Shown here: positions 1 through 64,000 of the stretch, in pieces
Numbering within the stretch: position 1 is the first letter of the stretch
Layout of the letters: each line of letters starts with the position of its first letter
Source of the DNA: Candidatus Latescibacterota bacterium
GTDB lineage: Bacteria > Latescibacterota > UBA2968 > UBA8231
Direction of reading: 5' to 3'
Assembly: GCA_965248355.1 (NCBI GenBank)
Contig: OZ252098.1
Span: 320,001-384,000, forward strand
DNA: 64,000 bases
Translations under genes and position numbers: made by a program
Notes under the pieces: generated by a model
What the model was told of the DNA's origin: nothing
Seen by the model: only the letters and a program-made list of their open reading frames with translations
Databases searched by the model: none

Positions 1-2
1 AG

Positions 3-500
3 GAAACCGTGTATCGCCGGATTGTGGGGACCATTCAACAGGTGGCGCCGTTCTTTGAAGACTTCGAATTGGAGCCGACCGAATCCAGGGACATCATTCT
101 CAACTGGCGGCATCGCGCCTCGGATCTCGTGTTCGGTCCCCATCAACTCTCGGACGGTACGCTGCGGGCCATCTGCCTGATCTCGCTGTTGTTGCAGCCC
201 AAGGACGACCTTTCGATACTCGTAGTAGTGGATGAACCGGAACTCGGGTTGCATCCGTACGCGCTCAATGTGATAGCCTCGCTGTTTCAAGCTGCCAGTC
301 ACCATACGCAGGTTCTCGTCAGCACCCAGTCCAGTGCCTTCCTCGACAGGTTCGAGCCCGGGGACATCGTAGTGGTCGAACGGAACGATCAGGCCACAGA
401 CTTCTGTAGGCCCGACCCTGAAGAGCTGGAGACATGGCTGGAGGACTACTCGCTGGGCGAGATCTGGGAGAAGAATATCCTCGGCGGGGGGCCGCATTGA
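3..500 (+). CDS. AAA/ABC-type ATPase (AAA_21-like), 5'-truncated by window edge
   Basis: Signature-like QLSDGTLR, Walker B VVVDEPELGLHP, STQS motif and typical tail YSLGEIWEKNILGG. Frame is open to the window start. Confidence 0.85.
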   Translation, partial: ETVYRRIVGTIQQVAPFFEDFELEPTESRDIILNWRHRASDLVFGPHQLSDGTLRAICLISLLLQPKDDLSILVVVDEPELGLHPYALNVIASLFQAASHHTQVLVSTQSSAFLDRFEPGDIVVVERNDQATDFCRPDPEELETWLEDYSLGEIWEKNILGGGPH

Positions 501-1189
501 TGGTTCGACTCCATCTCTTCGCCGAAGGTCGGACAGAGCAGACCTTTGCCGATACGGTTCTGAAGCCTCATCTTGCGAGCTTGGGCGTCTACATGCAGAG
601 ACCATCTCTGATTGCCCATGCTCGAAAGAAGCGGAGGACCCACCGGGGAGGAGGCAGGAACTACCAGGCCATGCAGAATGACATAGAGCGCCGGCGCAGA
701 CAGGAATCAGGGCGGGGCGTGTATTTCACCACGATGATCGATCTATACGCTCTGCATGCGCATTTTCCTGGCGCTGAAGAAGCTGACAAGTGCAGCGATC
801 CGTACCGGCGCGTAGAGGTTCTCGAGAACTCATGGTTCGATGCCACGGGGGACAATCGCTTCATCCCGTTCATCCAGCTGCATGAATTCGAGGCGTATCT
901 GTTCTGCGATGTATCCCGGTTCAGTCTCTTCTTCGAGAACGCAGACTCGCGGATCTCCACTCTGCAGAGGGTTGTTGATGATTTCGGGTCTCCAGAACTA
1001 ATCGACGATGGACAACATACGACTCCGTCCAAGCGCATCGTCGCCCAATTCCCAGAATACCAGAAGACGACGGTTGGTTCACAGATGGCCGGATTTATCG
1101 GCTTGGAGGCCATCAGGTGTAGATGCCCCCACTTCAGGGCGTGGATCGAAGGACTTGAGAGACTTGGAACTCTGCCGGAGAAGGCATGA
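500..1189 (+). CDS. DUF4276 family protein (TOPRIM-like, putative nuclease partner of the ATPase)
   Basis: ATG at 500 overlaps the ATPase stop (TGATG). Motifs LFAEGRTEQTF, TTMIDLY, IQLHEFEAYLF, PELIDDG, PSKRI and CPHFRAW. Confidence 0.8.
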   Translation: MVRLHLFAEGRTEQTFADTVLKPHLASLGVYMQRPSLIAHARKKRRTHRGGGRNYQAMQNDIERRRRQESGRGVYFTTMIDLYALHAHFPGAEEADKCSDPYRRVEVLENSWFDATGDNRFIPFIQLHEFEAYLFCDVSRFSLFFENADSRISTLQRVVDDFGSPELIDDGQHTTPSKRIVAQFPEYQKTTVGSQMAGFIGLEAIRCRCPHFRAWIEGLERLGTLPEKA

Positions 1190-1233
1190 GGACCGGGCAG
1201 AGAACCACGGCATTCCTTGAAGAAGGGAAGTCC

Positions 1234-2253
1234 TCACCCTCGCGGGTGGAAGGTGCGGTGCAGCTCCCGCAGGCGCTGTTCGTCGGTGCGCGCGTAGATC
1301 ATGGTCGTGGAGATGTCGGAGTGGCCCAGCAGGTGCTGCACGTCGCTCAGATCGCCTCCCCCCTCGAGGAGGTGGGAGGCGAAGGTGTGGCGCAGGGTCT
1401 GGGGGTTCACGGGACGCTCGAGGCCGGCGCCGCGGGCAGCGGCGCGAATGATCTTCCAGACGTTCATGCGCGACATGGCGCGGCCCCGGGCGCCGAGGAA
1501 GAGGGTGTCCTCCGAATCGGCGCCGGCCAGCCGGGGACGCCCGCGCCGCCCGTAGCGTTCGGCCGCCTCGGCCGCCGGCCGGCCGAGAGGCACCACCCGC
1601 TCGCGGGCTCCGCGGCCGTGGACCCGGACCAGGCCGTTGTCGAGGAGCAGGTCCCCCGTCCGCAGCGCCGTCAGCTCCGAGACCCTCATCCCCGTGGCGT
1701 AGAGGACCTCCAGCACGGCCCGGTCCCTCAACTCGAGGGGCTCGTCGCCGCCGACGGCGCTCACGAGGCGCTCCGCTTCCTCCACGGTGAGGGGATCCGG
1801 CTCCCGGCGGGAGACCCGCGGCGGCCTCAGTCCGGCCGTCGGGTCTTCGAGGCAGCGGCCGGTGATCCGCAGGAACTCGTGGAACCGCCGCATGGAGGAG
1901 ACCGTTCGCGCCACCGTGGCGGGGGAGCGCCCGGCCTCGACGAGACCGTCCACGTGGCCGCCCGCCGCCTCCGCGGTGAGCTCCGACAGCCGGCGGACCC
2001 CGCGGCCCGAGGCGTGTCCGAGGTAGCCCCGCAGATCACGGCCGTACGAGGACCGCGTATTCTCCGACAGTCCGCTCTCCCGCTCGAGGCTGTCGAGGAA
2101 CTCGCCGAGGGCCTCGAGCAGGTCGGCGGGCAGCTCGGCGGGGCCCTGGCCCGCCCCGTCGGCGGTCATCCCGGGGGGAGGCGCCGGTCCCCGGGGGGGG
2201 CCGCCTCCGTCCTCCGGGGACCGCCCCGGGGCCGGGGTTCGCGCCGCCGCCAT
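1234..2253 (-). CDS. xerD: Site-specific tyrosine recombinase XerD (alternative start 2169)
   Basis: LRDRAVLEVLYATGMRVSEL, LRHTFASHLLEGG and LLGHSDISTTMIY; lies directly downstream of uvrC. Confidence 0.85.
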   Translation of the reverse strand: MAAARTPAPGRSPEDGGGPPRGPAPPPGMTADGAGQGPAELPADLLEALGEFLDSLERESGLSENTRSSYGRDLRGYLGHASGRGVRRLSELTAEAAGGHVDGLVEAGRSPATVARTVSSMRRFHEFLRITGRCLEDPTAGLRPPRVSRREPDPLTVEEAERLVSAVGGDEPLELRDRAVLEVLYATGMRVSELTALRTGDLLLDNGLVRVHGRGARERVVPLGRPAAEAAERYGRRGRPRLAGADSEDTLFLGARGRAMSRMNVWKIIRAAARGAGLERPVNPQTLRHTFASHLLEGGGDLSDVQHLLGHSDISTTMIYARTDEQRLRELHRTFHPRG

Positions 2254-2257
2254 CGCC

Positions 2258-4120
2258 TCAGGACCGGCCCTCTTCCGGGTCGGCGCGGCCGGGCTCCAGG
2301 TGGCTCTTCAACTCGCGGGCGAGCTTGAGGCTGAATCCCTTGACGCTGGCGATCTCGCCCACGTCGGCCTCGCGCAGCCGGCGCACCGACCCGAAGGCCT
2401 GCAGCAGCGCCTGCCGCCGGCTGGGCCCGATGCCGGGTACGCCGTCCAGGCCGGACCCCAGGGTGCGACGGGCGCGCAGCTTGCGGTGGTAGCTCACGGC
2501 GAAGCGGTGGGCCTCGTCGCGCAGGACCTGCAGCATGCGCAGGCTCGCCGAGGTCCGCGGCAGGACCACGGGGTCCATCCGCCCCGGCAGGAAGAGCTCT
2601 TCGAGCCTCTTGGCCAGACCGACCACGGCCAGCCCGTCCACGCCCCGGGCCTCCAGGGCCTCCATGGCGCTGGACAGCTGGCCCTTGCCGCCATCGATCA
2701 TCAGCAGATCGGGATAAGGCTCCCCCCGCTCCGAGAGCCCGCGGAAGCGCCGTTCCACGACCTCGCGGATGGCGGCGAAGTCGTCGGGCCGACCCTCGCC
2801 GCCGCGGATGCGGAAGTGGCGGTACTCGCTGCGCTTCGGCTTGCCGTCGACCATGACCACCACGGAGCCGACGGAATCGCTGCCCTGGAAGGTGGAGATG
2901 TCGACGCCTTCGATGCGCCGTGGCAGCCGGTCCAGGGTCAGGTCCCTGTGCAGGGCCTGCACCGACTGGGGGACGCGGTCGCGCCGGGCCTCCCGCTTGA
3001 GCCTCCGCTCCTCCATCAGGTGGGCGGCGTTGCTGTCGGCCATGTCCTGGGTGCGCGCCTTGAGGCCCCTCTGGTAGGCGGCGACCTCGACCCGGCGTCC
3101 GTCCCCCTTGCCGGTGAGCCACGCGGAGATGGGGCCGGCGTCCTCCAGCTCGTGGCTGACGTGGATCTGACGGGGGATGAAGTCCGTGTGCAGGTAGAAC
3201 TGGCGCAGGAAGGCGGACAGCACCTCGCTGTCGGCGGCCTCCATGACCCCGCTCAGGAAGTGGTGCTTCTCGTCGATCAGGCGGCCTTCCCGGATCTCCA
3301 GAACGGCGCAGCAGGCCTCGTCGTCGTGCCGCGCCAGGCCGACCACGTCCCGGTCGACCTTCTCCTCGAGCACGACCTTCTGCCGCGACTGATACAGCTC
3401 GAGGGCGCGGATCTGGTCCCGGTGGCGGGCGGCCTGCTCGAACCGCTGCCGGGCCGCGGCCTCCTCCATCCGCGCCTTGAGCTCGCGGATGACGCTGGTC
3501 TTGTCGCCCCTCAGGAAACGCGTGGCCTGGCTGACGGTGGTGCGGTACTGCTCCCGGCTCACGAGATCCTCGCAGGGCCCCTCGCAGCGGCGGATCTGGT
3601 ATTCCATGCACAGCTTGACCTTGGGGTCGGGCAGGTCGTAGCGGCAGCTGCGCACGGGGAAGACCTTGTGCATCACGTCCAGCATGGTGCGCATGTGCCG
3701 GGCGTTGCTGTAGGGCCCGAGGTAGCGGGACCCGTCGCGCACGAGGTCCCGGGTCCAGAAGATGCGCGGGTAGGCCTCGTCGGTGATGCAGATGAAGGGG
3801 TACTTCTTGTCGTCCTTGAGGTTGATGTTGTAGCGCGGGTGGTGGGCCTTGATCTGCGAGGCCTCGAGGATCAGCGCCTCCCCTTCGGTCTCGGTGACGA
3901 TGCAGTCCACGTCGGAGACCCGGGCCACCAAGGCCTCGATGCGCACACCCCTCTCGGCCACCCCCGACTCCTGGAAGTAGGACCGCACCCGGTTGCGCAG
4001 GCTCTTGGCCTTGCCCACGTACAGGACCTTCCCGGCCTCGTCCTTCATGCGGTAGACCCCGGGCCCGGTGGGCAGGGCCTCGAGTTTCAGTCGCAGGGTG
4101 TCGCTGAGCGGCCCCTTCAC
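2258..4120 (-). CDS. uvrC: Excinuclease ABC subunit C
   Basis: GIY-YIG PGVYRM..YVGKAKSLRNRVRSYF, UVR coil, RIEGVDIS, IDGGKGQL, RDEAHRFA and HhH. Probable GTG start at 4120 inside the longer called ORF. Confidence 0.95.
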   Translation of the reverse strand: MKGPLSDTLRLKLEALPTGPGVYRMKDEAGKVLYVGKAKSLRNRVRSYFQESGVAERGVRIEALVARVSDVDCIVTETEGEALILEASQIKAHHPRYNINLKDDKKYPFICITDEAYPRIFWTRDLVRDGSRYLGPYSNARHMRTMLDVMHKVFPVRSCRYDLPDPKVKLCMEYQIRRCEGPCEDLVSREQYRTTVSQATRFLRGDKTSVIRELKARMEEAAARQRFEQAARHRDQIRALELYQSRQKVVLEEKVDRDVVGLARHDDEACCAVLEIREGRLIDEKHHFLSGVMEAADSEVLSAFLRQFYLHTDFIPRQIHVSHELEDAGPISAWLTGKGDGRRVEVAAYQRGLKARTQDMADSNAAHLMEERRLKREARRDRVPQSVQALHRDLTLDRLPRRIEGVDISTFQGSDSVGSVVVMVDGKPKRSEYRHFRIRGGEGRPDDFAAIREVVERRFRGLSERGEPYPDLLMIDGGKGQLSSAMEALEARGVDGLAVVGLAKRLEELFLPGRMDPVVLPRTSASLRMLQVLRDEAHRFAVSYHRKLRARRTLGSGLDGVPGIGPSRRQALLQAFGSVRRLREADVGEIASVKGFSLKLARELKSHLEPGRADPEEGRS

Positions 4121-4238
4121 GGCGCAGACGCTCCTGCGGTTCGGTGGATCGGCGGGCCCCGGCTCACGGCGCGGGACACGGTGCAGGCAATGGATAGGAA
4201 ATCGCGCGGCCGGTCCACAACCGGCCCCGGGCGGATCG

Positions 4239-5438
4239 TCACCCGCGGTCGACCCGGACCAGGGCCGAGGTGAGGTAGCGCCCTTCGGGGAAGGCCGGGT
4301 CGACGACGTGGTCGGCGGGGTGATGGGTGCGGGCCACGATGCGGGCGTCGACGCGGGCCCCGGAGGCGGCGCGGCGCACGATCTGGAAGAAGTCCTCCTC
4401 CGTGACCCGGGTGGAGCAGGAGGAGGTGAGCAGGTAGCCGCCGTCCTCGACGAGGCGGAAGCCGTTGCGGTTGAGCTTGGTGTAGACGCCCATGGCGTGC
4501 TTGAGGTCGCGCCCCTTGCGCACCAGGGAAGGCGGATCGAGGACGACGAGGCCGAAGCGCGTGCCCCTGTCGGCGAGATGGTCGAGGCAGGCGAAGGCCT
4601 CGGCCGCCAGCGACCGGTGAGGTCCGGAGCCCAGGCCGGCGGCGATGCGCCGGCCCAGGCGCAGGGCCCTGGGGGAGAGATCGAGGTCGAGGCTGCTGAC
4701 GGCGCCGCCATGGCGCGCGTGGGCGGTGAATCCGCCCGTGTAGGCGAAGGCGTTGAGCAGGGAGCGTCCGGAGGCGACCCGGGCCAGCAGCTGCCGGTTG
4801 TCCCGCTGGTCGAGGAAGAACCCCGTCTTCTGTCCACGGCGCACGTCCACGGCCAGGGGCACCTCCCCTTCGCGGAACTCGATCAGCTCGGGCGGTTCGT
4901 CGCCGGCGACCTGACCCGTGGGCCGGTCCCGGAGGCCCTCGGCTCGGCGCGTGCCCACGTCGCTGCGCTCGTACAGGCCGCGGGGGGAGATCACCTCGCG
5001 GAGGGCGGCCACGATCCACTCGCGCATGGCCTCCATCCCGGCGGTGTGGATCTGGAAGACGACCCAGCCGGCGTAGTCGTCCACCACCAGCCCCGGCAGG
5101 CCGTCGCTCTCGCCGTGCACGAGGCGGACCGCCTCGACTCCCGCCAGCATCGGGTTGCCGCGGCGCAGCTGCACGGCGCGCTCGACCCGGCCCCGGAGGA
5201 AGTCGGCATCGATCCTGCGGTCGGGACGGCGCGTGAGGATGCGGACGACGATCTCGGCGCCGGGGTTGGCCGTGCCCCGGCCGATGAAGCGTCCGCGGTC
5301 GTTGACCACGTCCACGATCGATCCGCGGCGGGTGTCGGCGTGGCGGGAGGCGACGGCGCCGCTGAACACCCAGGGATGTCCCTTGATCAACAGGCGCTCG
5401 GCATTCGGACGCAGCCGCAGTTCGGGGTAGCCGTTCAC
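4239..5438 (-). CDS. rlmI: Class I SAM-dependent rRNA methyltransferase (RlmI-like, PUA domain)
   Basis: GHPWVFSG, ESDGLPGLVVD, GQKTGFFLDQRDNR, LDPP and FPEGRYL. Confidence 0.85.
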   Translation of the reverse strand: MNGYPELRLRPNAERLLIKGHPWVFSGAVASRHADTRRGSIVDVVNDRGRFIGRGTANPGAEIVVRILTRRPDRRIDADFLRGRVERAVQLRRGNPMLAGVEAVRLVHGESDGLPGLVVDDYAGWVVFQIHTAGMEAMREWIVAALREVISPRGLYERSDVGTRRAEGLRDRPTGQVAGDEPPELIEFREGEVPLAVDVRRGQKTGFFLDQRDNRQLLARVASGRSLLNAFAYTGGFTAHARHGGAVSSLDLDLSPRALRLGRRIAAGLGSGPHRSLAAEAFACLDHLADRGTRFGLVVLDPPSLVRKGRDLKHAMGVYTKLNRNGFRLVEDGGYLLTSSCSTRVTEEDFFQIVRRAASGARVDARIVARTHHPADHVVDPAFPEGRYLTSALVRVDRG

Positions 5439-5469
5439 TAGGAAATCCCGGATTCGGAGGAGAGGGGTT

Positions 5470-6825
5470 TCAGGCGCTGCCGCGGAGATGGCCCTTCGCC
5501 TGCTCGGAGGCCAGCGACAGAAGCTCGGCGTCGGCCACGCAGAACACGCGGAAGATCCGGGCCTGGTCCTCGAAGTTGTCGACCAGCGATTCCCGCAGGC
5601 GGGAGACCTCGGGATCGTCGAAGCTCAGAGGCTGCGGTTTGTCGGAGGGTACGGCGGCGCCGTAGAAGACCCTGAGGTCGACCTGGGGCGTCTTGTGGAA
5701 GCTCGGGATGTCGATGAGGATCTCGTGGCCCGTGATCCCGCGGCCGAGCTGCTCGCCGAAATTCCGGCTCAGGGCGATCTCCTTGAGGCGCCGCCGGTCC
5801 GGGTGCTGGTACAGGTCGTGGAGGTAGTGGAGCAGGCCCTGCTTGCGCTCCCCGGGAAAGACGTAAGCCGCCAGCTTGTGCAGACGCCGGTGCACGACCC
5901 CGTCGAGGAGCGCCCGGGCGCCTTCCAGGCCGAGCCGCTCCTGCTCGCTGCGCAGGGCCATGAGCAGCTCTCCCTCGGTGACCCGGTGGAAGTCGGTGAC
6001 CTGGATCGACCTGTCGGGGTGCTGCAGGACATCCTGCACCGAGCGCTTGAACATGGCCGTGGCCGAACGCACGGCGTGATGCCAGTAGACGTTGCGGTAC
6101 ATGAGGTAGTTGGTGAAGACCAGGGATTCCACGGCCGACACCCCCTTGCTGCGGATGGCCAGCTGACGGCGCCGGGCGTCGTAGGCGATGGCGGCGATCA
6201 GCCGGTCGCGGTTGACGCTCTCGCCGAAGGGGACCCCGCAGAACAGGGAGTCGCGCAGCAGGTAGTCGATCTTGTCCGGGTCGAGGGTGCCGCTCAGGAT
6301 GCGGGCCAGCATCAGGTCGCGCTGCGGGATCTCGCGATCCTTGGCGGCGTAGTCGATGACGTTGGCCACCCGCACCGGGTCGATGCCGAGCTCGCCGCGC
6401 AGAACGCGGCCGATCTCCCCGGAGGGCTCTTCGAGGAGCCGACGGGCCCGCTGCTCGTGGCTGACGAAGAAGGGGGTCAACTCCTCGAGGGTGTGGGAGA
6501 AGGGGTAGTGGCCGACGTCGTGGAGCAAGGTGGCGGCCAGGAAGACGCGCACGTCCTGGTCGTCGAGGACCAGGGGTGGATCGGACCGCAGCAGCCGGAC
6601 CAGGAACTGCTTGGCCAGGTGGTAGACGCCGAGGGAATGCTCGAAGCGGGAGTGGCGGGCGCCGGGGTAGACGAGGTGGACGAAGCCGAGCTGGCTGATG
6701 GTGCGCAGCCGCTGGAAGTCCTGGGTGTCGACGAGGGCCAGCAACGGGCCCGGCACGTGGACGTAGCCCCAAACCGGATCCCGGATGGCCTTGCCATCCT
6801 CCTCGAGAAGGGGGTGGAGGGGCAT
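5470..6825 (-). CDS. HD-domain phosphohydrolase (SAMHD1/YwfO-like dNTP triphosphohydrolase family)
   Basis: IRDPVWG, FQRLRTISQLG, HSRFEHSLG, LLHDVGHYPFSH, DKIDYLLRD and MYRNVYWH. Confidence 0.85.
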   Translation of the reverse strand: MPLHPLLEEDGKAIRDPVWGYVHVPGPLLALVDTQDFQRLRTISQLGFVHLVYPGARHSRFEHSLGVYHLAKQFLVRLLRSDPPLVLDDQDVRVFLAATLLHDVGHYPFSHTLEELTPFFVSHEQRARRLLEEPSGEIGRVLRGELGIDPVRVANVIDYAAKDREIPQRDLMLARILSGTLDPDKIDYLLRDSLFCGVPFGESVNRDRLIAAIAYDARRRQLAIRSKGVSAVESLVFTNYLMYRNVYWHHAVRSATAMFKRSVQDVLQHPDRSIQVTDFHRVTEGELLMALRSEQERLGLEGARALLDGVVHRRLHKLAAYVFPGERKQGLLHYLHDLYQHPDRRRLKEIALSRNFGEQLGRGITGHEILIDIPSFHKTPQVDLRVFYGAAVPSDKPQPLSFDDPEVSRLRESLVDNFEDQARIFRVFCVADAELLSLASEQAKGHLRGSA

Positions 6826-6834
6826 CTCGGCGGC

Positions 6835-6863
6835 AATCTACCCAGGCCGAAAAACCCTGTCAA
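6835..6863 (-). promoter_or_regulatory. sigma70-type promoter of HD gene (TTGACA-N17-TAGATT)
   Basis: On the minus strand, TTGACA at 6863-6858, a 17-nt spacer and TAGATT at 6840-6835. Confidence 0.65.
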
Positions 6864-6881
6864 GCAGCCTCCGCGACCGCG

Positions 6882-6910
6882 TTGACAGTTGTCCTAATGG
6901 TCCCTAAATT
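6882..6910 (+). promoter_or_regulatory. sigma70-type promoter of ndk/rpmF/fab operon (TTGACA-N17-TAAATT)
   Basis: TTGACA at 6882-6887, a 17-nt spacer and TAAATT at 6905-6910. Confidence 0.7.
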
Positions 6911-6925
6911 CATGCACTTATGCCA

Positions 6926-6956
6926 GGCCGGAGCGGTCTCCGCTCCGGCCCTTTTT
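6926..6956 (+). terminator. Terminator-like hairpin in ndk 5' leader
   Basis: Perfect 11-bp stem GGCCGGAGCGG/CCGCTCCGGCC, 3-nt loop, followed by CTTTTT. Confidence 0.55.
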
Positions 6957-6983
6957 CGCCGATTCTCAGCGGGGTGATCGCAG

Positions 6984-7385
6984 GTGGAGACGGAGCGCAC
7001 GCTCCTGATCATCAAGCCCGACGCGGTAGCCAGGAAGGCCGTCGGACTGATCCTGGCGCGCCTCGAAGCGGAGGGTTTTCTGTTGCGCGAGGTGCGCATG
7101 GAGCGGCTCACTTCCCGGCGGGCACGGGCGTTCTACGAGGTCCACAGGGAGCGGCCTTTCTACGACGACCTGGTGGCCTTCATGACATCCGGACCCGTGG
7201 TGCCCGCGGTCTTGGAGGGCCCCGACGCCATCGCCCATCTGCGCCGGTTCATCGGCGAGACAGACAGCACCAAGGCGGCGCCGGGCACGATCCGGGCGGA
7301 GTTCGGCACCGACGTGCAGTGCAACGCCGTCCACGCCTCCGACTCTCCGGAGAACGCGGTCCGCGAGATCGGGTTCTTCTTCTGA
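6984..7385 (+). CDS. ndk: Nucleoside diphosphate kinase
   Basis: ERTLLIIKPDAV, PGTIRAEFG and NAVHASDS. Confidence 0.95.
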   Translation: METERTLLIIKPDAVARKAVGLILARLEAEGFLLREVRMERLTSRRARAFYEVHRERPFYDDLVAFMTSGPVVPAVLEGPDAIAHLRRFIGETDSTKAAPGTIRAEFGTDVQCNAVHASDSPENAVREIGFFF

Positions 7386-7386
7386 G

Positions 7387-7965
7387 GTGGAGCCGCTCTT
7401 GTCCGCCTTGCCGAGCCGTCACGGGCGGCCGACGACGATCCTCCTCGACGAGTTCGAAGAGGGCCGGAGCGAGGGCCGCTTCGAACTCGATCCGGAGCAC
7501 CTCGACCTGGCGGACGCCGACTTCGAGTTCATCGGCCCCGTCGGGGTGACCCTGCGGGTGGTCCGCAGCCTGCAGATGTTCTCGGTGAACGCCTCGCTCC
7601 TCGCCGCGCTGCGCGGCGAGTGCTGCCGCTGCCTGGCCTCGGCCCGGGCACCGGTGGAGGCGCAGATCCAGTTCCTCCTGCAGCGCAAGGAGGCCACCGA
7701 GGACGAGGCGGCGGCCCTGGAGGAGGAGGAGGAGGTCGACATCGTCGATCCCGGGGTCAAGGAGGTCGACCTCGCCGACCGCCTGCACGACGCTCTGGTG
7801 CTGGAGATGCCCTTGCGGATCTATTGCAAGCCAGACTGCCTGGGCTTGTGCCCCCACTGCGGGGGGGACCGAAACCACGTCACCTGCTCCTGCGTCGACG
7901 AGGTCTCCGATTCCCGGTGGGAGGTCCTTGCCCAACTGAAGCCGCAGCCGAGCCAAAGAAGCTGA
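7387..7965 (+). CDS. YceD/DUF177 family protein
   Basis: CxRCL and CKPDCLGLCPHCG motifs; canonical position upstream of rpmF. Start is uncertain. Confidence 0.9.
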   Translation: MEPLLSALPSRHGRPTTILLDEFEEGRSEGRFELDPEHLDLADADFEFIGPVGVTLRVVRSLQMFSVNASLLAALRGECCRCLASARAPVEAQIQFLLQRKEATEDEAAALEEEEEVDIVDPGVKEVDLADRLHDALVLEMPLRIYCKPDCLGLCPHCGGDRNHVTCSCVDEVSDSRWEVLAQLKPQPSQRS

Positions 7966-7975
7966 GGGAGAGAAG

Positions 7976-8158
7976 ATGGCCGCCGTACCGAAGCGCAGGA
8001 TCTCACGGAGCCGCCGCGACAGGCGCCGCACCCACTGGAAGCTGAGGGCCGTCTCCGTCACCACATGTTCCAACTGCGGCCAGCCGGCGCGTCCCCATCG
8101 CGTCTGCAAGAGCTGCGGGCACTACCGGGGCCGCGCCTACCTCGAACCCGCCGACTAG
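7976..8158 (+). CDS. rpmF: 50S ribosomal protein L32
   Basis: AVPKRRISRSRRDRRR and CSNCG..PHRVCKSCGHY. Confidence 0.95.
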   Translation: MAAVPKRRISRSRRDRRRTHWKLRAVSVTTCSNCGQPARPHRVCKSCGHYRGRAYLEPAD

Positions 8159-8299
8159 TGGTTCATCCAGGTAACAATGCTGGATAGAGGCGGTGCAGCT
8201 TGATGCGCGCCTTCTCGGTGGTGAATCGCCATTTGACCGGGGCTTGGCTGTTCTCGCGTTGCGACAGCCAAGCCTGGACCTGTTGGCTCAGTTGCTGAA

Positions 8300-9723
8300 G
8301 GGCAAGTCCCATTTTCAGTTGAAACGTAGCCCAGGCTCGAGTGGATGAGTCAGCCCGTCATCGCGAGCTGCTGGATGCCGAGCTCGGCTTGGAGCGCTTG
8401 CCGGAGCATCGGCAGGTGGTGGTAGCCGTTGACCCGGCGGAGGCGAGGTTCGATGTCAAGCAACGCCGTGGCGACCCAGCGGTGACGCTGCGACGAGTTC
8501 GTCCAGCGCCGCACGTTGTGCGTCAACTGCTCCAGGAGACTGTTGACGTTCTCGATACAGTTGGTGGTACGGAAGGAGGCCTTCAGCATCGGCATCAGGC
8601 CCAGGCGGTGGAGCGTGAGGGTTTCTTGCTGGCCTTCCTCCAAGCTGCGCAGGGCCGACTGGTTCATCAACTGCAACCCCGGTTTCAGCGCCTCCAGGGC
8701 GGCTTGGGCCTCCTCGTACGTCGAGTGCCCATACGCCGCTTCCAGCTTTCGACGAAGGCCGGCCTGCTCGCTCTTGGGCAGGTACGAGACCACGTTCTGG
8801 CGCTTGTGATACTGGCATCGCTGCACGCAGGCATGGCCTTGAAGCACCGACCGCACCGCCTTGTACAGGCCCTTGCCTCCATCGATCACCACGAGCAGCC
8901 CGGCTTCGTATTGCAGGCCCCGCTCGACCAGCTCCGCCAGGAAGCGGCGACAGACGCGCTCGTTCTCGGTGGCCGCCTGCACGAAGCCCAAGGGCACCTT
9001 CTGGCCCTCCAGAGTCACACCCAGGGCGATGAGGATCTCCTCGTCGGCGAAGCTCTTGCCGTCCAGAAACAGCGCCACCAGGTCGTAGCCTTCCAGGGAT
9101 CGCTGCTGGAATTCGGCCAGCTTGCGCGCCGTGCCTTTCACGTACCGGCGAGAGACCGAGGAACGGGACAGACCGAAGGCTTGCGGGACGGTCTCGGCGC
9201 AGGCCTCGTAGTTGCGCGTGGCCAAGCCCTTCAGCACCCGCAACAACAGCCCCTGGTCCATCTGCCTCGGCGTCTGCAGGGCCTGATAGGCCTCCAGCGG
9301 GACCTCGGTGCCGCGGACCACATCGCGCACGCGCGGCACCTCGACCGGCAGTTTCTGATCGCCCAGGTACACCGACCCGGCCTGCGCCCCCCAGCGGCGC
9401 AACGCCTGATCCGGACCCTTGCGCTGATACCGAGGTCCGGCCAAGGCCTCGACCGACTGCTGCAGCTCCTCCGAGACCGCCTGCAGACCCAAAGGGATCA
9501 GCAGCTGGATGACCTCGATGCGAGTCTCCAGATCGTCCATCGACGCGGTGGCTTGGCGGTTCACGGGGCCGATGGCCACGGTCCGTTTGACGCCCTTCTT
9601 CCGTGCTTGTAGCTTGCTCATGGCAGGCTCCTTGGGTTACCGATACGAGGCTTCTTGGGGATTTCTCGTATCAAACGTAACGATGGGAGCCTGTGCTATT
9701 TCAACTAAGATCGGGACAATGCC
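8300..9723 (-). mobile_element. IS256-family element
   Basis: IRs GGGCAAGTCCCATTTTCAGTTGAAA and (reverse complement) GGCATTGTCCCGATCTTAGTTGAAA. Flanks TTGCTGAA and TAGTTGAA match at 6/8. Confidence 0.85.
8350..9621 (-). CDS. IS256-family (Mutator) transposase
   Basis: LFLDGK, VVIDGGKGL, QRCQYHK and RTTNCIENVN. Confidence 0.92.
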   Translation of the reverse strand: MSKLQARKKGVKRTVAIGPVNRQATASMDDLETRIEVIQLLIPLGLQAVSEELQQSVEALAGPRYQRKGPDQALRRWGAQAGSVYLGDQKLPVEVPRVRDVVRGTEVPLEAYQALQTPRQMDQGLLLRVLKGLATRNYEACAETVPQAFGLSRSSVSRRYVKGTARKLAEFQQRSLEGYDLVALFLDGKSFADEEILIALGVTLEGQKVPLGFVQAATENERVCRRFLAELVERGLQYEAGLLVVIDGGKGLYKAVRSVLQGHACVQRCQYHKRQNVVSYLPKSEQAGLRRKLEAAYGHSTYEEAQAALEALKPGLQLMNQSALRSLEEGQQETLTLHRLGLMPMLKASFRTTNCIENVNSLLEQLTHNVRRWTNSSQRHRWVATALLDIEPRLRRVNGYHHLPMLRQALQAELGIQQLAMTG

Positions 9724-10835
9724 TAGTTGAATCGTTGCGATGCGTCGGTCCAGACACTGCCGGGACAGCATCTTCAACCCGATTTCGGCCATGTTGAGCC
9801 AACTGCCCCGTTTCGGGGTGAAATGAATGTCGATCTTGTCGGCGATGCGTTTGGCCTCGGCCGGCGCAAAGACATCGTACAACGCCGCCTTCTGGTGCGA
9901 ACTCAGGTTGTCCATGACCAAGGTCAGGCGCTCGGCCTCCGGGTAGTAGCGGTCGACCAGGTCTTTCATCACCCGAGCCCAATCTTTCTTGGTGCGCTGC
10001 TGCGTGACCTGGACGTGGCAGCGGCCGGTGAGCGGTTCCAGCATCATGAAGACGTTGGCCACGCCCTGGCGGACATAATGATGATCATACCGGGCCGGAT
10101 GGCCCGGAATCGCCGGCCGAGGGGCCTGCACCTCGCCCACCAGTTGTTTGCTGGTCTCGTCCAGGCAGACCGTGGGATGTTGGGGACGGTTTCCGGGCTG
10201 ACCCGGTCGACCACTTCCAAGGCCACCAGGCGGTCGGCCAGCAATCGGAGGGTCCAGCCCTTTCTCCCCTCCGGCGGCGGACTGCAGGCCAGCGCGACGA
10301 GACGAGCCTCGCCTTCCCCGTCGATCTTCTTGGCCCGGCGATTCTTCTGCTCCTTGCGCTGCAGGGCGGCCTCCAGGCCTTCTTCGACGAATCGCCTGCG
10401 TAGACGCTCGACCGTGCTGGGATGGACCTCGAGCGCCGGCCCGATCCGTTCGTCGGTCCAGCCCTCTCCCTGCGGTCCTTGATCCGTCTTCAGGAGAAGG
10501 CGCGCATGCCGCTGCTTGAAAGCCGCCGCTTTCCCCTTGGAGATCAGATCGCGCAACCCGGTGCGCTCCTCGGCTGTGAGAGTGACGATGTATCTCTTCT
10601 TGGGCAACGCCGTACTCCTTTTCCAACAAAGGGGATGGGGAAAAAGGATACGGCTGCCACTCTTGTTCCGCAATTCTAAGTGGATTGACCACTAGGGTCC
10701 CGTTGCCCAGGCCCGCCGGGGCTCGTCCGAGCGAGGTGCTCGAAGGACGCTTGGCGGCACGGTCTCTCGTCCGCCGGACGGCCCTCCCCGTCTACGGACC
10801 TCGGTCCTGACCCGGCCGGCGCCGGAGAGTTCCCC

Positions 10836-11843
10836 GTGCCCGATGCGCATTCCGCCGTCCCGACGATTACGGCGGTGGAGCGCGCTCTGCCCGACAAGAT
10901 CGTCACCAACCTCGATCTCGAGCGCCTCGTGGACAGCTCCGATGCCTGGATCCGCGAGCGAACCGGCATCCGCGAGCGCAGGATTCTGGAGGACTCCGGA
11001 ACCTCTGCCCTGGCCACCCAGGTCGCCGAAGGCTTGCTCCGGCGCACCCGGACGGCCGCCGACGAGGTCGACCTGATCATCGTGGCGACCATGACGCCCG
11101 ACATGCTCCTGCCGTCCACGGCCTGTCTCGTGCAAGCGGCCATCGGCGCCACCGGCGCCTGGGCCTTCGATCTGCAGGCCGCCTGCTCGGGGTTCGTGTA
11201 CGCCCTGGTCTCCGGTGCCCAGTTCATCGCCACCGGGGCGCACCGGAAGGTGATGGTCATCGGCGCCGACAAGATGAGCGCCGTGGTGGATCCCACCGAC
11301 CGCGCCACCTGCGTCCTCTTCGGCGACGGGGCCGGAGGGGTCCTGCTCGAGCCGGCGCCGCGGGAGGGCGAGGGCCTCCTGGACTTCGAGCTTCATGCCG
11401 ACGGCCGGGGGGGCGGCGACCTGTTCATCCACGCCGGCGGCAGTCTGCACCCCGCCACCGAAGAGACGGTGGCGGCCAGGCAGCACTTCCTGCACCAGGA
11501 GGGGCGGGCGGTCTTCCGGTTCGCCATTCAGCGGATGGCGGAGGTCTCGCTGTCGCTGCTGGAGCGCAACGGACTGACCCCGAAAGACCTGAAGCTGTTC
11601 GTCCCGCACCAGGCGAACCAGCGGATCATCAACGCCACCGCCGAGCGCATGGGGTTGGAACCGGAGCGTGTTTTCAGCAACATCGAGCGCTACGCCAACA
11701 CCACGGCGGGGACCGTGCCCATCGCCCTCTCCGAGGCGGCGGAGGAGGGCCGTCTGGCGCCCGGCGACCTCGTGCAGCTGACGGCGGTCGGCGCCGGCCT
11801 CACCTGGGGCAGCGTTCTGCTGCGCTGGGGGCGGGTCTCGTGA
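10836..11843 (+). CDS. fabH: Beta-ketoacyl-ACP synthase III
   Basis: WIRERTGIRERR, AACSGF, FGDGAG, PHQANQRI and YANT. Confidence 0.95.
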   Translation: MPDAHSAVPTITAVERALPDKIVTNLDLERLVDSSDAWIRERTGIRERRILEDSGTSALATQVAEGLLRRTRTAADEVDLIIVATMTPDMLLPSTACLVQAAIGATGAWAFDLQAACSGFVYALVSGAQFIATGAHRKVMVIGADKMSAVVDPTDRATCVLFGDGAGGVLLEPAPREGEGLLDFELHADGRGGGDLFIHAGGSLHPATEETVAARQHFLHQEGRAVFRFAIQRMAEVSLSLLERNGLTPKDLKLFVPHQANQRIINATAERMGLEPERVFSNIERYANTTAGTVPIALSEAAEEGRLAPGDLVQLTAVGAGLTWGSVLLRWGRVS

Positions 11844-12766
11844 ACGGCGAGCGGGCCTTTCTCTTTCCCGGCCAGGCCTCCCAGTTCGTGGGCATGGGGG
11901 CCGATCTCCGGGAGCGTTTCCCCGAGGTCCGGGAGCTCTACGAGGAGGCCGACGGGATCCTCGGTTTCGAGCTGTCCAGAGTCTGCTTCCAGGGGCCCAT
12001 GGAACGGCTCAGCCAGACCGAGATCACGCAGCCGGCCGTCTACGTGCACAGCGTCGCCGCCGCCCGCCTGCTGGCCGCCCGCGGCATCCACCCGGACGCG
12101 GTGGCCGGCCACAGCCTGGGCGAGTACTCCGCCCTGACCGCCGCCGGCGTGCTGGAATTCCCGGAGGGCCTGGCCCTGGTGCAGACCCGGGGGCGCCTGA
12201 TGCAGGCCGCCGGCGTCGAGCGGCCGGGCCGGATGGCCGCCGTGATCGGCCTCGACGATGCCGTCGTGACCGGCCTGTGCGAGGAAATCGGCCCGCAGGT
12301 GGTGCCCGCCAATTTCAACGCCCCGGGCCAGGTGGTTCTGTCCGGAGAGGCCGACGCGGTGGCCGGGGCGATGGCCGCCGCCGAGGAGGCGGGCGCCCGG
12401 CGCGTCATCGAGTTGCCGGTGAGCGGTGCCTTCCATTCCCCCCTCATGGGGTCCGCCGCCGAAGGACTGGCGCCGCGACTGGCGGCGACCCGGTTCCGCC
12501 CGCCGTCGGTGCCGGTGGTGACCAACGTGACCGCCGCGCCCGAGACCGACCCACAGGCCCTCAGGCGGCGGCTGCTCGAGCAGATGACGGCGCCCGTGCG
12601 CTGGACTGAGTCGGTGCGGGCCCTGTCGTCCATGGGGGTGGACAGGGCCTTCGAGGTGGGTCCCGGCAGCGTGCTGAAGAGCTTGGTGCGCCGCATCCTT
12701 CGCGACCTGAAGGTGGAGACCGCCGGAACGGCCGAGGAGATGGGCGGCCTCGAAAGCGGTGTCTGA
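11840..12766 (+). CDS. fabD: Malonyl-CoA:ACP transacylase
   Basis: FPGQASQ, GHSLGEY and VSGAFHS. Confidence 0.95.
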   Translation: MNGERAFLFPGQASQFVGMGADLRERFPEVRELYEEADGILGFELSRVCFQGPMERLSQTEITQPAVYVHSVAAARLLAARGIHPDAVAGHSLGEYSALTAAGVLEFPEGLALVQTRGRLMQAAGVERPGRMAAVIGLDDAVVTGLCEEIGPQVVPANFNAPGQVVLSGEADAVAGAMAAAEEAGARRVIELPVSGAFHSPLMGSAAEGLAPRLAATRFRPPSVPVVTNVTAAPETDPQALRRRLLEQMTAPVRWTESVRALSSMGVDRAFEVGPGSVLKSLVRRILRDLKVETAGTAEEMGGLESGV

Positions 12767-12781
12767 GAAAGGAAGGGACCC

Positions 12782-13528
12782 ATGGCAGGTCTCGACGGCA
12801 AAGTAGCCTTGGTCACCGGCGGATCCCGCGGCATCGGGCGGGCGATCGCCCTGCGGCTGGCGGCCGACGGCGCCGCCGTGGCCGTGTGCGCGCGCACGGA
12901 GTCGGCGGCGGCGGCCACGGCCGGGGAGATCGCCGCCCTGGGTGTGCGGGCGCTGGCCTGCACGGCGGACGTCTCCGACGGCGACCAGGCCGCCGCCACG
13001 GTCAAGCGGACGATCGCCGAGCTGGGAGGCATCCACATCCTCGTCAACAACGCCGGCATCCGGCGGGACAATCTGCTGATCCGCATGAAGGAGGAGGATT
13101 GGGATGCGGTGCTGGCGACCAATCTCAGGGGCGCCTTTCACTGCACCAAGGCGGCGGCCCGGCCGATGATGAGGGCCCGGGGTGGACGGATCATCTCCAT
13201 CTCCTCCGTGGCGGGCCTCGTGGGCAACGCCGGGCAGTCCAACTACGCGGCCTCGAAGGCGGGATTGATCGGGTTCACCAAGAGTCTGGCCCGGGAGATG
13301 GCTTCCCGCGGCGTCACGGTGAACGTCGTGGCGCCCGGATACGTGCCGGACACGGGCATGACGACCGATCTGCCGGAGGAGGCCGTCCAGCACCTGATGT
13401 CCCATGTGCCCCTGGGCCGGGCGGGCGCGCCGGAGGAGGTGGCCGACGCCGTGGCTTTTCTCGCCTCGGAGCGGGCCTCCTATATCACCGGCCAGGTGCT
13501 GGCCGTCGACGGCGGGATGACGATGTAG
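12782..13528 (+). CDS. fabG: 3-oxoacyl-ACP reductase
   Basis: TGGSRGIG, NNAGI, YAASKAG and VDGGM. Confidence 0.95.
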   Translation: MAGLDGKVALVTGGSRGIGRAIALRLAADGAAVAVCARTESAAAATAGEIAALGVRALACTADVSDGDQAAATVKRTIAELGGIHILVNNAGIRRDNLLIRMKEEDWDAVLATNLRGAFHCTKAAARPMMRARGGRIISISSVAGLVGNAGQSNYAASKAGLIGFTKSLAREMASRGVTVNVVAPGYVPDTGMTTDLPEEAVQHLMSHVPLGRAGAPEEVADAVAFLASERASYITGQVLAVDGGMTM

Positions 13529-13621
13529 CCGCGCCCTCCGCGCAGGCCGGATCTTCCCGGTTGCGCCGCGTCAGACCCCTGCATATATAGGTGAGCCGCC
13601 CAGACAAAGGAGGAGACCTGA

Positions 13622-13861
13622 ATGGCAACCATCGAAGAGCGGGTGCGCGACCTGATCGTCGAACAACTCGGTGTCAACTCCGAGCAGGTGACCAAGGAAG
13701 CGTCCTTCATCGATGACCTCGGAGCCGATTCGCTCGACACGGTCGAGCTGGTCATGGCCTTCGAGGAGGCGTTCGGGATCGATATCCCCGACGAGGACGC
13801 CGAGAAGATCGCCTCCGTCACCGACGCGATTCAGTACCTCGAAGAGAACGCCAAGACCTGA
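13622..13861 (+). CDS. acpP: Acyl carrier protein
   Basis: [14 protein letters not shown]; strong AAGGAGGAG RBS. Confidence 0.97.
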
Positions 13862-13874
13862 GGCGGCACTCGAC

Positions 13875-15116
13875 ATGGCGCGGCGGAGAGCGGTGGTCAC
13901 CGGCTTGGGCGTGCTGGCCCCCAACGGCAACGATCCCGTCGCCTTCTGGGACGCCCTGACCAACGGTCGTTCCGGCATCGGGCCGATCACGCGCTTCGAC
14001 ACCTCCGGTCAAAAGGTCACAATCGCCGGGGAGGTCAAGGGATTTGACCCCGAGGCTTCCCTCGGCCGCAAGGAGGTTCGCCGCAACGATCCCTTCGTCC
14101 ACTACGGTGTGCACGCGGCCACCCAGGCCTTTGCCAACTCCGGCCTCGACATGGACCGCCTCCGGCCCGAGCGCGTCGGGGTCATCTTCGGCTCCGGCAT
14201 CGGCGGCATCTCGACCTTGGAGGATCAGCATACCGTACTCACCGAGCGCGGTCCGGGGCGCCTGAGCCCCTTCTTCGTTCCCATGATCATCAGCGACATG
14301 GCGGCGGGGATGATCTCCATCAAGCTCGGCGCCCGGGGCCCGAACTACACCACCGTGTCGGCCTGCGCCTCGGCGGCCCACGCCATCGGCGAGGCGGGGC
14401 GCAAGATCCAGTACGGCGACGCCGACGTGATGGTCACCGGCGGCTCCGAGGCCGCCGTCACCCCCCTGTCCGTGGCCGGCTTCGCCGCGGCGCGAGCCTT
14501 GGCCTCGCGCAACGGCGAGCCGGAGCGGGCGAGCCGGCCCTTCGACGCCGACCGCAACGGCTTCGTTCTCGGCGAGGGGGCGGGAGCCCTGGTCCTGGAG
14601 GAGTACGAGCATGCCCGCCGCCGCGGCGCCGAGATCTACGGGGTGTTCCGCGGACTCGGATTCACCGCCGACGCCTACCACATCACCGAGATGGCGCCCG
14701 GAGGAGAGGGCGGCGCCAGGGCCATGCGCCTGGCCCTGGAGGACGCCCGCCTGGAGCCGGGGGCCATCGGCTACGTCAACGCCCACGGCACCTCGACCGT
14801 TGTCGGGGACCCGCAGGAGACGGCGGCCCTGAAGACGGTCTTCGGCGACCGGGTGCGGGGCCTGGCCGTGAGCTCCACGAAGTCCATGACCGGCCATCTC
14901 CTAGGCGCCGCGGGCGCCATCGAGAGCATCGCCTGCCTGCTGGCCATCAGGCACGGCGTGCTGCCGCCGACGATCAACTACGACACCCCCGACCCGGCCT
15001 GCGACCTCGACTACGTAGCCAACGAGGCGCGCGAGGTCCGGGTGGACGGCGTCATGAGCAACTCCTTCGGTTTCGGCGGCCACAACGCGGCCCTCGTCTT
15101 CAGCCGCGCCGCCTGA
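13875..15116 (+). CDS. fabF: Beta-ketoacyl-ACP synthase II
   Basis: RRAVVTGLG, SACAS, NAHGTST, KSMTGHLLGAAG and NSFGFGGHN; ATG at 13875. Confidence 0.95.
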   Translation: MARRRAVVTGLGVLAPNGNDPVAFWDALTNGRSGIGPITRFDTSGQKVTIAGEVKGFDPEASLGRKEVRRNDPFVHYGVHAATQAFANSGLDMDRLRPERVGVIFGSGIGGISTLEDQHTVLTERGPGRLSPFFVPMIISDMAAGMISIKLGARGPNYTTVSACASAAHAIGEAGRKIQYGDADVMVTGGSEAAVTPLSVAGFAAARALASRNGEPERASRPFDADRNGFVLGEGAGALVLEEYEHARRRGAEIYGVFRGLGFTADAYHITEMAPGGEGGARAMRLALEDARLEPGAIGYVNAHGTSTVVGDPQETAALKTVFGDRVRGLAVSSTKSMTGHLLGAAGAIESIACLLAIRHGVLPPTINYDTPDPACDLDYVANEAREVRVDGVMSNSFGFGGHNAALVFSRAA

Positions 15117-15151
15117 GGTCCCCCTTGTACCCGGATCCTCCCCGCCCGCGG

Positions 15152-15907
15152 ATGGGTTGGATTCGCGCCGCCCTCGGCCGGCTCGCGCCGAGGCCACCGG
15201 TGGCCGAGTTCCCGAGGTCGGGGATCCGCGCTCTCGAGGGCCGGCTCGGGTACCGCTTCCGCGATCCGCGCCGGCTCGCCCACGCCCTCAAGCACCGTTC
15301 CTTCGTGTACGCCAACCAGGGTGAGGGGGTCGATGCCAACGAGCGACTGGAATACCTCGGCGACGCCGTGCTCGACCTGGTGGTGGCCGACTACCTCTTC
15401 CGACGCTACGAGGACCGGCGCGAGGGGGATCTGACCCAGATGAAGTCCCTGGTCGTGAGCCGCGCCGTGCTCGCCCGCCGGGCGCGCACTATCGATCTCG
15501 GCCGCCACATCCTGCTCAGTCCCGAGGAGCGCGCCGCCGGGGGTGCTGACCAGGATTCCATCCTGAGCGACGCCTTCGAGGCCGTCATCGGCGCCCTCTA
15601 CCTCGATGGCGGGCTGCGGCCGGCGCGAGGGTTCGTCGAGACCGTCGTCCTCCACGACATCGAGTCCCTGGTCCTTCGGGAGGATTCGGTCAACTTCAAG
15701 AGCAGGCTCCTCGAGCACGTGCAGGGCCTGGGTGAAGGGCATCCGCGGTACCAGGTGCAGGACGAGCGGGGGCCCGACCACGAGAAGGTCTTCAGTGTCG
15801 ATGTGAGCGTCACCGGTCAGACCATCGGCCGGGGGCATGGGCGCTCCAAGAAGGAGGCTCAGCAGATGGCCGCCCGCGACGCGCTGCAGAGTCTCGGGCA
15901 GATCTGA
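15152..15907 (+). CDS. rnc: Ribonuclease III
   Basis: NERLEYLGDAVL, DAFEAVIGALYLD and dsRBD GPDHEKVF..SKKEAQQ. Confidence 0.95.
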   Translation: MGWIRAALGRLAPRPPVAEFPRSGIRALEGRLGYRFRDPRRLAHALKHRSFVYANQGEGVDANERLEYLGDAVLDLVVADYLFRRYEDRREGDLTQMKSLVVSRAVLARRARTIDLGRHILLSPEERAAGGADQDSILSDAFEAVIGALYLDGGLRPARGFVETVVLHDIESLVLREDSVNFKSRLLEHVQGLGEGHPRYQVQDERGPDHEKVFSVDVSVTGQTIGRGHGRSKKEAQQMAARDALQSLGQI

Positions 15908-16725
15908 TGTCCCTGCGTTTCCTGGACACGGGGGAGCTGCCCGGGGCGCTGAACATGGCCGTGGACGACGTGCTCCTCGACGAGGCCCGCGCCGGCGGCG
16001 GGCCGATCCTGCGCACCTACGGATGGAGTCCACCGGCGGTCAGCCTCGGTTTCGGACAGCGCGCCCTCGAGGCCGTCGACGTCGGCCGCTGCCGCGATCT
16101 CGGCATCGACGTGGTGCGCCGTCCCACCGGCGGCCGGGCCGTCCTCCACTGGAACGAGATCACCTACAGCTTTCACTGCTCCGAGGGCGAGGGCCCGGCG
16201 GCCCATCCCCTGCCGGAGGCCTGCCGCATCCTCGGCGAGTGCCTGGCCGAGGGCTTGCGGCGCGGCGGTGTCGAGGCGGAGCTGGCGCCCGGGGGGCGGG
16301 CCGGCGGAAGGCACGGAGCTTGCTTTGCCAGCGCCTCCCGTTGGGAGTTGACCTGCGGTGGCCGCAAGCTGGTGGGCAGCGCCCAGCGCCGTACGCGGGG
16401 AGCCCTGCTGCAGCACGGCTCCCTGCTCGCCGGCCCCGAGCACCTGCGCCTGGCGGAGTTGATTCCTCCCCCGGCGCGCGCAGACCCTTCCCTGGAGGCC
16501 TCGAGCACGCACTTGGCCGAGTGCGCGGAGAAGCCGCTGGACAGGGAGTTCCTGGTGGACTGCCTGGCCGCCGGCTTCGGTGAGGTCCTCGGCCTGCCGG
16601 TGCGCGAGGAGCCGCTGACCCCCATGGAGCGGCAGCGGGCCGAGATCCTGGCCCGGGAGACCTACGGCACGGCCGGGCACGCCCTGCGGTCGACGGCCCC
16701 CCTTCGGCGGCAGGCACCTCGGTGA
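15907..16725 (+). CDS. Lipoate-protein ligase / octanoyltransferase (LipM/LplA-like)
   Basis: [29 protein letters not shown] and LQHGS. Confidence 0.85.
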
Positions 16726-17699
16726 GCGACGGGCCGGTCCTGGAGATTCGCGGTCTGCGCACCTGGTTCCGCACCGAAGCCGGCGTCGGACGGGCTGTCG
16801 ACGGCCTCTCCTTGCACCTTGGCCGGGGCGAGACCCTGGGGCTGGTGGGGGAGAGCGGCTGCGGCAAGAGCCTCGCCGCCCTGTCCGTGCTGCGCCTGGT
16901 GGCTCCGCCGGGGCGAATCGAGGGCGGTCGCGTCCGGCTCCGGGGACGCGATCTGCTCGGCCTGGACGAGGAGGAGATGCGCGGCGTCCGGGGCAACGAG
17001 ATCGCCATGATCTTCCAGGAGCCGATGACCAGCCTCAACCCCGTTCTGACCTGCGGCGACCAGATCGCCGAGGCCGTCCGGCGGCACCAGGATGTGGGCC
17101 GCCAGGAGGCCCGGGAGCGAGCCGTCGACATGATGCGGAGAGTCGGCATCCCGGCGCCGGAGCAGCGCGTCGACGAGTACCCGCACCAGCTCAGCGGCGG
17201 TATGCGGCAGCGGGTCATGATCGCCATGGCCCTGTCCTGCAACCCGGACGTGCTCATCGCCGACGAGCCGACCACGGCCCTCGACGTGACCACCCAGGCC
17301 CAGATCCTCGACCTGCTGCAGCGGCTGCAGGCCGAGTTCCGCATGGCCGTCCTGCTCATCACGCACGACCTCGGGGTCGTGGCCGAGGTCGCCGACCGGG
17401 TGGCCGTCATGTACGCGGGCCGCATCGTGGAGACGGCGGAGACGGCGCGTCTCTTCGCCAGTCCCCGCCATCCCTACACGAGAGGGTTGCTGCGCTCGGT
17501 CCCTCAGCTCGAAGGCCCGCTGCGCCGGCTGGAGGTCATCCCCGGCCGCGTCCCGGAGGCCACCGACTTTCCCGGGGGTTGCCGGTTTCATCCGCGCTGT
17601 CCGCTGGCGGAGGACCGCTGTCGCAGTCAGGCTCCGGTCCTCGAGGAGGTCGCCCCGGGGCACGGGACGGCGTGCTGGAGATGGGATGCCACCGGCTGA
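16722..17699 (+). CDS. Oligo/dipeptide ABC transporter ATP-binding subunit (OppD/DppD-like)
   Basis: [28 protein letters not shown] and GCRFHPRC. Confidence 0.92.
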
Positions 17700-18711
17700 G
17701 GCCGTGGGACCCCTCGTGGAGACCCGCGACCTGAGCAAGCGCTTCCCGGTCCGCCGGGGGGCCTGGGGGCGGGTGCGCGGCTGGGTGCGCGCCGTGGACG
17801 GCGTCTCCCTCCAGGTCTGGCCCGGGGAAACCCTCGGCGTCGTCGGCGAGAGCGGCTGCGGCAAGACGACCCTGGGCCGGCTGATCCTCCGCCTCCTCGA
17901 CGCCACCTCGGGGGCGGCGTACTTTCAGGGCCGGAATCTGGGGGAGCTCGAAGGCCGGGAGCTGCGGTCCCTGCGGCGGCACATGCAGATCGTGTTCCAG
18001 GATCCGTACAGCTCCCTGAATCCGAGGATGCGTGTCCGCACCCTCCTCGGGGAAGGGCTCCGGATCCACGGAATCGCCCGAGGCCCGAGGATGTCCGAAC
18101 GGGTGGCCGAGCTTCTGGACATGGTCGGCCTTCCGGCCGGTGCGGCGGCCCGGTATCCCCACGAGTTCAGCGGGGGACAGCGGCAACGGATCGGCATCGC
18201 CCGGGCGCTGGCCGTGAATCCGGCCTTCATCGTGGCCGATGAGCCGGTCTCCGCCCTTGATGTCTCCGTGCAGGGGCAGATCGTGAATCTGCTCCAGGAC
18301 ATCCAGCGCGATCTCGGGCTCACGTACCTCTTCATCGCCCACGATCTCGGCGTGATCCGTCACGTCGCCGACCGCGTGGCCGTGATGTACCTGGGGCGTA
18401 TCGTGGAGATTGCCACCCGGGACCAGTTGTTCGCTTCGCCCAGCCATCCCTACACGCGGGCGCTGATGGCCGCCGTGCCGGTTCCGGATCCGGCGGCCAG
18501 CCGCCGGCGGGTGGTGCTGGGCGGGGATGTCCCGAGCCCCGCCCGCGTGCCGCCGGGATGCCCCTTCCACCCCCGCTGCCCCGAGGCCCGCGACCGCTGC
18601 CGCCGGGAGGTGCCCGGTCTCGTCGATCCGGGAGACGGACGGCGCGTGGCGTGCCTTCTGAGAGACCCAGCGTCAGGCCCGGGCAGGGCGGGCGCGACAC
18701 AGGAAAGCTGA
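17686..18711 (+). CDS. Oligo/dipeptide ABC transporter ATP-binding subunit (OppF/DppF-like)
   Basis: [24 protein letters not shown] and GCPFHPRC. Confidence 0.92.
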
Positions 18712-18718
18712 CGCACTT

Positions 18719-20536
18719 ATGATGACGAAACTGCGCGAGCGCACGGCCATCATCATGTGGATCGTGATCCTCGCCTTTGTTGGCCTGATCGTCGTGGAAT
18801 GGGGAGCCGACTACTCCGGCACGTCCGGCGGGCGGGAGACGGACATGGTCGGCTCGATCAACGGGGAGCAGGTCTCCTACCGACTCTTCCAGCAGGCGTT
18901 GCAGAACGCCGTGCGCATGCGCCGGCAGGAAGACGGGGAGACCGATCAGCTGGTGCGCGAGGTCTGGCAGGCCCTGGTCTCGGAAGTGCTTCTCCGGCAG
19001 GAGGTCGAGCGCCTGGGGATCGAGATCACCGATGAGGAGCTCGCCTTCTACGCGATGAACGCGCCGCCGGAGGTCGTCAGGCAGCTGTCCGCCTTCCAGC
19101 GCGACGGCGAGTTCGACCTCCAGCTCTATCAGCAGATCTTCAGCGACGAGGGCACGGTGCGCGAGCAGCGCGCCTTCATCGCCCAGGTGGAGAGGATGAT
19201 CCACCAGCAGCTGATCGGCCAGCGTCTGCAGGGCCTGCTGACCGAGACGGTCCGGGTCACCCCCCAGGAGGTCCGCCGGCACTATGCGGACCGCAAGGAG
19301 AAGGCCACCGTGGAGTACGCCTTCGTCCCGGTGTCGATGGTTCCGGCGGCGGAGGTGACCGTCACCGAGGAGGACCTCCTGGCGCAGTACGAAGAGCGGA
19401 GGTCCGACTATCGGCACTCCGAGCAGATCCAGGTCGTCTACGTGCTGCTTCCCCGCCAGCCGAGCGCCGCGGACTCGGCCGAGGTGGCCGAGGAGATCGC
19501 CCGCCTGCGACGCGAGATCGTCGAGGCGGGAGCCGACTTCGCCGACATGGCCTCGGCCATGTCGGACGACGAGGGCACGGCCGCCAACGGCGGGGACCTT
19601 GGCGTCTTCGGCCCCGGCGCCATGGTCCCCGAGTTCGAGGCCGCGGCCTTCGCCCTGGCCGCCGGGGAAGTCTCGCAGCCCGTGCAGACCACCTACGGCT
19701 GGCATCTCATCAAGGTCGAGGAGCGCCTTCCGCCCGAGTCCGGCGAGGGAGAGCGGGTCCGGGCCCGCCACATTCTGCTGAAGCACCGGGCCTCCCCACA
19801 GACGGAGGACGAGATCCTCGCCCGGGCCGAGGCCCTGGCGGCCCAGGCGGGAGAGCGCGGGCTGCGCCAGGCGGCGGCTGCGGAGGAGCTCCAGGTGCGC
19901 GACGCCGGCTGGATCGGCCGAGGGGGGGGCCTGCCGGGCGTAACGGGCGGCGCCACGGGGTGGGTCGTGGGCCGGCTCTTCGACAGCGAGGTCGGCGAGC
20001 AGTGCCCCGTGGGCAGCACCGAGGCGGGGTATTTCGTCGCCGAGCTGGCCGGCCGCCGGCCGGAGGGGGTGCTGCCTCTCGAGGAGGTCCGGCCGCGGCT
20101 GGAGTCGGCGGTGAGCCGCCGCAAGCGCTCCGAGCGCGCCGGCGAGAAGCTGCTTGGGGTGAAGGAGGCGGTCGAGGCCGGGCAGGGGTTCGCCACCGCC
20201 GTGGCCTCCGCCGGACTCGAGGTGCGCACCGGAGGCCCCTTCGCGAGAACGGATTACGTCCCCGGTGTCGGCCGGGGCAGCGAGTTCGTCGGCGCCGCCT
20301 TCGCCCTGGAGAGCGGCGAGGTGAGCGGCCTGGTGGTGCAGGGCAACGGCGCCTACCTGCTGCACCTGACGGGCAAGAGCGCCATCGACGAGGCCGCCTT
20401 CGAGGAGGAGCGCGCCACGGTCGAGGCGGAGCTGCTGCAGGCGCGCCGCGCCGAGTCCCTGCAGGTGTGGTACGCCCAGATCTACGAGAACGCCGACATC
20501 GAGGACAACCGGCACCTGTTCTACTCGAACTTCTGA
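18719..20536 (+). CDS. PpiD/SurA-type membrane-anchored peptidyl-prolyl isomerase
   Basis: N-terminal TM anchor, SurA_N-like region and parvulin motif GGDLG..MVPEFEAAAFAL..VQTTYGWHLIKV. Confidence 0.88.
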   Translation: MMTKLRERTAIIMWIVILAFVGLIVVEWGADYSGTSGGRETDMVGSINGEQVSYRLFQQALQNAVRMRRQEDGETDQLVREVWQALVSEVLLRQEVERLGIEITDEELAFYAMNAPPEVVRQLSAFQRDGEFDLQLYQQIFSDEGTVREQRAFIAQVERMIHQQLIGQRLQGLLTETVRVTPQEVRRHYADRKEKATVEYAFVPVSMVPAAEVTVTEEDLLAQYEERRSDYRHSEQIQVVYVLLPRQPSAADSAEVAEEIARLRREIVEAGADFADMASAMSDDEGTAANGGDLGVFGPGAMVPEFEAAAFALAAGEVSQPVQTTYGWHLIKVEERLPPESGEGERVRARHILLKHRASPQTEDEILARAEALAAQAGERGLRQAAAAEELQVRDAGWIGRGGGLPGVTGGATGWVVGRLFDSEVGEQCPVGSTEAGYFVAELAGRRPEGVLPLEEVRPRLESAVSRRKRSERAGEKLLGVKEAVEAGQGFATAVASAGLEVRTGGPFARTDYVPGVGRGSEFVGAAFALESGEVSGLVVQGNGAYLLHLTGKSAIDEAAFEEERATVEAELLQARRAESLQVWYAQIYENADIEDNRHLFYSNF

Positions 20537-20554
20537 CCCCGGGAGCACATCGTC

Positions 20555-21466
20555 ATGCCAGCCACACCCGCAGAGACACCCATCGGATTCGTCGGGCTCG
20601 GGATCATGGGCTCCCCCATGGCCCTGAACCTCATGAAGGCCGGGTTCTCCCTGAAGGTCTACAACCGCTCCGACCGCCCCGGCGTGCAGGAGGTGGTCGA
20701 GGCCGGCGCCACCCGCGCGGCCTCTCCGAGAGAGGCGGCCGAAGGCAGCGACGTGATCGTCACCATGGTCACCGACACGCCCGACGTGGAGGCCGTGATC
20801 CTCGGCGAGGAGGGTGTGGTCCACGGCGCCCGCAGAGGGGCCACGGTCATCGACATGAGCACCATCTCGCCGCGCGTCACCCGCCAAGTCGCCGCGCGCC
20901 TGGAGGAGTCGGGAGTGCACATGCTCGACGCGCCGGTGAGCGGCGGCGACGTGGGCGCCCAGCAGGGGACGCTGTCGATCATGGTGGGGGGCGAGCAGGC
21001 CGTCTTCGACGAGTGCCTGCCGGTCTTCGAGGCCATGGGCCGCAACATCAACCTCATCGGCGGCCACGGCGCCGGACAGACGACCAAGGCCTGCAACCAG
21101 ATCGCCGTGGCCTGCACCAACCTGGCCATGGCCGAGGCCCTGATGCTGGCGGCGGCCTCCGACATGGACGTGCAGAAGGTCCTCGACGCCATCTCCGGGG
21201 GCGCCGCCGGCTCCTGGCAGATGACCAACCTGGGGCCTCGCATCCTCAAGGGGGACTTCGCCCCCGGGTTCATGGTGCGGCTGCAGCAGAAGGACCTCAA
21301 GCTCGTCCTCGAGGCGGCCAACGACGTCAAGCTGGCCCTGCCGGGCACGAGCATCGCCCACCAGTACTTCAACATCGTCGAACGCCTCGGCGGCGCCGAC
21401 GACGGCACCCAGGCCCTGATCAAGGCCTACGAGTCCCAGGCCGGCACCGAGGCGCGTGCCGAATAG
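20555..21466 (+). CDS. Beta-hydroxyacid dehydrogenase (3-hydroxyisobutyrate/tartronate semialdehyde reductase family)
   Basis: GFVGLGIMG, DAPVSGG, KACNQ and FAPGF..KDL. Confidence 0.9.
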   Translation: MPATPAETPIGFVGLGIMGSPMALNLMKAGFSLKVYNRSDRPGVQEVVEAGATRAASPREAAEGSDVIVTMVTDTPDVEAVILGEEGVVHGARRGATVIDMSTISPRVTRQVAARLEESGVHMLDAPVSGGDVGAQQGTLSIMVGGEQAVFDECLPVFEAMGRNINLIGGHGAGQTTKACNQIAVACTNLAMAEALMLAAASDMDVQKVLDAISGGAAGSWQMTNLGPRILKGDFAPGFMVRLQQKDLKLVLEAANDVKLALPGTSIAHQYFNIVERLGGADDGTQALIKAYESQAGTEARAE

Positions 21467-22274
21467 GACGAGGCCGGCCGTGAGGCCCGCTCTGCGCAAG
21501 ATCGGCGCTCTTCTGCGCGACGAGGGACAGCCCTTTCCCCTCGAGGAGATGCGCCGCCTTCTGGACGGGCACGGCATCGAGCTGTGCGTTCTGGAGGACG
21601 GCACGCCGCCGCCCGAAGACCTCGACCTGGTGATGGCCATGGGCGGGGACGGCACCGTCCTGCGCGCCCTGGACCTGTGTCCGCAGGCTCCGGTGCTGGC
21701 CATCAACTACGGAACGGTGGGCTTCCTGACGGCCGGGGACCGCTCCGATCTGGACAGCATCCTCGGCCGGCTGGTGACCGGAGACTACATCCTCAGCGAG
21801 CGGCTCGCCCTCACCTGTCGCTATCCCGGCGGCGAGGTGCGCGCCGTGAACGAGGTGATGGTGCGCAGCAGCAACCGGCTCGTGTTCATCGACGTCTTCG
21901 TGGACGGGTCCAAGATCCGGACGATCTGCGGTGACGGCGTGGTCGTGGGCACCCCCACGGGCAGCACCGGCTTCCTGCTGGCCGCTGGAGCCCCGATCGT
22001 CATGCCGGAGGTCCGCTGTCTCGTGCTCGACGGGATCAACGAGTACAATTTCACTTCCCGTTCGCTGATCCTGCGCCCCGAGGCCCGGGTGCGGCTGAAC
22101 GTGAGCCCGGAGACCCGGGAACCCCAGGTCTGGCTGACCGCTGATGGCCGCCGCATGGGGGAGCTCGCCCCGGGAGACGACGTGGAGATCGGCTCCTCCG
22201 AGCGCACGGCCCGGCTGGTCTATTTCGAGCCGAGCTACTTCTTCCACAACCTGACCTCCAAGCTCTCATGGTAA
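21456..22274 (+). CDS. nadK: NAD(+) kinase
   Basis: GGDGT, GTVGFL, NE motif and GDGVVVGTPTGST. Confidence 0.85.
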   Translation: MPNRTRPAVRPALRKIGALLRDEGQPFPLEEMRRLLDGHGIELCVLEDGTPPPEDLDLVMAMGGDGTVLRALDLCPQAPVLAINYGTVGFLTAGDRSDLDSILGRLVTGDYILSERLALTCRYPGGEVRAVNEVMVRSSNRLVFIDVFVDGSKIRTICGDGVVVGTPTGSTGFLLAAGAPIVMPEVRCLVLDGINEYNFTSRSLILRPEARVRLNVSPETREPQVWLTADGRRMGELAPGDDVEIGSSERTARLVYFEPSYFFHNLTSKLSW

Positions 22275-22922
22275 CCGCACCCGTCGCCGTCACCGGAGCC
22301 GACCAGGCCCTGGGGGCCGCCCTGTGCCGGGGGCTGTCCGCCGGAGGCGAGGTGGTCGCCATCGGCGAGGCCCCCGGTCCCCGGAAGGATCTCGGCGGCG
22401 CGGTGGAACCGGAGCGCCGATCTGCGCCTGCCCGGCGAGGCCCGCCAGGCCCTGAGCGGCGCCGGCCTCGTCGTCCACGCCCAGCCCCACGACGCGCCGC
22501 CGGGCGAAGGGGCCGAGGGGGAGGCGCGGCTCCTCGACGTCGTCAGCCGCGGCACCTACGTCCTCGTCCAGGCCGCCCGCGAGGCCGGCATCGGCCGCAT
22601 CGTGCTCGTGAGTCCCATCTCGCTGATGCAGGACTACCTCGCGGACTACGTCGTAGAACCGTGGTGGCGGCCCCGGCCCCGGCCCGACGGCGAGGGGCTG
22701 GCGCCCTACCTGGCGGAACTCGTCGGCCGGTAGATCGCGCGCACCGGCGCCATCGAGGTGCGGTGCCTGCGCATGGGGCCCCTCGACGATCCTCAGGGCA
22801 CGTCCTCCGAGGACGCGGTGGCGGCCGTCGCAGCGGCCCTGCGGAGCGAAGCCGCTACCGACGGGTACTGCTGGCAGGTGGACCACGTCCTCTCCGGCGG
22901 ATCCTCCGCCGGCGGGAGCTAG
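22268..22922 (+). pseudogene. NAD-dependent epimerase/dehydratase-like pseudogene
   Basis: N-terminus VAVTGAD..LG, frameshift near 22405-22415 into ADLRLPG..GTYVLVQAAREAGIGRIVLVS, in-frame TAG at 22731-22733, natural stop at 22920-22922. Confidence 0.75.
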
Positions 22923-22925
22923 CGC

Positions 22926-23182
22926 ATGGCCACGGTCGACAGCGGGCGGGTGGTGATCTTCGGCGCCGGCGGCCCCGTGGGCGCGGTGACGATGGAGGCC
23001 CTGAAGGACCACTACACCCTGCGCTGCACCGACGTCACCCCGCTGGAGCAGATCGTGGCGGAGGAGCGGCGCCAGAGTGCGCGCGCGCCCCTGCCCCCGC
23101 TTCTCCCGGCGCCCCACGAGCCCGGCGGCTGCTGGACTGGGAGGCCGCCGACACCTGGGAGGAGATGCTGCGCCGGAGCTGA
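22926..23182 (+). pseudogene. Second epimerase-like gene, mostly deleted
   Basis: Rossmann start VVIFGAGGPVG..YTLRCTD, joined out of frame near 23120 to a typical C-terminus ARRLLDWEA..*. Confidence 0.65.
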
Positions 23183-23193
23183 TCCCCCCCGGC

Positions 23194-24708
23194 TCAGGCC
23201 AGGATCCCGACGCGCTCCGCCTCGCCCTCCTCCCCTCCTGCCTGCAGGGTGAGGTTGAGCCGGCGCACCTCCTCCGGCTTCAGGTCGGGCAGGCGCGCCA
23301 CCCGCCCGAGGAAGCGGTCCATCTCCTCCGGGTCGACGAGGCCCTCTGTCAGCGATCGCAGCTTGCCCATGTAGTCCCGGCGCCGGAAGGGCCGGGCTCC
23401 CAGGGAGTGGGCGTTGGGGTTGTCGAGGCGCTCCACCACCTCGGAGCCGTCCCGCATGCGCACCACCACCTCGGCGCCGAACTTCCGGCGCCGGAAGTCG
23501 GACCCGTGGTAGGCCCGGGTCCACTCCTCCACCTCCTCGGTGCGCACCTTGTGCCAGAGGGCCACCGTCGAAGGGCGGTTCGCCCGTTCGGGGGTGTACG
23601 AGTCGACGTGGTGCCAGCGGCCGTCCTCCCAGGCCACGGCGAGGATGTACATGGCGCTGTGATCGAGCGTCTCCCGGGAGGCGCCGGGATCCATCTTCTC
23701 CGGGTCTCCGGCCCCCGTGCCGATGACGAAGTGGGTGTGGTGGCTGGTGCGCACCACCACCTCCCGCACCGCTTCCAGGTCGAGGCCGCGTTCGTGGAGG
23801 GCGAAGCCGATGTCGATCAGGGCCTGGGCCTGGTACTCGGCGGAGTGCTCCTTGGTGTAGGAATCGAGGATCGCCCGCAGGGGCTCTCCCGGCTGGGGCA
23901 AAGAGACCTCGTACACGGCTTCCGGCCCCGACAGGAGCCAGGCGATGACCCCGTCGCGCCCTTCGTAGATCGGCGACGGGGCTCGCTCCCCGAGCAGGCA
24001 CCGGCCCACCGCTTCCAGGGCGGTCTTGCCCGACTGGGCCGGGGCGTAAGCCTTCCAGCTGGTGATGTCGCCCTTGCGCGACTGCCGGGTCGAGCACCCC
24101 AGGTGAACGGCCTGGTTCACGGCCTGGAAGATCGTCTCCACCGGCAGCCGCAGCAGGGCGCCGACGCCGGCGGCGACGGCCGGGGCGAGGTGGGCCACGT
24201 GGTCGATCTTGTGCTCGTGCAGGCAGATGCCCCGGACCAGGGAGATCTGCGTCTCGTAGGCCACCAGGAGGCCGCGCACCAGGTCGGCCCCGCCGCGGCC
24301 CGTCTGCTGGGCCGCCGCCAGCACGCCGGGGATCGTATCCGCGGGATGGGAGTAGTCGGCGGCCAGGAAGCAGTCGTGGTAGTCCAGCTCGCGCACGGCC
24401 ACGCCGTTGGCCAGGGCCGCCCACTCGCAGTGGAAGGTGCGTTCCGCCGGCAGGCCGTAGAGGCAGGCCCCCCGGCCCTTGGGATGGGGATAGCCGAGGG
24501 CGAGGAGGCGGGCGCGGCGCACGGGGTCGCGGTCGAAGGCGGCGGCGGCCACGGCGGCGTTGTCGATGATCCGGTTGCCGACCATCTCGGCGGCGTCCTC
24601 CGGGCCCGCCGGTGCGGCGGCGGCCATGGCGGCGATCTTCCAGGCCAGCTGCTCCTGCGGCGGCAGGATCCGGCCTTCGGGGTGCGTCCGCACCCGGTGA
24701 GTGACCAT
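23194..24708 (-). CDS. prpD: MmgE/PrpD family protein (2-methylcitrate dehydratase-like)
   Basis: NGVAVRELDYHD, YSHPAD, KIDHVAH, ITSWKA, KEHSAEYQAQ and RETLDHS; ATG at 24708 with GGAG. Confidence 0.88.
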   Translation of the reverse strand: MVTHRVRTHPEGRILPPQEQLAWKIAAMAAAAPAGPEDAAEMVGNRIIDNAAVAAAAFDRDPVRRARLLALGYPHPKGRGACLYGLPAERTFHCEWAALANGVAVRELDYHDCFLAADYSHPADTIPGVLAAAQQTGRGGADLVRGLLVAYETQISLVRGICLHEHKIDHVAHLAPAVAAGVGALLRLPVETIFQAVNQAVHLGCSTRQSRKGDITSWKAYAPAQSGKTALEAVGRCLLGERAPSPIYEGRDGVIAWLLSGPEAVYEVSLPQPGEPLRAILDSYTKEHSAEYQAQALIDIGFALHERGLDLEAVREVVVRTSHHTHFVIGTGAGDPEKMDPGASRETLDHSAMYILAVAWEDGRWHHVDSYTPERANRPSTVALWHKVRTEEVEEWTRAYHGSDFRRRKFGAEVVVRMRDGSEVVERLDNPNAHSLGARPFRRRDYMGKLRSLTEGLVDPEEMDRFLGRVARLPDLKPEEVRRLNLTLQAGGEEGEAERVGILA

Positions 24709-24763
24709 GGGAGCTCCAGGATGAGGGTGAAGGGTTGCCGGGGCGCGATTCCCAGTGGCGGCG

Positions 24764-26596
24764 TCACCGGCGCCGGCCGGGGGCCGCCGGGGACTGCAGG
24801 CGGGCGAAGATGTGCAGCAGCCTGTCGCGCTCGCCGGGGCGGTGCTCGAGGGCTTCGTCCAGGACCTGCCGCGCCGCGTCCGGGTCGCCGCGCTGGAGGT
24901 GCAGCTGCATGAGCTCGGCGTAGAGGGCCGGCAGGTGGCCGCTGGCGGCCAGGGCCCGCTCGTACGCCGGGACGGCCTCTTCGTCCCGCCCCAGGGCCCG
25001 GTAGCAGTGGGCGAGGTTGACCCACGGTTCGGGGCGGTCGGGCCGGGCCCCGGTGACGCGCTCGAAGATGGCGGCGGCCCCGGCGGCGTCCCCCTGCTGG
25101 GCCTGAATCGAGCCCAGGTCGTTCCAGGCCTGCCAGTAGGTGGAGTCCAGCTCAACGGCCCGGGTGAGGGCCTCCCCGGCCTCGGCGGCGCGACCCTGAC
25201 GGGCGTGGGCCTGGCCGATGTTGTAGTGGATGGCGGCGTCCCCTGCCATGTCCATGGGGCCGGCGCCGAGATTGCCGACCAGCCCGACGACGGCCACGGC
25301 CGCCGCGGCGGGAACCGCGGGGCGGTAGCGCCCCGCGCGGAAGCGGTCCCACAGCCACCACCCGGCGTGGGCCGCCAGCACCAGCAGGACGGGCAGCATG
25401 GGCGCCCGGTAGCGGGAGCTGGGGAAGAAGGCGACGACGCCCGCCGCGTAGGCGAGAACGAAGAGCGTCGCCGGATCCAGCCCGCGGCGATGGATGGCCA
25501 GGGCCAGGCCAAGGAGGGCGAGAGGGGCGACGAGGCCGAAGGGGAAGGCGACGACCCGCTTCCAGAGGGTGGCCGCCAGGACCGGGGAATAGCGGCGCCA
25601 GTAGTAGATGCCCTGGTTGCGGCCCTCCTCGTGGCCGTTGAGGAGCCGCAGGCTCTTGCGCGCCTGCAGGGCCAGGTAGTCCAGGGGCTCCTCCCGCATG
25701 TACTCCAGGGCTTGGTTCCAGAAGTAGTCGGAGCGGTCGGAGCGGCGCTCGATGCCGGCCTCCACCGGCTCGGCCACGAGGTCGTCCCACTCCCACCCGG
25801 GCCGGATCCTCACCAGGCGCTCGTGGTCGGCGCTGTTGCCGATATGGAAGTTGACGCCCGAGTTGTAGGAGATGAGGACCGCGTCGCCGCCGATGGCGTG
25901 GTTGCGCCAGGCCACGGGCAGGACCGCCGCGGCGATGCCGAGGAGGAAGATGGCGGCGCCCGGCCGCGAGCGTCCCTTCCAGGCGATCCAGACCGCCGCC
26001 GGGAGGCAGAAGCCGAGGACCGTCGGCACCGCCAGGGCCGCGAGGCCGCAGACGAGACCCGCCGGGAGGAAGGCGGACGGCGTTCCCCGCCGCAGGGCGC
26101 GCAGCAGCAGCAGCAGGCCCGACAGGCCGAGGACCGTGGCCAGGCTGGCCGGCAGGATCTCCCCGTCGAAGTAGATCAGGGGGCCGCAGAGGCTGGCCGC
26201 CAGGCCGGCGGCGAGACCCACCCTCGGGCCGAACAGGCGCGTTCCCAGCAGGTAGGCGAGGGCGCAGGCCAGGGCGCCCCACAGGGCCTGGAGCCAGCGT
26301 ATGGCGTGGAAGAACGAATCGGGGAAGGCGGTCTTCACCAGGCCCAGCACGTAGGGGTAGAGGGGCGGCTGCCAGAAGGCGGGCCGGTCGCGGCCCAGCC
26401 AGTCGCCGGCGGCCAGCGCCTCGGCGTGGGCCACGTAGGTCATGCCGTCCACCGCCGGCTCGTCGTAGAGCGGGCTCGAGGCCATCTGCCACGCGTGCAG
26501 GGCGCGAAGGAGCAGGGCCAGGAGCAGGATCCCGAGGCAGGCCCTCAATTCAGGCCTCACCCCCGGGCTCCAGCCGCGGATTCGGGCTATATTCAC
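24764..26596 (-). CDS. GT-C (family 39/ArnT-PMT-like) membrane glycosyltransferase with C-terminal TPRs
   Basis: D-x-x-x-Y early loop, QPPLYPY, multiple TM helices, NSGVNFHIGN, SRYRAP, then TPRs (HYNIG, AWNDLG, PWVNLA). Start is uncertain. Confidence 0.8.
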   Translation of the reverse strand: MNIARIRGWSPGVRPELRACLGILLLALLLRALHAWQMASSPLYDEPAVDGMTYVAHAEALAAGDWLGRDRPAFWQPPLYPYVLGLVKTAFPDSFFHAIRWLQALWGALACALAYLLGTRLFGPRVGLAAGLAASLCGPLIYFDGEILPASLATVLGLSGLLLLLRALRRGTPSAFLPAGLVCGLAALAVPTVLGFCLPAAVWIAWKGRSRPGAAIFLLGIAAAVLPVAWRNHAIGGDAVLISYNSGVNFHIGNSADHERLVRIRPGWEWDDLVAEPVEAGIERRSDRSDYFWNQALEYMREEPLDYLALQARKSLRLLNGHEEGRNQGIYYWRRYSPVLAATLWKRVVAFPFGLVAPLALLGLALAIHRRGLDPATLFVLAYAAGVVAFFPSSRYRAPMLPVLLVLAAHAGWWLWDRFRAGRYRPAVPAAAAVAVVGLVGNLGAGPMDMAGDAAIHYNIGQAHARQGRAAEAGEALTRAVELDSTYWQAWNDLGSIQAQQGDAAGAAAIFERVTGARPDRPEPWVNLAHCYRALGRDEEAVPAYERALAASGHLPALYAELMQLHLQRGDPDAARQVLDEALEHRPGERDRLLHIFARLQSPAAPGRRR

Positions 26597-26636
26597 CCGC
26601 TTCGAGAGATCCCCGAGGGAGCCGACCGCACGTCCC

Positions 26637-28589
26637 ATGCCGAAGCAGCCTGAACGCATCTTCACCCTGCGCGCCCTGCTCGTCGGCTCCATCGGCGCCT
26701 TCGTCGTCTCGGCGGGCACGGCGTACGGGGCCCTCTACCTGAAGGGCTCCCTCATGGCCACGGGCACGAGCATGCCCGGCGCCGTCTTCGTGCTCTTCCT
26801 CATCACCCTGCTGGTGAACCCCGCTCTCAAGCTGATCTCGCCGCGGGCGGGGCTGCGGCGGGGCGAGCTGCTGCTCGTCTACGTCATGCTCGTCATGGCC
26901 TCGCCGCTGCCGCGCCTCTTCGTGTGGAAGTACCTCTGCTCCCTGACCTACCCCTTCTACTACGCCACGCCGGAGAACGACTGGCGCCACCTGGTCCTGC
27001 CGCACCTGCCCGACTGGATCGTGCCCCATTCGCCCGAGCTGGCGCAGCTCTTCTTCGAAGGCGTCGCCCAGGGCCAGGGGATCCCGTGGGCTCCCTGGCT
27101 GCGCGTCTTCGCCGCCTGGATGCCCTTCCTGTGGGCCCTGTTCCTGGTGATGATCGCCTCCATGGTGATCATGCGGCGCCAGTGGGTGGAGAACGAGCGC
27201 CTCATCTTTCCCCTCCTGCAGGTGCCCCTGGCCATGGTCGGCGAGGACGGCGAGAAGGGGAGAATCGGAAGGTTCTACAAGGACCCGGTCATGTGGGCGG
27301 GCTTCGCCGTGCCGGCTCTCTACGGGACCCTCCACGGTCTCTACAACTACTTCCCCGGCATCGTCGCCGTGGCCACCCGGGTCGATCCCATCCACTTCAC
27401 CCTTCCCATCTTCGACGGCGTCCACGATCTCTTCTTCCTCCTGCGCTTCAACATCCTGGGCTTCTTCTACTTCCTCAAGACCGACATCGCCTTCAGCATC
27501 TGGTTCTTCAACCTTCTCTCCTTCGTGGCCCGGGGTGTCTTCGCCCGCCTCGGCATCTCGATCACGGAGACGGGCATGGTGGCCACCGAGGACATAGGCC
27601 ACGCCGTTCCCAACCTGATCCTCGCCTACCAGGCCATGGGCGGCATGCTGGCCCTGTTCTTCGGAGGCCTGTGGATGGGGCGGTCCCACCTCAAGGCCGT
27701 CTTCCGCAAGGCCCTCTACGGCGATCCCGGCGTCGACGACAGCGACGAGATCCTCTCCTACCGGGCCGCCGTGATCATCCTCGTGACGGGCTGCCTGGTC
27801 ATGGTCGGCTGGCTGGCCATCGCCGGCCTGCCCGTCATCTACGGAGTTGCGCTCATCTTCCTCGTGGGGGTTCTGCTCGTCGGTTATTCCCGCATCGTGG
27901 CCGAGGGAGGGCTCTCCGACGGCGCGCCTCCCGTGGTCCCCGCCGGGATCCTGGCCTCCACCATCGGCTCGGTGAAGCTGGGGGAGCCGAGCATGGTGAT
28001 CCTCGGCCTCTGCATCTGGTGGTCGGAGGGGCGCAACTTCGTGATGACCTCGGCAGCCCAGTCGCTGCGCCTCAGCGACGATATGGAGCCGGCGTCGAAG
28101 CGGCCCTTGTTCTGGATCATGGTGGTGGCCGTGGCCATCGCCTTTTTCGGGGCGGTGTGGACGATCATGAAGCTAGGCCACGACTCGGGGGCCATCAATC
28201 TGTACCGGGCCTACGGCGGCGGCTACGACTTCGCGGAGCGCATGATCCGCACGCCCACGGGGCCGCAGCTGCTCACTTGGATCCACATCGGCGCGGGCGG
28301 CCTCATCATGGGCGGCCTCATGCTGGCCCGGGCCGTGTTCCTGTGGTGGCCCCTGCACCCCATCGGCTACGTCGTCGGGCCGGTGTGGATCCTGGACCAC
28401 CTGTGGTTCAACATGTTCCTCGCCTGGTTGGTGAAGGTGATCGTCCTGAGGTACGGCGGCGTGCGCCTCTACCTGCGGACCCGGCCCTTCTTCCTCGGCA
28501 TCATCCTCGGCTTCGTGGTGCCGGGCGGGGTCTTCCTGATTATCGACCACTTCACGGGCATGGTGGGCAACATCATCTTCTACGGCTAG
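26637..28589 (+). CDS. Polytopic membrane protein, DUF6785/DUF6784-like (putative transporter)
   Basis: About 15 hydrophobic segments; RRQWVENERLIFPL, RIVAEGG, WWPLHPIGY, LRYGG..RPFFLG. Family name recalled, not computed. Confidence 0.65.
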   Translation: MPKQPERIFTLRALLVGSIGAFVVSAGTAYGALYLKGSLMATGTSMPGAVFVLFLITLLVNPALKLISPRAGLRRGELLLVYVMLVMASPLPRLFVWKYLCSLTYPFYYATPENDWRHLVLPHLPDWIVPHSPELAQLFFEGVAQGQGIPWAPWLRVFAAWMPFLWALFLVMIASMVIMRRQWVENERLIFPLLQVPLAMVGEDGEKGRIGRFYKDPVMWAGFAVPALYGTLHGLYNYFPGIVAVATRVDPIHFTLPIFDGVHDLFFLLRFNILGFFYFLKTDIAFSIWFFNLLSFVARGVFARLGISITETGMVATEDIGHAVPNLILAYQAMGGMLALFFGGLWMGRSHLKAVFRKALYGDPGVDDSDEILSYRAAVIILVTGCLVMVGWLAIAGLPVIYGVALIFLVGVLLVGYSRIVAEGGLSDGAPPVVPAGILASTIGSVKLGEPSMVILGLCIWWSEGRNFVMTSAAQSLRLSDDMEPASKRPLFWIMVVAVAIAFFGAVWTIMKLGHDSGAINLYRAYGGGYDFAERMIRTPTGPQLLTWIHIGAGGLIMGGLMLARAVFLWWPLHPIGYVVGPVWILDHLWFNMFLAWLVKVIVLRYGGVRLYLRTRPFFLGIILGFVVPGGVFLIIDHFTGMVGNIIFYG

Positions 28590-28648
28590 CGCGGGGCTCC
28601 CCCTCCCGGCGGGAGGGGAGGGACGCGTCCAGGCCCCCGTCGAGTGCG

Positions 28649-30178
28649 CTAGCCGTCGATGAAGCGGAAGCTGTAGAGCCCGGCGTTGCGCAGGTGGAAT
28701 CGCAGGAAGGCGGGCTTGCCCACGAGGGCGCCGAGGTCGTCTCCGCCGCGCCAGCGCACCCGCAGGGCGGCGCTCGTCATCCCCATGGGCAGGCAGTCCT
28801 CGAGGGCGAATCCCTCGTGGTAGCCGGCGTCGCGGTGGTCGCCGGCGGCCCCCGTCCGGCGCGCCAGCCCGACCCGGATCTCGCAGGGCGGCCGGCCGTC
28901 CCGGTCGATGACGCGCTCGCAGTGGATCTCCAGGTGGCGGCCCCCAACGAGCAGCTCCCGGGTGAGCAGGAAGCCGTCGTCGTCGCCGGCGAAGCGGCCG
29001 ATGAGGCGCCCCCTGGGGACGACGGCGGCGCCCACGGCGGTGAGCGAGAAGGAGTGGGCGTGGCGCAGCTCGGGCTGCCGCTGCCCGATGTAGTAGATCA
29101 GCCAGTTGTCGCCGAGCTCCACCGGCGGACAGGCGGGCACCGCGGCGTGCTCGTCCCAGCTGCCTTCCGGACCGGGCTCGAGCCAGCCCGGCCGGTCCGG
29201 AAGGCGGCTCCAGCGGTAGCCGTCGGCGCTGAAGGCCAGCTGGGTCTGCCAGCGGCCGGAGCCGTGGTGGTCGGAGATCGGCACGAAGGAGAAGAAGTGG
29301 CTTCCACACTTGAAGGCCGCCGCCGATCCCTCCACGCAGAAGGTGCTGATGTCGAGCTCGTCGGGCACGATGGCGCTCCGCGGAAAGGACCAGGAGCGCA
29401 GGTCGGGGCTGGTCATGACGGCCATGCGTCGGCGGGTGTTGCCCCGGGACGGGCGCGGCGTGGCCGCCGCGTCGAAAGCCATCACCTTGGGGCGGCAGAA
29501 GCAGAACCACCGCTCCGTCGCCGGATCCCAGCAGACCGGGTTTTGACCGTCGCTGCCGCCGCGGGTGACGGGGTTGCCCTCGTCCGCCGTCCAGTGGATG
29601 CCGTCAGGGGACCAGGCGAGACAGCGCCCGTCGCGCTGGCCGGGGCCCGGATAGCCGATGGTGTCCCGGTAGAGCATCACCAGGCGGCGCTGCTCGTCGC
29701 CTTGGTCCGGATTCCACACCACCTCCGGCGACTGGGCACGGGTGTCGCCGGGGAAGACGACATTCGTCCGGGGGTAGTCCCTCCAGGCGAACCCCTCGAG
29801 GTCCGGTTTCTCCCAGTGCAGCCCGTCTTCGCTCCGGGCGTAGCAGACGAACTTCGGCGTGCCGTGGGCGGCGCGGTCCCACGGATGGGGCTGCAGGCCG
29901 AAGTAGTTCATGTAGCGCTGGTAGGCCTCCACGTTGACCGACTGGTAGAGCATGTGGTACACGCCCTCCCGCTCGTCCCGCAGGACGTTGCAGGTGCGGA
30001 TGCCGTCCTCCCAAGGCCGGTCGCAGAGGAGCACCGGGCCCACGGGGTGGCGCAGGGGCTGGTGCAGGCAGCGGCGCAGGTCCCAGGTGTCCTCCACCAC
30101 GTGGTCGTCCACGAGCATCTGCTCGACGCGGCCCACATCGAGGGGGTCTCCCTCCCCGTAGCTTGTGCGATCTGCCAT
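28649..30178 (-). CDS. Glycoside-hydrolase-like beta-propeller protein (GH32/43-like fold, Asp-box repeats)
   Basis: Repeated SxDGxxW (SEDGLHW, SPDGIHW, SPDLRSW, SADGYRW) plus a beta-sandwich tail; ATG at 30178 overlaps the upstream stop. Confidence 0.7.
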   Translation of the reverse strand: MADRTSYGEGDPLDVGRVEQMLVDDHVVEDTWDLRRCLHQPLRHPVGPVLLCDRPWEDGIRTCNVLRDEREGVYHMLYQSVNVEAYQRYMNYFGLQPHPWDRAAHGTPKFVCYARSEDGLHWEKPDLEGFAWRDYPRTNVVFPGDTRAQSPEVVWNPDQGDEQRRLVMLYRDTIGYPGPGQRDGRCLAWSPDGIHWTADEGNPVTRGGSDGQNPVCWDPATERWFCFCRPKVMAFDAAATPRPSRGNTRRRMAVMTSPDLRSWSFPRSAIVPDELDISTFCVEGSAAAFKCGSHFFSFVPISDHHGSGRWQTQLAFSADGYRWSRLPDRPGWLEPGPEGSWDEHAAVPACPPVELGDNWLIYYIGQRQPELRHAHSFSLTAVGAAVVPRGRLIGRFAGDDDGFLLTRELLVGGRHLEIHCERVIDRDGRPPCEIRVGLARRTGAAGDHRDAGYHEGFALEDCLPMGMTSAALRVRWRGGDDLGALVGKPAFLRFHLRNAGLYSFRFIDG

Positions 30179-31149
30179 CACCACTCCCTGACCGGCGGCT
30201 CGCCGTGGATCAGGTGCCGCACGGCGGGGCCGCCCTCTTCGAGGAAGCCGCGCTCCGTCATGGGCAGGCCCGGCTGCAGATCGACGTTCCCCCAGGTCGT
30301 GTCCACCTCGACGTTGCGGTGGCTCAGGCGTCCATCCTCCACGGTGACGACGCGGAAGTGGGGAGCCATGGTGGTGGGGATCAGGACCTGAACGTCCCCG
30401 TCCGCCCACTGGTTTCCGGTGGAGCGCAGGCCGAGGACGGGCACGCCTTTCACCTCGCGCTCCTTGGTGGCGTGGATGTGGCCGTGCAGGAGGGCCAGCA
30501 CCTTCCGGCCTTGCAGCAGTTCCCAGACCCGGTCCATGTCCTCGGGCATCTCCCCCTCGACCCAGGGCATCTCGGCCACGGGAGCGGCGGGCAGATGCAT
30601 GGCGATGATGATGGGCGTCTCCCGCGGCAGGCGGGCGCACTCCCGCTCCAGCAGCCGCATGGACGAGGCGGGCATGCGGTCCCGCCGGGGCGGGGGGATC
30701 GGACGGTTGACGAATCGCGGCGTGTCGAGGCACAGGAAGCGCACGCCCTTGTGGGTGAAGGCGAAGTCGAGGGAGCCGGGGGCCGGCGACCCGGGGAAGA
30801 GGTGGCGCAGGAAGGGCCCGTCCTGATCGTGGTTGCCCGGGACGAAGTAGATGGGCATCCCCTCCATCCCCGGGAAGTCCAGGCGCTGCGGCCCGGGGAA
30901 GGCGGCGCCCGGCCGCAGGTGGATGGCGCCGGCGAAGCACTGGTAGGGCCGGTCCAGGGGAAAGCTGACGTAGTCCCCGGTGCCGAGGATGAAGTCCGCC
31001 CCGGCGGCTTCGTGTCGGGCGATGTGCTGCAGCACCCGCTGCAGGGTGAAGTGCAGGCAGAGCCCCCGGAGCAGGCTGCCCGGCGTGTCCAGCAGGTGGC
31101 AGTCGGTGATCTGGATGAAGGAGAAGCGCTCGCCCGGCTCGCAGGTCAA
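30178..31149 (-). CDS. Calcineurin-like metallophosphoesterase (CpdA/Icc-like)
   Basis: ITDCH, TGD, PGNHD and HGHIH. Confidence 0.88.
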   Translation of the reverse strand: MTCEPGERFSFIQITDCHLLDTPGSLLRGLCLHFTLQRVLQHIARHEAAGADFILGTGDYVSFPLDRPYQCFAGAIHLRPGAAFPGPQRLDFPGMEGMPIYFVPGNHDQDGPFLRHLFPGSPAPGSLDFAFTHKGVRFLCLDTPRFVNRPIPPPRRDRMPASSMRLLERECARLPRETPIIIAMHLPAAPVAEMPWVEGEMPEDMDRVWELLQGRKVLALLHGHIHATKEREVKGVPVLGLRSTGNQWADGDVQVLIPTTMAPHFRVVTVEDGRLSHRNVEVDTTWGNVDLQPGLPMTERGFLEEGGPAVRHLIHGEPPVREW

Positions 31150-32621
31150 GTCAACCCTCCAGCAGGGCGGTCCGGCGGCGTCAGGCCGATCTCCCGCAGC
31201 CGCTCCGGCGGCGCGATGTGGTGCCCGGCGGCCAGCAGCGTCTCCTGCAGGAGACGGACATCCAGGTCCCGGGGGGAGACGCCCTCGCGGGCGGCCAGGG
31301 CCGCCGCCGTGCCGGCCACCTGCCCCATCTGCTGGGCGCTGTAGCGCTGGCGGAACTGGGGTCCGCGCTTCATGGCGCTGCGTCCGGAGGCGATCAGGCC
31401 GTCCACCCCCCTGGGGATCAGCATGCGGTAGGGGACGTCGACGCCGCCCTCCACGTAGCGCTTGTCGTCATAATAGGTGTAGATCACGTCGTCGAAGCGG
31501 GCCCCGGCGGCAACATCCTCGAGGGTCAGGGCGCGCTCGCTCTCGATGCTCTTGCCGCCGCGGGCCTGGAAGTACGGGGAGACGACGTAGAGGTAGGCCT
31601 CCTCGTACCCAGGGACGTAGCGGTTCATGAACTCGACGAACTCGTAGATGAAGCACCACTGCTGCTGCTGGATGCGGGAGAGGGCGAGCCCGTCGCCCGG
31701 ATGGAACCGCCCGTTGACCCGGGTCCGGCAGTTGACCGACGGCGGATCGCCTTGCGGCTCCCTGAGGGTGATCTCGAGGGTGGCGAAGCCGTCCACGATC
31801 TGGGTGATCCGGAAGCCCCCTGCCTCCCAGGCCTGGCGCGCCCAGGGCATCAGCTGCGGCGGCGCCGGGTACCTCTCCAGCCAGGCTTCGTCCTCCGCCG
31901 TGAGGGCGGGGCGTCCGTCCCGGGCGCGCGCCCACCGCTCGGCGTCGACCCCCATGATGCCGAAGTAGACGCCCATGGAGGGATTCTCCTCCAGCTCGAC
32001 CACGGAAGCGCCGGCGCGGTCGGCCACGTCGGCGGTGCCGGTGCAGTCCACGGCGACCCGGGAGCGGATGGCCAAGGTGCCCGACTTGTTCTCCACCAGG
32101 ATGCCGGTGAGCCGGTCCTCCTCCTTCACCACGTCGACGACGGAACTGAAGAGGAGGATGCCCACGCCCGCCTCCTCGAGCATCCGGGTGGCCACGTAGG
32201 GCACGGTCTTGCTGTCCCGGAGGTAGTCGGAGCCGACGCGCCGCCCCTCGTGGTGGACGACCCGTTCGTTGAACTCCTGGGGGATGCCGCCGAGGCCGTC
32301 GGGAAAGGCCTCGGGGTTCTTCAGGGCCAGGTGCAGGGATCCGCCGGCGAACATGCCGGGACCCATGTTGCCGCCCAGACTTCCGAAGGGCTCCACCACC
32401 AGGGTCCGGACGCCCAGCCGGCCCGCGGCCAGGGCGGCGATGATCCCGGTGATGCCGCCGCCGGCGACGAGGACATCGACCTCCTCGACCACGGGGATCC
32501 GCTTCGCGGGACGGTCCACGTGGCCCTTGACGTCCCACAGGTCCGCCCCCCGGCGCCAGAGCGCGGCCGGAGCCGAGCTCTCGTCGGCGGTGTTCGCGGG
32601 GGCGGCTCCCTGGCTGTCCAT
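31146..32621 (-). CDS. FAD-dependent oxidoreductase
   Basis: DVLVAGGGITG, DCTGTAD, VPYRMLIP and MGQVAGTAAALA. Confidence 0.88.
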   Translation of the reverse strand: MDSQGAAPANTADESSAPAALWRRGADLWDVKGHVDRPAKRIPVVEEVDVLVAGGGITGIIAALAAGRLGVRTLVVEPFGSLGGNMGPGMFAGGSLHLALKNPEAFPDGLGGIPQEFNERVVHHEGRRVGSDYLRDSKTVPYVATRMLEEAGVGILLFSSVVDVVKEEDRLTGILVENKSGTLAIRSRVAVDCTGTADVADRAGASVVELEENPSMGVYFGIMGVDAERWARARDGRPALTAEDEAWLERYPAPPQLMPWARQAWEAGGFRITQIVDGFATLEITLREPQGDPPSVNCRTRVNGRFHPGDGLALSRIQQQQWCFIYEFVEFMNRYVPGYEEAYLYVVSPYFQARGGKSIESERALTLEDVAAGARFDDVIYTYYDDKRYVEGGVDVPYRMLIPRGVDGLIASGRSAMKRGPQFRQRYSAQQMGQVAGTAAALAAREGVSPRDLDVRLLQETLLAAGHHIAPPERLREIGLTPPDRPAGGLT

Positions 32622-32663
32622 CGAGTCGATTTCCCTTCGGGGCGGTCGTCAGATCCTGGGGCA

Positions 32664-32700
32664 AGAAAAGGGAGGCAGGCCGCGCGGGGGCCTGCCTCCC
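32664..32700 (-). terminator. Rho-independent terminator
   Basis: 12-bp stem GGGAGGCAGGCC/GGCCTGCCTCCC followed by TTTTCTT on the minus strand. Confidence 0.85.
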
Positions 32701-32737
32701 TGAGAACCGTTGACCAGCGGCGGTGGTGCAGCCGCTC

Positions 32738-33676
32738 TTACTGCTGGAAGCTGGCCTTGACCTGACCCCAGCTGTTGGACTCGACGGCGGTGATCAAAGC
32801 TGGATCCACCGGCAGCAGGAGCCAGTCGCTGACGACGTCGCTGTCAGCGTACCACCTCGCGCCGCCGGGACCGCCCGACCGCCAGACCGAATTGTGGCCC
32901 GCTTCGTTGGAGACCCCGTCGATGTCGCAGAAGGCGATCCCCATTCCAATGATCTGGCCTTCCGACAAGGGGGCGACCACGCTCTCCTCGGGCGACAGGT
33001 GAACCAGGTTGTTGAAGTAGACGGACCACCACTCCGAGATCAGACTCACATCGGTGCCGCCGTGCTCACCGTCTATGTCGTAGGAGTCGGGGCAGCAGGC
33101 ATAGGGCGGCTTGTCGTGCCAGGTGGCGGCGCTCACCCACATCCAGCTCCAGGCGTTGTTACCTTCTCCGATGGGCGGCCAGCGCCAGTGGGCGATCTGG
33201 GCAGACCTGGCTTGCGTCTCTTCGTCGCCGGTGACCATGACGCCACCGCTGTGGTCGGCGTCGACGTGGATCTCGATGCTGTCGTCGCCGCCGCACGCGC
33301 CGGGCGGCTCCGCCACGTCGCGGTCCCACGAGTCGTCGAAGCGATCCTGCGCAAAGTACATGCGGTCGAACTCGTCGTTCCAGGCGACGGCCATGCGGAT
33401 GGTGAGGTCTGAGGCCTCATTATCGGTGCCGTCCATGCCCTTGTGATCGCCCGCCACGGCGTGGAACAGGGCGTTGCCGTCGTTGTCCAGGGTGGACATG
33501 GTGAGCCAGAGGTACTCGGGTATGACCTCCCACTCGCTGATGTCGCCGTCCATGACGGGCAGGGCATTCGAAGGCCACTGCCAGACCCCGAGGACGGTGC
33601 CCGGGGGCACGTGGGCCTGCGCCGAGCCGAAGGCCAGCAGCAGAACCGCCATGGTAAGGAATTTTCTCATGGTCAT
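32738..33676 (-). CDS. Secreted CBM9/DOMON-like protein with C-terminal AVExxSWGQVK tail (copy 1)
   Basis: Signal peptide ..GSAQA, MDGDISEW, DDSIEIHVD and tail AVESNSWGQVKASFQQ. Confidence 0.8.
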   Translation of the reverse strand: MTMRKFLTMAVLLLAFGSAQAHVPPGTVLGVWQWPSNALPVMDGDISEWEVIPEYLWLTMSTLDNDGNALFHAVAGDHKGMDGTDNEASDLTIRMAVAWNDEFDRMYFAQDRFDDSWDRDVAEPPGACGGDDSIEIHVDADHSGGVMVTGDEETQARSAQIAHWRWPPIGEGNNAWSWMWVSAATWHDKPPYACCPDSYDIDGEHGGTDVSLISEWWSVYFNNLVHLSPEESVVAPLSEGQIIGMGIAFCDIDGVSNEAGHNSVWRSGGPGGARWYADSDVVSDWLLLPVDPALITAVESNSWGQVKASFQQ

Positions 33677-33744
33677 GTCTCCAATCGCATGATGAAAGGG
33701 TGGACGATCGGGGCCGAATACCTCGATCCTGAGAGGTTGCGTGT

Positions 33745-33773
33745 ATACTACCACGAAAACCCCGCAGAATCAA
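33745..33773 (-). promoter_or_regulatory. sigma70-type promoter TTGATT-N17-TAGTAT
   Basis: Same architecture as the promoter of copy 2. Confidence 0.65.
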
Positions 33774-33794
33774 CGCATTCCCTACTGAGGCAGC

Positions 33795-33828
33795 AAAAAG
33801 GGAGGCAGGCCGCGGGGGCCTGCCTCCC
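33795..33828 (-). terminator. Rho-independent terminator
   Basis: Same 12-bp stem as 32670-32700, followed by TTTTT. Confidence 0.85.
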
Positions 33829-33864
33829 CAAAAACCGTACCAGCGGCGCGGACCTGCAGCCGCT

Positions 33865-34803
33865 CTACTGCTGGAAGCTGGCCTTGACCTGGCCCCAGCT
33901 GTTGGACTCGACGGCGCTATCAAAATCTGGATCCACCGGCAGCAGGAGCCAGTCGCCGAGGACGTCGCTGTCAGCGTAATACCTCGCCGCACCGTCACCG
34001 CCCGACACCCAGACCGTATTGGGGCCGTCTTGGGCGGCCCCGTCGATGTCGCAAAGGGCGAGGGTCATGCCGATGATCTGGCCCTCCGAAAGGGGGGCGA
34101 CCACGCTCTCCTCGGGCGACAGGTGAACCAGGTTGTTGAAGTAGACGGTCCACCACTCGGAGATCAGCGTCACATCGGTGTCGCCGTGCCCACCGTCGAT
34201 GTCGAAGGCGGTGGGGCAGCAGGCATAGGGCTCCTTGTCGTGCCAGGTGGCGGCGCTCACCCACATCCAGCTCCAGGCGTTGTTCCCTTCTCCGATGGGC
34301 GGCCAGCGCCAGTGGGCGATCTGGGCCGACCTGGCTTGCGTCTCTTCGTCGCCGGTGACCATGACACCACCGGTGTGGTCGGCGTCGACATGGATCTCGA
34401 TGCTGTCGTCGCCGCCGCACTCGCCGGGCGGCTCCGCCACGTCGCGGTCGTACACGTCGTCGAAGCGCTCCTGGGCGAAGTACATGCGGTCGAACTCGTC
34501 GTTCCAGGCGACGGCGACGCGGATGGTGAGGTCGGAGGCGTCACCCTCGGGGCCGGACATGCCCTTGTCATTGCCATGGACGCCGGTGAACAGGGGGTTG
34601 CCGTCGTTGTCCAGGGTGGTGGACGGATCGAGCCACAGGTAATCGGGGATGACCTCCCACTCGCTGATGTCGCCGTCCAACTCGGGCAGGGCGTTCGAAG
34701 GCCACTGCCAAACTCCCAGGACGTTGCCCGGGGGCAGGTGGGCCTGCGCCGAGCCGAAGCCCAGCAGCAGAACCGCCATGGTGAGGGTTTTTCTCATGGT
34801 CAT
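33865..34803 (-). CDS. Secreted CBM9/DOMON-like protein with C-terminal AVExxSWGQVK tail (copy 2)
   Basis: Close paralog of 32738-33676 with long identical stretches. Confidence 0.8.
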   Translation of the reverse strand: MTMRKTLTMAVLLLGFGSAQAHLPPGNVLGVWQWPSNALPELDGDISEWEVIPDYLWLDPSTTLDNDGNPLFTGVHGNDKGMSGPEGDASDLTIRVAVAWNDEFDRMYFAQERFDDVYDRDVAEPPGECGGDDSIEIHVDADHTGGVMVTGDEETQARSAQIAHWRWPPIGEGNNAWSWMWVSAATWHDKEPYACCPTAFDIDGGHGDTDVTLISEWWTVYFNNLVHLSPEESVVAPLSEGQIIGMTLALCDIDGAAQDGPNTVWVSGGDGAARYYADSDVLGDWLLLPVDPDFDSAVESNSWGQVKASFQQ

Positions 34804-34884
34804 ATCTCCAATCGCATGATGGAAGGGTGAAGGTCGAGGGCGGGATACCCTCGGTCTTGAGCGTGCTTGACGGTCAACAGCCGA

Positions 34885-34913
34885 ATATTACGCAAGAGAA
34901 ACCGGAAAATCAA
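34885..34913 (-). promoter_or_regulatory. sigma70-type promoter TTGATT-N17-TAATAT
   Basis: -35 at 34913-34908 and -10 at 34890-34885. Confidence 0.65.
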
Positions 34914-34924
34914 CCACTTTGAGA

Positions 34925-37582
34925 TCAGTAGGACACGGCCAGGGTCCGCACTGCCTCGCGGCCCTCCAGGCGGCGCCCGCCGTCGTCGGTGTCGACCCGC
35001 AGGCGCACGAGGTAGATCCCCGGGGGCACGAGGAGCCCGTTGGCGTCGAGGCCGTCCCAGGCGATCTCGTAGAGGCCGGTGCCCGCGGACCCGTGCTCGA
35101 CGACCCGGCGAACGATCCGGCCGCCGAGGTCGTGGACCCGCAGCTCCACGGGACTGCCGTCGGCGACGCGGACGACGTTGAGCGAGAACAGGGCCTCGTC
35201 GTTGATCCCGTCGCCGTTGGGCGTGATGACCGGGGAGCTCAGGTCCACACCGGCAAGCAGGCTTCCGCCGGTGGCCTCGCCGATAAGGGTGATGGCTTCG
35301 CTGTCGACGCTGGCGAGGGCGTCGCCGGGATCGACCCGCTGCCAGGCGTCCTCACCGTCCCGGGTCCGCTTGACCGCGGCCTGCAGTTGGGCGCCGTTGG
35401 TGAACAGGGCGGTTCGGAAGTCGAGGCGCAACACCTCGATCCCACGGGGCTCCACGATGGGGAAGGAGAGGCGCAGGCTGTCGGGACCGGTCGGCATGAC
35501 CTCCAAGTCCTCCACCAGGGTACCGCCCCCGCCGTCGAACTCCTCGGCCGTCCCGGCGTAGAGCCCGGCGAATTCCAGGGACATGTCGGGGGGCGTCCTG
35601 AGCAGCAGTTCGTCGAAGCCCGGGTCCCGATTGTCGAACTCGGGCCGCAGGAAGAGGGAGAAGTCCCGCGGCACCCCCAGCGAGTCGACCCGGGTGGGGG
35701 TCACCTCCGCGAGGAGCCCCTGGGCGACGGGGTTGCTGAAGCGCAGCCGGAGGGAGCGAAGCGTAGGGTGCAGATCGGGGTCGTCCGAGACCAGGGTCGC
35801 GGCGATATTGAGGAACTCCCTCGGGGAGGGAGAGAGGAAGGGACTACCCGAGGCGTCCTCATAGGGCTGGCTCCAGCCGCTCCAGTCGTCTCCTTCTACC
35901 ATCTCGGCGACGATGGGGCCCTTCAAGGAGGGCAGCAGGGACGGATTGTTGTAGGCCTTCTCGCTGATCTCCGTGCCGTCGGCCTTGTAGTAGTGGAGGA
36001 CCTCCCGCAGCTCGTTGCCGGCGCGGGTCTGGATCGAGATCCTGGTCCCCGGCGGGGTGTCCGCCTCCCAGGACATGCTCAGAAGGTTGCGCCGGACTCC
36101 GAGCTCGACCAGGCCCGACTCCATGCGGACCTCGGCGATGTATCCGCGGCCGTAGAGGTAGATCTCCCCTGGCGCGGCGGTGTGAGGTTGCTCTTGGGTG
36201 AAGCCCAGATCGAAGACGAGGCGGAAGAACCGGGTCTTCACGAGGTCGAAGTCGTGAACCTCGAAGTCCTTGCGCATAAACTTCTGTATGCGGCGGGCCA
36301 CGGTCTTGAACTTCAGGGTACCGTCGGGGTTCAGGGATCCGTCGGAGGCCTCGAGATCGTAGGAGTTGAAGCTCCTTCTCTCGCGGTTCGTGACGCCGCC
36401 GTACATCAGCCGGTAGGCGTCGAGCCAGAAGGTGGCCCCCAGGTCGAAGAGGACGTACCCTTCGTTGCCCATGTTGACCTCGGTGAAGGAGCCCACGAGG
36501 CCGTCCACCAGCCTGCCGTAGTTCAGGTTCGCGTTGCCGCTGATTTGCCCGCCGCGCTTGTAGATGGCGGGCATGACGTTGTCCCCCTCGGTCCACACCT
36601 CGATGTCGGCCAGGCGGGGCCGCTCCTTGCGGTAGTGGAGGATCTCTCCCTGCTGTCCGGCGGGCAGACGCAGGTAGTCGGCCTCGCTCAACTCGGTGAG
36701 CCGGCCGTCCCGCTGCAGCTTGTGGTGGACGACGGCGCCCTTGTCGTCCTCGGGCAGGGCGGCGTAGGCCTCGGGGCTGACCAGCCGGCCGCGGTCGAAG
36801 TCGCTGTCGCGGACGACCACCATCACGTATCGCAGCGAGGCGCCCTTGAGCCCCCTGGGGGCCTGCACGCTTTGGTTACGGTCGACGGTGGATGGCGGCA
36901 GGATGGCGGCCAGCGGCGCCTCGCCGACGATGGAATCGGTGTATACGTCCTCGAAGGTGAGGTCCAGCACCCGGACGTCCTTGTTGGGCCTCAACGTTCG
37001 GTACACCGTCGCGAAGAACGGGTGTTTCGAAGCGGCGGCGGACGGCGGACGCTCGCCGTTGGAGACGAGGACGTCGAACTGAAGGAACGGGTCGCCCAGC
37101 TCCTCCTCCGCGAACCGGAGCACCAGCCTCTTGGCGATGACGTTCCGTCCCAGGTCGACCATGAGCCACCAGCGCGCGCCGAGCTCGACGGGTGGGGCGT
37201 CGGTCAGGTCGGGCTCCCAGTATGTCGTCGGGTCCCCGTCGAGGACGTTGACCACGTCACGGGGGTTGGAGCCGGCCTGCACGGCGTCGGCGAGGGTGAT
37301 ATCCTCGGGCTCCTTGTTCTTGAGGTGCGACGGGGGATGGAGGCGCAGGTAGCGGACGATCTCGGGGACGGCGTTGATGTCCTTGCGCAGGGCGAGGGGC
37401 CGCACCTCCCCCGAAGGGGAGAGCTCGACGGTCTCCTCGGGAAAGATCCAGTTCTGCCAGAGGCTGCGGCGGTCGACGACGAGCTCGTCGCCGGCGATCC
37501 GGTACGCCCGGCCCTGGGCCGTCAGGCCCGTGGCGGCAGCCAGGACCAGAAGGGCGGTGCGGAAGCTGATGATCCGTGTCAT
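34925..37582 (-). CDS. Secreted discoidin-like + FlgD-Ig C-terminal domain protein (paralog A3)
   Basis: Signal peptide, LDGDPTTYW, VDLG/FDLG, SPSPREF, TPNGDGIND and WDGLDANGLLVPPGIY. Confidence 0.8.
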   Translation of the reverse strand: MTRIISFRTALLVLAAATGLTAQGRAYRIAGDELVVDRRSLWQNWIFPEETVELSPSGEVRPLALRKDINAVPEIVRYLRLHPPSHLKNKEPEDITLADAVQAGSNPRDVVNVLDGDPTTYWEPDLTDAPPVELGARWWLMVDLGRNVIAKRLVLRFAEEELGDPFLQFDVLVSNGERPPSAAASKHPFFATVYRTLRPNKDVRVLDLTFEDVYTDSIVGEAPLAAILPPSTVDRNQSVQAPRGLKGASLRYVMVVVRDSDFDRGRLVSPEAYAALPEDDKGAVVHHKLQRDGRLTELSEADYLRLPAGQQGEILHYRKERPRLADIEVWTEGDNVMPAIYKRGGQISGNANLNYGRLVDGLVGSFTEVNMGNEGYVLFDLGATFWLDAYRLMYGGVTNRERRSFNSYDLEASDGSLNPDGTLKFKTVARRIQKFMRKDFEVHDFDLVKTRFFRLVFDLGFTQEQPHTAAPGEIYLYGRGYIAEVRMESGLVELGVRRNLLSMSWEADTPPGTRISIQTRAGNELREVLHYYKADGTEISEKAYNNPSLLPSLKGPIVAEMVEGDDWSGWSQPYEDASGSPFLSPSPREFLNIAATLVSDDPDLHPTLRSLRLRFSNPVAQGLLAEVTPTRVDSLGVPRDFSLFLRPEFDNRDPGFDELLLRTPPDMSLEFAGLYAGTAEEFDGGGGTLVEDLEVMPTGPDSLRLSFPIVEPRGIEVLRLDFRTALFTNGAQLQAAVKRTRDGEDAWQRVDPGDALASVDSEAITLIGEATGGSLLAGVDLSSPVITPNGDGINDEALFSLNVVRVADGSPVELRVHDLGGRIVRRVVEHGSAGTGLYEIAWDGLDANGLLVPPGIYLVRLRVDTDDGGRRLEGREAVRTLAVSY

Positions 37583-37615
37583 GTGCGGACCTCCTGTCAG
37601 CTATCTGGGCATCTA

Positions 37616-39535
37616 CTAGTAGACGAGGGAGACGACCCGTTCCTTGGACCTGATTCCGAGGTCCGACTCGACCTCGACCCGCAGGATGTAGATCCCCGGC
37701 CCGAGGAGGCGTCCCCCGCCGTCGCGGCCGTCCCACTCCGCGCGGAACCGGCCGCTGCCGGCCGGTCCGCGGAAGACCTCCTCCACGGGCGAGCCCCGCA
37801 GATCGTAGAGGACGACGGCCACCTCGGCGTCACCCTCCACGTTCACCAGTTCGTACTCGAGACTCACCCGGTCGTTGATGCCGTCTCCGTTGGGGCTGAA
37901 GACCGGCGGCTCGACGGTGAGGGCATTGACCGTCCGCCGGCCCACCTCCGCCAGGCCGACGCTCAGGGTGTTGCTGTCGACGATCGGGTCCGCCTCGCCG
38001 GGGGAGACCACCTGCGCCACCTCCTCCGGACGCTGGCTGTCCATGACCCGGCCGGAAAAGACGGTGCCGAACCGGAAGATCCGGGAGCGGAAGTCGATCT
38101 CGATGAGCTCGCCGTCGCGGCTCTCGTCGACCCGGGGGATGGCGAGCTCGAAGCCCGACTCGTCGAGGCGAAGAACCTCGTAGGCCACGGGCTGGCCGTT
38201 GAAGCGCACGCCGTCGATGCCGGCCACGGTGGTGGGCGTGTCGATGAGGATGCGGTCGAACCCGAAGTTCCCGGAGCGCATGACAGGCGTCATCAGGTAG
38301 GTGAAGGGCGTCACCTCGTCGACGGAGGCCATGGTCGGGGTGATCTCCCCGAAGACCACGGTGGCCGGCGGCGGCCGGGAGACGGCGAACTGCAGGTACT
38401 GGAGGCGGGAGCCGGCGTCGACGGTGGAGTTGAAATCGGCGCGCACCTGGAGGTACCGGCGGGGCCGTGAGGCCTGGAAAGGCACGGTCCCTTCGGAGTG
38501 TTCGAAGGACGTGCTCCAACCGTCCCAGTTCTCGGTGTCCGGCGTGATCCCGGCCCGTTCCCGCCTGTCCAGGCTCTCGTATCCGCCCTTTGTCAGGGGC
38601 TGGCCTTGCTCGTCCAACCGGCTGGTGGACCCACTGCCGCGGAAGGTGTAACGCCAGTAGTTGTTGGGACCCGGATCGTCCCCGGCCCGCATGCGCAACT
38701 TCAGATCGGCTCCGGGGTCGACCTCGGCGGACCAACTGAGGTCCCCCAGCGCGGAGGGGCCCCCGAGGTCGATGACCTGGCTCACGTAGGCGGCCTCGGG
38801 CGTGTAGCCCCGGCCGTAGACCTCGATCTCGGCCATCTCCCAGATGCCCTGCGTGTTCTCGGCCAGCGACACGAGCAGTTCCTTCACCGGGTACTCGGGC
38901 AGGGCGGTCAGCTCGATGTGCCCCCGGGAGTTCTCGACGTCCTCGTAGACGATCTCGAACTCCCAGTTGCGGGCGCGGATGACCGGGCCGCCCCTTCTGC
39001 TGCGTTCGGCGTCGTTGAACCCGATGCGAAACCACTGCACGAAGCGGCTCGACAGGTATCGCTCGCGCGGATACATCACGATCCGCGCGATGGTGAAGGT
39101 GCCCGGGAAATCGAAGACGAGTTCCAGGAAGGGGTAGTGGTGGGCTCCGCCCCAGTGGCCGTCCCCGAGAAGCACGGTCTCGGGATCGCCGTCAAAGAGG
39201 ACGTCGTCTGCCTTGAACCCGGCCACGAAGCCGTGCGTAGCGTAGTTGAAGATGCTCCCGCCGATCTCCTCGAAGATGGGGGCCAGGTTTACCGTCGGGT
39301 CCAGCTTGTCCGGCTCCAGGGCGTCGGGCTCGAGCCCGTGCAGCAGATCGATGGCGCCGTGGTCGCTGTCGGCGGCGGCCTGCCAGTCCAGTTGCACGAA
39401 GTCGGCCCCCTCCGGCAGCTCGGGCGGAGGCAGAGTCGAGCCCCCGATGCGGTAGATGGTCAGCCCCTGGGCGGCGGTGCCAAAGCCCAGCAGCAGGGTC
39501 AGGGCCTGCGCGATGGTACGTCTCGTCCTGGTCAT
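37616..39535 (-). CDS. Secreted discoidin-like + FlgD-Ig C-terminal domain protein (paralog A2)
   Basis: Signal peptide, FDGDPET, AEIEVYGRGY..YVSQVIDLG, PRRYLQ, SPNGDGIND and WDGRDGGG..GPGIY. Confidence 0.8.
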   Translation of the reverse strand: MTRTRRTIAQALTLLLGFGTAAQGLTIYRIGGSTLPPPELPEGADFVQLDWQAAADSDHGAIDLLHGLEPDALEPDKLDPTVNLAPIFEEIGGSIFNYATHGFVAGFKADDVLFDGDPETVLLGDGHWGGAHHYPFLELVFDFPGTFTIARIVMYPRERYLSSRFVQWFRIGFNDAERSRRGGPVIRARNWEFEIVYEDVENSRGHIELTALPEYPVKELLVSLAENTQGIWEMAEIEVYGRGYTPEAAYVSQVIDLGGPSALGDLSWSAEVDPGADLKLRMRAGDDPGPNNYWRYTFRGSGSTSRLDEQGQPLTKGGYESLDRRERAGITPDTENWDGWSTSFEHSEGTVPFQASRPRRYLQVRADFNSTVDAGSRLQYLQFAVSRPPPATVVFGEITPTMASVDEVTPFTYLMTPVMRSGNFGFDRILIDTPTTVAGIDGVRFNGQPVAYEVLRLDESGFELAIPRVDESRDGELIEIDFRSRIFRFGTVFSGRVMDSQRPEEVAQVVSPGEADPIVDSNTLSVGLAEVGRRTVNALTVEPPVFSPNGDGINDRVSLEYELVNVEGDAEVAVVLYDLRGSPVEEVFRGPAGSGRFRAEWDGRDGGGRLLGPGIYILRVEVESDLGIRSKERVVSLVY

Positions 39536-39545
39536 GATCCCCGTC

Positions 39546-42532
39546 CTAGAGACCCGCGTATACGGTGACGAAGGCCAGCCCCGCCGTGCGCTGCTCGAGG
39601 TCCGCCTCGACGACCTCCAGGGAACGCCGGTCGAATCGGAGTCCGACCTGGGTGGTGACGGCGTAGCTCTTCCAGGGCCTGCGATTGGCCAACTGAACGG
39701 CGTACACCACGCCGCGGAAGTCCCCGGTCAGGGTGCCGGGCGCAAGCTCCTCCTCGTCGGCCCGCAACTCGGCGAACTGGCGCCCCTCGATCCCGAACTC
39801 GAGGTGGGTCCGTGCCATGAAGGGCATGCGCACGAGCAGGGAGGCGATGCCGTCCCAGGATCGGCGCCGCCTCTCGTCCCGGGAGAAGGGCACCTCGTTG
39901 CGCCACTCGCTCTTGATCCGCGGCGACAGGGACAGCCGCCCCACCTGAAAGGCCAGGTCCGCCTTGCTGATGAAGCCGGTGAAGCCGGAGGTCTCCCGGC
40001 CGTTGCGGGCCTCGGGCCCGAGGGGGTCGAAGAGCACCACGGGCTCTCCTTCCTCGTCCAGCAGGGCGGCGCCCTCCTCGTCGACGGCGAAGGTGGGCTC
40101 CGCGTTCCGCTGCCGCCACCAGTCCCACTTGACCCGGTGCCGCGTCGACCAGCCCCGTGGGCTCGCGTAGCTCCAGTCGGCGGCCAAGCTGTTGATCCAG
40201 GTGTCCTGGGCCGCCAGGGGGTCGCGCCGGGGAATGCTGACGCCCACCGACTGGCCGGCGGCTCCGTAGTCGAGACTGGGCATCATCCACAGGTTGACGG
40301 GGTCGGGGATCGTGTCCCGGGCGAGCTTGACCATGTCGAAGAGCTGCAGCCGTCCCCATCCCGGATCGTCCCGCACCAGCTCGACGAGCCCGTACGGCGT
40401 GCGGTTGGAGCGGTCGGCGGTGCGCAGGTCCTGGCGCAGGTAGCCCGCCGTGAGCTCGAGGTCGGGGTTGACGCGAAGGGTGCCGTGGGCGTTGTAGCCC
40501 CAATGGCCCTTCTTGTAGGGATAGTCGGGGAGGTCGTCGTTCTCGAAGCGCTCGGCCACGCCGTTGTTGTCGAGATCGATGCCGAAGAGGAACTCCGGCC
40601 GGTCGCTGTTGTGGCGCAGGAAGGGCTCCTCGTAGTCGGGGAAGTAGTTGTCCTGGTCGCCGTTGCTGTTCTGGTTGAAATCGGAGATGAGGTCCCCGTT
40701 CTCGTCGTAGCCTGGGAAGACGGCCGGGTCGGCGACACCCACCGGGGTTTCCAAATGGCCCCTGACCGACGTCCCGCGAGGCCGGATGAGTCCACCGTGG
40801 AACTTCCGAGCCTGGTCGGGGTGCCGGTCCTGGTCGTCGTTGTCGTCGACGAAGTCGTAGATCCCCTCGGTCGCCTCCGGCGAGTAATCGATTACGGGGG
40901 TGTCGACCGGCTTGATGCTCGTGGAGTAGGCGTCGTCCATGCCGAAGCCCTCGACGAAGAGCCGCCACGGTCCGGCCTTCTTCGACAGGTTGACCTGGAA
41001 GCCGAGGGCGTGCTCGTCGCCGACGATGCCCGAGAAGCTGTCGTGCTTCTCGAGAAGCGTGCTGGGATACTGGCGGACACTCGTGCTCAGATTGAACTCG
41101 CCGTAGAAGTCGAAGCCCGCCAGGTCGCGGATCTCCGCGGTCAGGCCGGCGACCTGTGTCGCCGTGGGCAGGCCGTAGTCGAAGACGACCTCCTCCGGGT
41201 TCAACTGGTTCTTGACGTTGCCCGTCGACCGCGCCACCTCGAGGAACTGGGGGACGTCGTGGCGGTCGATCTGGCGGTCGGAGGCGACCTCGATGGCGTA
41301 GTCGTTGGCCAGGCGCAGGCGGAAGCGCACGTTCCTGACCCGGGTGACGGCCTCGTCCGCTTCGTCCAGCTTGAGATCGAGGGCCCTCTGCAGCAGCAGC
41401 CTGAAAGTCCGGCGGCCTCGGATTCCCCCTCTTCCGGGGCCAGGGTGTAGTACATGGTAATGCTGTGCTGACCGTCGGCCCGTCGGAAACCGTCCCGTAC
41501 CTCTCCGCCCTCGATGGTGGGGTAGAAGCCGATGCCCCGGCCGCTGATCGTGGTGTCCCGGAGGACGCGCTGGGTCCCGCCCTCGACGTCGACGTCGTGC
41601 CACAGGGAGGTGGTGATCTCGATGTCGGAGTCGAAGAGGATGGGCCCGCCCTCGCCATCCTCGGGCGAGTCGTCCCGCAGCCGCACGAGGAGCAGGTTCA
41701 CGCGGCTGCTCAGTTGTCTTGTGGTCAGGGCCCCTCTGAAGGGATTGCCCTGGAAGGAGTCGCGGATGCCTGCCGCGTTGTGGGCGTTGACGAAGGTGGC
41801 CCCGAGGGTCAGGAAGTCGGTGACGTCCGCCTCGAGACGCCCGGCCATCAGGTTGGTGTAGTTGCTCTGGGGGACGGAGGCGATGCCTCCGAAGATCCGC
41901 ACCACCGGGTCGGAGGGGCGGGCGAAGAGCCCCGTGGCGCGCAGGCGGTTGGACGCGAAGTCCGTCATGACGCCGCTGAAGCCGGCCTTGCGGAACGTCA
42001 TCGGCGTCAGGCTCGCGAAGATCTCGTCGCCCACGGTCAGGGAGTAGCTGTTGTCGCCTGTCGCGTCGGAGGAGATGATGAGGCGGTCGAACCATCCGTC
42101 GTAGCGCCCGAGCTTGGTGATTCTGCTGCTGTCAAGGGTCCGGGCCTGGGTCTGGCGCCAGTCGTAGACCAGCCACCCCCGGGTAACGAGGTTGCCGTAG
42201 TAGTCGTAGAAATACTCGCCCTCCTGGGCCTGACTCACGTACGGCAGGTAGGGCTGGCGGGCGTAATTCGTGTACGACCACTGGCGCCGGCCGTACTCCC
42301 GGAAGAGCTCCTGCGGCAGGTACCACCGCTTGATCGTCGGGTCGAGGGTCTTCATGAGCACCCTCGGCCCGGTGACGCTGTACTGGGAGGGGCCCCGCTC
42401 CTGCTCCCCGAGCCGGTGGCCGTAGTCGAGCTGGGCGCCCGCCGCGACCGAGGTGCCGGCCAGGAGGAGGAGGACGAGGAAACCCCTGCCGGAGTCGTTT
42501 TGCCGGATTCCATCCATGGCGTGCATCCTCAT
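39546..42532 (-). pseudogene. Large exported Asp-rich putative outer-membrane protein (paralog B2), frameshifted near 41409
   Basis: ORFs 41201-42532 and 39546-42095 match the N- and C-halves of 44194-47007 colinearly. A single missing base at GCC GGA CT explains the frame change. Confidence 0.75.
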
Positions 42533-44193
42533 CCCTCGATCCTCCGAAGCCGATCCTCGAAGACCTGCACCGGATACTCCTCGCGCAGACCGCGGACATA
42601 CTCCGTGTACCCGCGGTTGGCCTTGCCGATGCGCACGTAGGCCCTGGCGCGGCGCTCCGATTCCTCGTTGTAGGGATCCTTGTAGGCCTCCCGCTCCAGC
42701 ACCTTGAAGACCGAATGCCCCATGGCTACCTCGAAGGGGCCTCCGACGCCGCCGACCTCCACCTCCTGAACCTTCTCGGCCAGGACGGGGAAGAAGCTCT
42801 GGGTGAAGACGCTGACGTTGAGCCGGCCGTCGTGATGGGCGGCCCCCGGGCGCAGGGTATGCTCCGCCGCCAGCGCCTCGGCGTCGGCGCCCTCCTCCAG
42901 CTCCCGCCGGAGGCGCATGGCCATGGTGTCGGAGGCGACGACGATCTCGACGATGGCCGTGTACTCCGGCCGGGTGAACTGGTCCGGGTTCTCGTCGTAG
43001 AACCGACGGGCCTCTTCGTCGGAGGCGCGGACGTGACTGGTCACCTCGCGGCGCCGCAGGGCGGTGACGAGCAACTCCTGCCGCTTGAGGTCCACGGCCT
43101 TCTGGAAGCCGGCGTCCTCCCGCAGCCCGGAGGCCTCGATCTCGGCCTCGATGAACAGCTCGGAGAGGATCCGGTCGCGCAGCAGTTGCGCGATGGCGAG
43201 GCTGTCCGCCTCTCTGACTTCCTTCACCTTTGCCCGGCGCGCCATCTCGAAGAAGCCTCCCACCGTGACCTCGCGGTCGCCGTAGGTGGCGATCACCTCC
43301 CCCGCTTCCGAGTCGCTCAGGTCGGGGCCGGTCTCTGCGGCCTCGGAGATCCGCTCCGCCAGGAGGCGCACCGTCGGCCCGCGCACCTGGACGGGGTAGA
43401 CGGACCGCAGGGAGTCGAGGTACTCCAGCATGCGCTCGTCACGCTTGCGCAGGGCCACCTCCTCGACGACGATCGCCTCGGAAGCGCTCAGGGGGGAGGG
43501 CACCTCGTCGAGAACCATGTAGATCACGTGGAACCGGCCCTCGCGGCCCAGGGTCTCGCGCAAGGGCTCGGTGAAGGCTCCCACCTCGAGGTCGGCGGCA
43601 GCCGTGCTGGCCTCCGGGGGCATCAGGTCCCGGACGAGATAGGTGCCGAAGTCTCCCCCTTTCGGGGCCGTTGGCTCGTGGACCGAGTGTTTTCTCGCCA
43701 GGGCCTTGAAGTCGGCTCCAGCCTTCAGGAGGGCGTGAATCGAGTCCGCCGCGGCCGGCTCATGCAGCATGATGGCGCCCAGCCGCAGGGCCCGGTGGCG
43801 CCCGGTGGCGCGATGGTGCGCCTCCACCTCTTCCGGGGTGATCGTCACCCGGCGGGCGATGTACTCGTGAAAGTGCAGCTTGCGCAGGTACCTGTGCTCG
43901 AACTGCTCCAGGTCGGCCTGCACCTCGGGATCCGAGTCGACCCCGGTGTCCAACGCGGCCCTCAGCAGCAGCTCCCTGTCTACCAGGCTCTCCAAGAGCT
44001 GGCGGTCCCTCTCGTAGGGCGTCTCCCCTTCCTTCATGCCGTCCGGGATGGGCTCGGCGAAGGAGCGGAACTCGGAGAGGGTGATCGGATCTCCGGCGAC
44101 GGTGGCCAGGACGGGCTCATCCGGATCGGAACCGCACCCGGCCAAGGAGATGACAAGGGCCAACCCGGCCGCCGGTACGAGCGGGCGCATCAT
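42529..44193 (-). CDS. Lipoprotein peptidyl-prolyl isomerase (SurA/PrsA-like, two parvulin domains)
   Basis: Lipobox LAGC; GADFKALARKHS..GGDFG and GADAEALAAEHT..GHSVFKV. Confidence 0.85.
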   Translation of the reverse strand: MMRPLVPAAGLALVISLAGCGSDPDEPVLATVAGDPITLSEFRSFAEPIPDGMKEGETPYERDRQLLESLVDRELLLRAALDTGVDSDPEVQADLEQFEHRYLRKLHFHEYIARRVTITPEEVEAHHRATGRHRALRLGAIMLHEPAAADSIHALLKAGADFKALARKHSVHEPTAPKGGDFGTYLVRDLMPPEASTAAADLEVGAFTEPLRETLGREGRFHVIYMVLDEVPSPLSASEAIVVEEVALRKRDERMLEYLDSLRSVYPVQVRGPTVRLLAERISEAAETGPDLSDSEAGEVIATYGDREVTVGGFFEMARRAKVKEVREADSLAIAQLLRDRILSELFIEAEIEASGLREDAGFQKAVDLKRQELLVTALRRREVTSHVRASDEEARRFYDENPDQFTRPEYTAIVEIVVASDTMAMRLRRELEEGADAEALAAEHTLRPGAAHHDGRLNVSVFTQSFFPVLAEKVQEVEVGGVGGPFEVAMGHSVFKVLEREAYKDPYNEESERRARAYVRIGKANRGYTEYVRGLREEYPVQVFEDRLRRIEG

Positions 44194-47007
44194 CTACTCG
44201 AGTCCCGCGAAGACGGTGATGAAGGTCGTCGTCTGGGTGCTCCCCCGGTTCTCGAGGATGAAGGAGCCCGGGCGATCGTCCTCCTCGACGACCTGCTCGG
44301 TGAGAATGCGCCCCAGGCGCAAGCCGACCTGGGTCGTGAGCTTGTAGCCGAGGTAGTCGGAGGTCGTCGACAGCTGGAAGGCGACGTTGGTCGAGCGCCA
44401 GTCGCCCGTCTCTCGCTGCAACGCCTCGGCGAGAAGGGCATCCTCGTCCTGCGCCAGGTCGCCGAACCAGAGCTGCTCCAGGCCGGCTTCGATGACGGTG
44501 TGGCGCATGACGGGCAGGCGTCCGATGAGTTGCAGGGTGAAGGTCCAGTCCTCCCGCCGCGGTTCCACCTGGGCGAAGGCCTGGCGTCTCAAGTACTCGT
44601 TCTTGATCCGCGGCTGCAGGTCGAACCGTCCCAGGCCGAGGGTGTAGTCGGCCTTGTTGATGAGACCGAAGAGGTCGGTGTCGCTCCGCAGGCGCCGGCC
44701 GTCGTTGTCGCGCGGGCCCTCCTTGTTCTGCCGGTAGGTCTCCCACTTCAGCTTGTGCACCATCCGGAACCGGGGGACGCCTTCGAAGGTGAGCTCGGCG
44801 TAGGCCGAGTTCACCCAGGTGTCCTGGGCGGGCAGGATGTCCCGCACCAGGGGCTGGATGGTGAGCGCCAGGACATGGGGGGTGGGCTCCCGGCGGTCGT
44901 CGGGGATCGTGTCACGGGCCAGCTTGAGCATGTCGAAGAGGCGCAGACGGCCGAGGCCCGCCTGCTGCCAATCGACGGTGAAGAGGGCGTAGTTCGTCTG
45001 GTTCGCCGCGTCGGAGGAAGGCGACTTCTCGTCGGTGCGGCCCAGGGAGAGCCGCGCCCACGGGGTCAGGTGGTAGCCGCCAAAGGCGTTGTAGCCCTGC
45101 CGGTCGGGCTTGTAGGGATAGTCGGGCAAGTCGTCGTCCTCGAACCGGTCGATCCAGTCGTTGTTGTTCAGATCGATGCCGAAGAGGAACTCCGGACGAT
45201 CGACGCGATAGCGGAGGAAGGGTTCGTCGTAGTCGGGGATGATGTTGTTCGCGGAGGCGTTGTCGTTCTGGTTGAAGTCGGAGATGAAGTCGTTGTTCTG
45301 ATCCCACCCCGGGTAGATGGCCCGGTCCCTGGACGCGTCGAAACGGATCCAGTCCGGATAGCTGTCCTGGTCGTCGTTGTCCTCGACGAACTCGTAGAGA
45401 TACTGCTGGGTGTCGTCGTAGACGGTGTTGCCATCGTTGTTGACCAAGTAGGCCGTGGTCGAGTAGGCGCCGTCGATGGAGTAGGCCTCGCCGAAGGCGA
45501 ACCAGGGATACTCTTCCCGCGACAGGTTGACGTACCAGGCGTCGGACGACTCCGACGCGATCTTGTGCTGCTCCCGCAGATTGAAGAGCTCGGCGTTGGG
45601 ATACTGGGAGTAGCGCTTGTTGCGGTCCCACTCCCCGTAGAAGTCGAGGCCGAAGAGACCGGTCCCCTCGATGGTGAAGCCGCCCACGAAATTGGCCGTG
45701 GGCAGTCCGTAGTCGAAGCGGATGCGCCGCAGGTTCGTCAGGTCGGCGACGTTGCCCTCGGCCCGGCGCAGGGTGAGGAGGGCGGGCCGGGCCTCGTCGA
45801 TGACCTCCGAGGTGAGCGGCGCCCGAGGAATGCCCCGGCGGGCGCTCTGCCGGTCGGACCACAACTCGATCTTGTAGTCGTTGGCCAGGACGTAGTCGAA
45901 CTCGATCCTGACGATCGTCGTCGGATCGACTCCCGCGGGCGGGGCGAAGGCCGGGTCGTTGAAGTCGTAGTTGAGGATGATGCGCTCCTCGCCGTCGGCG
46001 GCGAGGAAGCCGGAGCCCGGGGCGCCACCGAAGACGATGGGCCACTGGCTGCCGGGGCGCACCACGTCGCTCAGGGTATAGACCGTCTCGGCCCCCGTGT
46101 CGAAGTTCCGCGCCGTGATGCGCACGTCGTGGCTGAAGAGGGCGGCGCCTCCCCTGCCGTCCTCGGGCGAGTCGTCGCTCAGCACGACGGCGATCGCCGT
46201 GAGGGGGGCGGTGCTCTGCCCCGAGGTCAGGTTGCCGGCCACCGGGTCGCCGTCGAACATGTCGAGGACGGTGTTGCCGTTGGTGGCGTTCACCACGGTG
46301 GCGCCCAGGAGGATGAAGTCGCCCACCTGGAAGGTGGCGCGGCCTCCGAAGAGGGAGGTGAGGTTCGTCCGCCGGGTCGGCGCGGTGACGCCCGCCAGGC
46401 CCTGGGAGGAGCCCCTGATCGGTTCGCTGATGCGCGACGACAGGACCGTGGCATGGTACTTGTCGGAGGAGAAGTCGATCTGCACGCCGTTGAATCCGGG
46501 CTTGGAGAAGGTCATCGGCGTCAGGGTGGTGCGGATGCGGTCTCCCACGGTGATGGCGTAGGAGTACTGCCCCTGGGAGTCGCCGCTGATGGTGACCGCG
46601 TTGAACCAGGAGTTGAAGCGGTTCGCCTGGAAGATGCCGCTGCCCTCGGACTGGGGCTGGAACTGCCGCCAGTCGTAGATGAGCCAGCCGTGGGTGGTGA
46701 AGTTGCCGTAGACGTCGTAGAAGTAGTCGCCTTCCCGGTTCGTTCCCACGTAGCGCTGGTAGGGCTCCCGGGCGTAGTTGGTGTACTCCCACTGCCGCCA
46801 GCCATAATAGTTGAAGAGCTCCTGCGGGATGTACCACTTCCTGATCGAAGGATCGAGGGCCCCGAAGAGCACCCCGGAGCCCTGGGGCGCGAAGCTCACC
46901 TCGCCCCCGCGCTGGAGGCCGAGCCGCGTTCCGTAGTCCTGCTGGCCGAGCACCGGGGCGCCGGAAAGCAGCGCGGCGGTGACGGCGAGAAGCCTGATTG
47001 CCCTCAA
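44194..47007 (-). CDS. Large exported Asp-rich putative outer-membrane protein (paralog B1)
   Basis: TTG start with AGGAGGAG, signal peptide, aromatic N-terminus, DNDDQD/DQNND/DLNNND motifs and amphipathic beta-strand C-terminus ending FITVFAGLE. Confidence 0.8.
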   Translation of the reverse strand: MRAIRLLAVTAALLSGAPVLGQQDYGTRLGLQRGGEVSFAPQGSGVLFGALDPSIRKWYIPQELFNYYGWRQWEYTNYAREPYQRYVGTNREGDYFYDVYGNFTTHGWLIYDWRQFQPQSEGSGIFQANRFNSWFNAVTISGDSQGQYSYAITVGDRIRTTLTPMTFSKPGFNGVQIDFSSDKYHATVLSSRISEPIRGSSQGLAGVTAPTRRTNLTSLFGGRATFQVGDFILLGATVVNATNGNTVLDMFDGDPVAGNLTSGQSTAPLTAIAVVLSDDSPEDGRGGAALFSHDVRITARNFDTGAETVYTLSDVVRPGSQWPIVFGGAPGSGFLAADGEERIILNYDFNDPAFAPPAGVDPTTIVRIEFDYVLANDYKIELWSDRQSARRGIPRAPLTSEVIDEARPALLTLRRAEGNVADLTNLRRIRFDYGLPTANFVGGFTIEGTGLFGLDFYGEWDRNKRYSQYPNAELFNLREQHKIASESSDAWYVNLSREEYPWFAFGEAYSIDGAYSTTAYLVNNDGNTVYDDTQQYLYEFVEDNDDQDSYPDWIRFDASRDRAIYPGWDQNNDFISDFNQNDNASANNIIPDYDEPFLRYRVDRPEFLFGIDLNNNDWIDRFEDDDLPDYPYKPDRQGYNAFGGYHLTPWARLSLGRTDEKSPSSDAANQTNYALFTVDWQQAGLGRLRLFDMLKLARDTIPDDRREPTPHVLALTIQPLVRDILPAQDTWVNSAYAELTFEGVPRFRMVHKLKWETYRQNKEGPRDNDGRRLRSDTDLFGLINKADYTLGLGRFDLQPRIKNEYLRRQAFAQVEPRREDWTFTLQLIGRLPVMRHTVIEAGLEQLWFGDLAQDEDALLAEALQRETGDWRSTNVAFQLSTTSDYLGYKLTTQVGLRLGRILTEQVVEEDDRPGSFILENRGSTQTTTFITVFAGLE

Positions 47008-47018
47008 GCTCGCTCCTC

Positions 47019-49199
47019 CTAGTAGGTCACGGCGACGGTGCCGAAGGCCCGCGCCTGTCCCGTCTTCGCGTCAACCGTCACGCTGAAGACATAGTTTCCC
47101 GGCGGCACGATCCGGCCGGAGTCATCGCGGCCGTCCCAGGGGAGGGCGAAGCGTCCGCTCACGTCGTCCCCGGCGTACAGGCGGCGGACCGGCCGGCCGG
47201 ACAGGTCGCGAAGGACGACCTCCACCCGCCTCGGCGCGCCGATGGTGGTCAGGTCGTAGCCGATCGAGGTCTCCTCGTTGGCCCCGTCTCCGTTGGGCGT
47301 GATCACCGCCGGCGCGGCCTTCACGTTGACGAGGAGGTCGTCGGTGATCCCCACGTGCACGGCCAGGTTGCCCGCCACCTGCGAGCCCAGCGGGAGGGTG
47401 TCCCCATCGCCCTCTCCCAGATCGGCGGCGTTGCCGGGGAGAAGGTGCTGTCCCACCAGGGCGCCGGTCTCCGAGTTCAGGGCCTGGCCGGAGAAGGTCG
47501 TGCCGAAGCGGAGCACGGCGTTGTCGAAGGTGACGCGCAACTCGGCCCCGTCCTCGGCCACGGCCGGGAACCCCACGGTGAAGGACTTCTCCTCCACCTC
47601 GAGGATGGAGAAGTCTCCCCGGGCCACGGGCAGGTCCGAGTCCGACAGGGCGCTGCCGGTGAAGTCCGCCGACTGCACGCTGCCGTCGGCCCGCCGGATC
47701 TCCACCGATCCGACCTCCTCCACGCGCAAGGGCGTCCGGATCTTCAACCGGTCAAAACCCCGGTCGCGGCCCGGCTCGAAGAGGGTGCGGACCGCGTAGG
47801 TGAACCAGGTCTTCTCGGCGAGTTCCGTCCTTCGCGGCCGGATTTCCCCGACGAGGGCCCCGGAGAAGGGCCGGGTGAGCACGTCGAAGGCGAGTCCGCC
47901 GACGCCGGTGGCCGATTCGAACTCATCGCTGAGGAATTCGATCGATACCTGGAAGTACCGCCGCGGACTGGGGGAGACGATCGGGACGCCGAGCCCTTCC
48001 ACCTCGAGCCCGTCGGCCGTGACCACGGCCTCGGGAGGATAGACCGCCGACCACTCGCTCCAGCCGGTCACGTCGTTGCGGATCTCGCCCTTGTCCTTCC
48101 GGGCCAGGGCGCCGTAGTCATCCTCGGTCAGGCTGAGCTCTTCGCGCTGTTCGAGGGACAACTCCTCGAAGGTCTGGCTGGCGTCGCGGAGGTCGACGTC
48201 GATGTTGTCCAGGACGTTCTCGACGAGCGCCTTGAGCTCGGCGTCGTCGACCTTGTCGGCGAACTTCCAGGGCACATGGGATTCTCGCGGGGAGAACTGG
48301 CCGGAGATGCGGAAGATGTCCTCGGCGGGGCGGATCTTGCTGAAGATCAGGGGCTGGGGGTCGATCCCCGAGCGGGTGCGCACCCTGATCCGTGAGAAGG
48401 TCTCGTCTCCCACCTTCTCCTGGACCCAGCGGAGGTTGCCGAGCAGGGTCGCCGCGCCGAAGTCGATGATGTTGGAGATGTAGGCCGCCTCGGGGACGAA
48501 ACCGGTCCCGAAGACCTGCAACTCGGCCAGGTCGAATCCGACCGCGGTGAGCGACTTGAGGCGGACGAGCCGGACGTACTGCGCCGGGATGCGGATGTCG
48601 ACCACCGGTTCCTCGTTCTGCCCCTCCACGGCCACGCTCGTCCGGATCGGTCTTCCCTGGCTCGTCGACTCGGGTGTGCCGTCGTTGAGGAAGAGCTCGA
48701 AGCTTCGGAGGAAGTCGTTCTGGAAGGGGAAGTCGGCGGCCGGCATCTCCGGAGCGGCGTTGCGGGGGAAGAAGCGGAAGCGATTGACGCCGAAGCGGGC
48801 GCCGAGGTCCAGGTCGACGATCAGGCCCAGGACCGGGGTCTGGCGGAGATCCAGCCCCGTCTCGCCGTTGTTGTCGATGATCCTGGTGAGATCGTTGCGG
48901 ATGGCCCGGTGGGTGGGAGTGGTGATCTCGCCGCCGCGCTCGAGGGTACCGACCGCGATGTTCAGCTCCGGGTCGGCGCGCTGGGGGAAGATCCAGTTGT
49001 CGTGGCCCTCGACCGAGAAGTCGATGACGCCGCCCGGGGTGTTCGTGGACTTCACGGACTCGCCGCGGATCACCTTCGCCTGGATCCCGCCTCCGCCCTC
49101 CTCCCAGGGACTCCCGGGGCCTCCCAGAATGACGACCTCGGCGGAGGCTGCCGTGGTGAGGACGAGGACGGCGCTGGCGAAGAGGGCGGGACGTCTCAT
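47019..49199 (-). CDS. Secreted discoidin-like + FlgD-Ig C-terminal domain protein (paralog A1)
   Basis: ATG at 49199 and signal peptide; LDLGARFGVNRFRFFPR, AELQVFGTGF, SPSPRRYFQ, TPNGDGANE and WDGRDDSG..PPGNY. Confidence 0.8.
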   Translation of the reverse strand: MRRPALFASAVLVLTTAASAEVVILGGPGSPWEEGGGGIQAKVIRGESVKSTNTPGGVIDFSVEGHDNWIFPQRADPELNIAVGTLERGGEITTPTHRAIRNDLTRIIDNNGETGLDLRQTPVLGLIVDLDLGARFGVNRFRFFPRNAAPEMPAADFPFQNDFLRSFELFLNDGTPESTSQGRPIRTSVAVEGQNEEPVVDIRIPAQYVRLVRLKSLTAVGFDLAELQVFGTGFVPEAAYISNIIDFGAATLLGNLRWVQEKVGDETFSRIRVRTRSGIDPQPLIFSKIRPAEDIFRISGQFSPRESHVPWKFADKVDDAELKALVENVLDNIDVDLRDASQTFEELSLEQREELSLTEDDYGALARKDKGEIRNDVTGWSEWSAVYPPEAVVTADGLEVEGLGVPIVSPSPRRYFQVSIEFLSDEFESATGVGGLAFDVLTRPFSGALVGEIRPRRTELAEKTWFTYAVRTLFEPGRDRGFDRLKIRTPLRVEEVGSVEIRRADGSVQSADFTGSALSDSDLPVARGDFSILEVEEKSFTVGFPAVAEDGAELRVTFDNAVLRFGTTFSGQALNSETGALVGQHLLPGNAADLGEGDGDTLPLGSQVAGNLAVHVGITDDLLVNVKAAPAVITPNGDGANEETSIGYDLTTIGAPRRVEVVLRDLSGRPVRRLYAGDDVSGRFALPWDGRDDSGRIVPPGNYVFSVTVDAKTGQARAFGTVAVTY

Positions 49200-49385
49200 T
49201 GGCTTCGCATCGGCCCCAGCATGGGACCGCACCGGAAAATAGGTCACGGACCTGGACCGCAAGAGGACACCGGGGCATCTGCCGCCCGGCGCGGCGAAAT
49301 TAACGGCAAGAGAGGGCGGAGGGCAACGGTTGCGTGACGGGCGCCCTGTGTCGAATCTCTGCGGAGATCGGAAGCACCTTCCAGC

Positions 49386-51017
49386 ATGCCCCTTCGGACC
49401 CCGGACCGACACCTGCCTGTGATCAGAGGAGGACATCGCCCCCAGTTCGGCGGGCCCTCAAGACGGGGCATCCCGAGGTTCCTTGCGGCCCTCCTGTGCC
49501 TCTGTCTGACCCCGTGGCCGGTCCCGGGTGCCGGCGAGACGACGGCCCCCCCGCCGGCCGAGACGGCTCCCAGGCGGCTGTCCGCGACCCACCTCCTGGC
49601 GGAGATGGGTCGCGACTCGGACGCCCCCATCCGGCTCCGTCACGCAGTGGTCAGGGGCTCCCTCGACGGGGCGTCGGCCGGGCTCGACACCGTGCGCCGC
49701 CCCCTCGACCTGGAGGACGTGCGCTTCACGGGGGAGGTCTCCCTGCCGCGCGTCGTTTTCCTGGCTCCGGTGCGGGTCCATGGATCGGCCTTCGAAGGGG
49801 GGCTGTCCCTCCAGGGGGCGAGCTTCCACGGACCCGCCGGCTTCCAGGCCATCCGCGTCGACCGGCAGGCCAACCTCAGAGGGGCGGCCTTCCTCGCCGG
49901 GGCCGACTTCAGCGATGGCGAGTTCTTGGGGGTCGGCTCCTTCATCGAGACCCGTTTTGAGGGCGGGGAAAGCACCTTCCGCCGGACCCGGTTCCGCGGC
50001 GGCGCCTACTTCGAGGGCGCCCGGTTCGGCACCTCCGCGGACTTCCGCAGCTCGGTCTTCGGCGACGTCGCCTCCTTCAAGGAGACGGAGTGGTCGGATG
50101 TCTCCTTCGCCGGGGCCCGCTTCTGGGGCCGCATCCTCTTCTGGGAGTCCGTCTTCGCCGGGACCGCCCGCTTCGACAAGGCCCGCGCCGAGCGACAGGT
50201 CTCCTTCGACCGCGCCCGCTTCGACGGCCCCGCCTCCTTCGAGGAGTTCATCTTCGCTGACCCCGCGGTCTTCACCGGGGTCAGGGCCCGGGAGGAGATC
50301 GGCTTCGCCGGCGCCTACTTCCGCAAGGACGCGGACTTCCGCGGCGGCACCTTCTCCGGGGAGCTGAACCTCGCCGGGAGGATCCAGAAGGGGCTGGACC
50401 TGCGGCGGATCCGAAGCTCGACGGTCACCCTTCTGGCGACGGATCCTGCCCAGGTCACCTTCGGCGACAGCGCCACCCTCTACTTGCAGGAAGCGCGCTG
50501 GGATGAGTTGCGCTTCCGCTGGCCCGAGTTGCGCGGCCGGCTGGCGGCGGCCGACCCGGGGTCGATCGACGACCTCGAGCCGGTCTATGCCGACCTGGGG
50601 GCCCAGTTGCGCCGCCAGGGCCGGTTCCGCGACGCCGAGGCCTGCCACGTCGAGTGGATGGACCTGCGCCGCCGGCAGTTCGGCTGGACAGACCCGGCGC
50701 GCTGGGGCCTGGAGCTGTTCGGCCTGAGCACCCGCTACGGCACCGACCCCGGCCGCTTCGCCGGCGCCGCGGTCTCCGCCGTCCTCCTCTTCGGCCTTCT
50801 GTATCGCCTCGGACGAGGCGGACTGGTGCCGGTCACCGGCGGCGCAGAGGCCTCCCTGCTCGACTGCCTTCTCTTCAGCTTGCAGACCTTCGTGCGCGCC
50901 GGCCAATCCTCCTGGCGCCCCACCGGCGCGCTCCGCTTCCTCGCCAACCTCCAGGCCCTGCTGGGATGGATCGGCCTGGCTCTGCTGGTGGTGACCCTGC
51001 TGTCGCCTCTCCGGTAG
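49386..51017 (+). CDS. Pentapeptide-repeat protein with C-terminal two-TM ion-channel-like module
   Basis: Many AxFxxxxF repeats, YGT motif, then TM-pore helix (CLLFSLQTF)-TM (QALLGWIGLALLV). Start is uncertain. Confidence 0.75.
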   Translation: MPLRTPDRHLPVIRGGHRPQFGGPSRRGIPRFLAALLCLCLTPWPVPGAGETTAPPPAETAPRRLSATHLLAEMGRDSDAPIRLRHAVVRGSLDGASAGLDTVRRPLDLEDVRFTGEVSLPRVVFLAPVRVHGSAFEGGLSLQGASFHGPAGFQAIRVDRQANLRGAAFLAGADFSDGEFLGVGSFIETRFEGGESTFRRTRFRGGAYFEGARFGTSADFRSSVFGDVASFKETEWSDVSFAGARFWGRILFWESVFAGTARFDKARAERQVSFDRARFDGPASFEEFIFADPAVFTGVRAREEIGFAGAYFRKDADFRGGTFSGELNLAGRIQKGLDLRRIRSSTVTLLATDPAQVTFGDSATLYLQEARWDELRFRWPELRGRLAAADPGSIDDLEPVYADLGAQLRRQGRFRDAEACHVEWMDLRRRQFGWTDPARWGLELFGLSTRYGTDPGRFAGAAVSAVLLFGLLYRLGRGGLVPVTGGAEASLLDCLLFSLQTFVRAGQSSWRPTGALRFLANLQALLGWIGLALLVVTLLSPLR

Positions 51018-51039
51018 GGGCGCGGACCGTTCCCGCTCC

Positions 51040-52686
51040 ATGTCGCGAACCCCTCTCCCGGCCCTCCTCGTGGTGTTGGGCACCCTTGCCTGCGGCGGTC
51101 CTACGCAGGTCCCCCAAGGGTTCCCCCGGTTCCCGGAGGTCGCCACCGCCTCCGGGCTCGACTTCGTCCATTTCAACGGTTTCTCCGGGGAGTTCTACTA
51201 CCCGGAGACCTACGGCGCCGGCGCCGCCTTCTTCGACGCCGACGGCGACGGCTGGCAGGACATCTACCTGGTCAACGGCACCGACCTGGCCGGCAGGCCG
51301 CCCGAGGAGCCACCGGTGAACCGGCTCTTCCGCAACCGGCGCGACGGCACCTTCTCGGACGTGACCGCGGCCTCGGGCGCCGGCGATCCCGGGTACGGGC
51401 AGGGGGTGGCGGCCGCCGACTACGACGGCGACGGTGATCAGGACCTGTTCGTGGCCAACTTCGGGCCCAACGTTCTGCTCCGGAACGAGGCAGGCGGCCG
51501 TTTCGCCGACGTCACCGGCGAGGCTGGCCTGGGGGACCCGCGCTGGGGGAGCAGCCCCGGCTTCCTCGACTACGACCTGGACGGGGACATCGACCTCTTC
51601 GTCGCCAACTACGTCCACTTCACCCTGGAGATCAACGTCCCCTGCGGCGACGGCGCGGGCCATCGCTCCTACTGCGAGCCCTCGGTCTACGAGCCGATCG
51701 GCGATCTCCTCTACCGCAACGACGGCGACCGCTTCACCGACGTGACCCGCGCCGCCGGCATCACCCTGGAGGGCCGTGGCCTGGGAGTCGCCTTCTCCGA
51801 CTACGACCTGGACGGGGACACCGACATCTACGTGGCCAACGACGGCACCATGAACTTCCTCTACGACAACCGCCGCGGCACCTTCGCCGAGGTCGGACTG
51901 ACCAGCGGCACGCGCTACAACGAGTTCGGCCACCCCGAAGCCGGCATGGGGGTCGACTTCGGGGACTACGACAACGACGGCGACCAGGATCTCTTCATCA
52001 CCAACTTCGCCGGCGAGACGAACACCTTGTATCGGAACGAGGGCCAGGGCCGCTTCGGCATCGTCTCCGATGAGGTCGGACTGGACGGGCCGTCGAAGCT
52101 GCCCCTGGGGTTCGGCATGAAGTTCATCGACTGCGACAACGACGCCGACCTCGACCTGTTCGTCGCCAACGGGCACGTCGTCCACCGGATCCAGGAGGCC
52201 GACCCGGCCCAGAGGTACCGCCAGCCGAACCAGATGTTCCGCAACGACGGCGGCGTCCGCTTCACCGATGTCTCGGCGGAGCTGGGACCCCAGTTCATCG
52301 AGGCCGACGTCGGGCGCGGCACGGCCGTGGGCGACTACGACAACGACGGCGACCTGGACCTCCTCGTGACGACGGTGGCCGCCTCCGCCCGGCTGCTGAG
52401 GAACGACGGCGGCAACCGGCGCCGCTGGCTCTTCGTCGAACTCGTGGGGGCGCGCCATCCCGACGCCCTGGGCGCCCGGGTGACGGTTACGGCGGACGGA
52501 CGCCGTCAGGTCAAGGAACGCCAGTCGGGCAGCAGCTACCTCTCCAGCCACGATCCGCGTCTCCACTTCGGGCTGGACCAGGCGACCCGGGCCGACGTCG
52601 AGATCCGGTGGCCCGACGGCTCGACGCAGCGCGTCCCCGGCGTGGCCGCCGACCAGGTTCTGCGCGTCGTGCAGGAGGATCGATGA
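51040..52686 (+). CDS. FG-GAP/VCBS-repeat lipoprotein with ASPIC/UnbV domain (CRTAC1-like)
   Basis: LAC lipobox, repeated DYDxDGDxDL and SYLSSHDPRLHFGL..IRWPDG. Confidence 0.9.
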   Translation: MSRTPLPALLVVLGTLACGGPTQVPQGFPRFPEVATASGLDFVHFNGFSGEFYYPETYGAGAAFFDADGDGWQDIYLVNGTDLAGRPPEEPPVNRLFRNRRDGTFSDVTAASGAGDPGYGQGVAAADYDGDGDQDLFVANFGPNVLLRNEAGGRFADVTGEAGLGDPRWGSSPGFLDYDLDGDIDLFVANYVHFTLEINVPCGDGAGHRSYCEPSVYEPIGDLLYRNDGDRFTDVTRAAGITLEGRGLGVAFSDYDLDGDTDIYVANDGTMNFLYDNRRGTFAEVGLTSGTRYNEFGHPEAGMGVDFGDYDNDGDQDLFITNFAGETNTLYRNEGQGRFGIVSDEVGLDGPSKLPLGFGMKFIDCDNDADLDLFVANGHVVHRIQEADPAQRYRQPNQMFRNDGGVRFTDVSAELGPQFIEADVGRGTAVGDYDNDGDLDLLVTTVAASARLLRNDGGNRRRWLFVELVGARHPDALGARVTVTADGRRQVKERQSGSSYLSSHDPRLHFGLDQATRADVEIRWPDGSTQRVPGVAADQVLRVVQEDR

Positions 52687-52777
52687 CCGGGAGGTCACCC
52701 GGTGGGAGGCGCTCCGCCCGGGGGCCCTCGATCGGCGTGCCATCACCTCACCCCGCATTCAGAGCAGGAGGAGATCC

Positions 52778-53617
52778 TTGCGAGTAACCCACACCTGGCT
52801 TGACGACACCGCCCGCATCCGCGTCGAGGGGATCCGGGAAACGGTTACCATGTACCACTGCACCGACGCCCACGTGGCGGTGCCCGACCAGGAGAAGGCA
52901 CCGGACCCGGCCCGTCACGACCGTATCGTCACCATGGGGCACGCCCGGGAGGTCGTCTTCCGCCAGACCATGGAGCGGGTCGCGGTCAGCGACGTCGATC
53001 TCATCGCCCTCACGGGAGACATAGTCAACTTTCCCACCCGCTCCAGCATCGACTATGTGGCCGAGATCCTCCGGGGTGTCGAGATGCCCGTCTTGTTCAC
53101 CTCCGGCAACCACGACTGGCTCCTGCCACGACTGGAGGACGAGGACGGCCTCCTGCGCGAGGCTTGGTGGGACCGCCTGGAGCCGCTGCACAAGGGGAGT
53201 CCGTCCCACTGCAGCCGGGAGGTGGGAGGGATCGAGTTCGTCTGCGTGGACAACTCCACCTTCCGGGTCAACGAGGAGCAGCTCGCCTTCGTCCGGGCCT
53301 GCCTCGGCAAGCAGCTGCCCACCGTTCTGCTCTATCACATCCCCATCAGCCTGCCGACCCTTCGGGACGACTCCATTCGGTCGGTGGGCGACAACCTGAT
53401 GGCCGATCCCGACTGGCACCCGGAGGTGGACTGGTGGGACCCCCAGGTGACGGACGCCTTCGTCGAGACCCTGGCCCGGGCGGAGAACCTGGTGGCCACC
53501 TTCTGCGGTCACATCCACATCCCCCACGCCGACAGCCTGAGCCGGACCGCGGTGCAGTACGTGGGCCCGCCCGCCTTCGAAGGCTTCGGGCGCATGGCGG
53601 AGTTCAGGCCGTGGTGA
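52778..53617 (+). CDS. Calcineurin-like metallophosphoesterase
   Basis: TDAH, TGD, GNHD and CGHIH; TTG start with AGGAG. Confidence 0.85.
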   Translation: MRVTHTWLDDTARIRVEGIRETVTMYHCTDAHVAVPDQEKAPDPARHDRIVTMGHAREVVFRQTMERVAVSDVDLIALTGDIVNFPTRSSIDYVAEILRGVEMPVLFTSGNHDWLLPRLEDEDGLLREAWWDRLEPLHKGSPSHCSREVGGIEFVCVDNSTFRVNEEQLAFVRACLGKQLPTVLLYHIPISLPTLRDDSIRSVGDNLMADPDWHPEVDWWDPQVTDAFVETLARAENLVATFCGHIHIPHADSLSRTAVQYVGPPAFEGFGRMAEFRPW

Positions 53618-53696
53618 GCGCGCTGCAGGCGAGTGGACCCACATCTGGCCGCCGGCGCGGGATCGGATCCGTCGCGGGGCTCCAAGGGGAGAGAGC

Positions 53697-54608
53697 ATGA
53701 CCGTTCGTTTTGTCTTCGGCACCGACAACCACTACCACCCGCGGGCGGAGAAGGACTTCGGGCCGCCGAAGATGCTCACCCAGGGGAGGGCCGTGCTCGA
53801 GGCGATGGTGGAACAGGTCAATGCCACGGAGCCCGCGTTCATCGTCCACGGGGGCGACCTGCTGTGCGGCGGCTCGTCCTTCGACCTGCCGTGGGAGCTC
53901 TACCTGCAGTCGGTGGAGGACGTGGCGGCGGCCTCCGAACGTTTCACGGCGCCCCTGTACTGCGTGCCGGGGAACCACGACTGCGATGCCGGCACCGGCA
54001 CCTTCGCCCCCCTGGCCGAGCGCATCCATCTCCCCGAACTGCTGGACGTCGTGGACGTGGCCCCGCGCCTGCGCCTGGCCCTGGCCAACATCTATCAGAC
54101 GAACCCCATGGTGGAGGACGCCGGCGAATGGACCGGGGAGCTGGACGCGGCGCTGGCCGCAGCCGCCCGGGATGCGCTGGCCGATGGCTGCGCCCTCATC
54201 CTGGTGCTCCACCCCTGGGTGCTGCCCGGCTTCGCGCCGCCGGAGGATCCCAATCAGCACCTCGTCCAGGGGGCGGACCGGCTGATCGAGACGGTGTCGA
54301 GACAGCCGGCGGTGGTGGCCGTCTTCACCGGGCACCGGCACATGAACCGAATCCGCATGTACCGAGACTTCCTGATCGTCGACACGGCCTGCCTCATCGG
54401 CTTCCCCATGGGATTCCGCGAGATCCACCTGGGCGGGGACGGACTGCTCACCGCCTTGTGGCACGAGTTGGACCTGCCCGAGGTGCTCCAGGCCTCGAGG
54501 GACCGCAGCAGCCCGGAGATCAACGATCGCTGGCAGGGGGAGGCGCACGACCGCGAGACCGAGATCCTGCTGCCCCGCCTGCGGGCGCTGTGGTCCTCGG
54601 GGGGGTGA
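53697..54608 (+). CDS. Calcineurin-like metallophosphoesterase
   Basis: TDNH, GGD, PGNHD and TGHRH. Confidence 0.85.
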   Translation: MTVRFVFGTDNHYHPRAEKDFGPPKMLTQGRAVLEAMVEQVNATEPAFIVHGGDLLCGGSSFDLPWELYLQSVEDVAAASERFTAPLYCVPGNHDCDAGTGTFAPLAERIHLPELLDVVDVAPRLRLALANIYQTNPMVEDAGEWTGELDAALAAAARDALADGCALILVLHPWVLPGFAPPEDPNQHLVQGADRLIETVSRQPAVVAVFTGHRHMNRIRMYRDFLIVDTACLIGFPMGFREIHLGGDGLLTALWHELDLPEVLQASRDRSSPEINDRWQGEAHDRETEILLPRLRALWSSGG

Positions 54609-54676
54609 GGTCCCCGCCGCCATGCCGGTTCCGGCGGCTCGGAGAAGATCCGGTCCAGGCCCGTCCTCGGGCGAGG

Positions 54677-55465
54677 TCAGGGGCGGTAGATGCAGCTCTG
54701 GTTGTAGGGGATGATGAGCGGGTCGACGCCGTCGCCCAGGTGGCCGGCCCATTGCCGGGGATCGTAGTCGCGGGCCACGAAGCAGCCGTAGTGGGCGGGG
54801 ACGGCGGTGCGCAGGCCGAGGGCGGCGGCGGTCCGGGCACATCCCTCGAAGAAGGGGAACTCGCCTTCCGTCGGGTGGCTGGTCAGGAGGCCGACGTGAG
54901 GCCTCAGATCGCGGATCGGGGCCAGCAGCTCATCGTGGTCGGCGAAGTTGTTGATCGGATCGCCGGAGAGATAGAGGCGCACGGTGCCGGCGTCGATCAC
55001 GTAGCCGAGGTGCTGCACGTCGGGGGGCTCGATGCCGGCGGACGGGTCCCCGCCGGGCGGCTTGGCCCACACCGCGTGGATGGTGAAGGGTCCGAGATCG
55101 GCCGAGACCCCGGCGGTCAGCTCCGTCACCCGGTCGGCCGGCACGCCACCCCGGCGCAACCGTTCGCAGCTCTCCGGGGGGCCGGCGGAGCGGACCTCCG
55201 GGAAGGCGCCGCGGATCCGGTCGATGCTTTCCATGCAGGTGTGATCGCCATGGTCGTGGGTCAGCAGGACCCAGTCGGTCCGCAGGGACTGCTCCAGCAG
55301 CGGCGGACGGGCGTGGATGAACTGGTCCGCCGGCCGAACCCGGGGATAGTACGGGTCGGTCTGGACGATGGTGCCATCGGCGTGGCGCAGGCCGAAGCTG
55401 CTCTGGCCGAACCAGTGTATGCCGATGCCGTCCGCGGGTACCCGGAGATCCTCGAAGGGGTGCAT
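54677..55465 (-). CDS. MBL-fold metallo-hydrolase (UlaG-like)
   Basis: WFGQSSF, TDPY, THDHGDH, LSGD and VPAHY; ATG at 55465. Confidence 0.85.
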   Translation of the reverse strand: MHPFEDLRVPADGIGIHWFGQSSFGLRHADGTIVQTDPYYPRVRPADQFIHARPPLLEQSLRTDWVLLTHDHGDHTCMESIDRIRGAFPEVRSAGPPESCERLRRGGVPADRVTELTAGVSADLGPFTIHAVWAKPPGGDPSAGIEPPDVQHLGYVIDAGTVRLYLSGDPINNFADHDELLAPIRDLRPHVGLLTSHPTEGEFPFFEGCARTAAALGLRTAVPAHYGCFVARDYDPRQWAGHLGDGVDPLIIPYNQSCIYRP

Positions 55466-55594
55466 GGGGGCGGCCTCCCGGTGACCGGATAAAACGGACC
55501 CAAGTTCGTAAAAAACCACAAGATAGCGATTGCCGGAGAGGGCGCAACCGAGTACCCTTGCCGACGGGTGATCGCCCATCCAGGGAGGCGCGTC

Positions 55595-55903
55595 ATGGCT
55601 CGTGTGGGATTCCGGATGCAGCTCAAGCCGGGGAACGAGGCGGAGTACAAACGGCGCCACGACGAGGTCTGGTCCGACTTGGCCCGGCTGCTGCGTGACT
55701 CGGGGATCCGCAACTACACCATCTACCGGGACGGGACCACGCTCTTCGCCTGCCTCGAGATCGACGACCCGGAGGCGCTGGAGGGACTGGCCGGGGAGGA
55801 GCTGATGCGGAAGTGGTGGCGCTACATGGAACCCCTCATGGTGTGCAATCCAGACAGCTCGCCCGTCATCACACCCCTCGAGGAAGCCTTTCACATGGAC
55901 TAG
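55595..55903 (+). CDS. rhaM: L-rhamnose mutarotase
   Basis: EYKRRHDEVW, GIRNYTIY, KWWRYM and EEAFHMD. Confidence 0.88.
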   Translation: MARVGFRMQLKPGNEAEYKRRHDEVWSDLARLLRDSGIRNYTIYRDGTTLFACLEIDDPEALEGLAGEELMRKWWRYMEPLMVCNPDSSPVITPLEEAFHMD

Positions 55904-57073
55904 TGTCGCGTCCGACAAATGAGTTGTAAAAACAGAGTCAAGGCCTTATCTTCAGGCCATGGCCCGCCCGGTGTCCCGCCTTGAGTTGACCGCGTCCGAG
56001 CGACAGGAGTTGGAGCGTCGCGTCAGGGCCCCCTCCGCGTCCCAGCGCGACAGCCTGCGCGCGGCCATCGTCCTGCGCCGGGCCGAAGGGATCAAGCAGG
56101 TGCAGGTGGCCGCCGAGTTGGGCGCCAGTGTGGCGTGTGTGAACAAGTGGTCGCAACGCTTTGATCGCGAGGGTTTGGCGGGACTGAACGACGCCAAGGG
56201 CCGGGGCCGGCCGGCGAGCTTGCCGGCGGACAAGGTCGAGCAGGTCCTCACCGCGGTCACGCAGCCGCCGAAGCCGCGCACGCGCTGGAGCGTGCGCTCG
56301 ATGGCCCAGGCGGCGGGGATGTCGCCGGACAGCGTGCACCGGATCTGGAAGGCCAACGACATCAAGCCCCATTTGACCAAGACCTTCAAGGTCTCCACGG
56401 ACCCGCACTTCGAGGAAAAATTCTGGGACGTGATCGGGCTCTACCTGGATCCCCCCGAGCGCGCGCTGGTGCTGTGCTGTGACGAGAAGAGCCAGTGCCA
56501 GGCGCTGGAACGGACCCAGCCGGGCTTGCCGCTGGGGATCGGCGACATCCGCACCCGGACCCACGATTACAAGCGCCACGGTACGATCACCTTGTTCGCC
56601 GCGCTCAACTACCTCGACGGCAAGCTCATCGCGCGTCTGGAGGCGCGTCATACCCACGTCGAATGGCTCCGCTTTCTCAAGCAGATCGACCGCGAGACGC
56701 CCAAGAACCTGTCGCTGCACCTGATCGTGGACAACGCCGGCCCCCACAAGGAGGAGAGCGTGCAGCATTGGTTGTCTCGGCATCGGCGCTTCCATGTCCA
56801 TTTCACCCCCACCAGTTCCTCCTGGATGAACTTGGTCGAACGGTTCTTCGGCGAGCTGACGCAGGATGTGATTCGGGACGGCAGCTTTGCCAGCGTCGGG
56901 GAGTTGGTGCGCGACATCGAAGCCTACTTGGCGCAGCGGAACTTGGCCCCCAAACCCTACCGCTGGAAGGCCGACGGCGAGACCATCCTGCGCAAGATCC
57001 AGCGCGCTCGGGAGACGGTGGCGGCGACATCGGACAGCCCTTGTTGATTCTTCTTAATTCTCGGACGGGACAC
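55903..57073 (+). mobile_element. Intact IS630-family element
   Basis: IRs GTGTCGCGTCCGACAAATGAG and (reverse complement) GTGTCCCGTCCGAGAATTAAG, with TA duplicated at 55901-55902 and 57074-57075. Confidence 0.92.
55959..57047 (+). CDS. IS630 transposase
   Basis: CCDEKSQCQAL, HDYKRHGT, IVDN..HK and SSSWMNLVERFF. Confidence 0.95.
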   Translation: MARPVSRLELTASERQELERRVRAPSASQRDSLRAAIVLRRAEGIKQVQVAAELGASVACVNKWSQRFDREGLAGLNDAKGRGRPASLPADKVEQVLTAVTQPPKPRTRWSVRSMAQAAGMSPDSVHRIWKANDIKPHLTKTFKVSTDPHFEEKFWDVIGLYLDPPERALVLCCDEKSQCQALERTQPGLPLGIGDIRTRTHDYKRHGTITLFAALNYLDGKLIARLEARHTHVEWLRFLKQIDRETPKNLSLHLIVDNAGPHKEESVQHWLSRHRRFHVHFTPTSSSWMNLVERFFGELTQDVIRDGSFASVGELVRDIEAYLAQRNLAPKPYRWKADGETILRKIQRARETVAATSDSPC

Positions 57074-57101
57074 TAGGGGCCCGGGGTGGGCCCTTGCCCC
57101 C

Positions 57102-58385
57102 ATGAGCACAGCCACCCTCTTCGACGGACACTACCAGAAGCGCAAGGGCGCTCTCCTGGGGCGGATCCTCGAGCGACTGCGCTCGAGCTATTCCGCCGGG
57201 GAACTGGCGGCCCTGCGCATCGACCGCGTCAATCCGGCGATCCTGTCCCAGCGGTCGGGCCGCGGGTTCGTCAACCGGGATATTCTCGAGACGGTTCTCG
57301 GCAATCTGCTGGAGTGCGTGGCCCCCGGCTCGCACAACGCCCTGGAGCCCCGGCATCCGGTGGGCGACTTCACGGCTTCCATCGGCGAGGTGGCCGATCA
57401 GCTCTACGCCATGGTGGCGCAATCGCACTTGGCCGTCGGCGCCGACGAGGACCTCGAGGACCGGGCCCTGGCGGCCGCCTGCTCGGTCCTCTGGGAGCTG
57501 GTGGACCTGAAGCAGCGGGCCCAGTGGAACCGATTCGCTTCCTTGAAGGACCCGGCCGTCTGGGACGCCTACCTGCGCCGGGCCTGTGGCCTCGGGGAGG
57601 CGGACCTGGCGGAGCTGGACTTCGGCGCCCACATCGACCGTGCCATCACCGAGCGCGACCAGGCCTGCTACCGCGAGTTCCTCAACGGCCTGGAGTGCGA
57701 CCACGTCTTCGAGTACCAGATGCAGCTGGTCATGAGCACGTACCCGGGGTGGCGGGTCCTGTTCTATCACGATGTGGCCCATGCCCTGACGCGCAGCGGA
57801 CCCCTCGAGGGGGAGCCGCGCCTGGTGCGCGAGCCCGTGCCGCTGCTGCCACGGGCCATCGCCGAGCTGGGGGGCCGCTACTACCAGGCCGACATCCATC
57901 CCGAGACGCGCATCGGGGACGCCAATTTCCTCGACCATCCGCACCGCGGCCTGACCACCGGCCAGACCGGCGTCATCGGTTCCGGATGCCACTTCTATCC
58001 CTGCACCCTGGGCGGCCTGACCCGGCGCCTGCGCCGGCGCCATCCCGAGATCGGAGACTGCGTCTTCATCGGCACCGACGCCGACTTGTTCGGACCGGTG
58101 CGCATCGGAGACCACTCCGTCATCGGGCCGAGCGTGGAGATCTACGGTCTCGTCGAGACCGGCCCGAGGTGCCGGGTCAACGCCTCCGTCGTCATCGGCA
58201 CGGTGCGGGCGGGTGAGGACATGCCGGGGCGCATCCTGCTGGGCTCCGACGTGACCATCGGCGACGGAACGATCCTGGAGAACCGCCTCGAGACCGACCT
58301 GGTCATCCCCGACCACGCCGACATCCCCGCGCGCAGCCTGGTCGTAAACGACGGATTCGGCCATCCGAAGTTCGTCTCCCGGTAG
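57102..58385 (+). CDS. Serine O-acetyltransferase-like (CysE/LbH) protein with long N-terminal extension
   Basis: YPGW..YHDVAHAL, DIHPETRIG, FLDH, TLGG..RRHPEIGD and further hexapeptide repeats. Confidence 0.7.
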   Translation: MSTATLFDGHYQKRKGALLGRILERLRSSYSAGELAALRIDRVNPAILSQRSGRGFVNRDILETVLGNLLECVAPGSHNALEPRHPVGDFTASIGEVADQLYAMVAQSHLAVGADEDLEDRALAAACSVLWELVDLKQRAQWNRFASLKDPAVWDAYLRRACGLGEADLAELDFGAHIDRAITERDQACYREFLNGLECDHVFEYQMQLVMSTYPGWRVLFYHDVAHALTRSGPLEGEPRLVREPVPLLPRAIAELGGRYYQADIHPETRIGDANFLDHPHRGLTTGQTGVIGSGCHFYPCTLGGLTRRLRRRHPEIGDCVFIGTDADLFGPVRIGDHSVIGPSVEIYGLVETGPRCRVNASVVIGTVRAGEDMPGRILLGSDVTIGDGTILENRLETDLVIPDHADIPARSLVVNDGFGHPKFVSR

Positions 58386-58402
58386 GAACCGTCCGGGGTA
58401 CG

Positions 58403-58441
58403 CGAAAAGGGCCCGGCGCTGGGGGCGCCCGGCCCTTTTCG
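58403..58441. terminator. Bidirectional Rho-independent terminator
   Basis: CGAAAAGGGCCCGGCGC / GCGCCCGGCCCTTTTCG inverted repeat between convergent genes. Confidence 0.75.
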
Positions 58442-58693
58442 TTCCGGTCGGGGAGACCGCGGTGAGCTCTTGAAACCCGAACATCAGCCCCTTCCCGGGA
58501 AAGCCGGGGACGCCGGCCCGGAACAGGGAAGGTCGAGTGGTCGACGGTCTTCAGCGGCGGACCCGTGGTCCGTCGGTCGTCACATGGGGGGTGTTGCGAT
58601 GGAGAGGGATCTGCACTACCGGGGGGCACCTAACATACCGAGGATCCACTGGAGGCGCAATCCGGGCCAGCCTCCATGGTTCCCCTCAACGGA

Positions 58694-59644
58694 TCAGAAC
58701 CCGCATCTCTCCGCGGCCCTGAAGAATGGCTCGGTGACGTTCATGGCCCCGCGGAACACCAGGTCGCTGGTGAAGGGGTGAACGCAGATCAGCCTCGCGC
58801 CGTTGTCCATGGCGCGGACCATGTTGTCCTCGATCTCGCCGGGATCCTCCATGGAGCCGGAGCCGACGACGCGGCCCGTGTGGATGCCGCGCCGGGCTGC
58901 CGCGCGGAAGAGCGCGTCGATGGCCTGCTCCATCTCCGGGATCTCACCCTGGCGCAGGATGGCGTCGAAGGGTCCGACGAAGCCGCAGGCCTTGTTCCGG
59001 CCCTGGGCCTGCATCAGGTCCAGGACCCGGTCGCGGAGGTCCCGGTCGATGATGTACTCGGCCGTCTCGAACTGGATCCACCCCTGGGTCTCGGTCTCCT
59101 GGCCGCGCAGTGACTCCGGGGTGAAGGCGAACTTGCGATCGCCGTAGCGCACGGGATAGCCGCCGCGGTCGTCGCGCGTGGCCTCTCCCGGCGTGGGGAA
59201 GTTCACGGCCCGGAAGAACCTCTCGGCCTCCTCGAAGGTGGTCCCGTACGGCTTCATGGTCGCCCGCGCCCCCAGCTGAAAGACGTCGCCGTGGGCGCTG
59301 AAGGCCTCGCGGTGGAGGCGCTGCACCTGAAGGAGCCCCACCCGGCCCTCCATGGCGTTCTGCTGCCGTCCGTACCAGCCCTCCCTCTGGAGATGCTCGG
59401 CGTCGTTGACGATCCACGACAGGCCGGCGCGCGCCCAGGAGTGCACCTCGTCCTCGCGGACCTGGTACCAGGGGACGTCGTTGAAGATGCCCAGCAGGGG
59501 CGGGGTCTCCTCCACCGACCCGTGTTTGTCCAGGGACTCCTTCACCGGGTTGCGATTCGGGTTCATGGCAAAGGCATGGGCGCGGCGGGCGAACTCCTCC
59601 GTCGCCAGGGGACGCTGTCCCCCGAGGCAGTCCAGGGCGGTCAC
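58694..59644 (-). CDS. HpcH/HpaI aldolase/citrate lyase family protein
   Basis: NDAEH, WIQFETAE and FVGPFD; GTG at 59644 overlaps the upstream stop (GTGA). Confidence 0.65.
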   Translation of the reverse strand: MTALDCLGGQRPLATEEFARRAHAFAMNPNRNPVKESLDKHGSVEETPPLLGIFNDVPWYQVREDEVHSWARAGLSWIVNDAEHLQREGWYGRQQNAMEGRVGLLQVQRLHREAFSAHGDVFQLGARATMKPYGTTFEEAERFFRAVNFPTPGEATRDDRGGYPVRYGDRKFAFTPESLRGQETETQGWIQFETAEYIIDRDLRDRVLDLMQAQGRNKACGFVGPFDAILRQGEIPEMEQAIDALFRAAARRGIHTGRVVGSGSMEDPGEIEDNMVRAMDNGARLICVHPFTSDLVFRGAMNVTEPFFRAAERCGF

Positions 59645-60381
59645 GGTTTGTCTCCGGGTGAAGGGAGAGCGCCGCCGGCGGGGCAGGCATCCCGCAGGCA
59701 GCATCCCTCGCAAAGGGGCCGGGCCCTGCAGTGAGCCACGGCGTGGCGCACCAGCAGGGCGTGGTACTCGTTGTACAGCGCGGTGTCCTGCGGCAGGCCC
59801 GACTCGAGGTGCTCCTGCAATGGGTGGTAGGCGATGCCCTCCGGCACCCAGGCCAGGCGGGAGGCGATGCGCCGGGTGTAGGTGTCGATGACGAAAAAGG
59901 GACGGCCGGCGGCGTAGAGCAGGATGCTGTCCGCCGTCTCGGGGCCCACGCCGCGCCGGGCCAGCAACTCGGCGCGCAGCTCGGTGGCCGGCCGGGAGAG
60001 AAAGGGAGCGATCCGGCCGCCGCTTGCGGCTAGCAGATGGGCGGCCAGCTCCTGCAGATTGCGCGCCTTCTGGTTGAAGTAGCCGGCGCTGTGGATGGTG
60101 GCCGCCAGGTCGGACCGGGGCAGGGCGGCCATGCGCCGCAGGCTCAGGACTCGCCGCCGGATCAGCGCCGACAGGGCTGCGGAGGCATTTCGCCAGGCCG
60201 TGTTCTGCGCGAGGATGGAGCCGACGACGATCTCCCACTGCTGCCGCGGACCCGGCACGGTACCGGCGGTGCCGGGTCGGTACAGGGGGCGGATCCCCCC
60301 GCGCGCCGTGGTCGGCCACCAGCCCTGGGGGCCGTAGTGCCGGAGGAGCCGCTCGTAGGCTTGAAGGACGCTCAGTGCCAC
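59641..60381 (-). CDS. Endonuclease III-related HhH-GPD protein with 4Fe-4S motif
   Basis: YGPQGWWP, ILAQNTAW, GVGPETADSILLY, IDTYTRRI and C-x5-C-x2-C-x5-C. Confidence 0.85.
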   Translation of the reverse strand: MALSVLQAYERLLRHYGPQGWWPTTARGGIRPLYRPGTAGTVPGPRQQWEIVVGSILAQNTAWRNASAALSALIRRRVLSLRRMAALPRSDLAATIHSAGYFNQKARNLQELAAHLLAASGGRIAPFLSRPATELRAELLARRGVGPETADSILLYAAGRPFFVIDTYTRRIASRLAWVPEGIAYHPLQEHLESGLPQDTALYNEYHALLVRHAVAHCRARPLCEGCCLRDACPAGGALPSPGDKP

Positions 60382-60477
60382 GCGGGCAAGATGGCGGGCG
60401 CCTCTTGGCGGGTCAAGGCATGGGGCCTTACCCTTGGGCGCTCGCGTCAGGCGTGGTGAATCCAGAGGAGGCATGAG

Positions 60478-61575
60478 GTGACTCGACGTTATCGAGCTGC
60501 TGCGATCGGCCGCACCGGCCGGGGGAACTACGGCCACGGCCTGCATCTGGCCTACCGGGACCATCCGGCCGTCGACTTCGTGGCCGTCGCCGACCCCGAC
60601 GAGGAGGGCCGCGCAAAGGCGCAGGCGGAGACGGGGGCCGCCGAGGCCTACCCGGATTACCAAAGGATGCTGCAGGAGCAGTCCCCGGACCTCGTCAGCG
60701 TGTGCCCGCGATGGACCGACTGCCACCTGGAGATGGTCACCGCCTGCCTGGAGGCCGGGGCCCACGTCTACTGCGAGAAGCCGATGACGTGGAACCTGGC
60801 CGAGGGCGACGCCATCGTCGGCAAGGCCCGGGAGGTGGGGCGCAAGGTCGCCGTCGCCCACCAGGCCGTGTACCTGCCCCGCATCCAGGGCGTCCGCCGG
60901 ATCCTGCAGGAGGGCCGCATCGGTCAGCTGCAGGCGATCCACGCCCACGGCAAGCAGGATCGCCGCGGCGGCGGCGAGGACATGATCGTCCTGGGCACGC
61001 ACCTGTTCAACATGATGCGGTTCTTCGTCGGCGACGTGCGCTGGATGTCGGCGCAGGTCACGGCGGAGGGACGGGAGCTGGCCCCGGCCGACGTGCGCGA
61101 GGCGGGCGAGCCCGTGGGCCCGGTGGCCGGCGACTGTGTGAACTCGTACTTCGCATTCGAGTCGGGGGTGGCCGGGTTTTTCGACTCGCGCAAGGACCAG
61201 GCCGGCTCCAACCAGCGCTACGGCATGGAGATCGTCGGCAGCGAGGGTGTGATTTCGCTGCGCGGCGGCAGCGGCTCGGAGCTGATGATCTACCCCCATC
61301 CCGTCTTTCTCCCCGCCGCCGCCGACCAGGGCTGGAAGCCGTTGGAGGGACTGCCCGACGACCAACTGCCCAAGGGCAACCAGTGGGCTGTCGCCGACCT
61401 GATCGAGGCGGCCGAGGAAGACCGCGAGCCGCTGTCGAGCGCCGCCGACGCCGTGGCCGCGCTGGAGATGATCCTGGGCGCCTACGAGTCGCAGATCACC
61501 GGCGCCCGGGTGTCCATGCCGATGGCCAACCGCGAGCACCCCCTGGTCGCCTTCCGGGAGAGCCGCCTTCCGTGA
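60478..61575 (+). CDS. Gfo/Idh/MocA family oxidoreductase
   Basis: VAVADPD, HVYCEKP, LGTHLFN and EIVGSEG. Confidence 0.9.
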   Translation: MTRRYRAAAIGRTGRGNYGHGLHLAYRDHPAVDFVAVADPDEEGRAKAQAETGAAEAYPDYQRMLQEQSPDLVSVCPRWTDCHLEMVTACLEAGAHVYCEKPMTWNLAEGDAIVGKAREVGRKVAVAHQAVYLPRIQGVRRILQEGRIGQLQAIHAHGKQDRRGGGEDMIVLGTHLFNMMRFFVGDVRWMSAQVTAEGRELAPADVREAGEPVGPVAGDCVNSYFAFESGVAGFFDSRKDQAGSNQRYGMEIVGSEGVISLRGGSGSELMIYPHPVFLPAAADQGWKPLEGLPDDQLPKGNQWAVADLIEAAEEDREPLSSAADAVAALEMILGAYESQITGARVSMPMANREHPLVAFRESRLP

Positions 61576-63029
61576 GCGAGTCCCGGCTCGTTCCGCACGA
61601 AGTCATCCCCTGCGACCAACTGCCCGCGGCCCTCTACCGGGACCTGCCGGAGGCGCCTTCGTGGCGCAAGCTTGTCGGGCCCAGCGTCCTGCTCCTCGGC
61701 CTCTCCCTCGGCAGCGGGGAGTTCGTCCTCTGGCCCTACATCACCTACCGCTTCGGATTCGTCGCCTTCTGGGCCTGCATGGTGGGAGTCACGACCCAGT
61801 ACTTCATCAACATGGAGATCGAGCGCTGGACCCTGGCCACGGGAGAGTCGGCGATCACCGGGTTCTGCCGCCTGTGGAAAGGATGGGCGGCCGTCTTCCT
61901 CGCCTGCAACGTCATCCCCTGGATGTGGCCGGGCTGGGCCGCGGGCGCGGCGACCCTGCTCACCTGGGAGATCGGCGGGGGCGAGGCGGCGCGGACCCTG
62001 TTCGCCATCCTCAGCCTGTTGGCCATCGGTGCGGCCCTGACCCTCGGCCCCGTGGTCTACAACACGGTGGAGCGGCTTCAGAAGGTCCTGGTGGCCTTCA
62101 TCTTCCTCTTCATGGTGATCCTGTTCTTCCTGGTGGTGGACCTCGTCCACGTGGGGGAGATGGCGCGGGGCATCGCCAACGTGGGCCATATCCCCGACGG
62201 CATGGAGCTGCCCCTCCTGCTCGGAGCCCTGGCCTTCGCCGGAGCCGGCGGCACCATGAACCTCGTGCAGAGCAACTACGTGCGCGAGAAGGGATTCGCC
62301 ATGGGCCGCTTCGCCGGCCGCCTGACGAGTCCCCTCACCGGCCGCACCGAGGTGGTGGCCGACATCGGGTCCCATTTCGAGCACGGCCCCGAGAATCTGC
62401 GCCGCTGGAAGGATTGGTGGCGCGCGGCCAACCGCGAGCACCTTCTCAACTTCTATCTGCTGTCGGTGCTGTCCCTGATGATGCTGTCGCTGATCGCTTA
62501 CGCCAGCACCCAGGGGGCACCCGGACTGGACAAGGGTTTCGGCTTCATCCGCGCCGAGGGGCGATTCATCGGCGACCGCTACGGGTCGTGGATGCAGCAC
62601 GGCTTTCACTGGATGGGGATCGCCATCCTGCTGACGACCGAGTTGGGGCTCCTCGACGCCTGCGCCCGCATCTCGACGGACATCATCAAGGTCAACTGGC
62701 TGCGCGACAGCGAGGTCTGGACCGACAGCCGCCTCTACTTCCTGCTGCTGTGGGCCCAGATCCTGCTCGGCTGCGCCATACTGCTCGCGGGGCTGGTCGT
62801 GCCCGGCCTGACGCAGCCCCTGGTGCTCCTCGTGCTGAGCGCTTCCCTGAACGGCGGCGTGATGCTGATCTACTCGCTGCTGCTCCTGTGGATGAACAGC
62901 CGCGTTCTGGGCGGCCGCCTGCGCACCCCCGTGCTGCGGTTCCTGGCGATGGTGTGGGCCAGCGCCTTCTTCGGCTACTTCACCATCGTCACTCTGGGCA
63001 ACGAGCTGCCAAAGCTCTTTGGCGAGTGA
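61572..63029 (+). CDS. Nramp-like (APC-fold) membrane transporter
   Basis: GPSVLLLGLSLGSGEFVLWP, ERWTLATGES, AFAGAGG and about 11 TM segments; GTG overlaps the upstream stop. Confidence 0.8.
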   Translation: MSESRLVPHEVIPCDQLPAALYRDLPEAPSWRKLVGPSVLLLGLSLGSGEFVLWPYITYRFGFVAFWACMVGVTTQYFINMEIERWTLATGESAITGFCRLWKGWAAVFLACNVIPWMWPGWAAGAATLLTWEIGGGEAARTLFAILSLLAIGAALTLGPVVYNTVERLQKVLVAFIFLFMVILFFLVVDLVHVGEMARGIANVGHIPDGMELPLLLGALAFAGAGGTMNLVQSNYVREKGFAMGRFAGRLTSPLTGRTEVVADIGSHFEHGPENLRRWKDWWRAANREHLLNFYLLSVLSLMMLSLIAYASTQGAPGLDKGFGFIRAEGRFIGDRYGSWMQHGFHWMGIAILLTTELGLLDACARISTDIIKVNWLRDSEVWTDSRLYFLLLWAQILLGCAILLAGLVVPGLTQPLVLLVLSASLNGGVMLIYSLLLLWMNSRVLGGRLRTPVLRFLAMVWASAFFGYFTIVTLGNELPKLFGE

Positions 63030-63054
63030 CGCAACCGGGCGGGGCCCCACTTTC

Positions 63055-63083
63055 TTGACATCCCCCCGGGTTCCGTCTATAAT
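63055..63083 (+). promoter_or_regulatory. Perfect-consensus sigma70 promoter TTGACA-N17-TATAAT
   Basis: TTGACA at 63055-63060 and TATAAT at 63078-63083. Confidence 0.9.
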
Positions 63084-63133
63084 TGCGCGCCTTGTACAGT
63101 TCTTCAGCCAGATACCGACTCTCCGGCCTTCCC

Positions 63134-63268
63134 ATGAGTATCGCACCGAGCGCCGTGAACCCACCGCCCTTCTCGATCATCCGGTTCGGCCTCCCCCTGC
63201 GCTCCCTGCCGCCCATCCTGCTCCGCCGCCTGATTCCCGGCCTCGTCCTTACCGGGCCGATCGAATAG
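63134..63268 (+). CDS. Putative ilv leader peptide (44 aa)
   Basis: MSIAPSAVNPPPFSIIRFGLPLRSLPPILLRRLIPGLVLTGPIE; 16 of 44 residues are Ile/Leu/Val; lies between the promoter and ilvC. Confidence 0.65.
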   Translation: MSIAPSAVNPPPFSIIRFGLPLRSLPPILLRRLIPGLVLTGPIE

Positions 63269-63426
63269 GCTCCGCCGCTTCCTTCTCACGCATTTCAATC
63301 GAAGACGCCGGACGGAGCCTCTGAAGCGACTTTCACGGGCGGTGACGGAGTTGTGTTCACTCCGGTGACCCCCACACCTGCGGCCGTGGCCGCCGCCCCG
63401 TTCCCCGGGGCAAGGAGAGCATCCCG

Positions 63427-64000
63427 ATGCAGATGTACTACGACGACGACGCCAATCTCGAGCTGCTGAGCGACAGGACGGTCGCCGTCATCGGCTACGG
63501 CAGCCAGGGACACGCCCATTCCCTCAACCTGATGGAAAGCGGCGTCGCCGTCGTCGTCGGTCTCCGCGAGGGGAGCGCCCGCCGGGCCGAGGCCGAGGGG
63601 GCTGGACTGAGGGTGGCCACCGTGGCCGAGGCCGCCCGGGCGGGCGACGTGATCATGGTGCTCATCAACGACGAGGTACAGCGCAGCGTCTACGAGGCGG
63701 ACATCCGTCCGAACCTGGAGGCCGGCAACGCCCTGGCCTTCGCCCACGGCTTCAACATCCACTTCGGCCAAGTCGTGCCGCCGGCCGAGGTGGACGTGTT
63801 CATGGTCGCCCCCAAGGGGCCGGGACACCTCGTGCGGCGGGTGTACAGCGAGGGCGGCGGCGTTCCGGGTCTGCTCGCCGTCGAGCAGGACGCCACCGGC
63901 CGCGCCCACGACATCGGCCTGGCCTACGCCAAGGCCATCGGATGCACCCGCGGCGGCGTCATCCAGACGACCTTCCGCGAAGAGACCGAGACCGACCTCT
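63427..64000 (+). CDS. ilvC: Ketol-acid reductoisomerase, 3'-truncated by window edge
   Basis: [42 protein letters not shown] and [10 protein letters not shown]. Confidence 0.95.

Follow-up and report, generated by a model that had tools for sequence, protein, structure and literature searches.

An undescribed, multi-copy envelope cassette of Latescibacterota that pairs very large predicted outer-membrane barrels with lectin-fold proteins carrying a variant C-terminal tail

What might six exported proteins do at the cell envelope when their genes are packed almost without spacing on one strand of a Latescibacterota contig? The stretch that raised this question, referred to as the window, comprises 64,000 nucleotides of contig OZ252098.1 (positions 320,001 to 384,000). 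A first-pass annotation of the window had proposed a candidate cell-surface or secretion system encoded in the order A1-B1-PPIase-B2-A2-A3, with gaps of 11, 0, –4, 10 and 33 nt, and both the order and the spacing of these six minus-strand genes were confirmed from the coordinates. Specifically, the stop codon of B1 directly abuts the start codon of the PPIase gene, and the stop codon of the latter overlaps the start of B2 by 4 nt. The features of the locus are as follows.

A1, 47019–49199, minus strand: 726 aa, with a signal peptide and a tail ending in VAVTY
B1, 44194–47007, minus strand: 937 aa, with a TTG start and a signal peptide
PPIase, 42529–44193, minus strand: 554 aa, a lipoprotein with two parvulin domains
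B2, 39546–42532, minus strand: paralog of B1, ~995 aa if read as one frame, present as two overlapping frames in the window
A2, 37616–39535, minus strand: 639 aa, secreted, paralog of A1 and A3, containing SPNGDGINDR and ending in SLVY
A3, 34925–37582, minus strand: 885 aa, secreted, with an N-terminal discoidin/NedA-like domain and ending in AVSY
D1, 33865–34803, minus strand: 312 aa, secreted and CBM9-like, with a signal peptide recognised by eye
D2, 32738–33676, minus strand: tandem duplicate of D1, with its start set by homology to D1

The export signals that had been claimed for all six genes could be seen by eye as basic residues preceding a hydrophobic stretch at each N-terminus, and the PPIase moreover carries the lipobox LAGC. 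The proposed six-gene operon was correct in its order, but the operon continues into D1 and D2, a tandem pair of CBM9-like genes absent from that proposal. Because these D genes belong to the module, the module is larger than first described. D1 and D2 are closely related (phmmer E 2e-177), with near-identical N-termini and upstream leaders, and the longest possible start of D2 is a GTG at 33754. The score of D1 for Pfam CBM9_1 (PF06452) was 18 bits, under the cut-off of 23.4, and its nearest Atlas clusters carried CBM9_1 in 13%, 37% and 94% of their members. Judging from these similarities, D1 and D2 are secreted CBM9-like proteins. Their class is also conserved in the cassette, as the foreign loci described below illustrate. 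Contigs from RNA libraries spanned parts of all six genes, with DNA carry-over being possible and with level, ends and strand being unreadable from these contigs. The locus is not unique, being one of 13 such loci in the host genome.

In the window, B2 is broken by two extra bases at ~41411–41412. In the relatives L018 and L019 (93% nucleotide identity), B2 forms a single frame of 995 aa, and the contigs of run X3 carried B2 either without the two bases (26.8 of 48.7 depth) or with the two bases plus one more (21.9 of 48.7 depth), the latter also being in frame. Since the short-read contigs carry in-frame versions of B2 only, the frameshift is probably an assembly artefact. Alignment of B1 with the intact B2 ortholog of L018 yielded 40% identity over the full length, which bears out the earlier description of B1 and B2 as colinear paralogs.

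Whether the B proteins form barrels or are soluble, and whether they belong to a characterised family, had been named as decisive checks on the original proposal. The AF2 model of B1 (pLDDT 81.5, pTM 0.79) consisted of long antiparallel strands between residues ~94 and 937, downstream of the signal peptide, and in a Foldseek search of the PDB all 74 among the matches listed at E<=1e-3 were outer-membrane barrels or alike. On the strength of this model and its fold matches, B1 is confidently predicted to be a large outer-membrane beta-barrel, and not a soluble protein, from an undescribed family; B1 and B2 would together represent very large outer-membrane barrels of this new family, with roughly 24–26 strands as counted on the model. 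B1 further has an internal beta-rich insert (~246–426) and an Asp-rich loop region (~518–635), and invariant Asp/Asn-rich motifs occur in B at ~541–635. Residues 16–70 of B1 were modelled with pLDDT <50, yet the N-terminal segment is conserved in the alignment of close homologs.

The similarity of B1 to individual known barrels was of a generic kind. The best Foldseek match was the Deinococcus SlpA barrel (E 1.3e-8, with a TM-score of just 0.27), and the best rows of a VIA comparison were likewise barrels, with 435 aligned residues for SDBC/SlpA, 428 for SprA, 427 for MtrB and 350 for LptD. Against such large barrels the TM-scores of 0.13–0.30 and Z-scores of 9.8–12.4 correspond to generic barrel similarity, and the same applies to the maltoporin, CymA and chitoporin entries in the match lists. 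In terms of sequence, neither B1 nor B2 had a Pfam or NCBIfam match at E<=0.1, and a B profile run against PDB sequences returned one chance-level match (E 0.031), revealing no sequence relation to known structures. An Atlas search with B1 returned unnamed clusters, the nearest named one being DUF6029 (score 0.89), which is a lead only. No characterised family was thus hit in Pfam, NCBIfam, PDB sequences or the Atlas. Usher, POTRA and two-partner domains were absent from B according to Pfam, and a search for longer, fused B forms found none, which we take as a weak negative.

Three known barrel families were considered for B and rejected. The PorP/SprF model TIGR03519 had no match genome-wide at E<=0.001, with two candidates scored, and this model was also silent in control genomes. 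The PorV model NF033710 gave five PorV-like matches in the genome, none of them in any B locus. Finally, B lacks the Plug domain of a TonB-dependent transporter or SusC, and the 18 Plug matches of the genome lie elsewhere, with none at B coordinates.

The gene between the two barrels encodes a protein with rotamase domains well over the cut-offs in two stretches (Rotamase_2, PF13145, 67 bits versus 27; Rotamase, PF00639, 61.9 bits versus 21.7), so that by sequence it classifies as a parvulin PPIase. These two PPIC-type domains, together with a weak SurA-like N-terminal region (SurA_N_3 19.6 bits, under the cut-off of 27.2), recall SurA, PrsA and PpiD, although the cassette protein differs from these in being a multi-copy lipoprotein that scores under the cut-off of every NCBIfam equivalog. 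Of the seven PPIase paralogs encoded by the genome, six map to B loci, one per locus of the cassette type studied here, and cassettes with three tandem B genes are without a PPIase.

The AF2 model of A1 (pLDDT 88.7, pTM 0.78) starts with a domain (residues ~76–235) that matched CBM32 with a Z-score of 15.6 and an rmsd of 2.1 over 123 aligned residues. It continues into beta-sandwich domains with a helical insert (~320–364), and ends in a tail (619–726) that matched the C-terminal domain of PorU (6za2_B; Z 12.2, rmsd 2.5, 99 aligned residues, 21% identity) and adopts the Ig-like beta-sandwich fold of a T9SS C-terminal domain in the model. As modelled, A1 is therefore a Sec-exported chain of beta-sandwiches with a CBM32 lectin-fold start and an Ig-like tail shaped like a T9SS C-terminal domain, and A2 and A3 are its paralogs. 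The discoidin-like region that had been attributed to all three A proteins held for A1, through its CBM32 fold, and for A3, which passed PF22633 (28.4 bits, cut-off 27.8), but not for A2, which has no Pfam discoidin match and is tied in only via its phmmer similarity to A1 and A3.

The tails of the A proteins did carry the signature claimed for them, with [ST]PNGDGxN[DE]...WDG...PGxY and a final V/L-x-Y found in A1, A2 and A3. A PNGDGxND-like motif is typical of type-B tails. For FlgD_ig (PF13860, cut-off 27 bits), A1 (36.7) and A3 (30.3) passed and A2 (24.5) fell just under, while all three were under the cut-off of CHU_C (27 bits; A1 15.4, A2 21.1, A3 14.5). The type-B sorting domain TIGR04131 scored 14.3 bits in A2 against a cut-off of 35, and the type-A sorting domain (TIGR04183/PF18962) scored 14 bits in A2 and 12.7 bits in A3 against a cut-off of 23. 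Genome-wide, 117 C-terminal tails comprised 29 A-like and 88 other T9SS-like ones. The final residue was Y in 28 of the A-like tails and F in the remaining one, whereas the others ended in R (52), K (23) or another non-aromatic residue (13); likewise, [STA]PNGDG was present in 23 of the 29 and in none of the 88. Moreover, 28 of the 29 A-like ORFs in the host genome had a B gene no further than 13 kb away. Going by these sequences, the A-type tail is a separate class, defined by its final Tyr or Phe and found almost only beside B genes in this genome. A complex prediction of the A1 tail (612–726) with B1 (86–937), using separate alignments, yielded ipSAE values of 0.00 and 0.00, under the mark of 0.32, an outcome that we count neither for nor against a contact.

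The T9SS-like tails direct attention to the secretion genes of the host, whose core set the first-pass annotation had suggested to look for. That set was partly recovered: the genome contains a SprA_N match (105.9 bits), two PorU genes (556.9 and 543.8 bits, cut-off 420) and PorV-like matches, the best of which (157.8 bits) lies directly after one PorU, while PorP/SprF was not found and, of the motor genes, GldM gave no match and GldK partial matches only. SprA_N was present in four of five sampled B-positive genomes and in all five sampled B-negative ones; since SprA also occurs in all five of the latter, a T9SS is no marker of the cassette. Full-length PorU occurred in 5/5 B-positive versus 0/5 B-negative genomes, but as these two groups also form two clades, nothing can be inferred from this correlation.

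The reach of the cassette was examined within the host genome and beyond. All 13 B loci of the host have adjacent A-like genes, and the genome contains 26 full-length B genes; two other genomes carry at least 49 and at least 41. Overall, the B family falls into 717 clusters at 50% identity and reaches about 50 genes in a single genome. A 12-sequence B alignment was used to collect foreign loci, yielding 79 loci from about 44 assemblies (by accession-prefix count); in 68 of these loci, B is immediately preceded by an A1-like gene. Sixty of the foreign loci spanned 20 kb or more, of which all 60 had A1, 59 had A2, 54 had the PPIase, 54 had D and 48 had all classes. The adjacency of A and B survives rearranged gene orders across the 79 loci, and the synteny of A, B and PPIase, on which the original proposal had been made to depend, was kept both in the foreign loci and in the 13 loci of the host genome. 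Across the phylum, the B profile was found in 106 of 168 genomes and the A1 core in 82 of 168, with the 56 genomes of families f2–f4 lacking the A1 core as well as B. Searches of the literature on the Latescibacteria envelope and secretion, on T9SS in Gemmatimonadota and on FlgD Ig-like domains in T9SS revealed no description of the cassette, nor did passages of PMC4454575 and PMC12993501. The region is one copy of an undescribed, conserved, multi-copy envelope cassette of Latescibacterota.

The barrel family extends further than the cassette. We sampled 18 B loci from two further genera within the same taxonomic family, taking a stretch of 20 kb around each: 13 contained neither a tail-bearing gene nor an A, PPIase or D gene, and the remaining five had a neighbour with a tail ending in K. 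Similarly, when 20 B genes of the genomes G099 and G107 were inspected for an upstream tail, one had a Y-ending tail, three had K-ending tails and 16 had none. As most sampled B loci of these two genera are without A partners, the barrel family is independent of A, and B is a far wider family than the cassette. Among the neighbours that recur at B loci are FG-GAP/ASPIC proteins and PMT_2-TPR glycosyltransferase-like membrane proteins, at three loci each. A scan of ~30 neighbouring proteins revealed no obvious glycan-degrading enzyme domain and one GDSL-like lipase/acylhydrolase, and no inner-membrane sugar transporter or sensor-regulator was seen among the neighbours.

The probable product of the cassette is a cell-surface binding platform. 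How this platform would be assembled may be suggested by the type-B branch of T9SS, in which, according to passages in PMC9143113 and PMC12618676, the cargo binds a cognate PorP/SprF barrel and both genes are often adjacent, as for SprB-SprF in Flavobacterium johnsoniae and PG1035-PorP-PorE in Porphyromonas gingivalis. By analogy, the A lectins could well be T9SS-type cargo, retained at the surface by B barrels of their own; this is the reading that we favour, although we give it somewhat less than even weight. The A proteins would fold in the periplasm, possibly aided by the dedicated PPIase, and would cross the outer membrane via the SprA, PorU and PorV homologs of the genome. They would not be treated as bulk cargo, in that their variant tail would bind their own B barrel non-covalently, much as PorP/SprF barrels act as shuttle-anchors for type-B cargo in Bacteroidota. 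The outcome would be a barrel-anchored platform showing several lectin-type domains for glycan adhesion or capture, with the many diverged cassette copies leading to differing specificities.

Likeness to the type-B arrangement lies in a cargo gene adjoining its own barrel gene (11 nt between A1 and B1, the barrel being of another family), in several cognate pairs per genome, in an Ig-like tail set apart from the bulk type-A tails and bearing a PNGDGxND-like motif, and in the presence of SprA, PorU and PorV homologs in a Latescibacterota genome. However, B is a protein of ~940 aa with roughly 24–26 strands and no family match to PorP, SprF or PorV; the A tails score under CHU_C and TIGR04131 and end in Tyr or Phe; and the cassette adds three cargo paralogs, a CBM9-like protein and a PPIase in a host outside Bacteroidota. 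The missing kinship of B with PorP/SprF or PorV, the A tails falling under T9SS tail-model cut-offs, the T9SS motor genes not being found, the occurrence of SprA in genomes without B, the independence of the barrel family from A and the lack of obvious glycan-degrading enzymes among the neighbours all count against the reading of A as T9SS-type cargo displayed on B. Moreover, B is far bigger than an anchor needs to be, and its size fits a channel or translocon equally well.

A channel is what B would be in a Sus-like capture-and-import complex working without TonB, in which the A and D lectins feed oligosaccharides or large solutes to the barrel and paralogous cassettes match different substrates. 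Such a complex is a possible, if rather doubtful, explanation. It would account for the great expansion of the B family (26 genes here, at least 49 and at least 41 elsewhere), which resembles that of substrate-specific transporters, for the several carbohydrate-binding-type domains per cassette (CBM32 and CBM9-like), and for the solitary B genes of other genera, which fit a channel able to work without A; maltoporin, CymA and chitoporin also appear among its fold matches, though generically. SusC/SusD loci indeed share the theme of many diverged cassettes that combine a large barrel with surface carbohydrate-binding-type proteins. In contrast to those loci, B has neither a Plug domain, of which the genome has 18 elsewhere, nor a TonB-dependent receptor signature, no SusD-like protein is present, ordinary signal peptides take the place of lipoboxes in the A proteins, and the ~30 neighbours scanned include no obvious glycan-degrading enzyme or regulator, nor an obvious inner-membrane sugar transporter. 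Capture and import would also leave the separate class of A tails with a final aromatic residue unexplained. That residue would instead be a barrel-assembly-like signal if B itself threads its own A chains, or assembles around them, as a T9SS-free export-and-display machine that has radiated to dozens of copies in each genome of sponge-associated Latescibacterota, with the lipoprotein PPIase as its dedicated periplasmic chaperone. This machine could be likened to an usher or to the partner-assembled barrels LptD-LptE and MtrB-MtrA. B is in the size range of FimD, LptD and MtrB, all of which are among its fold matches, and SprA is of a similar size class, the longest aligned stretches being those with SDBC/SlpA, SprA, MtrB and LptD; small beta-sandwich domains follow one another along the A proteins, whose Tyr/Phe-ending tails are sharply unlike the 88 bulk T9SS-like tails, each cassette of the studied type has one PPIase paralog, and T9SS motor genes went undetected in the genome. 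Nevertheless, we consider such a machine unlikely: the A1 tail matches the PorU C-terminal domain in fold (Z 12.2), SprA, PorU and PorV homologs do exist in the genome, B lacks the usher plug, POTRA and two-partner domains, and cassettes with three tandem B genes dispense with the PPIase.

We regard as distinctly improbable that B, through Asp-rich loops of a calcium-binding type, anchors a coat of A and D proteins in the manner of SlpA-based S-layer anchoring in Deinococcus, with glycan binding being secondary in such a lattice. The SlpA barrel as best Foldseek match, the invariant Asp/Asn-rich motifs of B (~541–635) and the FG-GAP/ASPIC and PMT_2-TPR neighbours at three loci each speak for a lattice, but the likeness to SlpA is one that barrels share generically, SLH and coiled-coil parts are absent from B, and thirteen diverged cassettes per genome are ill suited to a single coat. 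It is very improbable that no functional link exists at all, with B being a general porin family next to which A persists through inherited gene order, without interaction. The solitary B genes in two other genera would agree with this, whereas the persistence of A-B adjacency through rearrangements (79 loci, about 44 assemblies), the confinement of the special tail class to B neighbourhoods and the abutting or overlapping coding regions argue against it. Taken together, a secretion system is no better supported as a label than an anchor dependent on T9SS or a capture complex. The proposal of the first-pass annotation that B exports, anchors or assembles A is partly supported, in that its own checks came out in its favour, namely the barrel nature of B, the lack of a match to a characterised family, the linkage of A, B and PPIase and the presence of some T9SS core genes.

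B constitutes a large unannotated outer-membrane family with no solved relative, in an uncultured phylum of wide distribution. If the A tails do dock on B, the logic of one private barrel per special-tailed cargo would extend outside Bacteroidota with a different and much larger barrel, and the split between Tyr-ending and Arg/Lys-ending tails would amount to a sequence rule that sorts cargo between two routes. If B is a channel or translocon, it would represent a new class of either. Whichever reading holds, these cassettes likely decide what sponge-associated symbionts bind on their surface. The Latescibacterota material considered here was recovered from sponge-labelled libraries.

The stretch under study lies in a genome assembled as one contig of 5.50 Mb with 68.9% G+C, and its protein relatives carry the label Latescibacterota, or Gemmatimonadetes in some older records. 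Its six core genes follow each other on the minus strand in the order A1-B1-PPIase-B2-A2-A3, with intergenic gaps of 11, 0, –4, 10 and 33 nt, and are followed on the same strand by D1 and D2, and then by genes for an FAD oxidoreductase and a metallophosphoesterase. From upstream to downstream, the cassette comprises:

47019-49199, minus strand, A1, secreted lectin-type protein with a variant Ig-like tail
44194-47007, minus strand, B1, putative outer-membrane barrel
42529-44193, minus strand, PPIase, lipoprotein with two parvulin domains
39546-42532, minus strand, B2, paralog of B1
37616-39535, minus strand, A2, paralog of A1
34925-37582, minus strand, A3, paralog of A1
33865-34803, minus strand, D1, CBM9-like secreted protein
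32738-33676, minus strand, D2, CBM9-like secreted protein

Judged by eye, the N-termini of all eight proteins resemble signal peptides; the PPIase also carries a lipobox, and cysteine is absent from the A and B proteins. D1 and D2 are tandem duplicates, the duplication (32738-34887) including an upstream leader, so that their untranslated leaders are alike up to a common MTMRK start. Divergently from the cassette, positions 49386-51017 on the plus strand encode a 543-aa protein that combines pentapeptide repeats (PF13576, E 4e-26) with a hydrophobic C-terminal part.

The B2 gene of the window carries two extra bases around 41411-41412 compared with two genomes at 93% nucleotide identity, in which B2 is a single 995-aa frame. 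Contigs of sequencing run X3, which elsewhere differ from the window at 0–3 positions per piece, presented two versions of this site, one without the two bases (depth 26.8 of 48.7) and one with a single base more than the window (depth 21.9 of 48.7), the latter also being found in a contig from an RNA library. As both versions are in frame and no others were seen in the X3 contigs, the break in the window most likely reflects an erroneous consensus where the sequence is polymorphic, and the B2 gene itself is probably unbroken. Elsewhere in B2, positions 40888-40890 mark an in-frame length polymorphism, with three more bases in the two related loci (L018 and L019) and in contigs of runs X3 (depth 19.5 of 52.8), X15 and X16.

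Neither B1 nor either half of B2 matched any Pfam or NCBIfam model at E≤0.1, a profile of the B family found nothing among the PDB sequences, and the Atlas placed B1 among unnamed clusters. The family nevertheless counts at least 909 homologs in 90% clusters, with 717 representatives at 50% identity, and B1 is colinear with an intact B2 ortholog at 40% identity. An AlphaFold2 model of B1, built on a 60-sequence alignment (pLDDT 81.5, pTM 0.79), presented long antiparallel strands that start near residue 94 and continue to the C-terminus, roughly 24–26 as counted from the model, with a beta-rich insert at about 246–426. The Asp/Asn-rich region at about 518–635 has no secondary structure in this model and contains motifs that are invariant across the family, and residues 16–70 are conserved in close homologs yet modelled with a pLDDT below 50. 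The hits listed by Foldseek and VIA-align for the model were outer-membrane barrels (SlpA, LptD, MtrB, FimD, FhaC and porins), the likeness being generic (TM 0.13–0.30, Z at most 13.9). The B proteins are confidently predicted to be very large outer-membrane barrels that make up a new family.

The model of A1 (29 orthologs, pLDDT 88.7) begins with a CBM32/discoidin fold at residues 76–235 (Z 15.6, rmsd 2.1, 123 aligned residues) and continues with a series of beta-sandwich domains and a helical insert in the middle region. Its C-terminal residues 619–726 superpose on the C-terminal domain of Porphyromonas gingivalis PorU (Z 12.2, rmsd 2.5, 99 aligned residues, 21% identity). [quoted passage not shown] We read the A proteins with confidence as lectin-type multi-domain proteins with a tail that is T9SS-like but distinct. 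In the PPIase, Pfam recognised two parvulin domains and, weakly, a SurA-like region at the N-terminus, and the CBM9-like assignment of D1, weak in Pfam, was backed by its Atlas neighbours.

With an HMM of the A tails, a C-terminal domain of this type was detected in 117 ORFs of the genome. Among the 29 A-like ORFs, the final residue is Tyr in 28 and Phe in one, and the [STA]PNGDG motif is present in 23, the missing six being the A genes of a second kind of locus. The motif is absent from all of the 88 other tails, whose last residue is Arg (52), Lys (23), His (6), Glu (4), Asp, Ser or Gln (one each). This split of motif and final residue separates two sharply distinct tail classes in the genome, one of which is almost confined to B neighbourhoods.

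The B profile recovered 26 full-length genes from the genome (B2 counted), next to one fragment and one copy that is cut in two by the inserted gene of a Mutator-family transposase (locus L121, 2469301-2473411; PF00872, E 5e-36). The B copies fall in 13 loci, all adjoined by A-like genes; for 28 of the 29 A-like ORFs, a B gene is no more than 13 kb away. The remaining one (694432-697017) lies outside the window, with no B gene closer than 131 kb, and is nearly identical to A2 over the full length (phmmer 1365 bits), apart from a few residues of the tail. Loci of the window's kind combine A1, A2, A3, one or two B genes, the PPIase and usually D, and contain six of the genome's seven PPIase paralogs. 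The second kind (L110–L114, at 150–170, 494–514, 548–568, 1575–1595 and 1953–1973 kb) lacks the PPIase and consists of a gene whose product has an ordinary FlgD_ig tail, a single A-like gene without PNGDG yet Tyr-final, and three B paralogs in tandem. In the three such loci scanned downstream, the B genes are followed by a TPR (YfiO-like) protein of 1085–1317 aa, and two second-kind loci also have DUF4159 proteins downstream.

In other genomes, an A1-like gene is located directly upstream of B in 68 of 79 loci from about 44 assemblies (a count of accession prefixes, with some assemblies giving several loci). Over the 60 foreign loci of at least 20 kb, A1-like genes were found in 60, A2-like in 59, A3-like in 44, and PPIase, D and two or more B genes in 54 each, with all classes together in 48; membership is constant and gene order varies among locus groups. 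The cassette is clearly real, conserved and multi-copy. Across the phylum, the B profile is present in 106 of 168 genomes; within the window's family it was found in each of the 75 other genomes, and in families f2–f4 in none of 56. The A1 core, as a single-sequence query, was found in 82 of 168 genomes, again in none of those 56, and also in none of the B-bearing family f10.

Two genera of the window's family, with at least 49 and at least 41 B genes, differ in their B surroundings. Of 18 sampled B loci, 13 had neither a tail-bearing gene nor an A, PPIase or D gene in the surrounding 20-kb stretch, the other five had a Lys-ending tail protein near B, and a Tyr-ending tail lay upstream of only one of 20 B genes. 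These loci speak against a strict dependence between A and B.

Regarding the T9SS itself, the window's genome has one SprA_N match (in a 2067-aa frame), two PorU genes over the NCBIfam cut-off and one PorV-like gene directly after one of these; PorP/SprF and GldM gave no matches there, and GldK only partial ones. Full-length PorU was found in five of five sampled B-positive versus none of five B-negative genomes, and SprA in four of five versus five of five, a comparison that says little since both samples are also clades. In the B-negative genomes (G037, G040, G042, G053 and G056, families f2 and f3), which have SprA and lack full-length PorU, the only match was a protein of about 1950 aa covering PorU model positions of about 260–745; a gene of this kind is also present in the window's genome (3467396-3468898).

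Type-B cargo is described as held on PorP/SprF (PMC9143113; PMC12618676). By analogy, we tentatively propose that the A proteins might travel through the T9SS, after which the variant tail would keep each of them on its own B barrel. Two other readings stay in play because of the size of the B barrel, the huge expansion of the family and the solitary B copies elsewhere: B acting as a channel, which seems rather unlikely, and B acting as an autonomous translocon or threading device, which we consider improbable. For T9SS export with tail-mediated retention on B, the odds appear somewhat short of even.

Scanning of about 30 flanking proteins revealed no obvious glycan-degrading enzyme domain, Plug domain or sensor-regulator, and one GDSL-like lipase/acylhydrolase domain; the 18 Plug-domain genes of the genome are all away from B loci. 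Recurrent neighbours include TPR proteins, FG-GAP/ASPIC-UnbV repeat proteins at three loci (window 51040-52686, plus strand; L116:13206-14927; L120:14098-16266), and PMT_2 glycosyltransferase-like membrane proteins with TPR at three loci (window 24764-26734, minus strand; L117:12501-14885; L119:2969-5101), the latter hinting that glycosylation is tied to the cassette. The B2 stretch is partly present in 20 sequencing runs from 11 studies, several labelled as sponge metagenome or metatranscriptome. Each of the six genes from A1 to A3 is covered in part by contigs that come from two RNA libraries of a single study; as DNA carry-over is possible, this hints weakly at expression of the cassette.
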